Source: Eukaryota sp. GEM-RC1
Lineage: Eukaryota
Direction: 5' to 3'
DNA: 64,000 bases
Assembly: GCA_040285855.1 (NCBI GenBank)
Contig: JAUFOQ010000004.1
Span: forward strand, 310,001 to 374,000
Positions 1-64,000 of this stretch are shown one piece after another. How positions within the stretch are numbered: position 1 is the first letter of the stretch; each line of letters begins with the position of its first letter. Under the pieces are notes generated by a model. It had not been told where the DNA came from, did not search any database, and saw only the letters and a program-made list of their open reading frames with translations. Position numbers and translations under genes: made by a program.

Positions 1-263
1 TTCAACCACGCCCTCTTCTTCATGAAACTAAGGCTGTTCCGATCGAATTCTGGCGAAACCATTTAAGATAAAGAACCATGTAATGGGCAATTTAAAGTCA
101 ACTCAATAGTAGCGATCCGGCACCCATCTTCTACTGACCTTGTTGGAGATGTTGTTCAAAATCGAGACTCAATTTCGTATAATTGACCATTTTGTATTAT
201 TGATATATATGAATTAGTCTGGACCAGACTAATTTAAATCCCGACTAACTAAACCGTTTACTG
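1..263. mobile_element. Possible right end of a Tc1/mariner(pogo)-like DNA transposon
   Basis: Ends ...TTTACTG|TA (reverse complement CAGTAAA..., TA at 264-265), with a palindrome AATTAGTCTGG-A-CCAGACTAATT at 212-234. The partner end is not in the window. Confidence 0.3.
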
Positions 264-380
264 TAGATTATTGTCGTGATGTTCATCCTACTTGAAGCAA
301 GCTCAAACTCACGAAGAGTGAGTGAACCAAACACTACTACCGAATACATTACATTGTAATAGTAGAAATTGAGTTTCCAA

Positions 381-3060
381 TCAATAAAGTTTATTGTCGT
401 CCACGAACATTTTTACAAATTTTAATTTTCTATTAGAAAAGAGTTGGGATACAACTCCCAATAATTCATCTGACGAACTCTTCATCTTAATTTTGGCAAC
501 CACTTCATCACCTCCACCAACTTCACACCTAATCAGTATCCGACTGTCATCAATCAAATCAAAATCCCATCCAGCTCTAATCACGTTTCCACTTTCCGAT
601 TTAAAACCCGGATCACATCCAAAGAGTCCACTCAGCGCATCAAGTCCAGCAGCAGCATTTGAATGGGGAAGTTTCAATGCTTCAGTTAGAGTTTCACGGC
701 ACTCGGGATCTGTCCAAGAGACTGAAGGATCAACAAAGGAAGGAATGGCAAAATCAGAGATTTCAAATGAAACAAAGTCTAATTCGGCTTCTTCTTCCAT
801 TATAGGCTCTTGGTACGACGATGGATCTTCTTCATCCGCATCAGCTAAACCGTAGTGTAGCATAGCTGAGAAACGAAGAGAGAGAACGTGTGGAAGGGAG
901 GAGGTGTTGGCGGTGAATAGAGAGTAAGTTGAAACATCTGATTCACATGGAATGACGTCAGCAGAGGTGCTGATGATTTGATGGACTGTGAAATCATCAG
1001 TTTCAGGGGTAAAGATCACTTTAGGGGAAACAAAAACCTGTCCGCTTAAAATATGTGTGATTTTTGGAAATAAACAAAATATTTGAAAAATCTTGTGAGC
1101 AAAACTTGTCCACCGTCACCGTATACTCCATTCCGTCCTCACTAATTAAGCACGAACCCACTGCAATCATTTCTGATTGAATCAAATCCGTCACATCAGC
1201 AGGCAACAAACTCTTGTCCAAAACAGGAGCTTTACCTACCTGTTTCCTGAGCACGGGTCTTCCTTTAGGAGAAGGTGATGACACAGCTGAGACAGAAGAC
1301 AGAGCTTCATTCAACAATTCTTGTAGTGAAGATGAAGGTGTTTCACCTTGATTAACGAGTTCTCTACGACTTTTAAGTAATAAAGTTAGTTTGGACAGAG
1401 AAACGTGTTGGCCATTGATTTCAATGTTGTCGTCATCAATAAGTCTATTCTCAACTAAAAAGTCTTTTCCTTTCTGTTGTTCAATGTTTTGAGTGATAAA
1501 TATGGCCAATTCTCTAACTTCGTCTTCAGAATCAACTAAAGCCATTTTAAAAACTTTCAAAATTTCAGCATACAACACTCCAGACTGATCCTCTATTTCG
1601 ATAAACAATCTTCCAAGTGATCTAAGGGCTGCACATCTAACAACAGTGTTCTCCAATAGAATCCTGTTGATTAAAGACCTAACATATTTAAGAGAAGTGT
1701 CTTTGTTGACGTCAGCAACATCACAAAGGAGTTCAATAGAATCAACAGCAATCGAGGTATACTCACAATCCTCAATCAACTCACTCAGAAAATCAGCCAC
1801 TGCCAAATCACATCGATGAGTTTCCGCCACACTCTTCACCACATCAAATAAACAAGATTTCAATTTCTGCGTGCCTTCTTCTCTCAGCAAAGATCCCACA
1901 AAAGACAATACAGGCTCTGCCAGGTCAGCATTGCGTAGTGGCATCTTCTTAATAGCCTCTAATACCTTAATTCTAAGGGAATCAGATCCAAGAGATCTAA
2001 GGAAACGTGATAGCTTACGAAGTTCAGTGGTTGCTTCAGCTGCAGTCAGATTTGATTGAAACTTGATTGATAGAGTGAGTGCAGTCAATGTTTTCCCTTC
2101 CAATCCTTCAAGTGAGAGAGAGGAAAATATAGTTCCGAGGTCGTATCCCTTACTACTTAATAGTTCAATGGTACGGACAGCAGCTAGCTTTTGAACAGGG
2201 AGAGACATGGAGGAAGTTAAGGAGTATTTGAGGGAGGATTGAACTTCCATGAGAATAGAAGGAGGGCAGTCAGAGAGAGAAACAAGTTCCCTGCAAGCAC
2301 CAATGGAGACAGAGTGACTTGTAGACTTGGTCTCGTCAGTAAGGAAGGAGAGGAAGGAAGGAGGACGTTGTGGTTGAGGCATACGGCGGAGGACAGAACC
2401 AATGAGAGCAGTTAGAAGGAGGGCAGGGATGGTAGCCAGCTTGGATCGGACTTCAACAATGGAAGATAGAGACTGAACATGGGACTTGAGATCGTGTTCA
2501 GTAGCTTTACTAATGAAAGAAATACACTGAAGTTGAACTGAGGCGTCTACTGACTTCTTTAACACTGAAAAGGACTCCTTTGTCCATCTAGAGACAGTAT
2601 CGAAGGAAAAGGGGAGCATCGATTGAGCACAGAGGAAGGCAGAGGCTTGAATCGAGGGGTGGGGATCGGATAGGGATTCTCGGGTTTGACGGGAGACATT
2701 GGGGGCAAGAGAAGGGTCCATGATGCGAGCTAGTACACGGAAAGCTGTTGATTTCAGTTCGGCAACTGGGGAATTGAGATCTTTAAGTAGACAAGAAGTG
2801 ATGATGAAGGCCGATTCTGTTCCAGGGGCCAGGAGAGAGATCAACAAAGATAATAGTCTGCGAACATGGTGATCGCGCATTGTAAAGAGCTTTGTTGCAG
2901 CGAAAAAGACTTCTTGTAGTTCGTTTTGAGTGAGTTGTTCCCCAGCGCAGATCGATTGGATCAATTTGGTAAGAAGACCTGTAACTTGCTTGGTTGAAGG
3001 GTTTGCCTCATGAAAGGCTCTACATTCTTGTAGTAATGATGTCTTATTAGGGAGTTGCAT
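381..3060 (-). CDS. COPG: Coatomer subunit gamma (split by a 1-nt homopolymer indel near 1061-1065)
   Basis: LQECRAFHE, EVFFAATKLF, FLSELIEDCEY, NRILLENTVVRCAAL, DEVRE and C-terminal appendage EYTVTVDK motifs. Removing one base in the run at 1061-1065 gives ...SKITHILSGQVFVSPKVIFTP, joining ORFs 1021-3060 and 381-1019. Confidence 0.93.
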
Positions 3061-3107
3061 TTACCTCCAACAACACAAGAGAGATGGGGAAAATTTTGGT
3101 TTTGTTT

Positions 3108-3168
3108 GTTTCATCTCCTTCACAAAAATGTCGGTTTCATCTCCTTCACAAAAATGTCGGTTTCATCT
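3108..3168 (+). repeat. 26-bp tandem repeat (2.3 copies) containing ATGTCGGTTTCA
   Basis: GTTTCATCTCCTTCACAAAAATGTCG at 3108-3133 and 3134-3159, then GTTTCATCT. Confidence 0.95.
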
Positions 3169-4023
3169 TTTCACCAGAAGCTCGGGCAACATTGCTTTCC
3201 ATAACTTGGATTCTTTACTTGGATCTGGAACTCAATGCTATACTGAAGTTCTTCTTGTTTAGAGGTATCAATCTGGCTATGGTTTCAGTTTATTCTCATC
3301 GACTTAGACAAAGTGTTGTATTCTTGATTATGCTATAGCTTAAGGAATCTGTATAAACCAAATTATTTAACACGTTTCTTCAACGTCGCCTGATGGACAG
3401 TCTTGAACACAGTTGCAGAGTTAATAATATACATGCTACATTGAATGTGATTATACCTAACAAAATCAGCAGTACAAACAACAGCACAGGTATTAGGATC
3501 GTTATACGAATGAACACATCATGATGTATCACAGAATTCCATATTCAGTGCTTTAAAGATCAACATATACAAGTTTATAGACACAAAACGCAAGACATAT
3601 TGGGGGTGAAACTTCATGTTAGCTTTGATGTGATGAATTAAGGCACAGAAGTTACACATGAAAGGAATTCTCTGGAAAAAGCAGATTGAGAGAGGAAGGG
3701 AAAGCAATGCTACGAGCAGACAACAAAGGGTAGGATTGTGAGGGCAAATGAAGAGATCTATCATATGAAACAATCTCTATCCTTAATAGGTACAAGAGCA
3801 ATGACAGAACGCAACTGAAGGTCATGACACGATGAGGATGTTAGAGCTAAAACACACCTTCAAGAAAGAAAGTCAATCAAAGCGTGTTAGGACTAGCAAG
3901 ACGCTGATACCTGAGAAAGCTGCATCAGTAGTAGTAAAAAGTGAAAAGAAAACTGTTGGCAAAATCAAAATCCCTTATGAAACGGAATCCTGTTGAGAGG
4001 AAAGTGATGAACAATCAATAACA

Positions 4024-7000
4024 ATGTCGACAGTGACTTATTTCCGTCTCATGACTCCATCAGGTTTGTTGATGTCTCACACAGTAAGAGGTTCCAATCC
4101 TCCTCGGCTGGATGTTTCGTATCCAGTTGAGACTGAAAGTTCCGTCCTTTCAGTTATGTGTTCAGGAGGTTCCGACCCTCCTCACACAGTAAGAGGTTCC
4201 AATCCTCCTCGAGTTTTTTCAGCTGAGACTGAAGGTTTCATTCCTTCAGAAGTGGATTTGGGTGGGGACTACGGCCCTAACCCAGGATTAACAACTCAGG
4301 GCAGTTGCAGAGAAGAGGCTTACAGCTTGATATCTGCAACTCCTGATGAGTTAATACCGCAGTGGTCCGTGTCTTGTGGTAACACTCGACAAAAGCAATC
4401 CACTTTTGAAAATTCTCTAAATGTTAATCAATATGCAAAATCAAATTCTCTTTCAGACAGGAAGCGTCTAGCTTCTGAATTACAATTTGCAGAATGCCCA
4501 TTTTCTAAAACGTCGGATTATATGTCTTCTTCAGATTCTGATGAAGAACACTCGAGATCTGAAATTCCAAAAACCTATTTTCAAAATGAATATAGGGGTG
4601 GAAACACTCTTGACAAAGTACGTTCTCGTGGTATCAACATTGACGAAAAAATAAAAGCAACACCTTTAGTGGATTTATCTTTAAGAGTCAACTCAACTGC
4701 AAAAATGCCTACCCTTTTAGTAGTTGATATTGAGACTCTCAATGATATTGATGAAGGAAGTTTTGTGGTTCCGATCGTCATGATTGGTTTCTCGTTTTGT
4801 TACTTTAAAAATGAAAAGATTTTTAATGTAGATAATTATTTGTTTTGTGTTGGAGATATTTCTGCATTAGAGTCTGAAACTGCTAATATTTTTTCATTTA
4901 ATTCTGAGTCCCTTTTGATTTCGAATTTTCTCAATTTTTTTAATTCAATTTCACCAGACTTTGTTTCCAGGATTTTATTCTGATTGCTTTGATCTTCCAT
5001 ATATTCTTAAAAGAGCTGCAATTTTAGAAATTGATACCACCTTCACTCATGAAGATATGACAGAAAATACGATTTCATTTCCTTTTCTTTCAGCCTCTTG
5101 GAACTCTACCATCTCTCATAAATTTGGTAATTCCACTTCCTTAGACTGCTGTTCTTTTGCCAGGAAAAATTTAACTTCAAAATTTGGCAACAGTCTAAAC
5201 AGTGTTTCTTTAAGTATTCTAGCTGAAGGAAAATCTAAACTCAGCAGATCCACTTCTACTCTGATGGAAACAGCTGAAGGAAGAGGTGAGTTAGCCAACT
5301 ATTGTCTGAAAGATGTGATTCTTACTTTAAAACTATTTTCAGTTTTTCAAAGACCAAATCCTTCTTTGCCTTTCTTTAAAACAAAAAAATTGGGTTTAAG
5401 CAAATTATTACATTTTGGCGAAGTTTCAGAAATTATTCGTCATTATGTAATAATACATGACCAATTGATGTCACATGGTTGTCAATTTCTGAAAGGGTTT
5501 ACTGTTAATCAGTATAAGCAATCCCAAGACAACCGTGAGCTGTATCAGTGGTTGTCACGATCCATGAGCCCTTTTACTCTTGAGGCAATGGACACAGAAA
5601 AAATTAAATTTACTAAAAAAAGTGTTCAGAAAAAGATGAATTCTCTAAAGTACTAACAGAAATTCTGCCTGTCATGGAAGAACTGCTTGCCATGGAAAAA
5701 TCAAAAAAGAAATGGTTGAAGACTCAAAGAAAGAGCACAGAGAGGCTGTTCTATTATCACAAATTGGTAGAAATCAAATTGATTATCCTAAACTTTTGAC
5801 CAATATTTTGTCTGTTTTAGAGGAGGAGACAGCAGAGTTAAATTCTGAAGTTATTTCTATGCAAGGTAGATTTAGTTGTATTCCTCCTACTGCCTCGTAC
5901 TCGAAGGAAAAAGTTAATGAGTATTTTCAAGAATACTATCGTTCTACAATGGCAGCCACTGATGACTCTGGAACTCCAGGAAATCTTTACTTGCCAGCTA
6001 TGGGTAGAATTTCGAGGTACAGTGTTGATGAATACATTAGTAATTTTGAAGTCAATATTAAAGAACACTGGGTGAAGTACGTGATCAAATTCATTTATTG
6101 CTACTTCCACCGATACAGTGTAACTAAAAAACTCAAACTCAAAATTAAAAAGAATATCGAAAAATTAAGAAACACAAAAAAAATTGAGATATTTCATTGT
6201 TTTCTCAAAGAGGTGACTAATGCAAAGTGTCACAGCAAGTACCCTAAATACGACCTCTTAAACGTATTTACTCTTCTATTTGAAAAATTCAAAGAACATT
6301 CGGAAATTATTCGTGAATTGCAATTTGAACTACTCCCCAAACTGTTGATGCTCTATGAAAACATACATCTATTTATTCCTGAAACACACGGATTAAAGAG
6401 TGCATCGTATCTGTGCAAGAAATATCCACAAAATTATCTATTTTATTCAATGTCTCTAATGCACGGGGTGGAATTGCTGACGTCAGAAGTCACTCAAATG
6501 TCATCTCACGACTTTGATGCAGCAGATGGAAAACCAGAAGATATGAAGTGCTTTAAACCTTCCATTTACAAAGTCTTCCCCCTGAAAACCTCTGAAACTC
6601 CTGGTCATATCTTTATTGACACAGGTGCTCTCTATCGGATTCTTATTCCCAATGACGATAGATTTCCTTCGAATAGTGAAGCAACACTACATGGAAATCT
6701 CGAAAAGTACCAACATCAGTACTGGAGTTGGATCTTTAGAACCTCAAAGAAAGCTTTCCGTCAACAGGGCTATTCATTTAACCATTCAATTCGCACCAAT
6801 GGAATTAGCGTTTCTCTAAGTTTAATAAGAAACGATTTAATTGGAAGAAAGCGTCTGCCCAGTAGAAATCTGGTAGACAACGACCTGTATATCACAGATG
6901 TACCAGTAGAATTACTGAAGGGTTCCTCTATCGTCTGTGGAGACCCCAAGAGATCAGTTGATGATGGGAGCAAGACGAAATTACGGTCCGCCAAAAAATC

Positions 7001-7934
7001 AAAATTCAAAACCCAAAGAACCCTCTTATACTAAGCTAGAATGGGAGGAGTGGCGAAATGACAATGGAAAGAGTGGTAACAGTGGCTACCATAAACGTCT
7101 GAACAATGAAAGACGACGTAAAGCCAAAGGTAGAGCCGCAAGTTACCGCACAACCAACTTGGAACCCCCAAAAGATCCTCCACCTGAGAAACCAGGAATA
7201 AAGAAGGAGCTCAAGAAGTTCCATTTTAAAAGATTAACTGCTCCTCAAAGAAAAAGAGAGACCCTTGGCAAAGATCAGCAGAAGTTCACCAGAGAGAGTA
7301 AGAAATCATGGATCATTGGAAAAACAACTAATGAAGAGTGGGAAAAACAACTAAGTAAACACTCTAGTAAAGTCCTTGATCATGATGATTTCTTGGCATA
7401 TTGTAAAGCTAAGAATGACTTCTCTCTGAACATGGGATCGTACTATCAATCAGACGATCTAAGGATAATGAAGCTCAAGAGGTATATGGCCAACGAACGT
7501 TTTGAATCAAGATGGATTGATGAGTTCAAAGAGAAGTTTGGAGGTCCAGAAAATACAGTGATAGTGATGGGAGATTGGAAGCAGACTATGTTCAAGAATC
7601 AAGCACCAACAAAGAATGTTGGTCACAGGGCAATGTTCAAAAACATCACTATCGGGTACTGCTGATCGATGAATATAGAACAAGCGCTCGATGCCATAAA
7701 TGTGTGCTTGAAAATCAACACGGTATGAATGAAAAGAAACATCGTGTTCAAAATCCCAGACCTTACAGAAGAGCAAAAACACCAACGGTTTTAAGACATG
7801 GATTACTCACTTGCAAAAAGTGTGGATGTCTTTGGAACCGTAACGTTAACGCTGTGTTAAACATGATTCATATTGTAGATGAACATGTTAGAGGAAATGG
7901 TAGACCAGAAGTTTTGAAAAGAACTTCTCCATAA
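4024..7934 (+). CDS. PolB-type 3'-5' exonuclease - Fanzor1 fusion (5 small frameshifts; start may be Met 4522)
   Basis: Exonuclease: ExoI LVVDIET (~4726), ExoII GFYSDCFDLPYILKRA (~4970), ExoIII LANYCLKD (~5300). Fanzor1: FKTKKLGLSKLL..HGCQFLK, NFEVNIKEHWVKY, PQNYL, VFPLKTS..HIFIDT, FNHSIRTNGISVS, RuvC-I IVCGDP, GDW, RuvC-II IDEYRTS, CHKC/CKKC zinc finger, RuvC-III WNRNVNA. Confidence 0.85.
4058..4381 (+). other. Cluster of about 10 hairpins (structured RNA or ssDNA) at the 5' side of the Fanzor gene
   Basis: Seven short stems with 7-nt loops at 4058-4074, 4088-4102, 4108-4126, 4133-4153, 4164-4182, 4193-4207, 4229-4249; a cUACGg hairpin at ~4259-4284; a long stem 4287-4355; a stem 4355-4381. 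Confidence 0.6.
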
Positions 7935-7997
7935 TTCTCTCTCCCTCCAGTGATCTAACCGGGTCACTATTATTAGACATTTTTAAGCTATTAGCTG
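7880..7997 (+). ncRNA. Candidate Fanzor omegaRNA 3' region (extent approximate)
   Basis: Hairpin AGTGATCT-AACC-GGGTCACT (7949-7968, two G-U pairs) just after the Fanzor stop codon, where Fanzor/TnpB omegaRNAs are known to lie. Confidence 0.45.
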
Positions 7998-8565
7998 ATG
8001 TCGGTTTCAATCAATGCATATGGAGTTCTTTTCTGTGAGCTTGTCCGCACTGTTCAAAGTTCAGTGAGCCGTGCAGATGATTTAATGGATCGTCTTGAAG
8101 CCATTGGGTTTCCTATAGGCAGTAAACTTATCGAATCTGTCGTTCACAAACATCTTAAAGATAAACGTCCTCTTCTCCACAGTCAAGCACTACAAGCAGT
8201 TCTTAAAGCTTGGAAGGTCTACTTCGGCCACTCAATCGTTCTCATGCATTCTATGATTAAAGGCGAACGCAAACCTTTTGAGTGTATGCACTCTTCATCT
8301 TTCTCTCATTTCAGTTGTCATTAAGGATCCCCTACCCCTTGTCTCTACTTATTACTCAACTCCTCCTGAACTTCGTGACTCATCCGGCTCAGACCTTCTC
8401 CGAGTCACTTCTTTCATGGGAGGGATCATCAAGGGAATGCTTACAACTCTAGGATTTCCCTGCACAATTAGAACTGGTCATAAGCCCACCACTGAGCACC
8501 CTCAGCAAACATTATACCAAGTTACCTTTGAAAATAGTGTAAAGGATCGAGAAGAAAGCTTGTAG
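7998..8565 (+). CDS. TRAPPC5: TRAPP complex subunit 5 (Trs31), one 31-nt intron 8284-8314
   Basis: VSINAYGVLFCELV, RLEAIGFPIG, WKVYFG, FMGGIIKGML..LGFPC. Splicing GTATGC...TTTCAG gives PFEFVIKDPLPLVSTYYSTP. Confidence 0.9.
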
Positions 8566-8566
8566 T

Positions 8567-10207
8567 TTATTGATTGTACAATACTCGGAACAACGTGCTT
8601 TCTTTTACTTTGTCTGTTATCCAGGAGGGTTTTTTACCTGATATTGGTTCTTGTTGATTAATTTCAACCATTAAATGTTGCCAAATTGTCGTGTTATGAC
8701 CGTAGTCCACTTTGAGAAGACTTTTTAATTTCTGTAAATAATGGCTGGTATTCTGATTACTTTTTAAATTATTAATTATTACCGTCACTAGAGCCAACAC
8801 CATTTCCCAGTAATCTGTACTATGAACGTCTTCAACAATATAATTTTCCACCATTTCAATTATCTGCTTTTCATCAAAATCAAAAGTTATTCTAGATAAA
8901 ACAGTTGAATAGTTTGTAAAAGTCCTTAAAAGATTAGGAGATAAATGAGTCTTCTGTGACCAGCTCAGAAGTTTTATTGCAAGAGTCATACAAGTCGACG
9001 ACTCAGCTGTATTTGACTTAAATGAAACAAGAAGTAGAGACCATAGTTTTGAAAAGAACATGCACGAGAATGACGGGAAAAGCGTATAGAGATTGAATTC
9101 CTCACATAAAGAATAGATTTGAGATAGGTGATTCCAATTGTCTTCTGTTAAATGAGTCATACTTAGAAGTGACTTCCAAAATTTTAAAATATAAAAACTT
9201 TTAACTTCGAAAAGTACCTCTGAGTTAAATACACTGGCATGAGGTTTACTTAGCCACGGTACATTAGGCTCAATGTCAGTAGAAACAAAGGCAAGGTCAT
9301 GGTTGCAATGAAATTTAAATAGAATATTGTAAATGTCGAGAATTTGAAGAAATTTGAAAAATGTCAGATCAGTTATGATATTATTAAATTTGATTAAAAA
9401 TCCGGAATTCTTTGTCTTATATTCAGATACTTTTCCAATTATCGATTTAAATGAATGAAATTCCTGATCACACAACAGGTTTCCTCTAGTTAACTTTAAA
9501 TCAATTGACCAAATATAACAATGTAGATACTGAGCAAAATCCATATTAACTGTCACAAAGGGAGACATTGACAACCACTGAGACGAGTCAGCAAACAGTT
9601 CAATTGAAGACAACAAGAACTTCTGACCAACCACAAGGATAGAAGGAGGTATTGAAGAAGAAGAATCAAATCGGGAGAGGAAAAGTGCCCATAGTTTCGT
9701 TTTAAGAGCATCAAAAGCAGTGATGTGTATGGGAAGGAAGAGTTTGTAAACCTTGGATGTTGTAATGTCAGCGACCAAATCCAAAGTTAACAACAACACG
9801 TGTAGGTGGACATTTGGGTCTGTCAGGGGATCCATTAAGATCTTAGTAAGAAAGTCAAGAGGAAGAGGAGGATATGATGATGTTGGATTAGAGAAGAAAC
9901 GGGATTTGTAAGCTTTGGAAAGCAGATTGACAACGACATAGGTATGCACTGAATGATTGTGTTCTTGTAGAAGGAGAAATGCATATTCAAGGTCTTCTAT
10001 GGCTTGAGAAACAGGTCCATAAAAGAGAAAGATGTGACCTAATCTAACTCTGGTTGTTAGTTCAAATTCTGAAGGAAGTTTGTGTAAAGAAAGCGCAGCA
10101 TGTAAACATTTGGCTGCATCAGGAAGATTAAATTGTTCTAAGTAGTGTTCAGCTTTATTCCACAAATAGTGTAGAGGTTCAGAGACTGATACATGTAGCT
10201 GGTCCAT
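8567..10207 (-). CDS. MAU2/Scc4-like cohesin loader subunit (divergent helical protein)
   Basis: 546-aa ORF. N-terminal AAKCLHAAL...ELTTRVRLGHIFL...AIEDLEYA resembles the MAU2/Scc4 N-terminus. Confidence 0.55.
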   Translation of the reverse strand: MDQLHVSVSEPLHYLWNKAEHYLEQFNLPDAAKCLHAALSLHKLPSEFELTTRVRLGHIFLFYGPVSQAIEDLEYAFLLLQEHNHSVHTYVVVNLLSKAYKSRFFSNPTSSYPPLPLDFLTKILMDPLTDPNVHLHVLLLTLDLVADITTSKVYKLFLPIHITAFDALKTKLWALFLSRFDSSSSIPPSILVVGQKFLLSSIELFADSSQWLSMSPFVTVNMDFAQYLHCYIWSIDLKLTRGNLLCDQEFHSFKSIIGKVSEYKTKNSGFLIKFNNIITDLTFFKFLQILDIYNILFKFHCNHDLAFVSTDIEPNVPWLSKPHASVFNSEVLFEVKSFYILKFWKSLLSMTHLTEDNWNHLSQIYSLCEEFNLYTLFPSFSCMFFSKLWSLLLVSFKSNTAESSTCMTLAIKLLSWSQKTHLSPNLLRTFTNYSTVLSRITFDFDEKQIIEMVENYIVEDVHSTDYWEMVLALVTVIINNLKSNQNTSHYLQKLKSLLKVDYGHNTTIWQHLMVEINQQEPISGKKPSWITDKVKESTLFRVLYNQ

Positions 10208-10284
10208 GAGGAATTAAGAACACAAGTGTTTTGAGATGTGATGATCTAAATATTTACAGATTTTGAAGAAGATATCTTGAGATA

Positions 10285-10533
10285 ATGGAACAACTCTTTG
10301 ATCAAAAGGCTGAAGAAGTACAAGGTCTTCCATCATGTTCTAACGAAAACAAACTCAAGTTGTACGGGTTATACAAACAGGCTACTGTGGGTGACAATGA
10401 CACTTCCAAACCTTCCCGTCTTAATGTTACTGCTTCAAAGAAGTGGAATGCTTGGAATCAATGTAAAGGAAAAGGTAAACAGGAGGCTATGCAGGAATAC
10501 ATCGATCTTGTTGATCAACTAATGAAACAATAA
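10285..10533 (+). CDS. ACBP: Acyl-CoA-binding protein
   Basis: LKLYGLYKQATVGD, KWNAWN..KG...EAMQEYI. Confidence 0.96.
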   Translation: MEQLFDQKAEEVQGLPSCSNENKLKLYGLYKQATVGDNDTSKPSRLNVTASKKWNAWNQCKGKGKQEAMQEYIDLVDQLMKQ

Positions 10534-10629
10534 GTTCCTTTTATATGAGAATCATGACATTGAAGACTAAAAGAATGATGCAATAAATATCTGGATGTAT
10601 CAATAAAACCGCTAAACACTAGAATTTGA

Positions 10630-11040
10630 TCAAAGAACTCTACGTATGAGAATGTAAACGATTTGATCAAGATTGAAGGCAGAGATTGTCTGTGGTGAAG
10701 CCTTTACCTTCATTAAAAGACCCCCAAAAGAGGCATAAACCGAATGCCGCCTTTCTTCTTCCAGGAAGCGAAAAACTCTTCCTGTCATTGCATATTCATA
10801 TTTATCTAACAGAGTTTCCTCTGATCCTTCTTCAGCCACCAAAGAAGTGGTGATGAGTACGGAAAGTTTGTCCTTCACATCCACTGGCCATATGTCTGTA
10901 TTGATATCAAGTTGTAGTTCTACAGGGTTTAAGGTGTTTTCAGCTTGACAGATTAATCGAGAAACCTTATCGAACTTCTTTCCATGTTCTGGATCGATGT
11001 CTTTCACTTCGAAAATATCTTCAAGTAGATGAGAAGCCAT
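10630..11040 (-). CDS. RPB8: RNA polymerase I/II/III shared subunit RPB8
   Basis: LLEDIFEVKDIDP..KKFDKVSR, LDINTDIWP, YEYAMTG, YASFGGLLM. Confidence 0.96.
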   Translation of the reverse strand: MASHLLEDIFEVKDIDPEHGKKFDKVSRLICQAENTLNPVELQLDINTDIWPVDVKDKLSVLITTSLVAEEGSEETLLDKYEYAMTGRVFRFLEEERRHSVYASFGGLLMKVKASPQTISAFNLDQIVYILIRRVL

Positions 11041-11506
11041 TCAAAGATCAGGAGAGGTTTGTTTGAAAGATATGTTTAAGTGATTTTTTGATGGTTTTGA
11101 CTTTTCATGTATAATGTGGACCTTTTGACTTAGATGAATCTCTTGCACATACATCTTACTAAGTCAACAGGTATCAGGATAGGTCGAAATTTATGGCACA
11201 GCTGACCACAAGTCAAAACCATTTTTCACAGACAACACTTCTATCAAATTTTGGTATTGAATATTTTTGGTGGATCTCACTACTAGTACCGTAGCGTATT
11301 CGGTGATTACCAATTACTAGTACATGTACCAACATAACACAAAATGAAAAAAATATGGTTATTGCAAAGTTTAATGTATTGTGAAACCTGGATCCGAACA
11401 GTGCGCTAGTAGCTGAATACAGTATCCTGAAGAATGTATTTTATAAACAGAAATTAATGGAATGTAAATTGTGAGTACTGAAATGATATTTAGGAAGACT
11501 TCTATA

Positions 11507-11594
11507 TGTTAGCCAAAGGTAATTGTATAGTATCAAGTAGGATTATTTCACTTTATAAACACCTTTATCTTACCTCTTTCACTAACAGGTATCA
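11507..11594 (+). repeat. 5' LTR (88 bp)
   Basis: TGTTAGCCAAAGG...AGGTATCA; 3 mismatches to 16135-16222. Confidence 0.92.
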
Positions 11595-11608
11595 ATAATT
11601 ATTGTCTT

Positions 11609-14208
11609 ATGGTGAAAAGACGACAAGACATTAACTCTAGGCCTCAAGTTGAGGAAGTCAGCTCATCGGAATATGCTTCTGATAGCTCTTCATCATCATC
11701 TTCGTCATCCGGTGTAAGCCCTGATCCGTCAGGCAACTGAAGTCCCCCATCCAATACGGAAGGCGGAAGTCCTTCTCTCCCATCTTCGGAAGGCAGAGAT
11801 AGGACTGGTGTAAGACCCCCATCCTTTACGGAAGGCGGCAACCCGGAAGACCTAAGACCCCCATCCAATACGGAAGGCGGCAGTCAAGGAGGTTCTACTT
11901 CCTCAGCCTTTGACATTGAGTCTTTGCTGAACAAGTTTAGACCTCCTAAAGGTTACCAGCAACGTTACGCTGCCACTTTCTCAGCCGTAACTAACCAAGA
12001 AATGGTTTCCTCCACTCTTCAAGTATCCTCACAAGGTACTCCTCTTAGTACCTCTTTTCAAAATAGTGTAGTTTTAGATAATAAAGATAATGTATCGGAC
12101 AGTATTCCAGCTTCTCCTGTGAGATCAGCTGAAGTAGCAAAGGCAATTCGTCTTCTAGAAGAATCCTTAGCTAAGAGTAAGACCATGACTGCAGAAGTTA
12201 GCAACAAACTTCTTGCTGAACAGGAACATAACCTTCAACGAATGCAAATGTCTGCTGAAGACCGTGCTCGTGAAGTGCAAAGACAAGTCGGGAGTGTTGG
12301 TATGGGTTTCCACCCTGATGCCATCCCTGATAGTCGAATTCCTTGGGTAAGTCCACCGGTTTCAATCTCTGACTCTGATATGTGGCACCTAGCAAAGTTC
12401 CGTCCATGGCATCCAGTACTCAGGAACCGTATGCCAGAAGGTTGGCATTATCTTCTGCGCAACGTTCCACCTGGTACCTCACCTGAAGTTATTGAACAAT
12501 TTCTAGGAAGTTGGTACAACAGGGAGTCTGAAGACACTTACAGGTACCCAGCTGTCAGTTCTTGGGATCCTCGTCATGGGATCATCATTGAACCTCTTGA
12601 GCCAAAGTATGACGCTGATGGTATGTCTGTGGTGTACGAGTACACTGCGTGGTATCAGCACTGTTTGAATAACCAGTCGCAGATTTATCACAACGTGGCC
12701 ATAAGTACTGAGTGGTTGTCCCCCAATCACCATTACAGTCACTTACCGGTTTCGACGTTCCAAAACGGAAACTCGACTACTCGTGTTCCGAATGTTGAGT
12801 CCACTCGAATCATACCTTTTCAAGGTATTGGTGGCTCTCAGAGAGTTCTTCCACTTGCAGCTGGTGCTCTAAGTGAGAATGCAACTGACACTCCAAAACA
12901 AGACGAGCTAAGCCGAACTCAACGACTTACTCCCTTTGCTCCAGGTGAAATCAAACATCCTGAAGTTGTTGACAGGTTCCCAATTGATTCGTTAGGTTTC
13001 AGATCTCGTAATGATCAATCGACCGCTAAATTCGACCAAGAGAAAGCTTGTCCCCGTTATGTTGCCCGTATGGAACATGAAAATGTTTATCGCAAACCAG
13101 AATTCTTCGCTGATGGTCACAACAATACCGAATCGTCGGTAATCTCTAAAGAAGAACTTCTACGCCCTCGAAAGGAACGCACCGAAAGACTGATTGCCGA
13201 AGAGAAACGTCAGCGAGAAAGAGAAGCTCAATCGGTTGTGATTGATGATTTACCTCTCCCAATCGAAAATCATTTAAATCAAAGTTCTTCGTCTGAAGAT
13301 GAACTCCCTGATAATGTTCTCCATGATTCCGCCATCCTTGCATCTGGTGTTACTCCCAAAGCAAAAAAACCAAAAAAGAAAGATTCGAAACATCGCCCCT
13401 TTTTGAAGAACGACACCCGTGCTGAGGTGGTCAAATTCCTACATGATTTCAGCCACTGGGCTGTTCATACAAGGAAACAACCAGCTTACAGAGGCTTCGA
13501 CATGTGGCTTGGCAAACCCAAGAACAGGTTTGATTTCGCCAGAACAGCCCTTTGTGAAGTGGACCCAGAAGGAGTAAGTGGTTTCATTGACCAAACATCC
13601 CTGTCCACTTGGAAAATGATGGATGCTATTGGTAACGACACTGATACTGTTTCCCTAGAACAATCCATCTGGAGACTGCTAGTCGACAAAAGCCAATTCT
13701 CTTCAACAACCGCAGCATCGAGTGCTCTGAAATCCATCCGTCTAGGAAATGCTAAAGACCCCCTTGAATGCATCGAGAACTATCTCTGCAACATAATCCG
13801 GTCTCTAAAGTGCTCGATGGCAATTCCCACCATCTCGAGCGATCCAACTGATAGGGATCACCTCCATGCGTCAATAGTCGCCGACATCATCTTGGCCACT
13901 CTCAACCCTAAACAGGACATTGTTGCTCTGAATGAGTTACATGTCCGTTGGGATCAAAAACTGAAGTCGGATGATAGCCTCCTTCCCCGATTTTTCAACG
14001 AAGTTAAAGGAATTTGGATCACCTACATGAGATCTACTGCTGTAGCTGCTCCTCCTGCTAACCGTCGTGATATGAGACATGGCCCACCTAGAAATCGTGG
14101 TCCCCATTCTAGAAGGAATGACCCCCAAATGCTAAGACCTCAGTTAAGTGTTACAACTGTGGCAAACCAGGTCATTTATCCTCTGAGTGCCGTCGTAATA
14201 AGAACAAT
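11609..14208 (+). pseudogene. gag: gag-like ORF with C-terminal CCHC zinc knuckle
   Basis: ATG 11609 is in frame with ORF 11924-14212 across one TGA (11738-11740); PPS(N/F)TEGG repeats at ~11740-11880. After a shift near 14125 it reads KCYNCGKPGHLSSEC, in frame with ORF 14209. Confidence 0.7.
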
Positions 14209-16134
14209 ATGACCTCCAGAGACCAAAGTGGAAAGCCCCTAAAACGTAGGTCCGGTGATAGCTTTAGAGGTCAATCAGACCAATCTAATCGTAATTTTAA
14301 CAATAAATCAAATAACTATATTTTTCAAATATCAGTTGACAACACAAAACACGCTACACCAGTAAAGTACATGAACCCATTGGCTGCTTTGAACACACAT
14401 TCAAGCAAGGGTAGAAGTACGTCATCTGTTGAAACAATTCGCAGTCTCAACCAGAACCTAGGGATCGAGTCAAAGGATAACGGTTCCTTATGTATTCGAT
14501 TGTTGATTAACAATGAGCCAGTGATAGGTGAGTTTGACTTTGCAGCTTCGTGCTCAGTCATTTCTCAAGATTTAGTGCGTCACTGTGAGATGACAACTAC
14601 TGACAGTTGTATTGAATACATTTCAGCGAACAACATTCGTGCAACATCCTTAGGTAGTGCACTAGGTGTTTTGACGTTCAACGTTGGTAGTCTAGCTAAC
14701 CAGATTCATATTAAGCATACTCTCCCAGTAGTACCTGGTACCAAAATACTCCTGATAGGCAGAGACTTACAAGAAGAACTGGGATTACTAACGGATGATG
14801 GTTTAGTCATTAGATTAGACAAGGAGCATCGCACTATTCTCAGTGCAGAGAGTGTATTCGATGGTAGAATGAAATCACCATGTGAATCAATCAATAGTGT
14901 TCAATCAAATTCCTCAACAATAAATTTAAATATTGATTTGTACGGCAACACTCAAACTGACATCAGTTTATTTGAAGAGATCATTGACAACTCTGGTTTC
15001 ACGATAGAATTGGATGACCCTAATAGAAGAAAGGAGCTTCTGAGCCTACTCAGTAAATACAAACAAGTGTTCTCTGAGGAGATACATCCAGATGGTATCG
15101 ATTGTCCACCGATGACCATCCCTTTTTATGATGAAACTGTCACTGTATTTCGTCCTCCTAGAAGGCTTAACCCTGAAAAACAGCGTATAGCCGAAGAAAT
15201 TTTTAATGAACTTATACGACAAGGATGGGCTGTACCATCGACTGGTAAGTTCAGTAGTCCCATTGTGCTTGTTGTCTACAACGACCACAAAAAGAAGCCT
15301 CGTTTGACTGGTGACTTCCAGTGGACCAGACGGGATTAACGCTAATAGCAGACCGGTGAAACCAAACTTACCACGGATCTGTGATGTTCTAGAGTTCCTT
15401 TCGAAAGCAAATTTCATTGGAACACTTGACCTTCCTAAAGCATTCTGGCAGCTAAAGGTAGCTGAGGAAGATGTCGAGAAGACCAGTGTATCTATACCTG
15501 GAATGTCAATTAGCTTCAAACGAGCATGTTTTGGTTTGAAAAACGTACCAGCAATTTTCCAAAACATCATGATGGAAATATTCGATGTGGAAGGTGTATT
15601 CATTTATAAAGACGATATAATTGTAGTAGGTGACACTTTCGAACAGTTTATTTCAAGAATAAATCTAGTACTGGAACGAGCAGAACGTTTTAGAGTACGG
15701 ATTGGATTACGGAAGTGTAGGTTCACCACTTCAAAACATCCTAATAGGATTCTGGGCAGCAATTTTTGCAACAAAACCCGTAGCAGTAAACCCGTCTACC
15801 AGCTGATCACGATCTCCACAGAGCAATTGCTTCAGGGGATTCTGAAGAACACATCGTTGTAAGGATCCTTGACAGGTTCAATACTCCTGATGGTGAACAC
15901 TGTACGGTCCTCTGGTTTGGTGGTGACACTTCATCAGTTCCTACCAAGGACATCAAGAACACCAAAGCCTACAGTGATTTTTGTAAATTAGAAAATGTAG
16001 ATTTATTTCATAGTAGTAACAAGAAGCCTAAGCTCAAACGCACCTCGAGTAATAAGAGTAATCCTAAGTCACCCTCTAACGTAAAGACACCTGTGGCTAA
16101 GAGAACAAGGAGCTCGAAAGAGGAGAAGAGGTAG
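14209..16134 (+). pseudogene. pol: pol remnant: aspartic protease, reverse transcriptase, chromodomain-like tail
   Basis: PR-like GEFDFAASCSVIS..ILLIGRD; RT FSSPIVLV, LDLPKAFWQL, FGLKNVPAIFQ, YKDDIIV. After ~15790 another frame reads EEHIVVRILDRFNTPDGEHCTVLWFGGDTSSVP to TAG at 16132-16134. Confidence 0.85.
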
Positions 16135-16222
16135 TGTTAGCCAAAGGTAATTGTATAGTATCAAGTAGGATTATTTCACTTTATAAACACCTTTATCTTC
16201 CCTCTTTCACCAAAAGGTATCA
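16135..16222 (+). repeat. 3' LTR (88 bp)
   Basis: Direct repeat of 11507-11594, preceded by the PPT and followed by the TATA TSD. Confidence 0.92.
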
Positions 16223-16891
16223 TATAGAATTAAAACACTGTGCGATTACGCCATTCGTATGGTTAATTGATTGATTGGTTTGGAACCATAGTAACATGGA
16301 CTTAATTCCGTATCATGAAGTAATGTTAAGGTTTGTTGACTGCTGAATTAATTGCTCCACAAAATAGTCCATTTACACGAAGTTTCTTCAAAGTGTCATG
16401 AAAATTTGAACACTTACGATGTTCAGCCTTTTCTAGATGACCATTAAAATCATTCAATGTTGAGTTATTGTAGGTTTGATAAACACAATTGATTTATTGT
16501 AGTAGCAGTAGTACAAACAATATATAGATATGTTCTCCCTTTCTGTGAGTCACTTCAACCAATAAATGAACCCTTCTTCACAGTCGAAGAGGATTGTGAT
16601 TAACTCCTCCCAAGAAACCGATGACTATTCCAAATTAACATTTAGGTTTATAATTTTTGAAAACTTCAATACAAACGTCAAAAGTACAGTAATCATTTCA
16701 AAAAAGCAGAACTAAAATAGGATATAATGTCCTAAATAACACATAGATAAATTAAACCGCTCAACAACAGAAAATGATCAGGAATATAAATACAAATAAT
16801 AAAATACAACAACTAGTGAATCCCCAGAAGATTATGATACTTACTGGCGTATTTGGTGGTTGACAACTTCTTCAAGGGCCCAATATTCTTC

Positions 16892-18194
16892 TTAAAAGTA
16901 CCTAAATCTCCAGCAGGAGCCAAACCAACTAACACATTCTTTTTTCTTCTTTTTCTGACCCAGCGGTTGGGGTTTAGCGTATGCTGCACGTGCTAAAGCA
17001 ACTCTATTAGCGTTGCTTCCAGTAGGGAAAGTGAAGTTAGACAACGGTAGAGGCTTCGGGGGCTTTGGTAGAATCTTATTACTATTCAATTCAGTTTTAG
17101 AAGGCATTGGCTTCTGTACATTTCGAATCTCATTCCTCTCTTTCCTTTTTAAATTAATCAACCCTGAAACTAACGGATCAGCCCTTGTCACACCACCAGT
17201 CCTAGAATGAAGTGAGGGTAATGTGGAGTTTGAAGTGGATCCATAGTCCTTCTTTAAAGTGGGAGAAAGGTCAGTTGGAGACTCATCCTTACGCCGTAGT
17301 TCACTGAACCAGTCATGTTTGAGAGCTTGTTTAGCTGTTATTCGATCTTCTGGTAAATAGGCTAGTAACTGGTATAAAAGAGAAACACAATCAGTGGAAA
17401 CAGTCGGTAGTAAAGCTTCTAATCCACATCCACGTTGCATTGAGAATGTCCAGTTTTGTATATGACGACCTCTCTTCCTGAATCGATTAATGACAGAAGC
17501 TGGCGGGGTACCAAGCACAGCATGGATTTTAGTTATTTGGTCAAACTCATCCTTACCTGGAAAAAGTGGCCGTGAAGTAAGTATTTCATATAAGATACAG
17601 CCAAGAGCAAACAAGTCCATTTTAAATGAGTAGTACCCGTCAGTCAGTATACACTCTGGAGACCGATACCATCTAGTTGAAATGTATTCCGTGAAGGGAG
17701 CTCTGGAGTGGATGGTTTTGACACTTCCGAAATCTGCTAGCTTTACTGGTTTACTAATGTCGTTGTTAACAAGGATATTTTCTGGGATGAGAAGGAAAGA
17801 GAGTCATACCAGGCTTCAGGTCTCTGTGGAAGTAGCCGTTTTCATGGCAGAAAGCTAGGGATTTAAGGACTTGGTAAGCAACGGTACGAGACTTAGTTTC
17901 AGAGAGAGGGCGTTCACGATCCCGTAGATACTCGTATAGATTGCAATCCATGTACTCAAAGACAAGAAAGAGTTCATCGTTTTCCAGTATGACTTCTTTT
18001 AGTTGGATTATGTTCGGATGAGATAGTTTTTTGAGAGATTTGATTTCTTTGAGGCTACTGCAATCGGCCCAGGAGCGATATTTGGCTTTCATGTGTTTGA
18101 CAGCAACAACTTCACCGCTGTCAATTTGAATGGCTTTAAGAACCGTACCAAAAGTGCCTTCACCAATTTGTTTAAGAACTTTGAATCGTCGCAT
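16892..18194 (-). CDS. MOK/MAK-family (RCK) CMGC kinase, one 28-nt intron 17782-17809
   Basis: IGEGTFG, VAVK, HRDLKP|ENIL after splicing GTATGA...CCCAG, DFG, FTEYISTRWYRSPECILTDGYY, PLFPG.DE.DQI. Confidence 0.92.
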
Positions 18195-18253
18195 ATAAGT
18201 ACATCAACAAAGACGTTGAGGAGGATTTTTCTGTCACAAATTTTGGCATCATC

Positions 18254-21200
18254 ATGAAGCCTCTTCTTATTGTTTTTACTCTGTTCTGCCTGTCTTTGGC
18301 AGCCAAAACACACTTTCATTTAGTTGCTCATTCGCATACAGATCCTGGTTGGCTCAAGAGTTTTGATGAATACTACCGTACAGAAGTAGTTCGCATCCTA
18401 CAGTCTGTTCATTCTTCACTTCAACAAAATCCTTCCCGTCGCTTCGTTTGGTCTGACATTTCCTTTTTCGCTAAATGGTACGAATCCCTTTCTCAAGCAG
18501 ACAAAACAAGCATGAAGAAACTTATAGACAACAATCAATTCTCCTTTGTTCAAGGAGGCTGGGTCTCCCATGACGAAGCTTCTCCCACCCCTGAATCCAT
18601 TGCTCTTCAACTCACCATTGGTCATGAATGGCTCCGCAATGTCCTCGGCATCACCCCTCCCAAAGTTTCATGGCAGATAGATCCTTTTGGTCACTCCTCT
18701 TCCTCTGCTGCTCTCTCAGCTTACTCTGGCTTTGAGATGCTCATTCTCAATCGTATTCATTACCAACACAAGCAAATGCTCAAGGATAACTCTCAGCTCG
18801 AGTTTCTATGGCAAGGAACCAGAAGTGCCGGCAAATCTGCTCGTACTCTTGTACATCTTCTCTACAAACATTACTCTGCTCCCAAGGGTTTTGACTTTGA
18901 AGACGTTCATTATAGCATCGCCAAACACAACGTTCAAATGAAGGCTGACCAACTATTAAGGGATCTTAAAGTGCAGGCAAAAGGATATCCAACTAATCAC
19001 GTCATGGTTCCAGTTGGTGACGATTTCAAGTTCAAGCAAGCTAACAAACAGTATGAGAATTGGGAAAGATTGATTGAGAACATCAACTCTCGTAATGATG
19101 ACGTGGAAATCTTCTGGTCCACCCCTGAAATGTACTTAGAAGCCATTAACAAGGAAAAGAAAGAATTCCCAGTGTTCTACAACGACTTCTTCCCTTACGC
19201 TGACAACTCTGATTCCTATTGGAGTGGATTTTACTCAACTTCTCCAGTACTAAAGGGGAAGGTGAGAGAGAATGAAAGGTGGTTGAAGTATGCTGATTTG
19301 GTTGGGTCTTTGGCTTTGGTTGAGACTAGTCGTGAGAAGTCAACGGAATTCTCGTCCTTTTTGAGCTTGTTGGATGGGCCTAGAAAGACTGTTGCGTTGT
19401 TACAGCATCATGATGCTATTACGGGGACAGCTAAACATGCAACTATTCAAGATTACGATCATCAATTAGATATTGGTCTTGAAAAGTCAAAGGAAAGTCT
19501 TTTAGAGTCAATCAAAGTGATTACGGGTCAATCAGTTTCACAGGTGATTCAGTTAATTGGACCTATTTCTGTGATTGTTGTAAACCCTGATCATGTTGAC
19601 GTGACAGTCGTGAGACTTCGTTTGACTGTTGACCCTGAGTTTAAATGCTTTGAGATTGTTGATTCCAAGGGTAAAAAACTGGAGTTTTCAATCAAACCTT
19701 CTATTATTGATCCTTCTTTTGATGGAGTTGATCAATCACTCTCATCATTGATTGATGTTGATGTGATTGTGAACGTTCTTCCTTTTTCAGTTTCTTCAAT
19801 CAAATTGATTGAGTGTAAACGTAATGGATTTATGAAGCAGTCGGAATCAATCCATATATTTGACCAGACTTTTGATTCTTTCCGATCAGCTCTTTCCACT
19901 TTCACAATGTTAACTGGATCTGAGATTATTGATAAAGAAGAGGAAACTTTCTCAGGAATCGATATCGAATCACCTAATCACAAGGTCAAAATCAACAAAT
20001 ACGGTGAGCTGCAATCAATCACAGTCAATGGTAAACCCTTCAAGGTCAGTTCATCCTTTAGAGAGTACCAATCCCATAGATCTGGTTCTTACCTCTTTAG
20101 ACCAGATACAAAGGCTCTCCCGATGACGTTGACAGTGTCAAAAGTGCTCGTGACTCAATCAAAAATTGATGGGACTGTCACCGTTTGGTATAAGGAAGGT
20201 ATCGCAGTCAAATGGTCAATCAACGACATTAGAGGATTAGAAACAGAGTTTTCCGTCAAGGCTAGTGAAAACCGTGAAGTTGTCGTTGATTTCAAAGCTT
20301 CTTTCCTAGACGATCAACTTGATTACTACACAGATAATGGCCTGGAAATGGTACTCAGAAACTCTCATTCTTCAATGATTGCTGCTGATTATCTTCCTTC
20401 CGTTTCCAGAATTGCTCTGAGCTCTTCTGATTCCTTCGTCACCCTTTTACACTCTCAAGCTGTAGGAACAAGAAGCGACAAGAATTCTGTTGAAGTCATG
20501 GTCGCCAGGAATCTTAAAGATGATGATGGCAGAGGTATTGGTCAAGGAAATCGTGATTCGTCTATTGCCAGACACTCAATGGCGATTAAGGTCGGAAAAG
20601 GAAGTTTGATCTTTGATCATTGTGAAATTTCCTCTTTTAATTATCCTGCTGTTGGATTTTTCGCAGACTCTGTATCAAAGTTTGATCCAGTTTCACTTTT
20701 TAAAAAAATTCCAGAGGATTTAAAAATTCTCTCAATTGCACCAAGGTTTTCTTCAACCTTTGGTCAATCAGATTTGATTGCGTCTGGTGATGTGATTTTA
20801 CGTGTTATGGGTAAAAATCAGCCATCCGACTCTGTTTTAAATCCAATGCAAAATTCTGGAGATTACGATTTTTCCAAAATTCCCCCTATTCCTGTAGATA
20901 TTCGTCGACTCTTCATCACATCACCAAAAGCAATCACAAAAACGTCACTTTCCCTTGGAGATGATCCTGATTTTAACTATCAACCATCGGGCGTAATAAG
21001 TCTTCCAACTTCAACAGACCTGTCACAAGACCAATCAAGATCACGTGAGTTTTCAATCAAGAAAATGAGCGCCTTAAAATCACTTTCCATGTCTAAACCT
21101 GATTTTGTTTTACCTTTGGAAGTTCAAACCTTTATTATTTCCTTTTCTGATGTAGTTCAAAAACCCAAATCTAAAGTGATTGAGCCGAAAGAACCAAAGA

Positions 21201-21522
21201 AGGATGACGTCATTGATTCCAAGGATGACAATAGGATGTGGGATAAGTTTGTTTCTAAGGATAATCAGAAGGTAGATACCAAGGTTGATGTCAAGGCTCA
21301 GCCTGACATATTAGTTGACCGTCATGATCACGTTTCCTATCAAAAGGAAAGGTGTATCCAGTGGTGATTACTCTTCATCCGGCTCATCATAAGACTTTGT
21401 TGGAAACTCCTAGTAAGAACTCAGCTGGTCAAGTTGCTTTGGCTTCGTTGTTGTCATTTTGTAGTATGATCTTGTTATTAGCGTTGGTTCAGTCAATGAA
21501 GAGAGGAAATCGACACATTTAA
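18254..21522 (+). CDS. GH38 alpha-mannosidase with signal peptide and probable C-terminal TM (frameshift ~21345)
   Basis: HSHTDPGWLK, GGWVSHDEA, WQIDPFGHS, GDDF, YWSGFYST, QHHDAITGT, YTDNGLEM, DDGRG. An alternative frame after ~21345 ends ...GQVALASLLSFCSMILLLALVQSMKRGNRHI* at 21522. Confidence 0.92.
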
Positions 21523-22137
21523 GTGAATAGTTGTTGATTAGTCTAGTGCATAAATTATATAAACATATTGTAGTATTCACTGATACTTTATCCTTCTCAT
21601 TAGATGTCGTTGGTATTCCTCTGATTGCTTTTACTCTGTCCATTGTTTATGGGGACTGTGCTGACGTCATCAATCCTTGTGAAGTTAAATCTATACTAAA
21701 GGCAACCATCAAAACTACCATTCCTTTTGATAATTTTATGGTTTAATAGAGACAGAGTAAATTCCCTACAGAAATTAGACCAACAATGTAAAATACAGCT
21801 TAACAATTGTAGATCTGTATATAATTACTGTACATACATAAAACTCAAAATGGTGTATTTAAATCACCAGAAACACTGCACTATTTACAAAACTAAAGAG
21901 AACGAAACTACCAACTACGACCAATCAACATCCAGAAAAGGTTGTATAATTCTAGTCATTAACTTGTTATTCTTGGAGTAAATCAACTGCAAAACTGATT
22001 GATCACCTGGGGGTCAATAAACACAGGAAAGTCACCAGAGAAGAGATCATCTGATTCAAAAGGACCATAATATCGTTCAAAAATTGAAAATCCTTCAATC
22101 CACTTATTATGCATAAATGAAACCTCCGCAAGGGGTT

Positions 22138-23174
22138 TTAAACTGACTCAATAATACAGCTCAATCTGATTGTCCCTTGCCTTCTAGCACAAAAGGTCAC
22201 GTCATACTTGCCATTATTATTAAGATCTTGAATTGCTGACGTCATTTGACATTGACCTGATGGACAAATAGAGCTCACAGGGAAATCAGCATATCCTAAA
22301 TGTATCGTTGGACCCCATCCAGAACTTTTAACGTAATCCCTGGCATTTTCCAACCAATTAACCACTAGGATCCGTTGGTAAAAGGCAAACAACAACAAAT
22401 CATCCTTACCATTCCCTGTTAAATCTCTACTTGAAGCAGCGAACCCTCTAAATGCCCCCGGACATATGATAGATCCACCATGAACAGCTGGGCAGTCACT
22501 GCCTCTGATTGTGTGACTTGTCCAGAAAAAGTACGTAATCCAAACCAACCAGGGTTAGTATTACTTTGAGTGGGAATTCCTCTATAATTGAATTGACTAA
22601 TGGTACTGGCAGCTATAGCAATTCTAGAACGATGTGTGGTTGTAGCAGATCCAGAGGAACTGTACGAATCAGTAGCAGAAAAGGCAGAGAAATAAAGAAT
22701 TAAGCCATCCACATCAAGGAAGAATCCCCGTCTGGAGCCAGAATTAGAAGCTAAACTCCATGTGCTTCCACTAGCAGTGTAACTTCTGAGACTGGCCTTA
22801 TCAAAGTCTAGAGTGTAAGGGGAGGCGGCGAACTGAAAGTTACATCCAATGTGATTGTGACAAGTGGCAAGTCTTTGGGGAGCATCGTAGAACACACGGA
22901 AGTTGAGGTATCTTCCATTGGCGTTGCCAGACCCACATTGAAATCCACTATCGTAAGCAATCAGTAGATCAGGTTGATCATTGTTATTTAGAGATTTCCA
23001 AAAGGCGCCAACGGCATGTTCTCGTACTGAAGAGGGTGAACAGCCGGAAAAACTGTGTGTCTGCAAAGTTTCATGAGCAAAGGCCTCATACTCAGGAGAG
23101 AAAAATACAAAGTCACTATCGTCATGGGCAAGTGCAAAGCCTATAAATACGATAGCGAAGGAGATAAAGATCAT
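22138..23174 (-). CDS. Secreted protein with FG-GAP/VCBS-like repeats (frameshifted; may extend further 3')
   Basis: Signal-like N-terminus; LNNNDQPDLLI, DLTGNGKDDLL, DLNNNGKYDV motifs spread over two overlapping ORFs. Confidence 0.6.
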
Positions 23175-24421
23175 AATGTTAGAAACAAATCGGGTTAATT
23201 AACAATGTGAGCTAATGTAACACACGTGTGGCCATGTGTCCTTAAATAGTAAATCATTTGTCTTTCGTGGTTCAGGATTACATGTAGAAGTTGTAGACAG
23301 CCCTTTGTAGAATAGATAAATAGATACATCGTTTTCAAAAGTGTTAACAAAAGCTGCTTTGAATCGTCTAAATCAGAAACTGTAGACAAATGGATTACAA
23401 ACAAAAAGTGCAGATGATAGTCAGTCACCAACAATTTTATTCGATCGTATGGTTAAATTGTTAGTTTTTGAATTCCTTGAATACTACTGTAGTTTACTAA
23501 TCAAAATGTGCAATGATATCAGCGCTGTGACAGTCTTTAGAATTCATTATAATTTAAGAACCACTATCTTAATTGTAAGGTTTCCACTTATGCTCAAAAA
23601 AAAGACAAACAATACCTCCATTCGACTGATCGGTGCATATTTGTAATTGTTTTCATCAAAATGATTGCACTTTTGTGTATGTCATGTAAATCTGAAATTG
23701 ATGAAAAAGTAGAAGGTGCTTGTTATTGCTGATTTCATCATTTTAACTACTGGCGACAGTGATGCGCAAAAATATATTTCTGTGAATTTCCTTCTGAGTG
23801 CGTATCTCACACTTTCAATTTATAGCGGAAAAATGCAAAATTATTGTATTCTTGCATTGTTTGACTGAAAGTAACTAGTTGACTATCGTACTTTGTCACT
23901 CTGAAGTTCAAAACCAAACATACGGAAGTTCTATGTAACGATAAAACAATCAATAGTGGATAATTTGTCTTGAATTTGATTTTGAAGTGTTTCGCATATT
24001 TTTGAACGATCAGATTATTATTAGAGATTTTTCCTTCTCACTATATTCAGCTTTGATTTTGTAATGCTGATACGGTCTTTGTTGGAATTTGGACTCAAGT
24101 AGACATCATTTTGTGCGTTTTTGGAGAGTATTGAAACTTATGCTCATGTTGCATAGGGGACGGTTTACATCACACACTCATCAATATTAGCAACATGTGT
24201 TATCAAAACTAAAATCTGATTATACGGATTAACACTTACTGAATTAACACAGTGACCACTTAGTTCTGGTTTTTGCTGTTAGACAATTAAGTGTAATCTG
24301 TTAGGATGGTTATACTCCGTCATTGAAAAAGTTTGACATCTAGAGAGTTCATCAAAGAGGTTAGTTCATGTATGGTAAAGAATATGCCGGAAAATTGAAA
24401 GTCAAATTATTATAGTTACTA

Positions 24422-24951
24422 CACTGGTTCATCTAAATAGTCCCATGAGACTAATTATCTGTGAGACTAATTCAAAAGGTGAGACTAATTCAAAAGGTGA
24501 GACTGATTTTAAGATTACTTTCCCCTTGTTTAGTTCATAACGAAAAATACTAGTACCATAAAAACACTCAGAATATTTTCCATTTTGTTCTTCAAAAGCA
24601 AGGTACATTTGAGTGTTGTTTAATTGCTCAAATAGAGTTCACATCTAAGTATAGCTTATCCAGTCCGTAATTCCATCCGAATCCCAATTATATTCGTCGG
24701 AAGTAATAATAGCAGGTCTTGAAGTCGAGCGATGAGTGCTTAAACGAAACCAAATGTTTGCAAGGGTTGGTCATGAAGAGACATGAGAATAGTCTATACA
24801 CATAAGGCATTTGAAAAGAAACATTAATAGAAAACTATACAGATTGCATTTGGATTATAGTCTCACTGAAAACATTCAAAGGACAATTTTAAATTTAGTC
24901 TCACTGAGAAGAGAAATAAATTGCTGATGAGACCAATTTGACAAACCAGTG
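24422..24951. mobile_element. Tc1/mariner-type MITE (530 bp)
   Basis: TA|CACTGGTT...AACCAGTG|TA, ~30-bp imperfect TIRs, subterminal TGAGACT repeats on the left and AGTCTCA on the right. Confidence 0.8.
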
Positions 24952-25099
24952 TAGCTGTCTTTTAGTGATGTTATATCTCAGAAAGTTAGAAGGAAATACT
25001 TTGTAATAATTGCGGTAATTAAAAACTTTTATGACAATGCATTGTGTATTTTTGATTCTGTAAGAGCACAGTAAACTGTTACGAGTAATGTGTCTTTAT

Positions 25100-26710
25100 A
25101 TATATAAAGAGTTTATTTGCAACAATACATTAATACATACTAATTCAGAAAATGTAAGAAGTTAAATTCTCCACATCAACACGAGAATTGTCCCTATACA
25201 AGTTCGAATAAATGGAACATAAATACTTGGGAATGCTTCTATAAAGAGCGAACATAATTCGAATAATCCATACAGCGCTATTAAACACCCTGCCATTAGA
25301 ACGACATAAAAGACTAAAATCACTGAAAAACTTTAAACCGGCTGGACCAATATTACCAAAAATTGAAATGGCAAATGGAACAAATGAAAACTTTGAATAT
25401 AGATATTCATTAAGCTTCTGCAAAGCATCCGCATAATTTGAACACTTTCGTTGTTCAGCCTTTTCCAGATGACCATTCGAATCATTCAATATGGAGTCTT
25501 GGTAGACTTTTGCAAACGGGTCAACTGTAGTAAAATCAACCACAACTTGAGATGAATTCAGGAAAGGAGCAATTAAGTCACCACGCCGAGAATCAAACAC
25601 GTTATTGTCACTATAATGTTTCAGAAGAGGTTCAATTTTACAACTATAATTGTAGGATTTGAACATTTCATAAGTAACGTCACGAACAGCGTTATGTAGA
25701 ACAGATCGAAATTGCAAAAATTTCTTGCAACTAACAACATGACGAAATGTGGCTGTAGCTCGGTTATCGCAAACACAGATTGAATTATTTAGCAAACCAC
25801 TAGGGAATAAACGTAAACGAAGACGCATATTTTGCTTCCAAGCATCATTGTTCAAATGTAAACCAAAAGGTCTAGGTTGTTGAGTGATGAAGCTAGAACA
25901 TTGTTGAATGTCACATAAAAAAGCTGCAAAGACGGGATTATCAATCTTAGTCACACTAAGTCTTTTACTAAAATCCAAGTCTTCCAACCCAAGTAATGTA
26001 GCATTCTGTAACTTAACTACAGCAAGAGGTAGAAATTCAATTGACCGATCAGGAATAGATGAAAAACTTATCGGGAAACTTTTGTTCCAAACTTCAATAG
26101 GCAAACCTTGAACTAAGTCCTCCAAAGAGTTCAATAAAGCGTAAGAGCCGTCTACAATTGAAAATATTTTCGAACCGAAGCTTACTCTCAAAAGAAAGTT
26201 CTTCATACCACCAACGAAAGCACTTTTACATAAATACTCAGCTCTTGAAAAACCAACACCACCAAATTTTGAACTGAAGAAGGCATGATAAGGAATTTTG
26301 GAACTATTGATTTCAACCAAATTCCCTAAAAATTGAGTTCTCAAAGAGTTGAACTCAACTTTCGGTCTGTTTTGGATCGAAAATCAATCATCTTTTAGAT
26401 CATTACCACTTGCGCTTTCTCTTGGTTTTGCTCGTGAAACAGAAAAAGCCAAGTGGATATCGATCTTGAGATCTTGTATAGTCTGCAATTGAACTTTGAT
26501 TTTCTGAAGATAATTCTTGAGCACACTCTCAATCTGCAAAGGATTGCCTAAATAGGAACCCAAAAAGCGGACAGCTTCAGTGTTATAGTCCACAAACTGG
26601 ATAGATTGCTCACCATACATAAGTTCCGCAAACCGCTTACCAATAAGAAAACATTTAGGTAGTTTGATTTCTAAACCAATTGATTGTGATAAACTTACAA
26701 AATCATTCTT
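25100..26710 (-). mobile_element. 5'-truncated non-LTR retrotransposon with restriction-like endonuclease (CRE/R2-type)
   Basis: RT C-terminal GLEIKLPKC, VRFLGSYLG, SKFGGVG; knuckle CVC..HVVSC; LHNAVRD; RRGDLI..VVVDFT (PD-D); AEQRKCSNY; FVPFAISIFGNIG. Ends are approximate. Confidence 0.85.
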
Positions 26711-27164
26711 TAAATATCAAACAAAAATATTTTGTTTCACTGGTCAAGATGTTGTCCAGTGTAATACAACGCTGTGAAAGCAGAAGAATCTACTGTAGAT
26801 GCACGACAAAAGAAGAAATTAAAGTAGTATAACCAACTGTATAGTTAGAGATGTTACCACTTTGTACCTGTTATGTTCTTCTATTAGTAATTTATCGATC
26901 AAAAGGCGATAAGAAAATACTACAATTGTCTGAATTCGGAGTTATAGAATGATCAATTTAGGAGAAAGTGCTAGTAGATGGCCTTTGCTCTTACCATTTT
27001 GCTTACTTCAATCTACAAGGAAAATCATCACAACACCTCTGTCAAACTATACAACGATCAGAACATGATCAGTGCACACTCACACTTGATTTTTTTCAAC
27101 AGAAATTAGAGGAGTTGGATTCGAATTCTTCAAGGAAAAATACGGGCAAAAGAAATCTTTTCCA

Positions 27165-27945
27165 ATGTCTGAGACTACCGCTCCTGAAATCAAGATCTAC
27201 TTCGGTATACCATCTTAGCCACGCCCTGATTATAGGTAATCTTCCTACTGGTCTTTCTGTCTCTGAGCTTTCTTCAAAACTTGAGAAATATGATGCCAAC
27301 ATAGTGGTCATCAAGACTAACGATCCCAACAAGAGCCACTTCGCTATCGTTTCTGTCCCTTCTGAAGAGGTGAGAGAGTCGGTGAAGTCCGAACTCAAAG
27401 AACAAGATTGGGGCAGTGGACCACTCAAAGTTGAAGATGCACTCCCACCTCGTCAACGTACTAATTCTGGAGTTCGTGGTGGTCGCGGACGCGGTCGCGG
27501 ACGCGGTCGTGGTCGTGGCGGTGCTATGAACAGACGAAGACCATTCTTCGTTTCAATCTATGAGGCTCGTATGAGACGCCGACGTGAAGAAGCACCTAAG
27601 ACAAAAGCCACAGATAATGATGGTACTTACATCTTCCTGAATAATCTCCCCTACAGTATGACCGAAGATGATCTTAACAACTGGGCCAAAGAGGAAGGCC
27701 TCGAAGTCACATATGTCAAGGTTCTAACTGTCCGTTTCACCGATCGTGTAACTCAAGAACGTTCCGAGAGAGGTCTCGGCCGTGGTTATATCAGAACTCA
27801 AACTCCCGAACAAGCACAGGAATTCATTGAAAAATACAGTGGTGCTCAAGTTGGAGGTCGAACACTCCGAGCTTCCCTTGCCAGAACTGGTCCACGTGTT
27901 CCTGTAGTTCAACCAGAGCAAGAACCTAGTCAAGAACAACAGTAA
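27165..27945 (+). CDS. RRM-RGG-RRM RNA-binding protein, one 31-nt intron 27205-27235
   Basis: ATG 27165 plus intron GTATAC...TATAG gives MSETTAPEIKIYFGNLP (RNP2); RG repeats; second RRM YIFLNNLP...GRGYI. Confidence 0.88.
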
Positions 27946-28121
27946 TATTTGAATAAATGCTCTTTGTGTATTACATTTTGTTGTCTAGATAGAACATGAT
28001 AGTATTGTATATTTTTTTTAATTTTGGGTAAAAGGACATTTTTTATTGACTTGTTTGTGCTGTGGTTCTCAACTCAAATGGATATTCCCAAAGTACACAA
28101 CTTTGTTAATTTTCATTTTGA

Positions 28122-28172
28122 TTAGAGTATCGAAACCACAGACACCCAGTGAGCTAAGCCCACTGCGCTGTG
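28122..28172 (-). other. 3' terminal hairpin of the second Fanzor locus, followed by CTAA|T
   Basis: Minus strand CACAG-cg-CAGTGGGC-TTA-GCTCACTG-ggtgt-CTGTG, then 11 nt, then CTAA followed by T. Confidence 0.5.
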
Positions 28173-28188
28173 TACCGTTAAAAATACA

Positions 28189-29462
28189 CTAAAGTTCTTT
28201 ACGAGAGACCTTCGTCTGCTGGACTGACATTACGCTTCTTCTTTTAGGCGAACTCATTTCTTTTGGTGGATTCTTGCATGATCTTTTGTTATGACCTTCT
28301 TGGCCACAATTTCCACATGTTTTCTTCTTTCCTGTTGAAGTTTTGTTCTTTCCGGTCACAGTCTTCTTCTTTCCTGTTGAAGTTTTGTTCTTTCCTGTTG
28401 AAGTTTTTCTTCTTTCTGGTCGCAGTCTTCTTCTTGTCTCTCGCCAAAGTATCCTTACCACTCTCGAGATCTGTTGTTTGAGTTTTAGATCTCTCGAGAG
28501 CGGATGGTCTACCTTGACCATTGATCGTTGCTTTAATGATGGAATAGATATTAATGGCAGAATTTAGGTCTCTATTCCAATAAGTACCACACTCAGTATC
28601 TGAGCACCTTACCAGTCCCCAGGGTGTGGATTTAGCTTCTTCTTCCCATGACTTCTGCTTCACCTCCCACTCTGCTTCCAAAATCCCGTTGGTTTAGAGG
28701 ATCTTGTTTGTTTTTGAGCAAAATTTCTCTTCTTAACTTTCTCTTCTTCCTTCTTAGCTGTCTCTTACCTTTGGGACCAAGAACCTTTAGTTCTGAAACA
28801 TTTTCACATTCTACGAAAGTTGATTTTTCCTTAGCACATTTGGAACAACACTTGCTTGTTCTGTATTCATCAACAAGAAATATTTGGTATCCATATCTTC
28901 TTAACATTTTACGGATTTCTACTCCTCTAACAGTAGAGGTTTTGCCCTTTCTTGTTTTACCTTTTGAGCTCCAATCCCCATAGCCAATGACAACGTCTTC
29001 TGGAGGTCCATATGTTAAATTGAAGCGTTCCAGCATGTTTTTTTCCGACCGTTGGTTATTTGAATAAATTTGGAATTTCCTCTTTCTAAACCAGTCATCT
29101 TCGTAGAAAGAATTCAAATATACGTTATATCGTTCAGCTTCTTTAATATATGTTCCAAATGTGTCACTGAAACACGACTTTCTTTCCCCGTTTGATACAG
29201 CATTGGAGAATTGGTTAACGACATCTCTGCCTGTTACAAGTATCTCGTTAGAATTGGGAACCAAAAAATCTTGAAGTTGAGTTTCATCTGGCAATTCTGA
29301 AGGAAAATCTGGAAGTTCATCAGTAAGAGTTTCCTCTTGTGAATCAACAGAAAAATCTCTGCGTTGCCTTTCAGTGCCAGTTTCATCTGGTGATTCGATA
29401 GAAAATTCTTTCAGTTTTCTATTTTCAGATTTACGATATTTTTTAGGGTAATAAAGAAATTT
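28189..29462 (-). pseudogene. Fanzor1 C-terminal (RuvC) half with Lys-rich repeats and CCHC knuckle tail
   Basis: FRKRKFQIYSNNQRSE, VVIGYGDWS, LVDEYRTSKCCSKC, VRCSDTEC..WNRDLNSAINI, then KKKTSTG repeats and CGNCGQEGHNKRSC. Two frameshifts; no recognisable Fanzor N-terminal half. Confidence 0.85.
28321..28430 (-). repeat. 21-bp coding tandem repeat (K[K/N]KT[S/V/A]T[G/R])
   Basis: About 5 copies of TT(C/G)TTCTTTCCTGTTGAAGT-like units. Confidence 0.85.
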
Positions 29463-30186
29463 TTATGGGTGATGATAGAGCACATGATCACTGTAGAGGT
29501 CAATAGAAATAAAGTTCAAACCAGTTTCATCAGAACATAGTAGTAATATTTTGGAAGTATTTGGAACAATTGAACACTGTTGCACTACGAAATTACTGAT
29601 TGGTCGAAGAAACCATGAATCAGTGGTAAAACTGTCAGATTCATGTGTCATGTCAGAGTTAGCAGCAAGAAGACTATCCACTATTGTATCAGGAATTTGC
29701 TCCAAATCATTGAATGTATCTCCATAGAGAGTCTTAGAGCCACAAATTTTACAATTTTCTTCAATGCATAAAGGAATTAATGCAGTGGAAGAAATATCAG
29801 TTTTAAACAAACTGAAGGAATGTTTTACAATAACCCTACGTTTAAAATATTTAAAACAGGGGTCGAAGGAGGCAAAATTGATTTTGGACAATTCGAGCAT
29901 TTTTGAAACAAAAGTAGAACATTGGACTACGCCTCGTTCAGTAAGATAGACCAAAATGCGAAGTCAATTAATACAACCAAAAACAGATCTCAATGAAACA
30001 TAGCTAGGTTTCCATTGAATACTGAACAAACGATAAACTTCTTTAGGTCCTTGATTCAACAATTCAATCGAATTCAAAACAATACAATTCATGTCTGCAT
30101 CGGGTTCTGAGAGTCCTATACAAACTTTTTCCTCTGACTCTGCATTAATTGAAAAAATATCAAATTTTGGAACACCAAAAATCTTA
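29463..30186 (-). pseudogene. Unidentified coding segment in frame with the Fanzor RuvC half
   Basis: ORFs 29964-30186 and 29463-29954 and the Fanzor frame are collinear, separated only by single TGA (29964-29966) and TAA (29463-29465) codons. Confidence 0.4.
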
Positions 30187-31896
30187 GGGCGTTTTGCAAA
30201 AATACCATTCAACACGTGTGCATTTTCCAAATCTACCATACCCATTGCATTTCTACCATTCTTGCTTCTTTAGTTGTTTGTCAATAAATCGTTTTTATAT
30301 ATAACAAGTATCTTCAGTGATCTAGAAAACTACCAGTACGCTTCTTCTTTGGAGCACCTACTCCTCTTCTTACAAGAGGTGGACTTAAAGTCAATGCGAT
30401 AGTTTCCCATTGACTCTTGTCCCTAGGTGGCGACCCAACAGTCATAAATCTTTGACTGTGTTCTGGTTTCGAAGCAACTATCCACAAATTCCAAAGGTTT
30501 GACATTCTCTGACATCAATGCTTTGGCAGCATGGGAACAAGGAATGGCCTCAGTTTGCCAGACACCACAATCACAGTGTTTCTGCTCCAATTCCACAAGA
30601 TAAGTTCTTCCTCTTCCAATGACTTCAATCGTGGTCCCATTCTTCCGTGAATCCAAAATCCTAGCTTCTTGAATTCTGTTCTCCATAACGTTCATGACTG
30701 ACAAAACTAATGGCGTTTTGGCTCTCTGGGCTTGACCTGCATATTTTTCTTGCCGCTCTCTTATCTTTTCTCGTATACACTCCAACAGCTCAATTCAATT
30801 AAGGGATACCCTCAGTTTTCTTTGATAACTGAGTTGGAAGCACTCAGAGATGTTTGAGGTAAGATGACCGTAGCGACATTTTGGAAAATAGAGTTCATGA
30901 ATAAGAGCAAGGTGAAGGTCATCCTTACAGCTATAAGTAGCATTGACTTCTATTGGAAGAGGTAAGTGGTCTTCCCAGTTTATTAGCATGTATGGTAGAT
31001 TTGGAAGGGGTATGGTAGGGGCGTTTTGCAAAAATACCATTCAACACGTGTGCATTTTCCAAATCTACCATACCCATTGCATTTCTACCATTCTTGCTTC
31101 TTTAGTTGTTTGTCAATAAATCGTTTTTATATATAACAAGTATCTTCAGTGATCTAGAAAACTACCAGTACGCTTCTTCTTTGGAGCACCTACTCCTCTT
31201 CTTACAAGAGGTGGACTTAAAGTCAATGCGATAGTTTCCCATTGACTCTTGTCCCTAGGTGGCGACCCAACAGTCATAAATCTTTGACTGTGTTCTGGTT
31301 TCGAAGCAACTATCCACAAATTCCAAAGGTTTGACATTCTCTGACATCAATGCTTTGGCAGCATGGGAACAAGGAATGGCCTCAGTTTGCCAGACACCAC
31401 AATCACAGTGTTTCTGCTCCAATTCCACAAGATAAGTTCTTCCTCTTCCAATGACTTCAATCGTGGTCCCATTCTTCCGTGAATCCAAAATCCTAGCTTC
31501 TTGAATTCTGTTCTCCATAACGTTCATGACTGACAAAACTAATGGCGTTTTGGCTCTCTGGGCTTGACCTGCATATTTTTCTTGCCGCTCTCTTATCTTT
31601 TCTCGTATACACTCCAACAGCTCAATTCAATTAAGGGATACCCTCAGTTTTCTTTGATAACTGAGTTGAAGCACTCAGAGATGTTTGAGGTAAGATGACC
31701 GTAGCGACATTTTGGAAAATAGAGTTCATGAATAAGAGCAAGGTGAAGGTCATCCTTACAGCTATAAGTAGCATTGACTTCTATTGGAAGAGGTAAGTGG
31801 TCTTCCCAGTTTATTAGCATGTATGGTAGATTTGGAAGGGGTATGGTAGAGATGATAAGGTGTTTTTATTTTCACTGGTATAAATGCAATTATCCC
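30187..31896 (-). mobile_element. Non-autonomous MULE/MuDR derivative, tandem dimer
   Basis: Perfect 9-bp TSD AAAATCTTA (30178-30186, 31897-31905); GGG...CCC imperfect TIRs; units 30187-31018 and 31019-31896; encodes TSNISECFN and SWIM CDCGVWQTEAIPCSHA. Confidence 0.9.
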
Positions 31897-33113
31897 AAAA
31901 TCTTATTGGCGGATAGAAGGTGATATTATTATCAATACTGATTCCTTGGTTATATCCCTTGTACGCGGCATTTTGAAACTGTAAAGAAGAAGGAAATAAA
32001 GATTGATCATTAAAAACACAAGATGCACTGTGTGGAACTGAAGCATCTGAATGATACCGATTAAGTTTAGTGTCTGCTTTGGACACGACATTGAACTTCA
32101 ATTTGATGCGATTTTTGTTAACTGAATTCAAATTGAGATGGTGCCGCACTAACTGATTATACACCGATGCAAAAAATTTTCCGTACTGACGTTCAAAATC
32201 TGACCGCTTGGTCAAATAATGACTGTCATAAAAAAACTTGTGAGTAAACCATACACCTAATTCCATAAAAAATGCACCTGATTTTTCTTTAACAAGTGCG
32301 GAAACCTTGTTCACAAACAGAGAATCACAAACTTTTTCCTTTACAGGATTGTGTTTAGTTTTACTAAACGCTGGTTGTAATATAAGGAGTTCAGATTGGT
32401 GTTTCGTTAAAGAAAAATTAAGTTCCGCTGCAACAACTTTTTTGTTGTTAACTTTTTGAATACTAAAGAGTTGTTTTGAAAATTTGTTGAATTGATCTAT
32501 ACTAACAGGTTGATCCGTTATCATACCGCAAGAAATTTCTGGAACGGTTTCTGACTTAGCGCCATTAAAGTATCCGTTTGGATAAGACATAACAAGAAGA
32601 CTGTAAAAATTGAAAGATGGAATGATTTTCATATCAAATAATACCGTACTTAGCAGTTGACACGGCTTATTAGACAAAACAGAAAGAACATGACGAACAC
32701 GCAATTTTAGCTCTCGTAAGGATTTTTTTTTCGGTAGTTAAGAGATCCTTCAATTGACCAGAATCGATAGGGTTAATGTTCTCCAAACGAAAGATGACTG
32801 TAGAAAGTTCATTCAAATAGCGAACAAATTTCTTCCTATCTACATACCATGGAACTATAACATCAGGATTTGACTTTGGATTTAAAAATCTTAAAACAAT
32901 TACCAATTTGACATACAAATCAGACATAATGTAGTAAGGAGATCGGGTAGAGGCATCTGAAATTATGTCAGTTAGCTCAGGGATGAACTTTGAAAAATTT
33001 ACTAAATCAGAAAATGATAAATAAGAACATTTGAATTTGATAAATGATTGATCAAATCCAGCAACCAAGATTACACCTGTTGTAAGACAATTTGTCAACA
33101 ATGAATAAAAGAT
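31897..33113 (-). pseudogene. C-terminal continuation of the DEAH helicase gene (HA2 region plus unknown domain)
   Basis: Removing the 33114-33842 insertion restores TSMGQCCSCVGIPFVHFKLIFYSLLTNCLTTGVILVAG (HA2-like). ORFs 32670-33155 and 31814-32704 overlap at a T homopolymer. Confidence 0.6.
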
Positions 33114-33842
33114 GACTCTGGGTAAATGCACCACATTGTGCACCACATATTCCATTTATTTTGTAAAATGCACCACATAATATAATATGCACCACATAAT
33201 ATATTTTTTGATTTTCCACGATGCAACAGTAGACATACATTATAGATCAAAAGGACAAGACATTATGTTTGGCCTTGTTGGGTTGATTTCTTGTACGTCT
33301 AACAGTAGTTCAAAGGAGGACGGATCTCTAGGAGTAGACTTAGATGGATTCTTATTGCGAGCTCCAGGAAGTCTTTCCCGAGGTCTACGTGCAACAAGGA
33401 GGAGACGTTAGGAAGCTCGCCAAGGAGAGAACATAACTGTTGCCTTAAGCAATCTTCGTCTAGGTTGTTTGGTAGAGAATGTCATGTCTTATTACACAGT
33501 TGTTCTCAATCTTTAACCAGCTTGTAAGAGGTGACAATCCATTGAGTTCTTTGATACAAATGAGGTCATTTTGATCATTTACATGCTCAACCCTACTTTG
33601 GAACGATGGAAGTTTAGTCTTCTGTGTTAGATACAATCTGATTGCTTAAAGAACATCTAACATCCAAGGATCTTAATTAATCCACAATTGTGTAATGTTC
33701 AACACAAGTGTTGATCAGGGTGCCTATTGTTGTACTGGTGATGTGTGGTGTGGTTTTACTTATGTGGTGCATTTTGAATGTGGTGCATTTTACAAAATAA
33801 ATAGAATATGTGGTGCATAATGTGGTGCATTTACCCAGAGTC
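33114..33842. mobile_element. Non-autonomous DNA transposon (729 bp) with ~65-bp TIRs
   Basis: GACTCTGGGTAAATGCACCACAT... / ...ATGTGGTGCATTTACCCAGAGTC; 8-bp TSD TAAAAGAT (33106-33113, 33843-33850); internal TGCACCACAT repeats. Confidence 0.9.
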
Positions 33843-35654
33843 TAAAAGATTAATTTAAAATGGACAAACGGAATACCAACACAACTGCAACATTGACCCA
33901 TCGAAGTCATGTTGGAAGATAAATGATTTTTTCCAATATATTTGCTCTAAATAATAGATCAACACATTTTCGTACATCTTCATCCGTTGGAGAATCAGGC
34001 ATTGATTTTAGGAACTGTTGAGGGTTCTCACTCATTCTTTTAATCGTCAAAAGTGGTTCAATTAGAGAACATTGAAGAATCTCTGGTTCATCGTATTTTA
34101 ATCTCTGAAATTTACTTGGTAAGAAATCAGTTTCCACAAGACGAAGACAGAAGCCTGCAGATTTGCGTCCAGCTCGACCAGCACGTTGATAAAGAGATGC
34201 AATTGAACAATGGTGAGGTGATAAAATATCGTCAGAGTCAGTACGTTTTCCTACACCACAATCAATTACAATTTTAACTCCTTCTATCGTAATTGATGAC
34301 TCTGCAAGGTTGGTGCTTGCAACAATTTTGAACTGACGCTTCTCTGGTGCTTCAATAGCCAAATATTGTTGATCAATGTCCAGTGTTGAGTACAATGGAT
34401 ATATTTCCGTGACTTTTGCATGAAGTGGTATTTGATTGTAAGTACCCTGTGTATGCCCTCCATACGATTTTTTTTCAATTCAGCAAATTCCCTTTGTTGG
34501 TGAAGGAGCTCAATTTGGTTTATCAGTTCATTGATTTCCGGAACACCAGGTAAAAAAAACTAGAATAGTAAAGCCTTCCAGTATAGAATTGTCTGCAAAC
34601 ATGGATTCTGCGACAGATTGGAAACATACACAGATTTGAGCTAATGACTTGAAACAGAAACTACTGAAGCCAATTTGTAGGTCTCTGGAAAATTTAGTAT
34701 AATAATCCTTCACGGAAGAATACAACGATGTGAAGACGTTGAAAAGATTGTTTGCAAAATTTCGACTTACATTGGGGAAAAGGTCCTTGCTAATAAGTTG
34801 AATAAGGTCTTGGTGACTTTTTGTGTTAAAGTCTATAACATCAAGAATTAACAATGGTTGTGCTCTGCTGCTGGATGTAATGATGGTACACTCATTTTCA
34901 AAATGTAAATTATCATCACCGACAAAGTACTTGAACAGAAGATTTGGAGAAGGCATGGTTGCTGAACAGATGAAAATGTGTAGATGTGATTTTGATTTTT
35001 CATACATAGATTTCAATTGAGTTAGTAGAATATCTATATCAGCCTTTCGTTCGTGAGCTTCATCTACCATAATATTCTTCAATCTTGACGAATAATTGAA
35101 ATTAACCAGACTGTTATAAGTATATGCAGCAGTGGAAACTTCAATGAACCTGGTCTGATGTTCGGCGATATCAGTATTGTATCCACCTGTACGAAATCCT
35201 GCAATCAGATATCCAAATTTTGCCGGTTCGGGATTTTCAGCTGTCATTGTATTCAAATAATTTGAAAGGCTCTCTGAGGCCATTATGCGTGGTTGACAGA
35301 TGATAACCTGTTCAAGTTTAACTAAAACAATGGCGATACCAGTTAACAGTGACTTTCCAGACCCTGTTGCGCCAGAAATAATAAGTGGTAACAATTTAGC
35401 ATCATTATTAAGAGAGCTTAGTAACAGCTGGATCAGTTTAAAAAACGTACATTGTCCTTGACAAACAAAACCAATTCCGTATTTCATGGAATTGTATATA
35501 ACACACAAACATGCTTTGACAACATCAAATCCATCAACACAAAGATTAAACCGTTCTGACACCCAACAATTATGAGAAAACAGTAATTCTATAATGGTAA
35601 GGATAAATTCATTATCACAAAATTCGTTCCCTAAACTAATGCAAGATTCGTGTC

Positions 35655-35912
35655 GAATTGACGGGATTTTTGGGGATTCAATTATTTCTGAAGCATCACA
35701 AGAAGGAGAAATTTGTTGCATGGGTTCTTCTTCAGTGATTGATGGGATATTTGGGGATTGACATTCACTGATTTCTGAGGCATCACAAGAAGGAGAAATT
35801 TGTTGCATGGGTTCTTCTTCTTCTTCAGTGGTTGACGGGATTTTTGGGGATTGACATTCACTGATTTCTGAGGCATCACCAGAAGGAGAAATTTGTTGCA
35901 TGGGTTCTTCTC
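35655..35912 (-). repeat. Coding tandem repeat EEPMQQISPS(C/G)DASEI(SECQ)SP(K/N)IPS x3
   Basis: Three ~90-bp near-identical units visible in both DNA and protein. Confidence 0.9.
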
Positions 35913-37186
35913 TTGGTTGGAACCATTTGGTATACGCTTCATTAAGTTCAAAATACTTGGCATAATTGTCAGAGTCATTAGCCAATGATACAATTGATTT
36001 CAATGCATACAAACAGTTTGATAGCAAAAAAATATCAGTATCTGACTGCGGTAGGAAGTGATGATGTGCACTAAAAGCAATTTCAAACTTGAAAAGATTC
36101 AAAGACTTATAATGCTCATTAAAGAATTTGAGACGGACTTGAGATGTACACGTTTTGAGTGCTTCATAGAAGTAAAAATATCTTGAAATCAGACGATGTG
36201 TCCAAGAGTGTAAGTCTTGCGAGGTAGCAATAAAACAATCCCAATTTTTCAGTAATATCTGTAAATCAGCATCAGAAGATTCAGTATCAGAACAAGAACA
36301 CATGTCTTTACGTGTGCATATAATGTCGTCAATGTCAAAAACCAGATTTTGATAAGTAATACTAACTTTGGGGGTTGTAGTACTGTTTTCTGCTATGTCA
36401 AGGATTGCTTCACTGTTGTCGTGAAAATTCTGTAAAGAAAATTCATTGTTCTCCTTGTCATAAAATTGTACATGACCGTTTCTAGCCAATTGTAGATGAA
36501 GCATTGTGAGAAGCATATCAATCATTGCTTGCTTGTTAATCAAAACATTGTGATTCAACACATCGTAAAAAAAATTTAAATCTTTTGCCATTGGATATTG
36601 AAAAGGACAATCATGAAGTTGATGACCGGGTAAGAGACAACGTGGACACGGCGCAATAAATCTACAGAAACTCTTATCAGAAGTATAATCATCTACATTA
36701 AACAAGGGGTTGATCGGGAATGTTCCGTTCGGTTTATACATTTCATCAAAACATTTTTCCACGATTGTAAAGTCGGATCGTTTGGTAAATCATAATTTAT
36801 ATCACATGAATCATAGATACGAGCTGATAGCCAGTTTTCAATGTGAAAATTGGAGACATTGCCTTGGTGGATTTCATAATCTTGAAGAATTTCTTTTAAG
36901 AAAGATCGATTAACAATCTCAGGTAACTGTTGAATTGACTGAGGGGCTTCATATGATAGTTCTGTCACCGTTTCGTTAAAGTGTTCGCAACAGTGGCAAA
37001 TTTTGAAGTTTTTGCTGCGGCCTGATGATGCAATAGGATGAACATTACAGCTGTGTGAAAACCGACCACAGCGATTATGACTTCCAGATGGTTTATAAGT
37101 AGGTCTGGACTTTTTTTTGGTGGCGTAGTTGAACTGGCTGAGGTACTTGATTCAATGCTAGATGTGCGTCTTTTGTTTGGATATGG

Positions 37187-37213
37187 TGGTCCAGGATTTA
37201 GTTCGACATCTCC
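37187..37213 (-). other. 2A-like ribosome skipping (StopGo) motif GDVELNPG|P
   Basis: KQDLTIHGDVELNPGP matches the D(V/I)ExNPGP consensus exactly. Confidence 0.8.
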
Positions 37214-37250
37214 GTGTATTGTCAAGTCTTGTTTCCATAGACTTGTAGAC

Positions 37251-37486
37251 AACCAAATCTCTGTAACCGTCAGCACGAAAAGACTTTTGGGTGTTGAGAA
37301 GTGGAGGGGGGAGGGAATTGACATCAGGAGGAGGAGGTAACCAAATCTCTGTAACCGTCAGCACGAAAAGACTTTGGGTGTTGAGAAGTGGAGGGGGGAG
37401 GGAATTGACATCAGGAGGAGGAGGTAACCAAATCTCTGTAACCGTCAGCACGAAAAGACTTTGGGTGTTGAGAAGTGGAGGGGGGA
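37251..37486 (-). repeat. 87-bp tandem repeat (2.7 copies) encoding PPPPDVNSLPPPLLNTQSLFVLTVTEIWL
   Basis: Units start at 37251, 37339 and 37426. The first has one extra T, which causes the frameshift between ORFs 37158-37604 and 36965-37324. Confidence 0.9.
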
Positions 37487-39938
37487 GACCTTTGAGAAGT
37501 GGTGGGGGGAGGGATTCACAGTTCATTGGATAGAGAAGAAATGTTGAAAATGTAGAAGAAATCCTTTCACACTCAACTAATACTAGTAGTAGACAAGTTG
37601 GCAAGAAAAATTTTCCTTGCCAATTTGGTATTAATTCAACTGATCATACAACCTGGATTTAACTGTACAATTACCGGTCTAAGTGTTCAATGTAACATTT
37701 GTGAAGACATAACAACAATTATTTGGTTAAGGAATACCTTTTATTTGATATATTTGTTATATTTGTTCAGACTAAATACAATACTTACAGCTAATGTACT
37801 GGCAACCACGTATGGAGAACTTCAACTTCATGATTGTCCTTTGCAATTTCCACTTTTTCTATGATGTGTTGAATAGCATTTCAACATCAAGAATGGAGAT
37901 GTAGCAAAATTGAGGAATATGCTTGACGTTGAGCATCCATTGGATCAACAACTGACAAATCATTTTCTGACATGAGTAACAGTTGTCCACAAGTATAAAC
38001 CATTTCTCTAATGTTATTAGAGATACAAAGAAGCTTCACATACAATTCCCAGTAAGATACGATCTTACAATTCTTGATATTTTAGATGGCAGTCGTGAGT
38101 TGATTTCTAGTCTTGGTTGACACTTTGGCGGTGCAAATGAGGAACGAGTGAGAGGCATATCAGCAAGAAAAAGTCAGAAAGCACATATCGTGACCAAAAC
38201 TTACTATTGGCATCATCACAATGTCTGGAGTTAGAATGTATGAAGAATCATACGCATGTCAAGAGAGAAGAAAAGTGAAATTGCAGTATTCATTTTTGGA
38301 GTCATGTTTGTCTACAGATAGCAGACATCTTTTCTGTCTTCGGATATCTCCTACACTTCAAATACAACATTTTTGTACTTACTTACTTGACATCATTCAT
38401 TAATTAATACATCAACAATGTTATTTTCAATGCTCTTATGTATCACAACATAGACAATGCATTGAACTAGAACGTATATGTTGATTTCGTGTTAACAAGG
38501 GAGAGACTTGAAACAAAAGAAGAACGGGATGCTTTATTGATATCTAAACAAAGAAAACTACAATAATGATCTATAAAAACAACTTTAAATCGCATATGGT
38601 GTATGAGGAGGCTAGCTTTTCAGATCAGATATGATATCAATTCTTTTCAAACACGAGCAGTATCACCAGCAATTCGAAGAACTCTTTCAATTACTGGGGT
38701 GGTGGTTTCACGAAGGGCGGAAGCAACTGCACTATAGATGAGTTCAAGTTCCTTCTCGTCAAGTGAATGCTTAGAGTTTGCTAAAAAAGTAGTCACTGCC
38801 TCATGACCAGTCTTGACAACGCTGTCAACGTCAACAATCTTCTTAGGTTGAGGTTCAGTTATCTAGAATTAGATCAGTGGATTCATGTATGAAAGAAAAG
38901 TGAACTTCTTCGCATCTTCGAGTCCTATACTAGATCATTCACACATCAGATCTATCATTCAATACACAACATCTTCTTTATTGTATTCTATTTGGCCATT
39001 CACACATCTATAATTCAAAAAAACATGTTCCTTATTTTATTCTACTCTAAATTTGATTTCTTCAAAACAGGTGAGATACCTGACATGGTAAAAAGTGGAC
39101 ACCGTGAGGCTCCAGTTTGTGAAAATTGATCTTGCTTAATTCAGTAAAATCGAAATTATATTAAGTTTATTGATGATAATATATAAAATTTCCAGTACTA
39201 GCAAAGGCTACAACACTGTATTGACTTTACCACAAAGTCTCAGGCTCAGTTAATTACCTTTTGTAAAGTTCTATTGTTAAGGACAACTATTATTGATTTA
39301 AGTATCACTGTCGATTTTACAGCTACTGCGGTGAATAACTTTGTCTTTACAGGTTGACGTTTTGAAGAAGAAGGAGGAGACTGGTAATAATGAGCGTATT
39401 GACATGGAGAGGAGAAATTGTAGCAACAGCGAGAGAAGAACCATACACACATACTTACTAGAAAGTGTGTGTGTATGAAAGGAATCAAGACACAAAAAAC
39501 AACAATAGTTCAAGGCATGACTCTCAAGAGCATGTTATCCATATTTGTTGTTTTGGGGAAGGATAGAGAATCAGAGAGAAGGGGGTTGAGAGGTTATCTG
39601 CGGTTAGAGATGAACATACATTAGCGGCGGAACAAATCCGGAACATAGCAATCTGTTCAGGAACTCTCTGAGCAACAGGAACCGATGTAAGAGTAAGCAC
39701 TGATCGTCACCAAAACTTACTTTTGGCATCACATAGTCTGAAGTTAGAATTATACTTGATTCATACGCATAATTGGTGTGAAGAAAAAGTCTAGAATCGA
39801 AATACAATTTCATCTTCAACATGTCGTGTTTGTCAACCACCAGCAGACATCTCTTCTCACTTTTTTTCACTATATGGTCAAAAAATCTTTATTGTATATG
39901 ATGATTTCTTTCATGTACATAATGAAGGGAAGATATAT

Positions 39939-40613
39939 CTAAAGTTCAAAAGGATTCTTCGTAAAATTGGATTTTTTGACAAGAGACTTAAGAGGAGGGA
40001 GTGGAGTCGACGTAATCTCAGTTGTTCCAGTTGATTCTGACTCTAACTCATTACTTGAGTTACTTGATTCTTCTTCTTCATTCAATAATTTTTCTTCTCT
40101 AACAGCCTTTGGACATTTAGACTTCTTCATCTTAGCAAGTCTTGCAGAACATGAAACTTTTTGATGTTGGTCATGTTCTGCAAGATCAGACAAGTCTATT
40201 GCTGACTCAGATTGATCTTGAATCAAAACATTATATAAATTTTGAGATGACAAGGAATTAGTGGTACCATTCTTTTCTTCAAGAATATGAGTTTCTTTGT
40301 TAATAAAGAATTCAATGTTTTCCTTAAGATTATCACCAACAACATCTTTAAACCATGTTGTATTGTTGGTTGACACTGCGATATGTGAAGTACTATCAGC
40401 AGCTCGGGTGATTAAGATATAATCTCCATTGATTCCGAGATTGCAAGGTGAAGTTGAAGGAGTTGATTTTGTCTCAGTAAAAAAAAAGACATTGTATACA
40501 TCTTGATGTTTAGATGCATACTTCCTCTGATAAGCAGAAAGACGACGTTTCCGAGACAGAACGTTTGTTGATGAGTTCATGCAAATTTTGCCGGGAAACA
40601 AATTCTCCTTCAT
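39939..40613 (-). CDS. Hypothetical ORF, probably a degraded gene fragment
   Basis: 224-aa ORF with no recognisable motif. Confidence 0.3.
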   Translation of the reverse strand: MKENLFPGKICMNSSTNVLSRKRRLSAYQRKYASKHQDVYNVFFFTETKSTPSTSPCNLGINGDYILITRAADSTSHIAVSTNNTTWFKDVVGDNLKENIEFFINKETHILEEKNGTTNSLSSQNLYNVLIQDQSESAIDLSDLAEHDQHQKVSCSARLAKMKKSKCPKAVREEKLLNEEEESSNSSNELESESTGTTEITSTPLPPLKSLVKKSNFTKNPFEL

Positions 40614-41411
40614 CGGAATCTCAATGTCTTTGAACGAATCTTCTCTTGAAGTGATGTCAAGTCTGTTAGCACAGTTTCATGAACACTGCAACAGAAGTTT
40701 GATAACCTTATGCAATTGTTGTCATTGTACTTCTTTAGGAGATGATTCTGTGACCATATCTATATCAACATCCTTAAAAGATCTTGTGTCAACTCTGTTC
40801 TACCCTTCATCAGAAACTTCTAATGTTGAGGAAGTCTTAATCAGAGTATCTCATCTTTGGCAGTTCACGCCTCTACTCAACAGTTTTCTCAATTGGACAG
40901 GGTTAATTGATATTCTTCTTCATTGTTGTCTCAATGATGATACTTGTTTGTTTTTGAAGCATTTACATTTGCTGATCACTAGTTTTGCTTGTTCAGTTGG
41001 TATATTATTTTGTCACAGTTCTCGATCTTCTACAACTTTATTAATTCCTGCACTCCTCCAAAGTTCACTTCATGATGATGGTCATTTAAGATTTGTTTAT
41101 TTTAAAAAGATTGAGGATAAATTGTTGCTATTACTTGAGGACAATGATTATTATCTATCTGTTTCAAAGTTTGTTTTGATTTTTGTTAACATTGTTTTAG
41201 CAAAAGGTAATTGTAATGATTATACTGGAGTTGTCAATTTGTTTAGTTTTATTTTAGAACGAAGTGATTTTGTTGATTTGAAACATGTTTTGACTTGGAA
41301 ACTGTCAGGAAATGATGAGATTGATGTGGATAATTTATGTGATGAGTTGTTGCAGTTTAATGATAGTGTAGTGAAGTATGTTTGTAAGTATCTGTGTAAC
41401 TAAATAAATAT

Positions 41412-41831
41412 TGTAAAACACATCTTGTAAAACACATCTTGTGTTACACATCTTGTGTTACATATCTTGTATTACATATCTTGTATTACACATCTTGTAT
41501 TACACATCTTGTGTTACACATCTTGTAAAACACATCTTGTAAAACACATCTTGTATTGCAAATGTTGTGTTACAGATCTTGTATTACAAATGTTGTGTTA
41601 CAGATCTTGTATAACAAATGTTGTGTTACAGATCTTGTAAAACACATCTTGTAAAACACATCTTGTATTACACATCTTGTGTTACACATCTTGTATTACA
41701 CATCTTGTAAAACACATCTTGTATTACAAATGTTGTGTTACAGATCTTGTATTACAAATGTTGTGTTACAGATCTTGTATTACACATCTTGTGTTACAAA
41801 TCTTGTATTACAAATGTTGTGTTACACATCC
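41412..41831. repeat. 14-bp minisatellite, 30 units TGT(AAA/GTT/ATT)ACANAT(C/G)T
   Basis: 420 bp of phased 14-mers, each containing a TGT-N3-ACA palindrome. Confidence 0.95.
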
Positions 41832-41916
41832 AGTCTTGTATCTACATCTACAATTTCTTCATCCAAACTCATATCCACAACGAAGCCACACTCTTGCTGT
41901 TTATTTAAAGATAAAA

Positions 41917-42276
41917 ATGAGACCTCTGGAAGCTATTGACGAGGTCCACTCTTTGGTTAACTACAAAAAAACCAACGAAGGCAGACTACCTATCATCCCA
42001 CCCGTAAAAGAGTGGAACAAGAGAAATCAGTATCCTACAATCAATCCTCCTCTTATTCAGAAGACTCCTGGAAGACGTCAAAAGAAGAGAAACGGAGTCT
42101 TCCCCAAGAAAGCTAAACAAGCAAGAATGACAAAAGCAGATAGTTGGTTAGCAGTATGTGATCAAGAGAGAGACGATGTCGAAGTGGAAGAAGTTCATCT
42201 TGTAGATTACGATGATGAGGAAAGATCCATCGATAATGCAAACGAGGTTCTTAATGGATGTTTAGATGAGGTATAG
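41917..42276 (+). pseudogene. Fragment resembling a MULE transposase C-terminal tail
   Basis: IPPVKEW...INPPLIQKTPGRRQKKR fits the post-SWIM PP..GRP.KKR tail of Mutator transposases. Confidence 0.45.
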
Positions 42277-42459
42277 AAGTACAAGTAGCTGTCGAATAAA
42301 GCATCATACAATGTGGGCATTTTTGATAGACGAGATGTGCGTGGACATTTCTGATATTTTCCCATTGAAATACAGTCCCTAGATAAAGTCATGGTTTGAA
42401 GTGAAAGAGAAATTTGATGAAGACCAAGTTTCCCTGCGCTCAAACAATCCATCAACTCA

Positions 42460-45400
42460 ATGGCACCAACCTCTTTACACAACATCAATCTCACAGATGA
42501 CCAACGTGAGATCTTTAACGCAATCACTACCAGCAGACACAACTTCTTTGTCACTGGTGGTGCAGGATCAGGAAAATCTTATCTTTTGCATGCTCTCAAA
42601 TACTGGTGGAGTAACGTCGGATCTCGTCTCATGCGTGCTAATGGTGAAATCTTCTTCACTGCAACAACTGGGGTTGCCTCAACTGTTTTTGGTGGACAGA
42701 CCATACACTCACTGTTTGGTTATAAGTTTATGAAAGAAGAAGAATCCATACATGATGTTATCAAATGTATGCCATCATATGTCAAAATTTTGTTGAAAAA
42801 AATTAGGGATAATTGCATTTATACCAGTGAAAATAAAAACACCTTATCATCTCTACCATACCCCTTCCAAATCTACCATACATGCTAATAAACTGGGAAG
42901 ACCACTTACCTCTTCCAATAGAAGTCAATGCTACTTATAGCTGTAAGGATGACCTTCACCTTGCTCTTATTCATGAACTCTATTTTCCAAAATGTCGCTA
43001 CGGTCATCTTACCTCAAACATCTCTGAGTGCTTCAACTCAGTTATCAATGAAAACTGAGGGTATCCCTTAATTGAATTGAGCTGTTGGAGTGTATACGAG
43101 AAAAGATAAGAGAGCGGCAAGAAAAATATGCAGGTCAAGCCCAGAGAGCCAAAACGCCATTAGTTTTGTCAGTCATGAACGTTATGGAGAACAGAATTCA
43201 AGAAGCTAGGATTTTGGATTCACGGAAGAATGGGACCACGATTGAAGTCATTGGAAGAGGAAGAACTTATCTTGTGGAATTGGAGCAGAAACACTGTGAT
43301 TGTGGTGTCTGGCAAACTGAGGCCATTCCTTGTTCCCATGCTGCCAAAGCATTGATGTCAGAGAATGTCAAACCTTTGGAATTTGTGGATAGTTGCTTCG
43401 AAACCAGAACACAGTCAAAGATTTATGACTGTTGGGTCGCCACCTAGGGACAAGAGTCAATGGGAAACTATCGCATTGACTTTAAGTCCACCTCTTGTAA
43501 GAAGAGGAGTAGGTGCTCCAAAGAAGAAGCGTACTGGTAGTTTTCTAGATCACTGAAGATACTTGTTATATATAAAAACGATTTATTGACAAACAACTAA
43601 AGAAAGCAAGAATGGTAGAAATGCAATGGGTATGGTAGATTTGGAAAATGCACACGTGTTGAATGGTATTTTTGCAAAACGCCCAAAAAATTTCTCCAAA
43701 AAATTCAATGTTAATCATTGATGAAATTTCAATGTTGTCCTCCAAATTGTTTCAACGGGCGAGTGACATTTTGAGCGAACTTATGCACATGCAAAAATGT
43801 CACTCCCCGAAGAAACCGTTTGGAGGAATTCAGATAATTTGTTTTGGGGACTTTCTTCAATTAGCCCCTGTTGTGAAAAGTCTTGATGAAAAAGCGAAAT
43901 CAGAAATTACCACTTTTCGATTTCCTTGAACTTGACTGTGTTGTTGGTGGACAAGTGATGTACACTCAAAATAAGCCTGAACTTGGACTAGTTAATGGTT
44001 CAAACGGAGTTATTGTTAATTTTTCAGATACATATATTGATGTTCGGTTCAACGCTGAAGCAGAACCGAAAAGAATCAGTCAGTCAAGGTTTGCTATCGA
44101 ACACTTGAACGAAATCGGAAGACCTGTTCAAGTGGCGAAAAGAATTCAGTTTCTGCTAAGACCTTGCTGGGCGATAACAGTGCATCGATCCCAAGGTTTA
44201 ACAATTGACGAGATTGAAGTTGCTATTCAGTTTTGGGAATATGCCCAACTTTATGTGACCTTAAGTAGGGTTAGGTCTTGGAGGAGTTTAAAGATTTTAA
44301 GCATTGTAAGAAGTTATCCAGATGCCAAATTTGGAATTGTATCAATGGTATTATTCAACTTTTCATCCTGTTAAGCCATCCACTATTGATTTGTATGTTT
44401 TGGGAAATCAACATTGTCTTCAACGAGATTTCAATCATTTTAATTCATTGTTTGCAAACTTTTGTGCAGAATCCAGTGAACCAATTATGGATGATGTTGT
44501 TGTTCCTGAAATTGTTCATTGTGTTGATGAAGTTGTTGATGAAGTTATTGTTGATAATGTTGATGAAAAAATTATTCAAAATAATGATAATCAAATTATT
44601 GACTTGGACAAAAATAATTTAGACAAATCAAATTTATTTGAAACAGAAGCACTACTATCAGGATCCGATTCTGGTGATGAATCTGATAGTGATACAATTT
44701 CAACAAGTTTAGATGATTTTGTGGTAAATGATGAAGAAGATGAAACTAATATTCCTCCCAAATTTATTAATTGTGACTCAATTTTTAACAAAAATTCCCC
44801 AGAGATTTATGTGAAAAAGTCTAAACTTCCTCAATTACCACGCGGCAACATTACTCTACCATCACTTCCCCGTTTGAAGAAAACCCCTTCACCAACGAAG
44901 AATTTATTATCAAATAAGAATGTCAGTGCTGGTATAGAAAGAAAAAGTTCCCAAGTGTTTCCTCTTATTGAAGATGAAAAACGATTTTGTCTCAAGGAAG
45001 TTCAGACTGAAAGCTTTGAAAATGAAAAATGTGATTCCACATGTGAATATCAACAAACTGACAATGTGACTTATGAAACAATATCATTGTCTCCTATTTT
45101 GGAGTATAATCGTGTTGCTACTTCAAAACAATTGAGAGTGGACTTAACTATTGGAATTCAGTCAATTGTCGATAATGTACTAGATTGTATTGGATCTGAA
45201 TCTGCATCAAGTATGGAAGTGAAAACAATAAGAAACTGTTACATTACCGATGTGATTAATAAGGATAATGTTGATGAACGTTATTGTAGTGATGTGCTTG
45301 TGGAATTGTTTCATGTATTGAAAGAGTATTTGAAAAATGATAAAAAGACTGGTATGTGTGTTTTATTTGAATTATATGTAATTTTGAAAAGATTGGAAAA

Positions 45401-45515
45401 TATAGGTAATTTTGATAGTTTCATTTTGGATTACACATCTTGTATTACACATCTTGTAAAACACATCTTGTATTACAAATGTTGTATTACAAATCTTGTA
45501 AAACACATCTTGTAA
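42460..45515 (+). pseudogene. Pif1-family helicase, interrupted and internally deleted, with acidic C-terminal extension
   Basis: FVTGGAGSGKS, TATTGVAS, GQTIHSLFG, LIIDEISM, PFGGIQIICFGDFLQLAPV, GLVNGSNG, WAITVHRSQGLT, YVTLSRV; short gap between motif III and QVMYTQN; acidic ORF 44322-45515 overlaps the end. Confidence 0.82.
42806..43684 (+). mobile_element. Non-autonomous MULE derivative (879 bp), same family as 30187-31896
   Basis: Near-identical inverted copy of 31019-31896; flanks AAAAAATTA / AAAAAATTT (8 of 9 TSD); inserted between Pif1 motifs Ib and II. Confidence 0.9.
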
Positions 45516-45518
45516 AAC
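45430..45518. repeat. Second array of the 14-bp minisatellite (~6 units)
   Basis: Same units and orientation as 41412-41831. Confidence 0.9.
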
Positions 45519-45974
45519 CAGTTTGTTGTTTGTGGCACTAATCTCAAACAACTGCTCATGATTATGTTTGAAAAAATCTGTGATCAATTAGAAATTTTCT
45601 TTGCCTGTAAGTCGAACTCGTATGAAACTGATTTTGACACTTATTGAAACAATCTAAAATTTTCTTATATAATTGATACCACCGTTAATTTGGAGAATGT
45701 TTATAATTCCATTGTGTGGTTGTATTTTTATGCAAATTATGTGATTGTCAACAAAGACAATGACACGGACACATTAACGTCATGGGACTAGGTCTGTTCA
45801 AAGAATTCTTAATTCAATGATTAACCAGATCAAACTGTACAAAAAGATTACAATAACCAATCGAAATGGTTCTTCAAGAAGTGACCGTGATCAACAAACG
45901 TGATCAACAATGAAACGATCGAGGCTATGAAATATACAATAATTTACAAAACATAAACAATCAAAATACATTAT

Positions 45975-46781
45975 TCACATTGTTACATGAATTTCACCAG
46001 TTTTAAAGACAAAATTACAACTATCATTGCTGTTTGAACTTTCAGTTCTTTTAACTTCAGGTTTCTTCAGAAAATTCAATTCTTTAGGTATTGGTACAAC
46101 AATGGGGTTTTGAAGGTCGTGTTCTTCCACAATCACTTCATCTTGCTTCTCTTTAGTATCTTTGGTCTTCAACAACTTTACACATGATGAGTCAGCCAAA
46201 GGATCGACTTTTTGAGTCCTGAGAGTCATCGAGAGCTGCAACTCATCAGGACTAAGGGTTTTACCAAAAGCAACATTAGCACGACCCGATTGAGCCTCAG
46301 AACGGAAAACTTGATGAAGATCAAGAAACTGTAGGGAAGGAAGTGATGTGGTAAGAAGGTTTAGATAGTTTGGTTCATTTACAAGTGGATTCCTAGAGAA
46401 GTTCAGATTCTCAAGAAAACCAAGTGGTTTTAAACAAGATATTACGTCAGTTAGATTGGAAATAAGGTTGTTGTCTAGAAAAAGGGTATGTAAATACTTA
46501 ACTCTGGACAAAGAGGGAGAAAGATGAGTAATACTGTTATTAGATAACATAAGCACCTGAAGACGGAAACAAGGACGTATGAAGGGGAAAACAGAGGATG
46601 TGAGACGATTACTCTGCAGCCAAAGGGTATTAAGTTGACGTGCGTAGTTTTTCAGATTCTTTAGGTCATCATCAATGATGGATAACTCATTAAGATACGC
46701 TGACGTTGAATCCCTGGAAAGAAGAAAAGATTTAAGGGAGAAGGTGCTACTAGTGGAACCACTGATAGCTGAGGATGACAT
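45975..46781 (-). CDS. Leucine-rich repeat protein (SDS22/U2A'-type with LRRcap)
   Basis: LNTLWLQSNRL, LQVLMLSNNSI, LHTLFLDNNLI, LNFSRNPL..PNY...LPSLQFLD. Confidence 0.85.
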   Translation of the reverse strand: MSSSAISGSTSSTFSLKSFLLSRDSTSAYLNELSIIDDDLKNLKNYARQLNTLWLQSNRLTSSVFPFIRPCFRLQVLMLSNNSITHLSPSLSRVKYLHTLFLDNNLISNLTDVISCLKPLGFLENLNFSRNPLVNEPNYLNLLTTSLPSLQFLDLHQVFRSEAQSGRANVAFGKTLSPDELQLSMTLRTQKVDPLADSSCVKLLKTKDTKEKQDEVIVEEHDLQNPIVVPIPKELNFLKKPEVKRTESSNSNDSCNFVFKTGEIHVTM

Positions 46782-46887
46782 GTAACTACTAGTAGTAGTT
46801 ACAAATCTTCAATTTGTTTCTCAAGTAGCCTAACCTACTACTACATACTAGTAGTTCTTCTTCTTTCTTGTTCTTGCCTTACTAATA

Positions 46888-47631
46888 ATGTTACATGACC
46901 TTATTACCCCCAATACTTTCTTGATTTCCGACACACATTTTGAACACAAAAGTCTGGTTGAATTTGCACCTGAGAGGTTTGACGGCTTGACTGATAATCT
47001 TCATGAACTCTCTCCTTCAGAACTCATTTCACTGCATGACTCACATCTCACCTCTGCTTGGAACAGCGTTGTACATTCAAATGATAGAATTCTATGTCTA
47101 GGAGATTTTGCATGGAAAAAAATCCCCGAATCTTCCTCCAAACTCTCTGGTCGTAAGATCTTACTCTGTGGAAATCATGACAGAGGGCCTGATGCTTACG
47201 CTAAGCATTGGGTTCAAGTTATCTCCAACCCAATAATCAATATAGGAGGTCTTCAGTTTTCCTTTGATGGGCCTTCTACTTTTAACAAACACCCAACCTC
47301 GTGCTACATTTGTGATCTTGAAATAGACTCTCAATCGGTAAGGATCTTGTTCTCTCATTTCCCAGTGTTTGACTATTCCAATCCTTTTGATCCTGTTAAG
47401 TTTGCTCAACAACGGGGACTACTTGAAGATCTGTTTACACAATTCAAGTGTGATTTGAATATACATGGTCATATACATGGTGCAAATCCCACCGATGAAA
47501 GGTGTATTAACGTTTGCGTGGAGAAGTTGGGAATGAGACCGAAGACAATTAAGGAGGTTGTGAAGGAATTTCTTAATAACAGAAAAGTAGAAGGTGATCC
47601 GCTAGTTGTTGACCTTAACACGTCTTTGTAG
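46888..47631 (+). CDS. Calcineurin-like metallophosphoesterase, prokaryote/phage type
   Basis: FLISDTHFEH, WNSVV..D....LGDF, GNHD, SHFP, NIHGHIH, INVCVE. Confidence 0.88.
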   Translation: MLHDLITPNTFLISDTHFEHKSLVEFAPERFDGLTDNLHELSPSELISLHDSHLTSAWNSVVHSNDRILCLGDFAWKKIPESSSKLSGRKILLCGNHDRGPDAYAKHWVQVISNPIINIGGLQFSFDGPSTFNKHPTSCYICDLEIDSQSVRILFSHFPVFDYSNPFDPVKFAQQRGLLEDLFTQFKCDLNIHGHIHGANPTDERCINVCVEKLGMRPKTIKEVVKEFLNNRKVEGDPLVVDLNTSL

Positions 47632-48025
47632 TTTGTATAACTCGGACACGTGTGTTTTGGAACTGGTATGACTGATGTTTCTACTTTGAATCTGTCTTTT
47701 GGCTAAGTAGTAGTTTCTTTGTTTGTACACTGTAGTTTTAATTTATGATTATCTTTTGTCTGCATCGTACTTCAATTTTGGAATGACGATCTTAAATGTA
47801 ATCAATGTCTTTTTTCGTTTAATTTGATTTTATACAGTATTTTTACATTATGAAAAAGCTTCTTCGTGTCGGAAACACACAAGGATGACACTAAAATTTG
47901 GTAACTGGAACACAAAATTCGCACTAGAGTCTATTTTGAAATCTATCTATTTTGTGTGAACACTGGAGTCTATCAGTCGGATTATTAATACCAAAAAACG
48001 AATTTCGCTCAGTTTCACAAGTTCA

Positions 48026-50301
48026 ATGTATCTTTCAAAACCCAACGATGATCACAGAGGATCATACAAGCTTTGGAAACTCTTCCTAGACGATATCATC
48101 ATTCCCTGCTCTTCCCTCCATCCTTCAGATCCTCAATGGAATCTCATCTTTGATTCCTTCGAACAATGTCTGAAGTACATGTCTCGTATGCCTGTCATCT
48201 GGGAAATGTACCTCCGTGTTCTAATGCAATCCAAAAGAATAACTCTCACTAGAAACTCTTTCAACAGATCTTTACGTTCTCTGCCACTCACCCAACACTA
48301 CCGAATATGGCCACTTTTCCTCGAGTTCTCTCAACTTCCTCATATACCTACCCAGACTACCCGACTTATAGTTAAACGCTATTTGCAGTATGATTCTGAT
48401 ATGGATGTTGCACTGGACTTTTTTAAAAAAACTGGAAACTTTCTGGAATTATTCAATTTTTTGAAGGAATATTTAGAATCAAACGAAGGAACTGATCGTG
48501 TTTGGCTGGAACTTTCTGAAGCTGCAGTGAATGTGACAGTCCAATCAACACGTGTTTTTGACCCCTATGACGTTATTATGAGTGGTATTAATGAGCTTCA
48601 ATCATCTGATAATGGAACAATTGGGAGGATGTATACGTGTTTAGCCACGTGTCTCTCACGTCATGGTCAAGATGTTTCTGGTCCTCGGTCATTATTCTTG
48701 AAAGGATTGTATTCTGTTTCTAGTCGAGCTGATTTTTCAATTCTTTATGATGCATATACTGTTTTCGAAGAATCTAATATTTCAAACTATTTGAAAAGTA
48801 ATGAACTAAATTTAGCTGAATTAACAATGAAATCCTTGGAAAATATTTTAAGTATTCGACCTTTGTTATTGAATTCCATTGATTTGAGGGGCAATCTTTT
48901 TCAATACCTCTTTGGATCTCATGAGTAAGACTTGTTCAAAATTTTGATGAAAAATTTAATTATTCAGTAGACAAACTTCTTTGTTGGATTATTTCAAATC
49001 TTCCAGCGGGATTTGCTTCAGGAAAGTTTTATTCATTGTATATTATACTTGCACGCCATCGACTCAAATTTGCTTCTCATATTTTAAATATTTCTGCTGA
49101 GAAATCTCTGGAAGAGATGCGATTGGTTTTTCGTCATGGTCTGGCTCAGAATTGTTGGAAACAATCAGAAAGGGCGAAATTGTCTCTTTCCTGGGCTGAA
49201 AATGAGCTGTTTTATGGAAGACAATTCAAATTTGAAGAAAATATTTGTATTTCAAATGCAATTTCAGCTTTATTTGAATCTCTTCATTTGGATTTAGACC
49301 TTAGTGATTTAAATTTCTGCTCTGAATTGAAAATTGTCGATACTTCTGATCTGCGTCATCAATGTCCTCCAGCACCTAAAAATTTTAAATTTTCTGAAGA
49401 TTTATTGTCAAATGTGGTAGTTCCTGATAACTTAGTCTTTCCAAAACCATCTGGTGATGCAGTTTTAAACCGGATTGACTTTGATCTCTATTCATGTAGG
49501 AAGTCAATAGAAGTCTGGAGCTTTCTCCATGATCTTATTTCAATCAAAAGTGATTGGCTTCAACTCTCACGAGTTTTTGATTATTGTGATTATGTCTCTA
49601 AAAATCTTGTGTTGCGACACGCTCATCTGCTTCAATCAAAATTACTAAATTTTGAAAAATCTTTCAAATTTTATGAGCAAGGATTACGTTTGATTTCAAA
49701 TCAAGAAGATGTTTCGGAAATTCTACTATTTTATCTTTCTGAATTTATTTCTTATTACAAAAGTTTTGGAATAGAACGATTTCGCATGCTTTTTAATGAA
49801 TCAATCTCAAAAGTTTCATCTCAAAAACTTAAAAATTTCGTTCTTTTAAATTTCTATGCTGAAGCTTCTTTTGGAAGACCACATTATGCTGTTCATTCTT
49901 TAAAACAAAACATTTCAATGTTAAATTCTGCAGATGCTTCGGAGACTTTTGACCTTTTGATGACGTTTTTAGTCAATCAATTTGGATTGGCGTCAATAAC
50001 GCGTAATATATTTGAAACTGTTTTACCTGTATTGGAGTCGTCTTCAATTATCAAATATTCAATTATCTTTTCCAATTTTGAACAAATTTCCGGCGAGTTC
50101 CAACGTGCACGTGAGATTTTGAGCTTTGCGGCCAGAAAAACTACTCCTAAATCAAATATTCATGATATTTGGAATATTTGGAAAAACTTTGAATTGAAAC
50201 ACGGAAATGAAAACTCCTTTGCTGAATTTAATTCTGCAAAATCTGATGTTCAATATCGAGCTGATTTAAAGGCAAAAGAATCAGAAATTAAATTTGTTTA
50301 A
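48026..50301 (+). CDS. SYF1: Pre-mRNA splicing factor SYF1/XAB2 (frameshift ~48900)
   Basis: GSYKLWK, MSRMPVIW, ITLTRNSFNRSLRSLPLTQHYRIWPLF, RPLLLNS, WKNFELKHGNENSF. Confidence 0.88.
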
Positions 50302-50902
50302 AACTTCCGTTCTTGAATTCGAAATTGTCTAGATTTTTTAGTGTTTTTGTTGATGATTAATTTCTTTAATGTATTTAAATCCTCAATTTTTGATTAGTGT
50401 CTATATTGGGTTTTTTCAAAGTACTTCTTTGTATACAAGATGTTTTCAATCAATAAATATTTCTTTGTCGTTGTACTCCACTCTTTTATGATCTTTTATT
50501 GATTGATCTCTTTTGTTGCTCAATGGTTGATGTTGGCAACCGTTTTGGAAGAAATTTGCCTTCCAACTTTTTCTTTTGTTCTCGTTCCTCTTTCAAATGT
50601 TGAAATCTAAGGAAGTCTTCATCTGTGGAAGGTTTGGTGACGTGATTGTCCATGAGCTCTACCTGGAAAAAGTACGAGGATTTCCTTTAATTGGAGGGTA
50701 TCTATATTTAACTTTATCAATAATTTGTGTTGTATTTCTTCAGAATAAAAAAAAACTATTTACTAGTAAGTGTTCTTGACAAAACAACATCAACAACAAT
50801 TTTTCCGGAACTGCAAAAGGTTAACAAAAATGGAAAATTCTCCAAGAAAACCCATGAATGAATAAAAGTATCACATGTTAGATCAATTTTAAAACATTTA
50901 AA

Positions 50903-51652
50903 TTATTTCACACCCACCACGACATAGTTATGACACTCAAGATACGATTGCTCAATTTTAAACCCACAATCTTGAACCAATTCATCTAATTCATTCTCTT
51001 TAAATAAGTAGTAATACCTTCCGTAAATTAGATCACCACGAGGATCCTTTTTAAACAAGTCAACTTTTTCTTTCTTTGCAAAATCCTTTCTCAAATGCCA
51101 AGGAACAATAAAGTCTTGGGTGTCACTAGCACAACAAGGAGAATATCTGGATTCAATTATCTGAATTGGCGTCCACTTAGACATTTTCGGTTGTCCATAC
51201 GCCCACACTGATATGAGAACCTTCCCTCCAGGTTTAGTTATTCTGTACAGTTCCTGGATGGCCTGTAGACGACGTTGGGATGAAGAGAAGTGATGTATCA
51301 CTGCTATGGAGAGTGTAGCGTCAAAGATATTGGGTTTAAAGCCAGTATACAAACCATCGGCATGAAAGATGTCACAGATTTTGTCCCTTTCCACGATAGA
51401 ATCACGGGCTAAAGAACAAAGTTCCATAGAGATATCACAGCCAACGGCAATGTGATCGCTTGAGGAAGCGATCAGATTTTTGCCATTTCCACATCCAACA
51501 TCAGAAACAAGAGAGAACGGTGACAAAGCAGAAAGGAAGCGAGTCACCAAAGGCCAAATGGTAAAGCGAGTGCAAGAAAAATGACCTGCTATATCATCGT
51601 AAACATCGTGAACAAAAAGATGTTCAAAAGAAACACATGAAGAAGGAGTCAT
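50903..51652 (-). CDS. TRM9: tRNA wobble-uridine methyltransferase Trm9/ALKBH8-like
   Basis: VHDVYDDIAGHFS.TR...WP, DVGCGNGK, SIAVIHHF, QDFIVPW, RYYYLF...EL. Confidence 0.9.
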   Translation of the reverse strand: MTPSSCVSFEHLFVHDVYDDIAGHFSCTRFTIWPLVTRFLSALSPFSLVSDVGCGNGKNLIASSSDHIAVGCDISMELCSLARDSIVERDKICDIFHADGLYTGFKPNIFDATLSIAVIHHFSSSQRRLQAIQELYRITKPGGKVLISVWAYGQPKMSKWTPIQIIESRYSPCCASDTQDFIVPWHLRKDFAKKEKVDLFKKDPRGDLIYGRYYYLFKENELDELVQDCGFKIEQSYLECHNYVVVGVK

Positions 51653-51914
51653 TCTAAGAGTGAAGAGAGACAGATTTTGGAAGAAATCAGAGTGTCTGCT
51701 CCTGTCAACACGTGTTTGCTCACTCCAACTGGTGCATCCGTCCTGGACTTGAACTCAAAGACAATCATCCAAACAAAAAATGAGAGCATTTCTGCCGTAT
51801 TCAAGTCCTTCTAAAAATGACGATGTAATTATGTGGCCAATCTTTCCAATTGTCTTATGAGGCAGTATCATCAGACAATGACATGATTTAAAGTGTTGTT
51901 TGATCAATATTAAA

Positions 51915-52851
51915 CATAGTTGCAAAATACACCGACAAAAAAAATAATACAATACAGAATACAAAAAATACAGAATACAAAAATACAATACAGATACAGA
52001 ATACAAATACAATACAGAATACTGTATTAAGTGTATTTTTTATTGTAATTGCAAGTATTAAACTAACTGTATTGAGTCCAACGTGATTGATCTTCATGGT
52101 TATCATGGTTCACCTCTTCGCTACGCATTCTTAGACTTCTTTATATTTATCAACCCAATTGTTCTTTCGATTCTAAAATGCTAAAAGGTTCAAAAGTTCA
52201 TTTGGTCCACGGAAAGAACCGACGTTATACAATGTGCCTTTGGACACTTTTGGTCTCGTACATTAGTTGTAAAACGTCTTACTGTACCGCTTGTAGGTAA
52301 CAAAGTTTACACTTGATCTCATAGTCCCCAAAGACTACACGTACATCATCAAAACAGTATCAAACTCAGTGACGTGTAGCTCGTCTCATAAGGGTTTTGA
52401 ATCTTCATCACAGACTGACAGTAGTGCAGCTAGATTGCACAACTTCACATGGTTTGGTATTTTTCAATTCTTTAGAACGAACATTGTTTAGCGTTTCTAA
52501 ATCTTTGTTACTTGACTTTGATCGGTGTTTCACTTTTTAGTCATCTAGCATACGCCGTCGACGTACTGTACTGGAACGTTTAGAAAATTCAGCGGACAAT
52601 TTTACTAGAATTTCTGCGAGTTGTTAACATAATACATGACCCAATGTACCAACAAATAGTAAAATTGATCAGCAAGATCCTGGCGAGCGTTTCTCTCATT
52701 TACTTCAGTCATTTTCATCAATTAAAGGGCTGATAAAAAAAAATACAAGAAATACAAATACAAATACACTTTTCCAGAAAAAAATACAATACACAATACA
52801 CAAAAAATACAGAATACAAAAAAATACTGTATTTTGTATTTTGCAACTATG
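51915..52851. mobile_element. hAT-type non-autonomous element (937 bp)
   Basis: TIR CATAGTTGCAAAATAC / GTATTTTGCAACTATG; 8-bp TSD ATATTAAA (51907-51914, 52852-52859); AATACA subterminal repeats at both ends. Confidence 0.9.
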
Positions 52852-53005
52852 ATATTAAATACAAACTACAGTACATGTAAATGAAAGCAAAACTGTTATT
52901 AGTTTTGATGATGAAATAGTGTAAATCATGTAGCAGAACGAAAACAAAAAATAATAAACAAATTTATAAAATGATAACTAATAATAATATACACAAATGA
53001 CTGCA

Positions 53006-56000
53006 CTAATTAGGTGCATCAAATTGTTGAAATTGTTGTCTTGAATCAGAGTGCACCAAATGAACAAAGGGATTCAAGATCCTGTTGGTCTGGAAGTTAC
53101 TACCAAGGGTTGATACTGCTGTTCGAATTGTTCCCTTTCGAATAGCATTAATAAAAACAAGAACAGAGGCAACTACTACTAACAAAATCAATACAAGGCA
53201 AACTTGGAAGAATAGAGGCTGAGTGTTAACGCGGTCAATTGCACGTACAAACACCAGCATGAATAGGATAGCTTCAATGATAAGGTAAGTACGCTGAAGG
53301 GAAGCGGCTTTGTGGTTTTTGAAGCAATTTGATTTGGAACTAATAACAATGGCAACGAGACAGGATAAAAATCCAAAGGAATTTTGAATTGTTGCACCAA
53401 AACGCTCGAAATAGAAAATTAACCCAACAATGAAAATGGTATGGAATTGGAAACAACCTTCAGTTGAGAATCTCTTAGTTGAAAGTGTTTTAAAGAAGCC
53501 ACCTTTAGAGGTAGAAAGCAAGGCTGCCACGAAGTAAACTACATAGAGAGCAATCATCAACAGAGTTACACCAAGCTTGACCATCCATTCAGAGGAACCA
53601 CACAGTAAGTCATCAAAGAAGGGGGGAAAATGAGGGGACAGATTCATCAATTGATCTACAACTAAAGATTGATAACAAGTTGTGAGCAGGTACAGCTAGG
53701 AACAATTGGAATAATGCTGAGGATATTTCAGTGGATCTAAGAATATATCCACACAGAACAATTAAAGGCAACAAGGCTGTTGATGACCAGAATAGTGAAT
53801 TAAATGATGAAGGTAGACCTAAACATCCAGCTACGGGAGAACCAACAGGTCGTAGGACGATCATATCAATAAAGTCAAATACATAGTGAACAAAAGAAGG
53901 GAACGGTATGGCAGTGATGGTACGAATGGCACAGAGAGCTTGAAGGAACCGAACCCAGGTAAGGTAGAATGCAAGATTCTCAAACATTGACTTCTTCTTG
54001 TCTTGAAGAATTAAAGGAACACAAGCAACATAGAAAGCAATCTGACTGGCAACTCCAATGATCATCCAAATGACACGTGGACATTCAGAACACTGATCTC
54101 CTTGAGGATAATATCCAGTTTTACAATAAGAACACAAGGGACCTTCAAAGTTCTCGAAACAAACGGCAGAATCTTCAGTGCAATTACCTTGGCATCCACT
54201 CTTCTTGCATTGGACGACAGTTTGGTCTGGTGTAATATAGAAACCTTCTAAAACACAGAAAGTCTCATATGCATCACAAACAAGTCCTTGAGGACACCTC
54301 TCACACTCACCATCAGTAAGGAAAAGGTTACCATCACAAACACAAGAAGTAAAGTCTTCAGAACTAGCTCTTCTTGATCCACACTTCTTACACTCTCCAC
54401 TTCCTTCTTCGTCAGAGAAAGATCCCAAAGGACATCTAGTACAAGTCAGAGAGTCTTCATCTTTCTTAGTACCAGCTGGACAAGGAGTGCAAGAGGAGTA
54501 TCCAATTGAGGAAGTAGATTTGCCAACAGGACATTTCTTACAGATTCCATCATAAGCAAAGAAACCAATAGGACAAGGAACACAAATTCCATCAACAATT
54601 CCCATACCATCATTAGGATCACAAGTAGAGATATTCAGGGAAGTATTGGCAGACATCAGTCCTTCAGCTAGAGCAACAACTTCATGAGTCATCGCGTGAG
54701 ATCCCATGACTGAAAGAGATGAGAAGGTAACTCTACCATTGTATAATGGAGTCTTGGCAGCTCCTTTAAGAGCAAAGTCTCGGGAGGAGGGAAGTAAGAA
54801 GATCTGGTGGGAGTTGAGGTCTACAACTTCCTGGTCAAATGAATCTAACACTGCAAAGGTCACTGTCTGTCCATTAGCAGAGTGAACGGAAAGTTTGGTA
54901 GGAAGAGATGCAATGTCATTTCCATAATTAGTAGCATCATTAGAGCCAAATAAATTCTGTTCAGTGTCCAATTGCAAGTTCTTTACTGAAGTGAAGATTG
55001 CACCACCAACCATTGCCTGATTGCTGATTAAAGAGTTGCCTAACAGAACAACATCCTTGATTGAATAATAGAATATGGCTCCACCATTTTTACTTACAGA
55101 GTTACTGGAGAAGATACAATTGGTAACTGTGGATGAGTCGCTTAATACTAGAGCACCACCACACGTTGCAGTGTTTTGAACAAATCTAGAATAAGATATA
55201 ATAATAGGATCAATGGAAACTAGAGCTGCTCCAGAAAAAGATGAGTGACATTGTTCAAAGGTAGTGGAATTGATGAATGGAGTATTCTTGGAAGAAGAAA
55301 TGTTAACAACTGATAAAGACACAGACACCTCAGCGAAGAAGGAATTTACAATAGAAAGGGAACTTCTTATTGAAGAAATAATTGACTCAGCGTCGTCAAC
55401 TTCAGTAACTGACACATCATCAAAGAGTGAATCAGACTTATACATTGAGAAAAGAGAAGAATCTTTTGGATTAACATTGTTAAATGACGTGTTGCTAATG
55501 TTTAGGAAAGAACTCAAGGATAGAGTAAATGAATTGATATCACGAATCATTGCATTAGATAGAGACAATTTGTTCTTGAAAGAATAGATCAAGTGAGGGT
55601 AATCACCAGACAATTGATCCAACATGACGTCATTCACAGTGATTGAAGAGTGACTAGCAGAAATCAAAGGAGAAGCAAGAACAGAGTCTGAGACAGACAT
55701 GGAAGTCATTGAGACAGTGTCTAAAACAAAAGACATAACTGAAGTATTGGAAGACAAGAGGGTAATGTGACAATTATCAATAGAAATTCGACTAGAAGAA
55801 CTATCAAGAATACTTCCTACAGAAGAGAAAGAAGAACTTGTTAGTGACATTGTAGAGGATCGGGAATAGAACATTGGATGAGTTTCAGACTGGCAATGAT
55901 CAATAGAAGAGTCAGATAGAATCATTGATGAAAGTTGTTGTAAATTGAAAAGTGGGGAGGTTAGTGAAGATATTTGGGATTCAGAGATATCAGCAAAGGA

Positions 56001-59000
56001 GAGGAACGAATCTAACACTCGTGCAGCTGACGATTTTGATTGAGAAGATACGGAAATATTTGAAATAGAGAGACTTGATGAATCAGACTTGATTGCAGTG
56101 ACACAGCCAACAAAGCTAATATCAGAAAACAACACTCGCTCATGAGAAGCTTCGAATCCAATAGAAACCTTGTCATTACAGTGAATTTCAAAGTCCTGAC
56201 CCGTAATGTTAGTGAAAACGGAATCACCAGCGACAGATAAAGGAGTTTCAGGATGGTAAACACCAGGAAGAAGAACCAAAGAATCGCCTTCTACAACCTT
56301 ATCAAGAGTAGCATCAATCGTTTTACAGGGATCAAATGTAGAAAAACCACACCAACGGCTATCAATACCTTCAGGACCAACATAGAGTATAATTCCATCA
56401 CCTGAAGAAGTGTCACGGCCTACAAAGAGGACCATTGCTGAGTCATCGTAAAGGGGTTCGAAATGAACCAAAGAGAAGCCACTGTACTTGGAAAATGAGC
56501 CAGAAAAAGAGTCATGGCGTATAACGTAGAACAAGGTATTACCGGGATACTCAACATCTTCAGGGTGTGATACTAAAAGAGTTCCATTGTAGTCAACGTG
56601 ACCAGACACGTGGAATTGGTCACTTTCTCCTGGGTTTGATAAGGAAAGTTTGACAATTGATCGGGTATCAAGGGTGAGATTGTAGGTATGTTCAGAAGTT
56701 CCTGAGAGAACAAGAGAACCATTGATAACCAAGTTTCCAGAAGTAAACGAGTCAAACAAGGAAAGACTAAGTTGATGGTCAATGTAGAGATGGTCAAACT
56801 CAAAGAGAGAACTAGTAGAAACATTGAGATCTCCGAAAGTGAAAGGTTTGTTGAAAAGTACTGATCCATCTATTAAACCTCCTTCGAAGAGAGTAACTGT
56901 GGTATAGGCGTCGACGAAAACAGGAGCGTCAGACCTGAATTTGAAGTAAAAGTTAAGTTCAGAATCTTCATCTGTATCAATAATTTCAAATATTTCAGGA
57001 GATTCAAATTCGCCATTTTCAATGAAATTAACAACAGAATTGGATAACCTCCAGGTTGAAGGACACTCATTGGAAAAACAAGAATATCAAGTTCTACAGA
57101 ATCCAACAACAATGACTCAGCACACGTGTTTACAGAATGAGAAGAAACCTCAGAGTTTGAAATCATACCGCCATTAAGAATTAAATCAGTTGAGTTAAAA
57201 TCAGAAGTGATAGAGCCAGATGACATCATTACCTTATTAAGTAAAAGGAATTCTTCAGAAGTCAATGTTCCATTAAGTACAATGAAATCACATAACGAGG
57301 ATAAAGAGCAGGCAAAGGAGACAGAATCTTGGATAATCAATTCACCACCGTTTAATTCCGAATAAGGTGTGTTCTAACTCTGGCACATAGGAAGAACCAG
57401 AGTCAAATATGATCAATGAATCACCTTCAATGGAGAATTTCAATAATTTGGAAACAGATGAGCCGTTGTTGAACTTGATGACGCCATCAGTGATATTGAA
57501 TATTCTAACTTCAGAAAGATCAGACGAAATAGAAGCAACTGCAGGCCCTGAAAAGCCAGAAAAGGAAACATCAGTAATGTCCGAAAGAATATCAACAAGA
57601 CCATTTGTCATTGAAATTGTAGTAGAACCTTCAAAGGAAGAAGATTCTAAAAGAGTTACTTGACCACTGTGGACCAAAAGATTCATTTGTGATGCATTGG
57701 CGTCGGAAAAGATAGTATCACCATAATTAATAATCAAACCTTCATCAAAAGCAATATCTCCATGAATAAAAGTATTTGACGTTTCAGATACAATCAAATC
57801 TCCATCAACTTGAACAGAAGAGCTCAAATGAAGTGTAGAGTTGTTGTTGAGAATGAGAGTACAACTAGATTGAACAGACATTTCATTAAAGACTTGAAGA
57901 GGTACATCAAACACAGTAAGATCTGAATGTAGAGAAGTTCCGTTGAAAACAGCTGATGATGAATCATAATCAATTAAGAAAGTAAAGTTAACATTTGTAA
58001 CTGATAAAGATGATTCATCCATAAATGTTACAATACTTTCTGATAAGAGGAATTCAGACTCGGTAACAGATCCAATACAATTAAGGAATAGATCGTGATC
58101 AATAGTCTTGATGGTTCCTGTAAACAAACAATAATCACCATTAAAGAGAGATTTTCCACCAGGTAATAAGGAAACAGAATCAACAACTGTAGAATTAGTA
58201 ACAACTAACTCGCCACGACCATCTCTGGTACCACTAAATGACTCAAAGTTCTGGATGACAGTGGGTGTAGAAGAATTAACAAAGAAGAATGAGTTGTCCA
58301 AAAGAAGACCCTTAAAGATTACGTCATTGTCTACAAGATTAAGTGAAGAGTTATTGAAAACACTAACAGAGAAAGTACCATTGACAACAGAGTTAGTGAT
58401 GTAAACATTGGCATTATAACCAGGACCAATATCCCAAGAGTTATCTACACCAGTGAGGTACTTGGTAGTGTTGACGTCGAGATTACCATGGGAGACAACT
58501 AGATCAAGGCCTGTAACAGAGGTTGTTCCATTAATGACAACGAGGGCATCGTCATCAATCAATAAGTCAAGATTAAAAACTTTGCAATTTTCCATAATAG
58601 TACTAGCGTTCACGACTGACAAAAAGACATTCTTCAAGAAGCATTGATCGTTGTCAAGAGAGAATTGGGCTTGGTCAACAATAGAAAAGTTGGTGAAACT
58701 GTCAATAGTTGATGAGAGTTTAAAGTGAGCATCAGGTGAATAGACAACAAGACTTCCAGCGCCAACAATGGTAGAATTGGGGGCAAACTCAAACTTACCA
58801 TGAACTAATAGAGTTGAAGACTTGGGAATGGAGAAAGTACCGTGAGAAACAGAAGGATTACCACCGATATCTAGGGAAGTATTGTTCTGAGATGAAACAT
58901 GACCATGATTAACGAAATTAAGAGATATTGTGGCTGATGATTCATTTGTTACAATTACGGACGCATTTTCCTCATTATGGAAGGAGAAATCGTCATCATC

Positions 59001-62000
59001 ACTAATAAGGAAACTTTCCCCATCGAATATAACATCTCCATCAACATTGATTAATTGAGATCCATCAAACAAATCAATTTGGGTATCTTGAATAGTCATT
59101 TCACCATGGTTGATCAAGGAATGTCCATTGATCAAATTCTTGGGAGAATCTTCAGTAAACAGAGATTCTGCATACAAAGTAGTAGTTCCAGGGTCAGTTA
59201 GATTACCGGCAGTCCAAGAGAAGTACTTCAAGACATCGATATTACCAGTTCCAGACCTTACACCTCCACACAGAGAAAATGTATCCACAAATAGTGAATA
59301 TTGGTCATTAACTTCGAATATCCCTCCACAAACGACAAGCTTTTCCATAGCTAGAAGACGATCATCAGATGTTTGTTCAAACAAAACATGTCCACCATAC
59401 ACATGGGCAACAGTATCCTTCATTGTAAGATCTGAATCTTTGGAAATTAGAATACTAGCTTCATCCTCCACCAAAATAAAAGTAGAAGTAAAGTCAATGA
59501 CTGAGTGTGGAGAAAGGAATACAGAGGAACTACCAGTGGAATTGAGATAGTTAAATGATTCTACTGTTCCTAAAAAGTGGGATTGACCTCCATTAACAAT
59601 CAATGAAGAGTCTCGGAAAGTACCGTCCATTAGCAACGTACCATTTGATTGATGAATATTGATGACGTTTGTGATGGACTCAGATAGGAATGAAACAACA
59701 CCATCACGTAGGTCAAGTTTACCTGGCATTTCGACAGTTCCATCAATAGAAACATTAGATTTTGGATTGGAAACAAGAATTTTACCTGTCGAATTTAAGA
59801 TTGTAGAGTTGGACAAAAATGAGAAACTATTAGAAAGCTTCAATGTACCATCAACTATTGAAATTCCATCACTTGAAGAAGGATAGTCAACCACAAAAAC
59901 GTCATCATGAACAGTGAAAAGTCCAGTGTTAGCAATAGTCCAATTAACAAAGACAGGAGCAGAAGTTTCCAAAGAACCAAAAACAATTAGAACAGCTCCA
60001 TGTGAGTTTTGAATAATGTTACATCGATTAGTGATAGAAACAGCGGAATTGTGATGAATATTGAAAGTAACATCATCTCGAGCAACAATAGAGCACAAAC
60101 CAAACTCAGCAGTGGAGAAGGTGTTGAGAACATGAGCATTAGAAAGAACTTGGTCCTTATCAGAATCTATAAGAAGTTTACCATAAACATTAGTTGCTGC
60201 TGTACCATCTAGATTTCCTTCAGTGAAAACAAATTCAGTGTACACATTGAAATCAGAAGAACCAGTTTTCTTTGCAAAAGGACCATTGACCACAAGAGTT
60301 TCAATAGGAATTTGTTCCTCAAGTTCAAAGTTTACAGTACCACCAACGATTTCCATACGATCAAAATCAACGTCATCCATGGAGTCCACTTGAACCTTGA
60401 ATAGTCCTTCATTGATTAGTAACTTCACGTCTGTGAGTGACCAATTTGCTCCAGTAAAAGAGGTGAAATTAGCAACATCATTAACCACATTAATAGAGGT
60501 TTGATTCATTGTAAGTAAAGCTCCAGATTTAACGAAGTAATCGCCATTAACAGTGAGCTTGCCAACTTCATTAACAGTAGATCCATGATTGTGGACAACT
60601 GAAGAGTCAGGAGCAACCATAACATCATTAAGAAGTTCAACAACAGATCCCGCTTCAAATGCCACAAGACCAGTATTGACATTAAGAATTAGATCATCAA
60701 TGTGACCTGAATGGAGGAGGGAACCGTCATCAACAAGTCTGATATTAGCAAATGAAGAAGTCATTGAAGACTCAAAGGTCAATACACCTTCGTCTACGGA
60801 AATACAACGTGAAGAAGTCTGTTCACAACTAAGATCACCAGCAATAGATGCGTTGCTTGTTTTGATAACAAGATGTCCAGTAGCGGAGTCCATAATATTC
60901 ATAGAAGCACCCACAGGTTGTACAACAGATCCAATAACTGATACTACGACATTGTCTTCCATGGATACATGTCCATCAGCAATCCAACCAGAAGCAAACG
61001 TGATGACGTTGGAATGATCAGATGAGGAAAGAGTCAAATCATTAACAGTCTTAACTGGAGTGTTGAACGTGACAGGAGAGTCTGCAATAACTGAAGTTTT
61101 TCCTTGATTGACTAAACCATTATCACAATCAGAACAATCACTATCAAATTTGATTGTTCCTGCATTTGTCCCAATACTTAAATCACCTACAACATCCACC
61201 AATATATAAGAATCATTTCCAAAGTTGAACACAGCTTCACTGGAACCCTCAAGAGAAATAGAACCGGATGCATTAACGAACACAATTGAATGATCATTGA
61301 AATTCTTGGGTTGAGGAGAATATGCATTGAGTTGGTCAAGGACGTGAATCTCAGTGGATTCAAGTACAGAACCACCCTTAAAGTTGAAGTCATCAAGATG
61401 AACAACACCAGAAGACTTGAAAGAAGCTGTATCTTCCAGGTCAAGCAAATCAATTAATGTAATACAATCAGGACGGTCAATAAACATCCAAGCAGATTCA
61501 TCTAACAAAATGTGATCAAAGTGGGGACAACCGACAGTTGAACCTTGTTCAATAGTCATGTTACCTCCAGAAGCAGAAACTGAAATATTGTTGAAGTGAA
61601 CATTTGCTCCTGTTTGAACTAAAACATTGCCAGAAGAAAGATCGATATTAGAGTTATCAAATGAAGCAGAATCAGAAGGAACAAACACAAGATCACCACC
61701 TTCTACTTGGAAATCGCCAGTTAAATTAGAAGTTCCAGAGAACTCAATTGAACCACCATCGTTGATGACGACGTCACCAGGACCATAAATTCTACCAGTA
61801 AGTTCCAACTTATCATTTACTTCCAAAACACAGGTTTCACAGACATAAATATCACCATTAATAATAGCAGGTGCATCCACAACAGCTTTTACATTGTCTT
61901 CCATGGATACATGTCCATCAGCGATCCAACCAGAAGCAAACGTGATGACGTTGGAATGATCAGATGAGGAAAGAGTCAAATCATTAACAGTCTTAACTGG

Positions 62001-64000
62001 AGTGTTGAACGTGACAGGAGAGTCTGCAATAACTGAAGTTTTTCCTTGATTGACTAAACCATTATCACAATCAGAACAATCACTATCAAATTTGATTGTT
62101 CCTGCATTTGTCCCAATACTTAAATCACCTACAACATCCACCAATATATAAGAATCATTTCCAAAGTTGAACACAGCTTCACTGGAACCCTCAAGAGAAA
62201 TAGAACCGGATGCATTAACGAACACAATTGAATGATCATTGAAATTCTTGGGTTGAGGAGAATATGCATTGAGTTGGTCAAGGACGTGAATCTCAGTGGA
62301 TTCAAGTACAGAACCACCCTTAAAGTTGAAGTCATCAAGATGAACAACACCAGAAGACTTGAAAGAAGCTGTATCTTCCAGGTCAAGCAAATCAATTAAT
62401 GTAATACAATCAGGACGGTCAATAAACATCCAAGCAGATTCATCTAACAAAATGTGATCAAAGTGGGGACAACCGACAGTTGAACCTTGTTCAATAGTCA
62501 TGTTACCTCCAGAAGCAGAAACTGAAATATTGTTGAAGTGAACATTTGCTCCTGTTTGAACTAAAACATTGCCAGAAGAAAGATCGATATTAGAGTTATC
62601 AAATGAAGAAGAATCAGAAGGAATAAAAACAAGATCACCACCTTCTACTTGGAATTCGCCAGTTAAATCAGAAGTTCCAGAGAACTCAATTGAACCACCA
62701 TCGTTGATGATGACGTCACCAGGACCATAAATTCTACCAGTAAGTTCCAACTTATCATTTACTTCCAAAACACAGGTTTCACAGACATAAATATCACCAT
62801 TAATAATAGAAGGTTCATCCAGAATCACTTTAGCACCATTTTCAATAGAAGCATTACCATCAATTTTAATAGGAACTTTAACAGTAATTGGATTTTCTCC
62901 AGTGAACAGCACGTCAGCATCTTCCTTTACTACAATATCACCATCTCCTGTAACTAAAATAGGCTTCTTCGAAGAGTCAAAGATAAGAGAAGAGTCTGGT
63001 TCAGCAGTGATATGAGAATCTTCTTCAAGAACAAGAGATCCATCTCCTCCTTCAATTGTAAGGTTAGCGGAAGGCTGAATAACAATAGAAGAACCTTCCT
63101 TGAGTGTTGGAGTTGATACTAAGGAGATAGTAGAGGGACCTGTGAGGAAAAGAGTCGTGTTTGGACCAATGTTACTGCCTTCAAACTGGAGTTCATCAAC
63201 AATTACTGGTAAAGGAGTTGAAGTAAAGGTACCAGACTCAGGTAAAACGTTGAGGTTATCAATTAAGGGATTATCAGTATCACAGCTGGAGTCAAGAATA
63301 AAGTTGCCATTAGTAACAGTAACAGAATCAAAGGTCTGTTGATCATTTTGACAGTGGAATATCGCGTTTCCATCATTTACAGTGATTGATCCATGATTGG
63401 GATTAGAACCAGTATGACTGATCAAATCTCCTCCATTAACTGTACCGTTAGCGATGTGAACATCACTACCAGTTTCCAAGTGAATTTCTCCACCCTTTAA
63501 GTCCTTAAATGTCAGGTTTCCTACAACTGCACCGTCAGTAAAGTTGAATTCACCACCAAAGTTGTGGCTAATAGTAACATTATCAATTGTAGCGGGACCA
63601 ATGGAAACATTATGGGAATGCATCTCACCAACGATAACACGTTTTAGAACATTATTCTGATCAATATTAATAGTTTTGTTAATAATAACATCAAAGATAA
63701 GGGTATCACCACCAAGATTTGCAAACAAAACAATACCACCTTCCCAATTCAATTGAAGAACGGTAATGGTAGCTTCTCTTAGATCCAAAAGACCATCAAT
63801 CATATTTAATGGAGGTGCAAGATCAATCTGACCATCAACAATTACAACAGGAGCAGGTACACTAGAGTTTGCAAGGACATCGATACGAAGAGAATCCGTA
63901 CCAGAAATAGTACAAGTTTCTGTAACATTGAAGGTACCTGAAAACACAAGTTCACCATGAACAATTTCAAGTTGATCATAACAAGAACTTGCTTCTCCTG
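53006..64000 (-). CDS. Giant surface protein (>3600 aa, 5' end outside window): beta-helix-like repeats, Cys-rich repeats, multi-pass TM C-terminus
   Basis: Abutting ORFs 57342-63947, 56873-57340, 56573-56869, 53613-56759, 53006-53650; GGA(I/L) + FxxN motifs, CxxCPxG repeats, C..NFEGPLCSYC..GY, several hydrophobic segments. Confidence 0.8.
60949..62808 (-). repeat. 942-bp near-identical intragenic tandem duplication (314 aa)
   Basis: 60949-61866 matches 61891-62808 with few substitutions; identical shadow ORFs at 61187 and 62129. Confidence 0.95.

Follow-up and report, generated by a model that had tools for sequence, protein, structure and literature searches.

The locus

The window considered here is a 64,000-nucleotide stretch of the Eukaryota sp. 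GEM-RC1 assembly (contig JAUFOQ010000004.1, positions 310,001 to 374,000), and all of the features described below lie on its forward strand. Sequence comparison confirms that it encodes a predicted Pol-delta-like DEDDy 3′–5′ exonuclease that runs in frame into a Fanzor1.

The predicted protein begins with a low-complexity extension (4024..4680), which holds a 31-nt direct repeat at 4076/4181 and matched no Pfam family; a low-complexity N-terminus is also present in the related proteins P0033, P0155, and P0157. The preliminary description began the gene at 4522, and there is indeed a strong ATG at this position, but the frame stays open upstream to a first ATG at 4024. Beyond this, the same frame is open at 3805–3993, with a single stop at 3994. 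Read from the ATG at 4024, with an X at each frame break, the product is 1,302 amino acids long, which fits the ∼1140–1300 first estimated, and zero stop codons occur in about 1,300 codons.

Five frame breaks interrupt the window copy (∼4968, ∼5620, ∼5700, ∼6948, and ∼7642). The first, a 1-nt break between ExoI and ExoII (4964..4972), had already been recorded and is absent from a close copy, P0002; the other four had been missed. Those at ∼5620 and ∼5700 both fall in A-runs, and P0004 reads through the latter. By a rough calculation, five breaks compare with 0.6 expected from host genes (P 4e-4), and this particular copy may be dead.

The exonuclease domain

The family-B (Pol-delta-like) DEDDy 3′–5′ exonuclease domain occupies 4690..5345. 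ExoI (VDIE, 4723–4734) lies in the frame of ORF 3997–4983 and provides acidic residues D4726 and E4732; ExoII (GFYSDCFD) has its Asp at 4991, and ExoIII (YCLKD, 5300–5314) contributes Y5300 and D5312. The motifs, and with them all four DEDDy acidic residues, are where the preliminary description had placed them. Their order (DxE, D, YxxxD) and the similarity to Pfam PF03104 identify a DEDDy family-B exonuclease. PF03104 matches both halves of the domain (E 1.7e-5, above the cut-off, and E 0.005, below it), and the two matches cover adjoining profile positions, 64–162 and 152–242. The motifs of the window copy and its relatives are also in register with those of viral PolB.

A likeness to Pol delta had been proposed from the motifs and is borne out in the PDB, where ORF 4919–5653 has four matches in all, every one of them to Pol delta (E 1e-6 to 4e-4). 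The ExoI half searched alone against the PDB matched no polymerase. This is not a whole DNA polymerase delta, as the Fanzor sequence begins 22 residues past ExoIII and PF00136, representing the palm, fingers, and thumb, has no match in any window piece or relative scanned; the missing palm had been noted at the outset. The ESM Atlas gave weak PolB-exonuclease leads only, and nothing for the Fanzor middle. A single-sequence structure model had a mean pLDDT of 32, which makes it unusable for judging the exonuclease fold or acidic cluster.

As for the source of the domain, the best of 120 viral fragments scored 34.5 bits versus 42 for the yeast sequence when P0002 was the query, and 22.0 versus 20.1 bits when it was P0157. 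On these scores, a giant-virus PolB is a possible alternative origin.

The junction and the Fanzor1 half

ExoII, ExoIII, and the first Fanzor strand share one stop-free frame (ORF 4919–5656), so the continuity first reported for them stands. The junction itself (5315..5400) reads LKLF..FQR, followed by the first Fanzor strand, KTKKLGL (5378–5398). Its spacing is shared with relatives: 22 residues, without a gap, separate the strand from the Asp of ExoIII in 7/7 proteins that span the junction.

The Fanzor1 half comprises a WED/REC region (5363..6935; GtFz1 E 4.5e-5, viral Fanzor1 profile E 1.6e-39) and a RuvC plus zinc finger (6936..7934; PF07282 E 1.3e-7), with the stop at 7932–7934. The profile was built from 109 viral Fanzor1 proteins and run on the 1,356 ORFs of the window. 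Residues 149–210 of ORF 4919–5653 match its positions 10–71 (E 0.0024), the next unrelated ORF being at E 0.46. The preliminary description had made its case depend on this region aligning with Fanzor1 N-termini, and 5363–5548 does so. Matches to profile positions 10–71, 98–385, and 396–627 follow collinearly, as in a Fanzor1 with its N-terminal WED/REC.

The RuvC triad is D-E-N (D6942, E7671, and N7842, the last in WNRNV), and the zinc finger is CHKC/CKKC, with CxxC at 7692 and 7812. The Fanzor1 C-terminal motif is given as D-X(125-275)-[TS][TS]-XX-C4 zinc finger-X(5-50)-RD (PMC3627910); here we find D6942, RTS, CHKC/CKKC, and R7839, with N instead of D as the final residue. Fanzor1 proteins also have a rearranged RuvC-II, in which an alternative glutamate lies about 45 residues downstream (PMC10530073), and the window copy has it as E7671 in IDEYRTS (NEHNTS or DERYTS in relatives). 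We dropped a dead-nuclease reading of the RuvC-III Asn because GtFz1, with Asn at this position, is reported to cut DNA; the same source has the SpuFz1 D606N mutant cutting better than wild type (PMC11423790). P0157 aligns with SpuFz1 from the first strand through RuvC-III (E 4e-31), its Asn opposite the catalytic Asp. The Asn appears to be fixed in the clade; Asp occupies the position in 190/191 viral Fanzor reading frames.

A multi-copy family

Gene predictions at the protein level confirm that the fusion is no one-off: it belongs to a multi-copy family found in anaerobic, free-living protists. The preliminary description had asked whether other copies share the junction; it is present, with identical 22-residue spacing, in six other predicted proteins. 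One is P0002, a ∼90% identical copy that lacks the break at 4968. The other five come from a second species, with 25–34% identity in the exonuclease and 28–30% in the Fanzor, and three of these (P0033, P0156, and P0157; 1,096–2,027 aa) are full length, with ExoI–III and RuvC. The architecture recurs in two species and three subfamilies, two of them in the second species.

PF03104 is matched at E 1e-8 to 5e-14 in P0002, P0033, P0155, P0156, P0157, and P0165. The window copy, P0033, P0155, P0156, and P0157 have retained the ExoI/II/III acidic residues whereas other Pol delta motifs have diverged, which points to selection on the exonuclease domain for catalysis. The predicted sequence of P0165 has no recognizable ExoI; P0022, which also belongs to the clade, has an N-terminal stretch of about 170 residues in which no exonuclease was matched, and in seven further members the predicted start lies past the junction. 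N-terminal modules vary among members and include a DEAH helicase, which in P0156 precedes the exonuclease, and a Ulp1-like protease accompanied by a 2A-like peptide. The exonuclease domain is absent from every Fanzor1 relative screened from outside the lineage.

In trees (a quick first tree and a second that took in 47/90 eligible rows), the window copy clusters with the other protist members with support of 87 and 93, subject to a long-branch warning; a single origin of the fusion therefore rests mainly on the common junction. In mixed alignments of full-length sequences, the exonuclease rows came out misaligned.

A word-based search of 430–2,000-aa proteins gave no match for ORF 4919–5653 or the RuvC piece, blanks that are false negatives given that P0033 exists. 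Viral scans with window pieces returned two unrelated phage loci or nothing, and one metagenome-scan match (L003) was dropped as a chance match in non-coding DNA. In the literature searched we found no description of a natural fusion of a Fanzor with a polymerase-type exonuclease, in line with the preliminary description, which presented the architecture as one not known to have been described.

Element ends and surroundings

The gene is multi-copy at the protein level, and a search of 2900–8700 yielded neither terminal repeats nor a target duplication or transposase. We put a 12-nt match of 3128/3154 to 7998 down to chance. A weak candidate for the guide-RNA scaffold and right end lies at 7860..7980, where stacked hairpins close with an 8-bp stem (7949–7968), followed by ATTATTAG. 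Its fold has a z of −2.9 (1/200 shuffles) as the best of three overlapping windows, and a neighboring fold window at 7840 ranks 5th of 34 across the element, which is not outstanding. Rfam returned two sub-threshold matches and none near threshold around the candidate. The TCTTCAAGGGTGTA-type end, common in viral copies, is absent here. The window as a whole is rich in mobile DNA.

How the protein may act

Our preferred reading, to which we give a probability of roughly 0.45, is that this is a frame-broken copy from a multi-copy exonuclease–Fanzor1 family whose protein would be an RNA-guided “cut-and-trim” homing enzyme aiding its own mobile element. By known Fanzor and TnpB biology, a guide RNA from the right end of the element would direct a double-strand cut at element-free sites, placed on the non-target strand 14–17 nt beyond the target-adjacent motif. 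The motif-side 3′ end would then bear 14–17 nt of right-flank sequence, a tail that would mismatch an element-bearing sister or homologue because the homologue runs into the element at that point. We infer that the tethered exonuclease would digest this displaced single strand from its 3′ end toward the junction, which would block simple re-ligation and provide the host polymerase with a primer for copying the element in.

In favor of this reading are the gapless junction, the PF03104 matches, the retained acidic residues of the exonuclease, and the RuvC triad, together with published findings. SpuFz1 is reported to cut after nt 16–17 and GtFz1 after nt 14–17 of the non-target strand (PMC10432273), and TnpB to keep its transposon in place by cleaving the empty donor site, which sets off recombination (bioRxiv 2023.03.14.532601). 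In yeast, proofreading by Pol delta reportedly removes a mismatch located 8 nt from the end of a break with frequencies of 83% and 35% (two sides), and just 7–8% at 22 nt (PMC7534431). T4 I-TevI is described as cutting 23–25 nt from its insertion site, with the 3′–5′ exonuclease of the phage's own family-B polymerase affecting the efficiency of intron homing (PMC2988022). The “end resection” suggested earlier has the wrong polarity for a 3′–5′ exonuclease: the 3′ tails used in recombination are said to need 5′–3′ resection (PMC7534431), so the role that would fit is the trimming of a 3′ tail that finds no match.

Several points weigh against cut-and-trim. Ordinary Fanzors and TnpBs persist without an exonuclease domain, and hosts are reported to have other routes for tail removal, namely Rad1-Rad10 and, up to 40 nt, Pol delta (PMC10868807). 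The motif-distal end could serve as the primer for copying without being trimmed, and engineered exonuclease fusions are reported to have impaired a Fanzor2 (PMC12923547). Within the family, the ExoI-less P0165, the N-terminus of P0022, the later predicted starts of seven members, the absence of a transposase from this element, and the many frame breaks of the window copy also count against it. A stronger version, in which a natural single-chain RNA-guided homing machine of eukaryotes cuts the element-free site, uses its captured proofreading domain to trim the 3′ end exactly to the insertion junction, and spreads through host recombination with little or no transposase, some members perhaps adding a DEAH helicase, is rather unlikely.

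The rival that survives best, although unlikely, is that the protein cuts and destroys: the exonuclease would degrade 3′ ends so that there is no clean re-joining, and deletions or target loss would follow. The targets would be alleles that lack the element, rival mobile DNA, or viruses, and no primer for copying would be prepared. The helicase-plus-nuclease layout of P0156 resembles that of Cas3, and mobile DNA is abundant in the window, but the helicase form is found in one of five predictions and may be two joined genes, and neither a guide array nor a foreign target was seen. TREX2 (3′–5′) fused to Cas9 is reported to give higher mutation frequency and larger deletions (PMC13370227); however, once its own target site was mutated, re-cutting would stop and the element would gain no copy.

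The linker is short and does not vary in length between subfamilies, and no 2A-like motif separates the two domains, which suggests a coupled unit. This makes it quite unlikely that the exonuclease, fused as part of a polyprotein, acts apart from the Fanzor cut to process ends during excision or integration of the element (e.g., with a transposase, rolling-circle or other, supplied in trans), even though DNA transposons are described as carrying accessory DEDDh nucleases and helicases (PMC3627910), the N-terminal modules differ between members, and a 3′ hairpin follows the gene.

An RNA role is very unlikely, in which the exonuclease would trim the 3′ end of a guide RNA from a longer read-through transcript and the protein would mature its own guide. 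Some DEDDy enzymes do have RNA substrates, RNase D and Rrp6 among them, but the best exonuclease matches are to proofreading domains of DNA polymerases, which act on DNA. Fanzor guides drawn from the right end and flank need shortening, with about 15 bp of guide reported as protected (PMC11423790), yet other Fanzors expressed in yeast are reported to mature theirs without an exonuclease domain (PMC10432273). Finally, a chance chimera or assembly artifact (a Fanzor landing on a polymerase pseudogene, or mis-joined contigs) might be suspected from the five frame breaks but has next to no probability and, for the predicted architecture, is already refuted by recurrence of the junction in another copy and in two second-species subfamilies at about 30% identity.

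Significance and comparison with known systems

An exonuclease fixed on a Fanzor1 in one lineage amounts to a built-in test of “cut, trim and copy” versus “cut and scar,” and would be a natural RNA-guided nuclease of the TnpB/Cas12 family with its own end-processing enzyme. Engineers have tried tethered exonucleases, with reported gains for Cas9 and losses for a Fanzor2; the natural fusion could show how to couple the two activities and may yield a tool with distinctive repair outcomes. The full-length predicted members P0033 and P0157 make the family testable now.

Like known Fanzor1 proteins (SpuFz1, PDB 8gkh; GtFz1, 9cer; PpFz1, 9cf0; PMC3627910, PMC10432273, PMC11423790), the fusion has collinear WED/REC/RuvC/zinc-finger regions and a rearranged RuvC-II glutamate, is multi-copy in a eukaryote, and shares with GtFz1 an Asn as third catalytic residue. 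The solved proteins, in contrast, are about half its length and have neither the DEDDy exonuclease nor the low-complexity extension. With the Pol delta proofreading domain (PF03104; PDB 3iay, 6s1m) it shares ExoI/II/III and the SLNSVS..IL.E.K/LA.YCLKD region, Pol delta being the best PDB match (42 bits versus at most 16 for herpesvirus, RB69, and archaeal polymerases); unlike Pol delta, it is strongly diverged and lacks the N-terminal, palm, fingers, and thumb domains.

The proposed logic, an off-centre cut followed by recombination that copies the element, is that described for TnpB “cut-and-copy” (bioRxiv 2023.03.14.532601) and T4 I-TevI homing (PMC2988022), but in those systems the host or phage supplies the exonuclease as a separate protein, whereas the fusion carries it on the same chain, with homing as the presumed outcome. 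Engineered TREX2-SpCas9 (PMC13370227) and TREX1/TREX2/T5-MmeFz2 (PMC12923547) likewise tether an exonuclease to an RNA-guided nuclease. These are artificial, and the Fanzor2 versions are reported to have lost activity, whereas the family represented in the window is a natural one that has an exonuclease domain of polymerase type and is kept across species.

Architecture and Relatives

The exonuclease-Fanzor1 fusion is real and conserved, a reading to which we assign a probability of about 0.97. In the window copy (~4024–7934, plus strand), ORF 3997–4983 ends in ExoI and matches PF03104, the Pfam family-B polymerase exonuclease domain (E 1.7e-5); the profile continues through ExoII and ExoIII in ORF 4919–5656 (Pfam, E 0.005), whose PDB matches are Pol delta in four of four cases. 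As a test of the Fanzor start, a profile was made from the 109 distinct proteins of at least 550 aa found at 211 viral loci bearing a Fanzor1 motif. Its positions 10–71 fall on residues 149–210 of ORF 4919–5656 (E 0.0024 among 1,356 window ORFs), positions 98–385 on ORF 5649–7034 (E 1.6e-39), 396–539 on 6919–7665, and 537–627 on 7524–7934. Since these segments are collinear from position 10 onward, the exonuclease passes without stop or shift into the first Fanzor1 strand. The preliminary description had placed ExoII and ExoIII in frame with a Fanzor1 start; one ORF does carry both, and the stretch after ExoIII aligns as a Fanzor1 N-terminus.

The fusion is shared by other copies, all known as gene predictions: P0002, which carries the organism label of the window (Eukaryota sp. 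GEM-RC1), and proteins of a second species span the junction. A search of 134–429-aa proteins (258 candidates) gave two hits, the window's own ORF and P0002. The latter is 90% identical to the window ORF, matches PF03104 (E 2.5e-12), and keeps a single frame from just past ExoI, across ExoII and ExoIII, to the beginning of the Fanzor. P0003, P0004, P0153, and P0154, also labelled GEM-RC1, are fragments distinct from the window, with ~84–94% identity to its Fanzor part. The middle of the Fanzor, used as query in an unindexed search, returned 324 hits at E ≤0.001. The best 150 of these include P0033 (labelled Eukaryota sp. TZLM3-RCL), a predicted protein of 1,281 aa in which a low-complexity N-terminus is followed by the DEDDy domain (E 2.3e-13) and Fanzor1, both complete. 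Clustering with it are P0155 (781 aa, ending in REC), P0157 (1,096 aa), and P0156 (2,027 aa, DEAH helicase at the N-terminus). A second TZLM3-RCL subfamily, which shares ~55% identity with this one, contains P0165 (1,192 aa), with a 2A-like peptide, Ulp1-like protease, ExoII–III, and Fanzor1; ExoI is not seen in its predicted sequence. P0156 and P0165 have the exonuclease-Fanzor core in common under differing predicted N-terminal modules; both may be genuine polyproteins, or gene prediction may have joined separate genes.

All seven junction-spanning proteins place the first Fanzor strand 22 residues after the ExoIII Asp and share an invariant LKLF..FQR, at a window-to-second-species identity of 25–34% (exonuclease) and 28–30% (Fanzor). 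The predicted sequences of eight further clade members are without the exonuclease: seven begin past the junction or are short fragments, and P0022 has a different N-terminus. The available text of PMC11316075 describes the organisms under both labels as free-living anaerobic metamonads.

Distribution and Origin

Of 176 stored proteins, seven match a profile of the fused exonuclease, and each belongs to the protist lineage (four of the seven were used in building the profile); the next best of the 176 reaches only E 0.037. Within the 211 viral Fanzor loci, 2 of 6,601 ORFs match at E <0.005; both lie outside the Fanzor frame by coordinates and are probably neighbouring viral polymerases. PF03104 was found in 2 of 46 hits scanned with Pfam. 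In trees (support 87 and 93, with a long-branch warning) the window copy joins the remaining protist members. Among solved structures the exonuclease domain is closest to Pol delta; a giant-virus PolB is a possible source.

Many viral Fanzor1 loci (L004–L214), by impression rather than count, have a common conserved right end resembling TTTTAAATCTTCAAGGGTGTA past the stop codon.

Active Sites

All four DEDDy acidic residues, as previously claimed for the window copy, are present there together with the ExoIII Tyr; P0033, P0155, P0156, and P0157 keep all five as well, and in each case they are in register with viral PolB motifs. At 25–34% background identity per site, simple arithmetic (no formal test) puts chance retention of all four at ~1% or less, so the exonuclease has probably remained catalytic.

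The RuvC triad of the window copy is D6942, E7671, and N7842. The third residue aligns with the catalytic Asp of the characterised Fanzor1 SpuFz1. Viral frames have Asp there in 190 of 191 cases and matched stored proteins in 71 of 81; the ten stored proteins with Asn comprise nine from the protist lineage and P0058. GtFz1, another characterised Fanzor1, has Asn here and is an active nuclease according to the accessible part of PMC11423790, so by analogy the nuclease of the fusion need not be dead.

Frame Breaks

Five frame breaks (~4968, ~5620, ~5700, ~6948, and ~7642) interrupt the window copy; translated from ATG 4024 with X at each, it gives 1,302 aa. Four of the five lie in runs of 4–7 identical bases, for which chance gives 14–30% per window (windows chosen post hoc). 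Other copies lack breaks 1 and 3 and, less clearly, break 4, and carry their own elsewhere. In host genes, four of eight junctions inspected by eye are plain frame breaks, not intron-like (one in the coatomer gamma gene, three in an 11-kb surface-protein-like gene at 53006–63998, minus strand), which indicates residual indel errors in the assembly. From the host-gene rate 0.6 breaks would be expected against the five observed (P 4e-4, rough). The translation has zero stops; neutral decay would give 1–5, according to the substitution-to-indel ratio assumed (P of zero 0.30–0.008). We consider poor polishing of a repeat more likely than early decay of this copy. The relatives' assemblies are described in the available text of PMC11316075 as nanopore with short-read correction.

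Genomic Setting

The window's gene content is eukaryotic, with short introns and abundant mobile-element remains; ACBP and RPB8 are among its host genes. The fusion lies between the coatomer gamma gene (381–3060, minus strand) and a TRAPP subunit gene (from 7998), whose ATG is 64 nt past the Fanzor stop. A 26-nt tandem repeat (3103–3168) sits just upstream of the coatomer gene, in the interval bound to contain the element's left end.

A second, truncated Fanzor1 (28289–29462, minus strand) spans the bridge helix through the C-terminus with a single frame break; it is of the ordinary type, with a RuvC-III Asp, and its upstream DNA has no exonuclease trace. Several hairpins follow it at ~28130–28190. 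On the same strand, 4.4 kb upstream of it, the stretch 33907–37357 carries DVELNPGP, which we take to be a 2A-like ribosome-skipping motif, upstream of DEAH-helicase pieces with ~30% identity to the P0156 helicase. Together they are possibly a decayed large modular element. Elsewhere there are a Gypsy-like retroelement (11741–15862, plus strand; zinc knuckle, protease, and reverse transcriptase, with several frame breaks) and three identical SWIM-finger ORFs, presumably a MuDR-like fragment, at 30423–30794 and 31255–31626 (minus strand) and 43076–43447 (plus strand), the last inserted inside a Pif1-like helicase gene (42421–44374, plus strand).

Possible Function

End resection had been suggested for the exonuclease; this we set aside, as homologous recombination needs 5′–3′ resection, beyond a 3′–5′ domain. 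Proofreading domains prefer single-stranded DNA, and this is the state of the cut non-target strand once displaced in an R-loop. The Fanzor relative TnpB cuts empty donor sites, and recombination then reinstalls the element (bioRxiv 2023.03.14.532601, available text); for SpuFz1 and GtFz1 the non-target-strand cut lies 14–17 nt past the target-adjacent motif (PMC10432273, available text). Such a cut would fall inside the right flank and leave a motif-side 3′ end with a 14–17-nt tail. At the left junction this tail would be unable to pair with an element-bearing template; its removal would require a 3′–5′ exonuclease or a flap nuclease, and the fused domain would supply the trimming. In yeast, Pol delta proofreading often removes a mismatch 8 nt from the end and rarely one at 22 nt (PMC7534431), and another study gives a reach of up to 40 nt, with Rad1-Rad10 for long tails (PMC10868807), both in the text available.

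Cutting, trimming, and copying is our leading, tentative reading of the fusion's role, at slightly under even odds. A cut-and-destroy role is about half as probable; a part for the exonuclease in transposition proper is less likely again, and guide maturation by it is improbable. A chance chimera can be dismissed as highly improbable.

Comparison with Known Systems

Among the open-access papers and preprints searched, we found none on a polymerase-type exonuclease naturally joined to a Fanzor or a TnpB. The word “exonuclease” is absent from the accessible text of PMC3627910, PMC10530073, PMC10432273, bioRxiv 2023.08.09.552727, PMC11423790, and bioRxiv 2026.06.03.729735, as is “Fanzor” from that of PMC11316075. 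The readable text of the supplements has neither the domain names nor the ExoII/III motifs (Jiang fig. S1B, on extra Fanzor domains, is outside this scope). The available text of PMC2988022 reports an effect of the T4 polymerase exonuclease on intron homing, in a case where the intron's nuclease cuts 23–25 nt off-site. Among the Fanzor1 literature searched, as far as its text was accessible, the exonuclease-bearing form is a new variant, and the function proposed for it is specific and testable.
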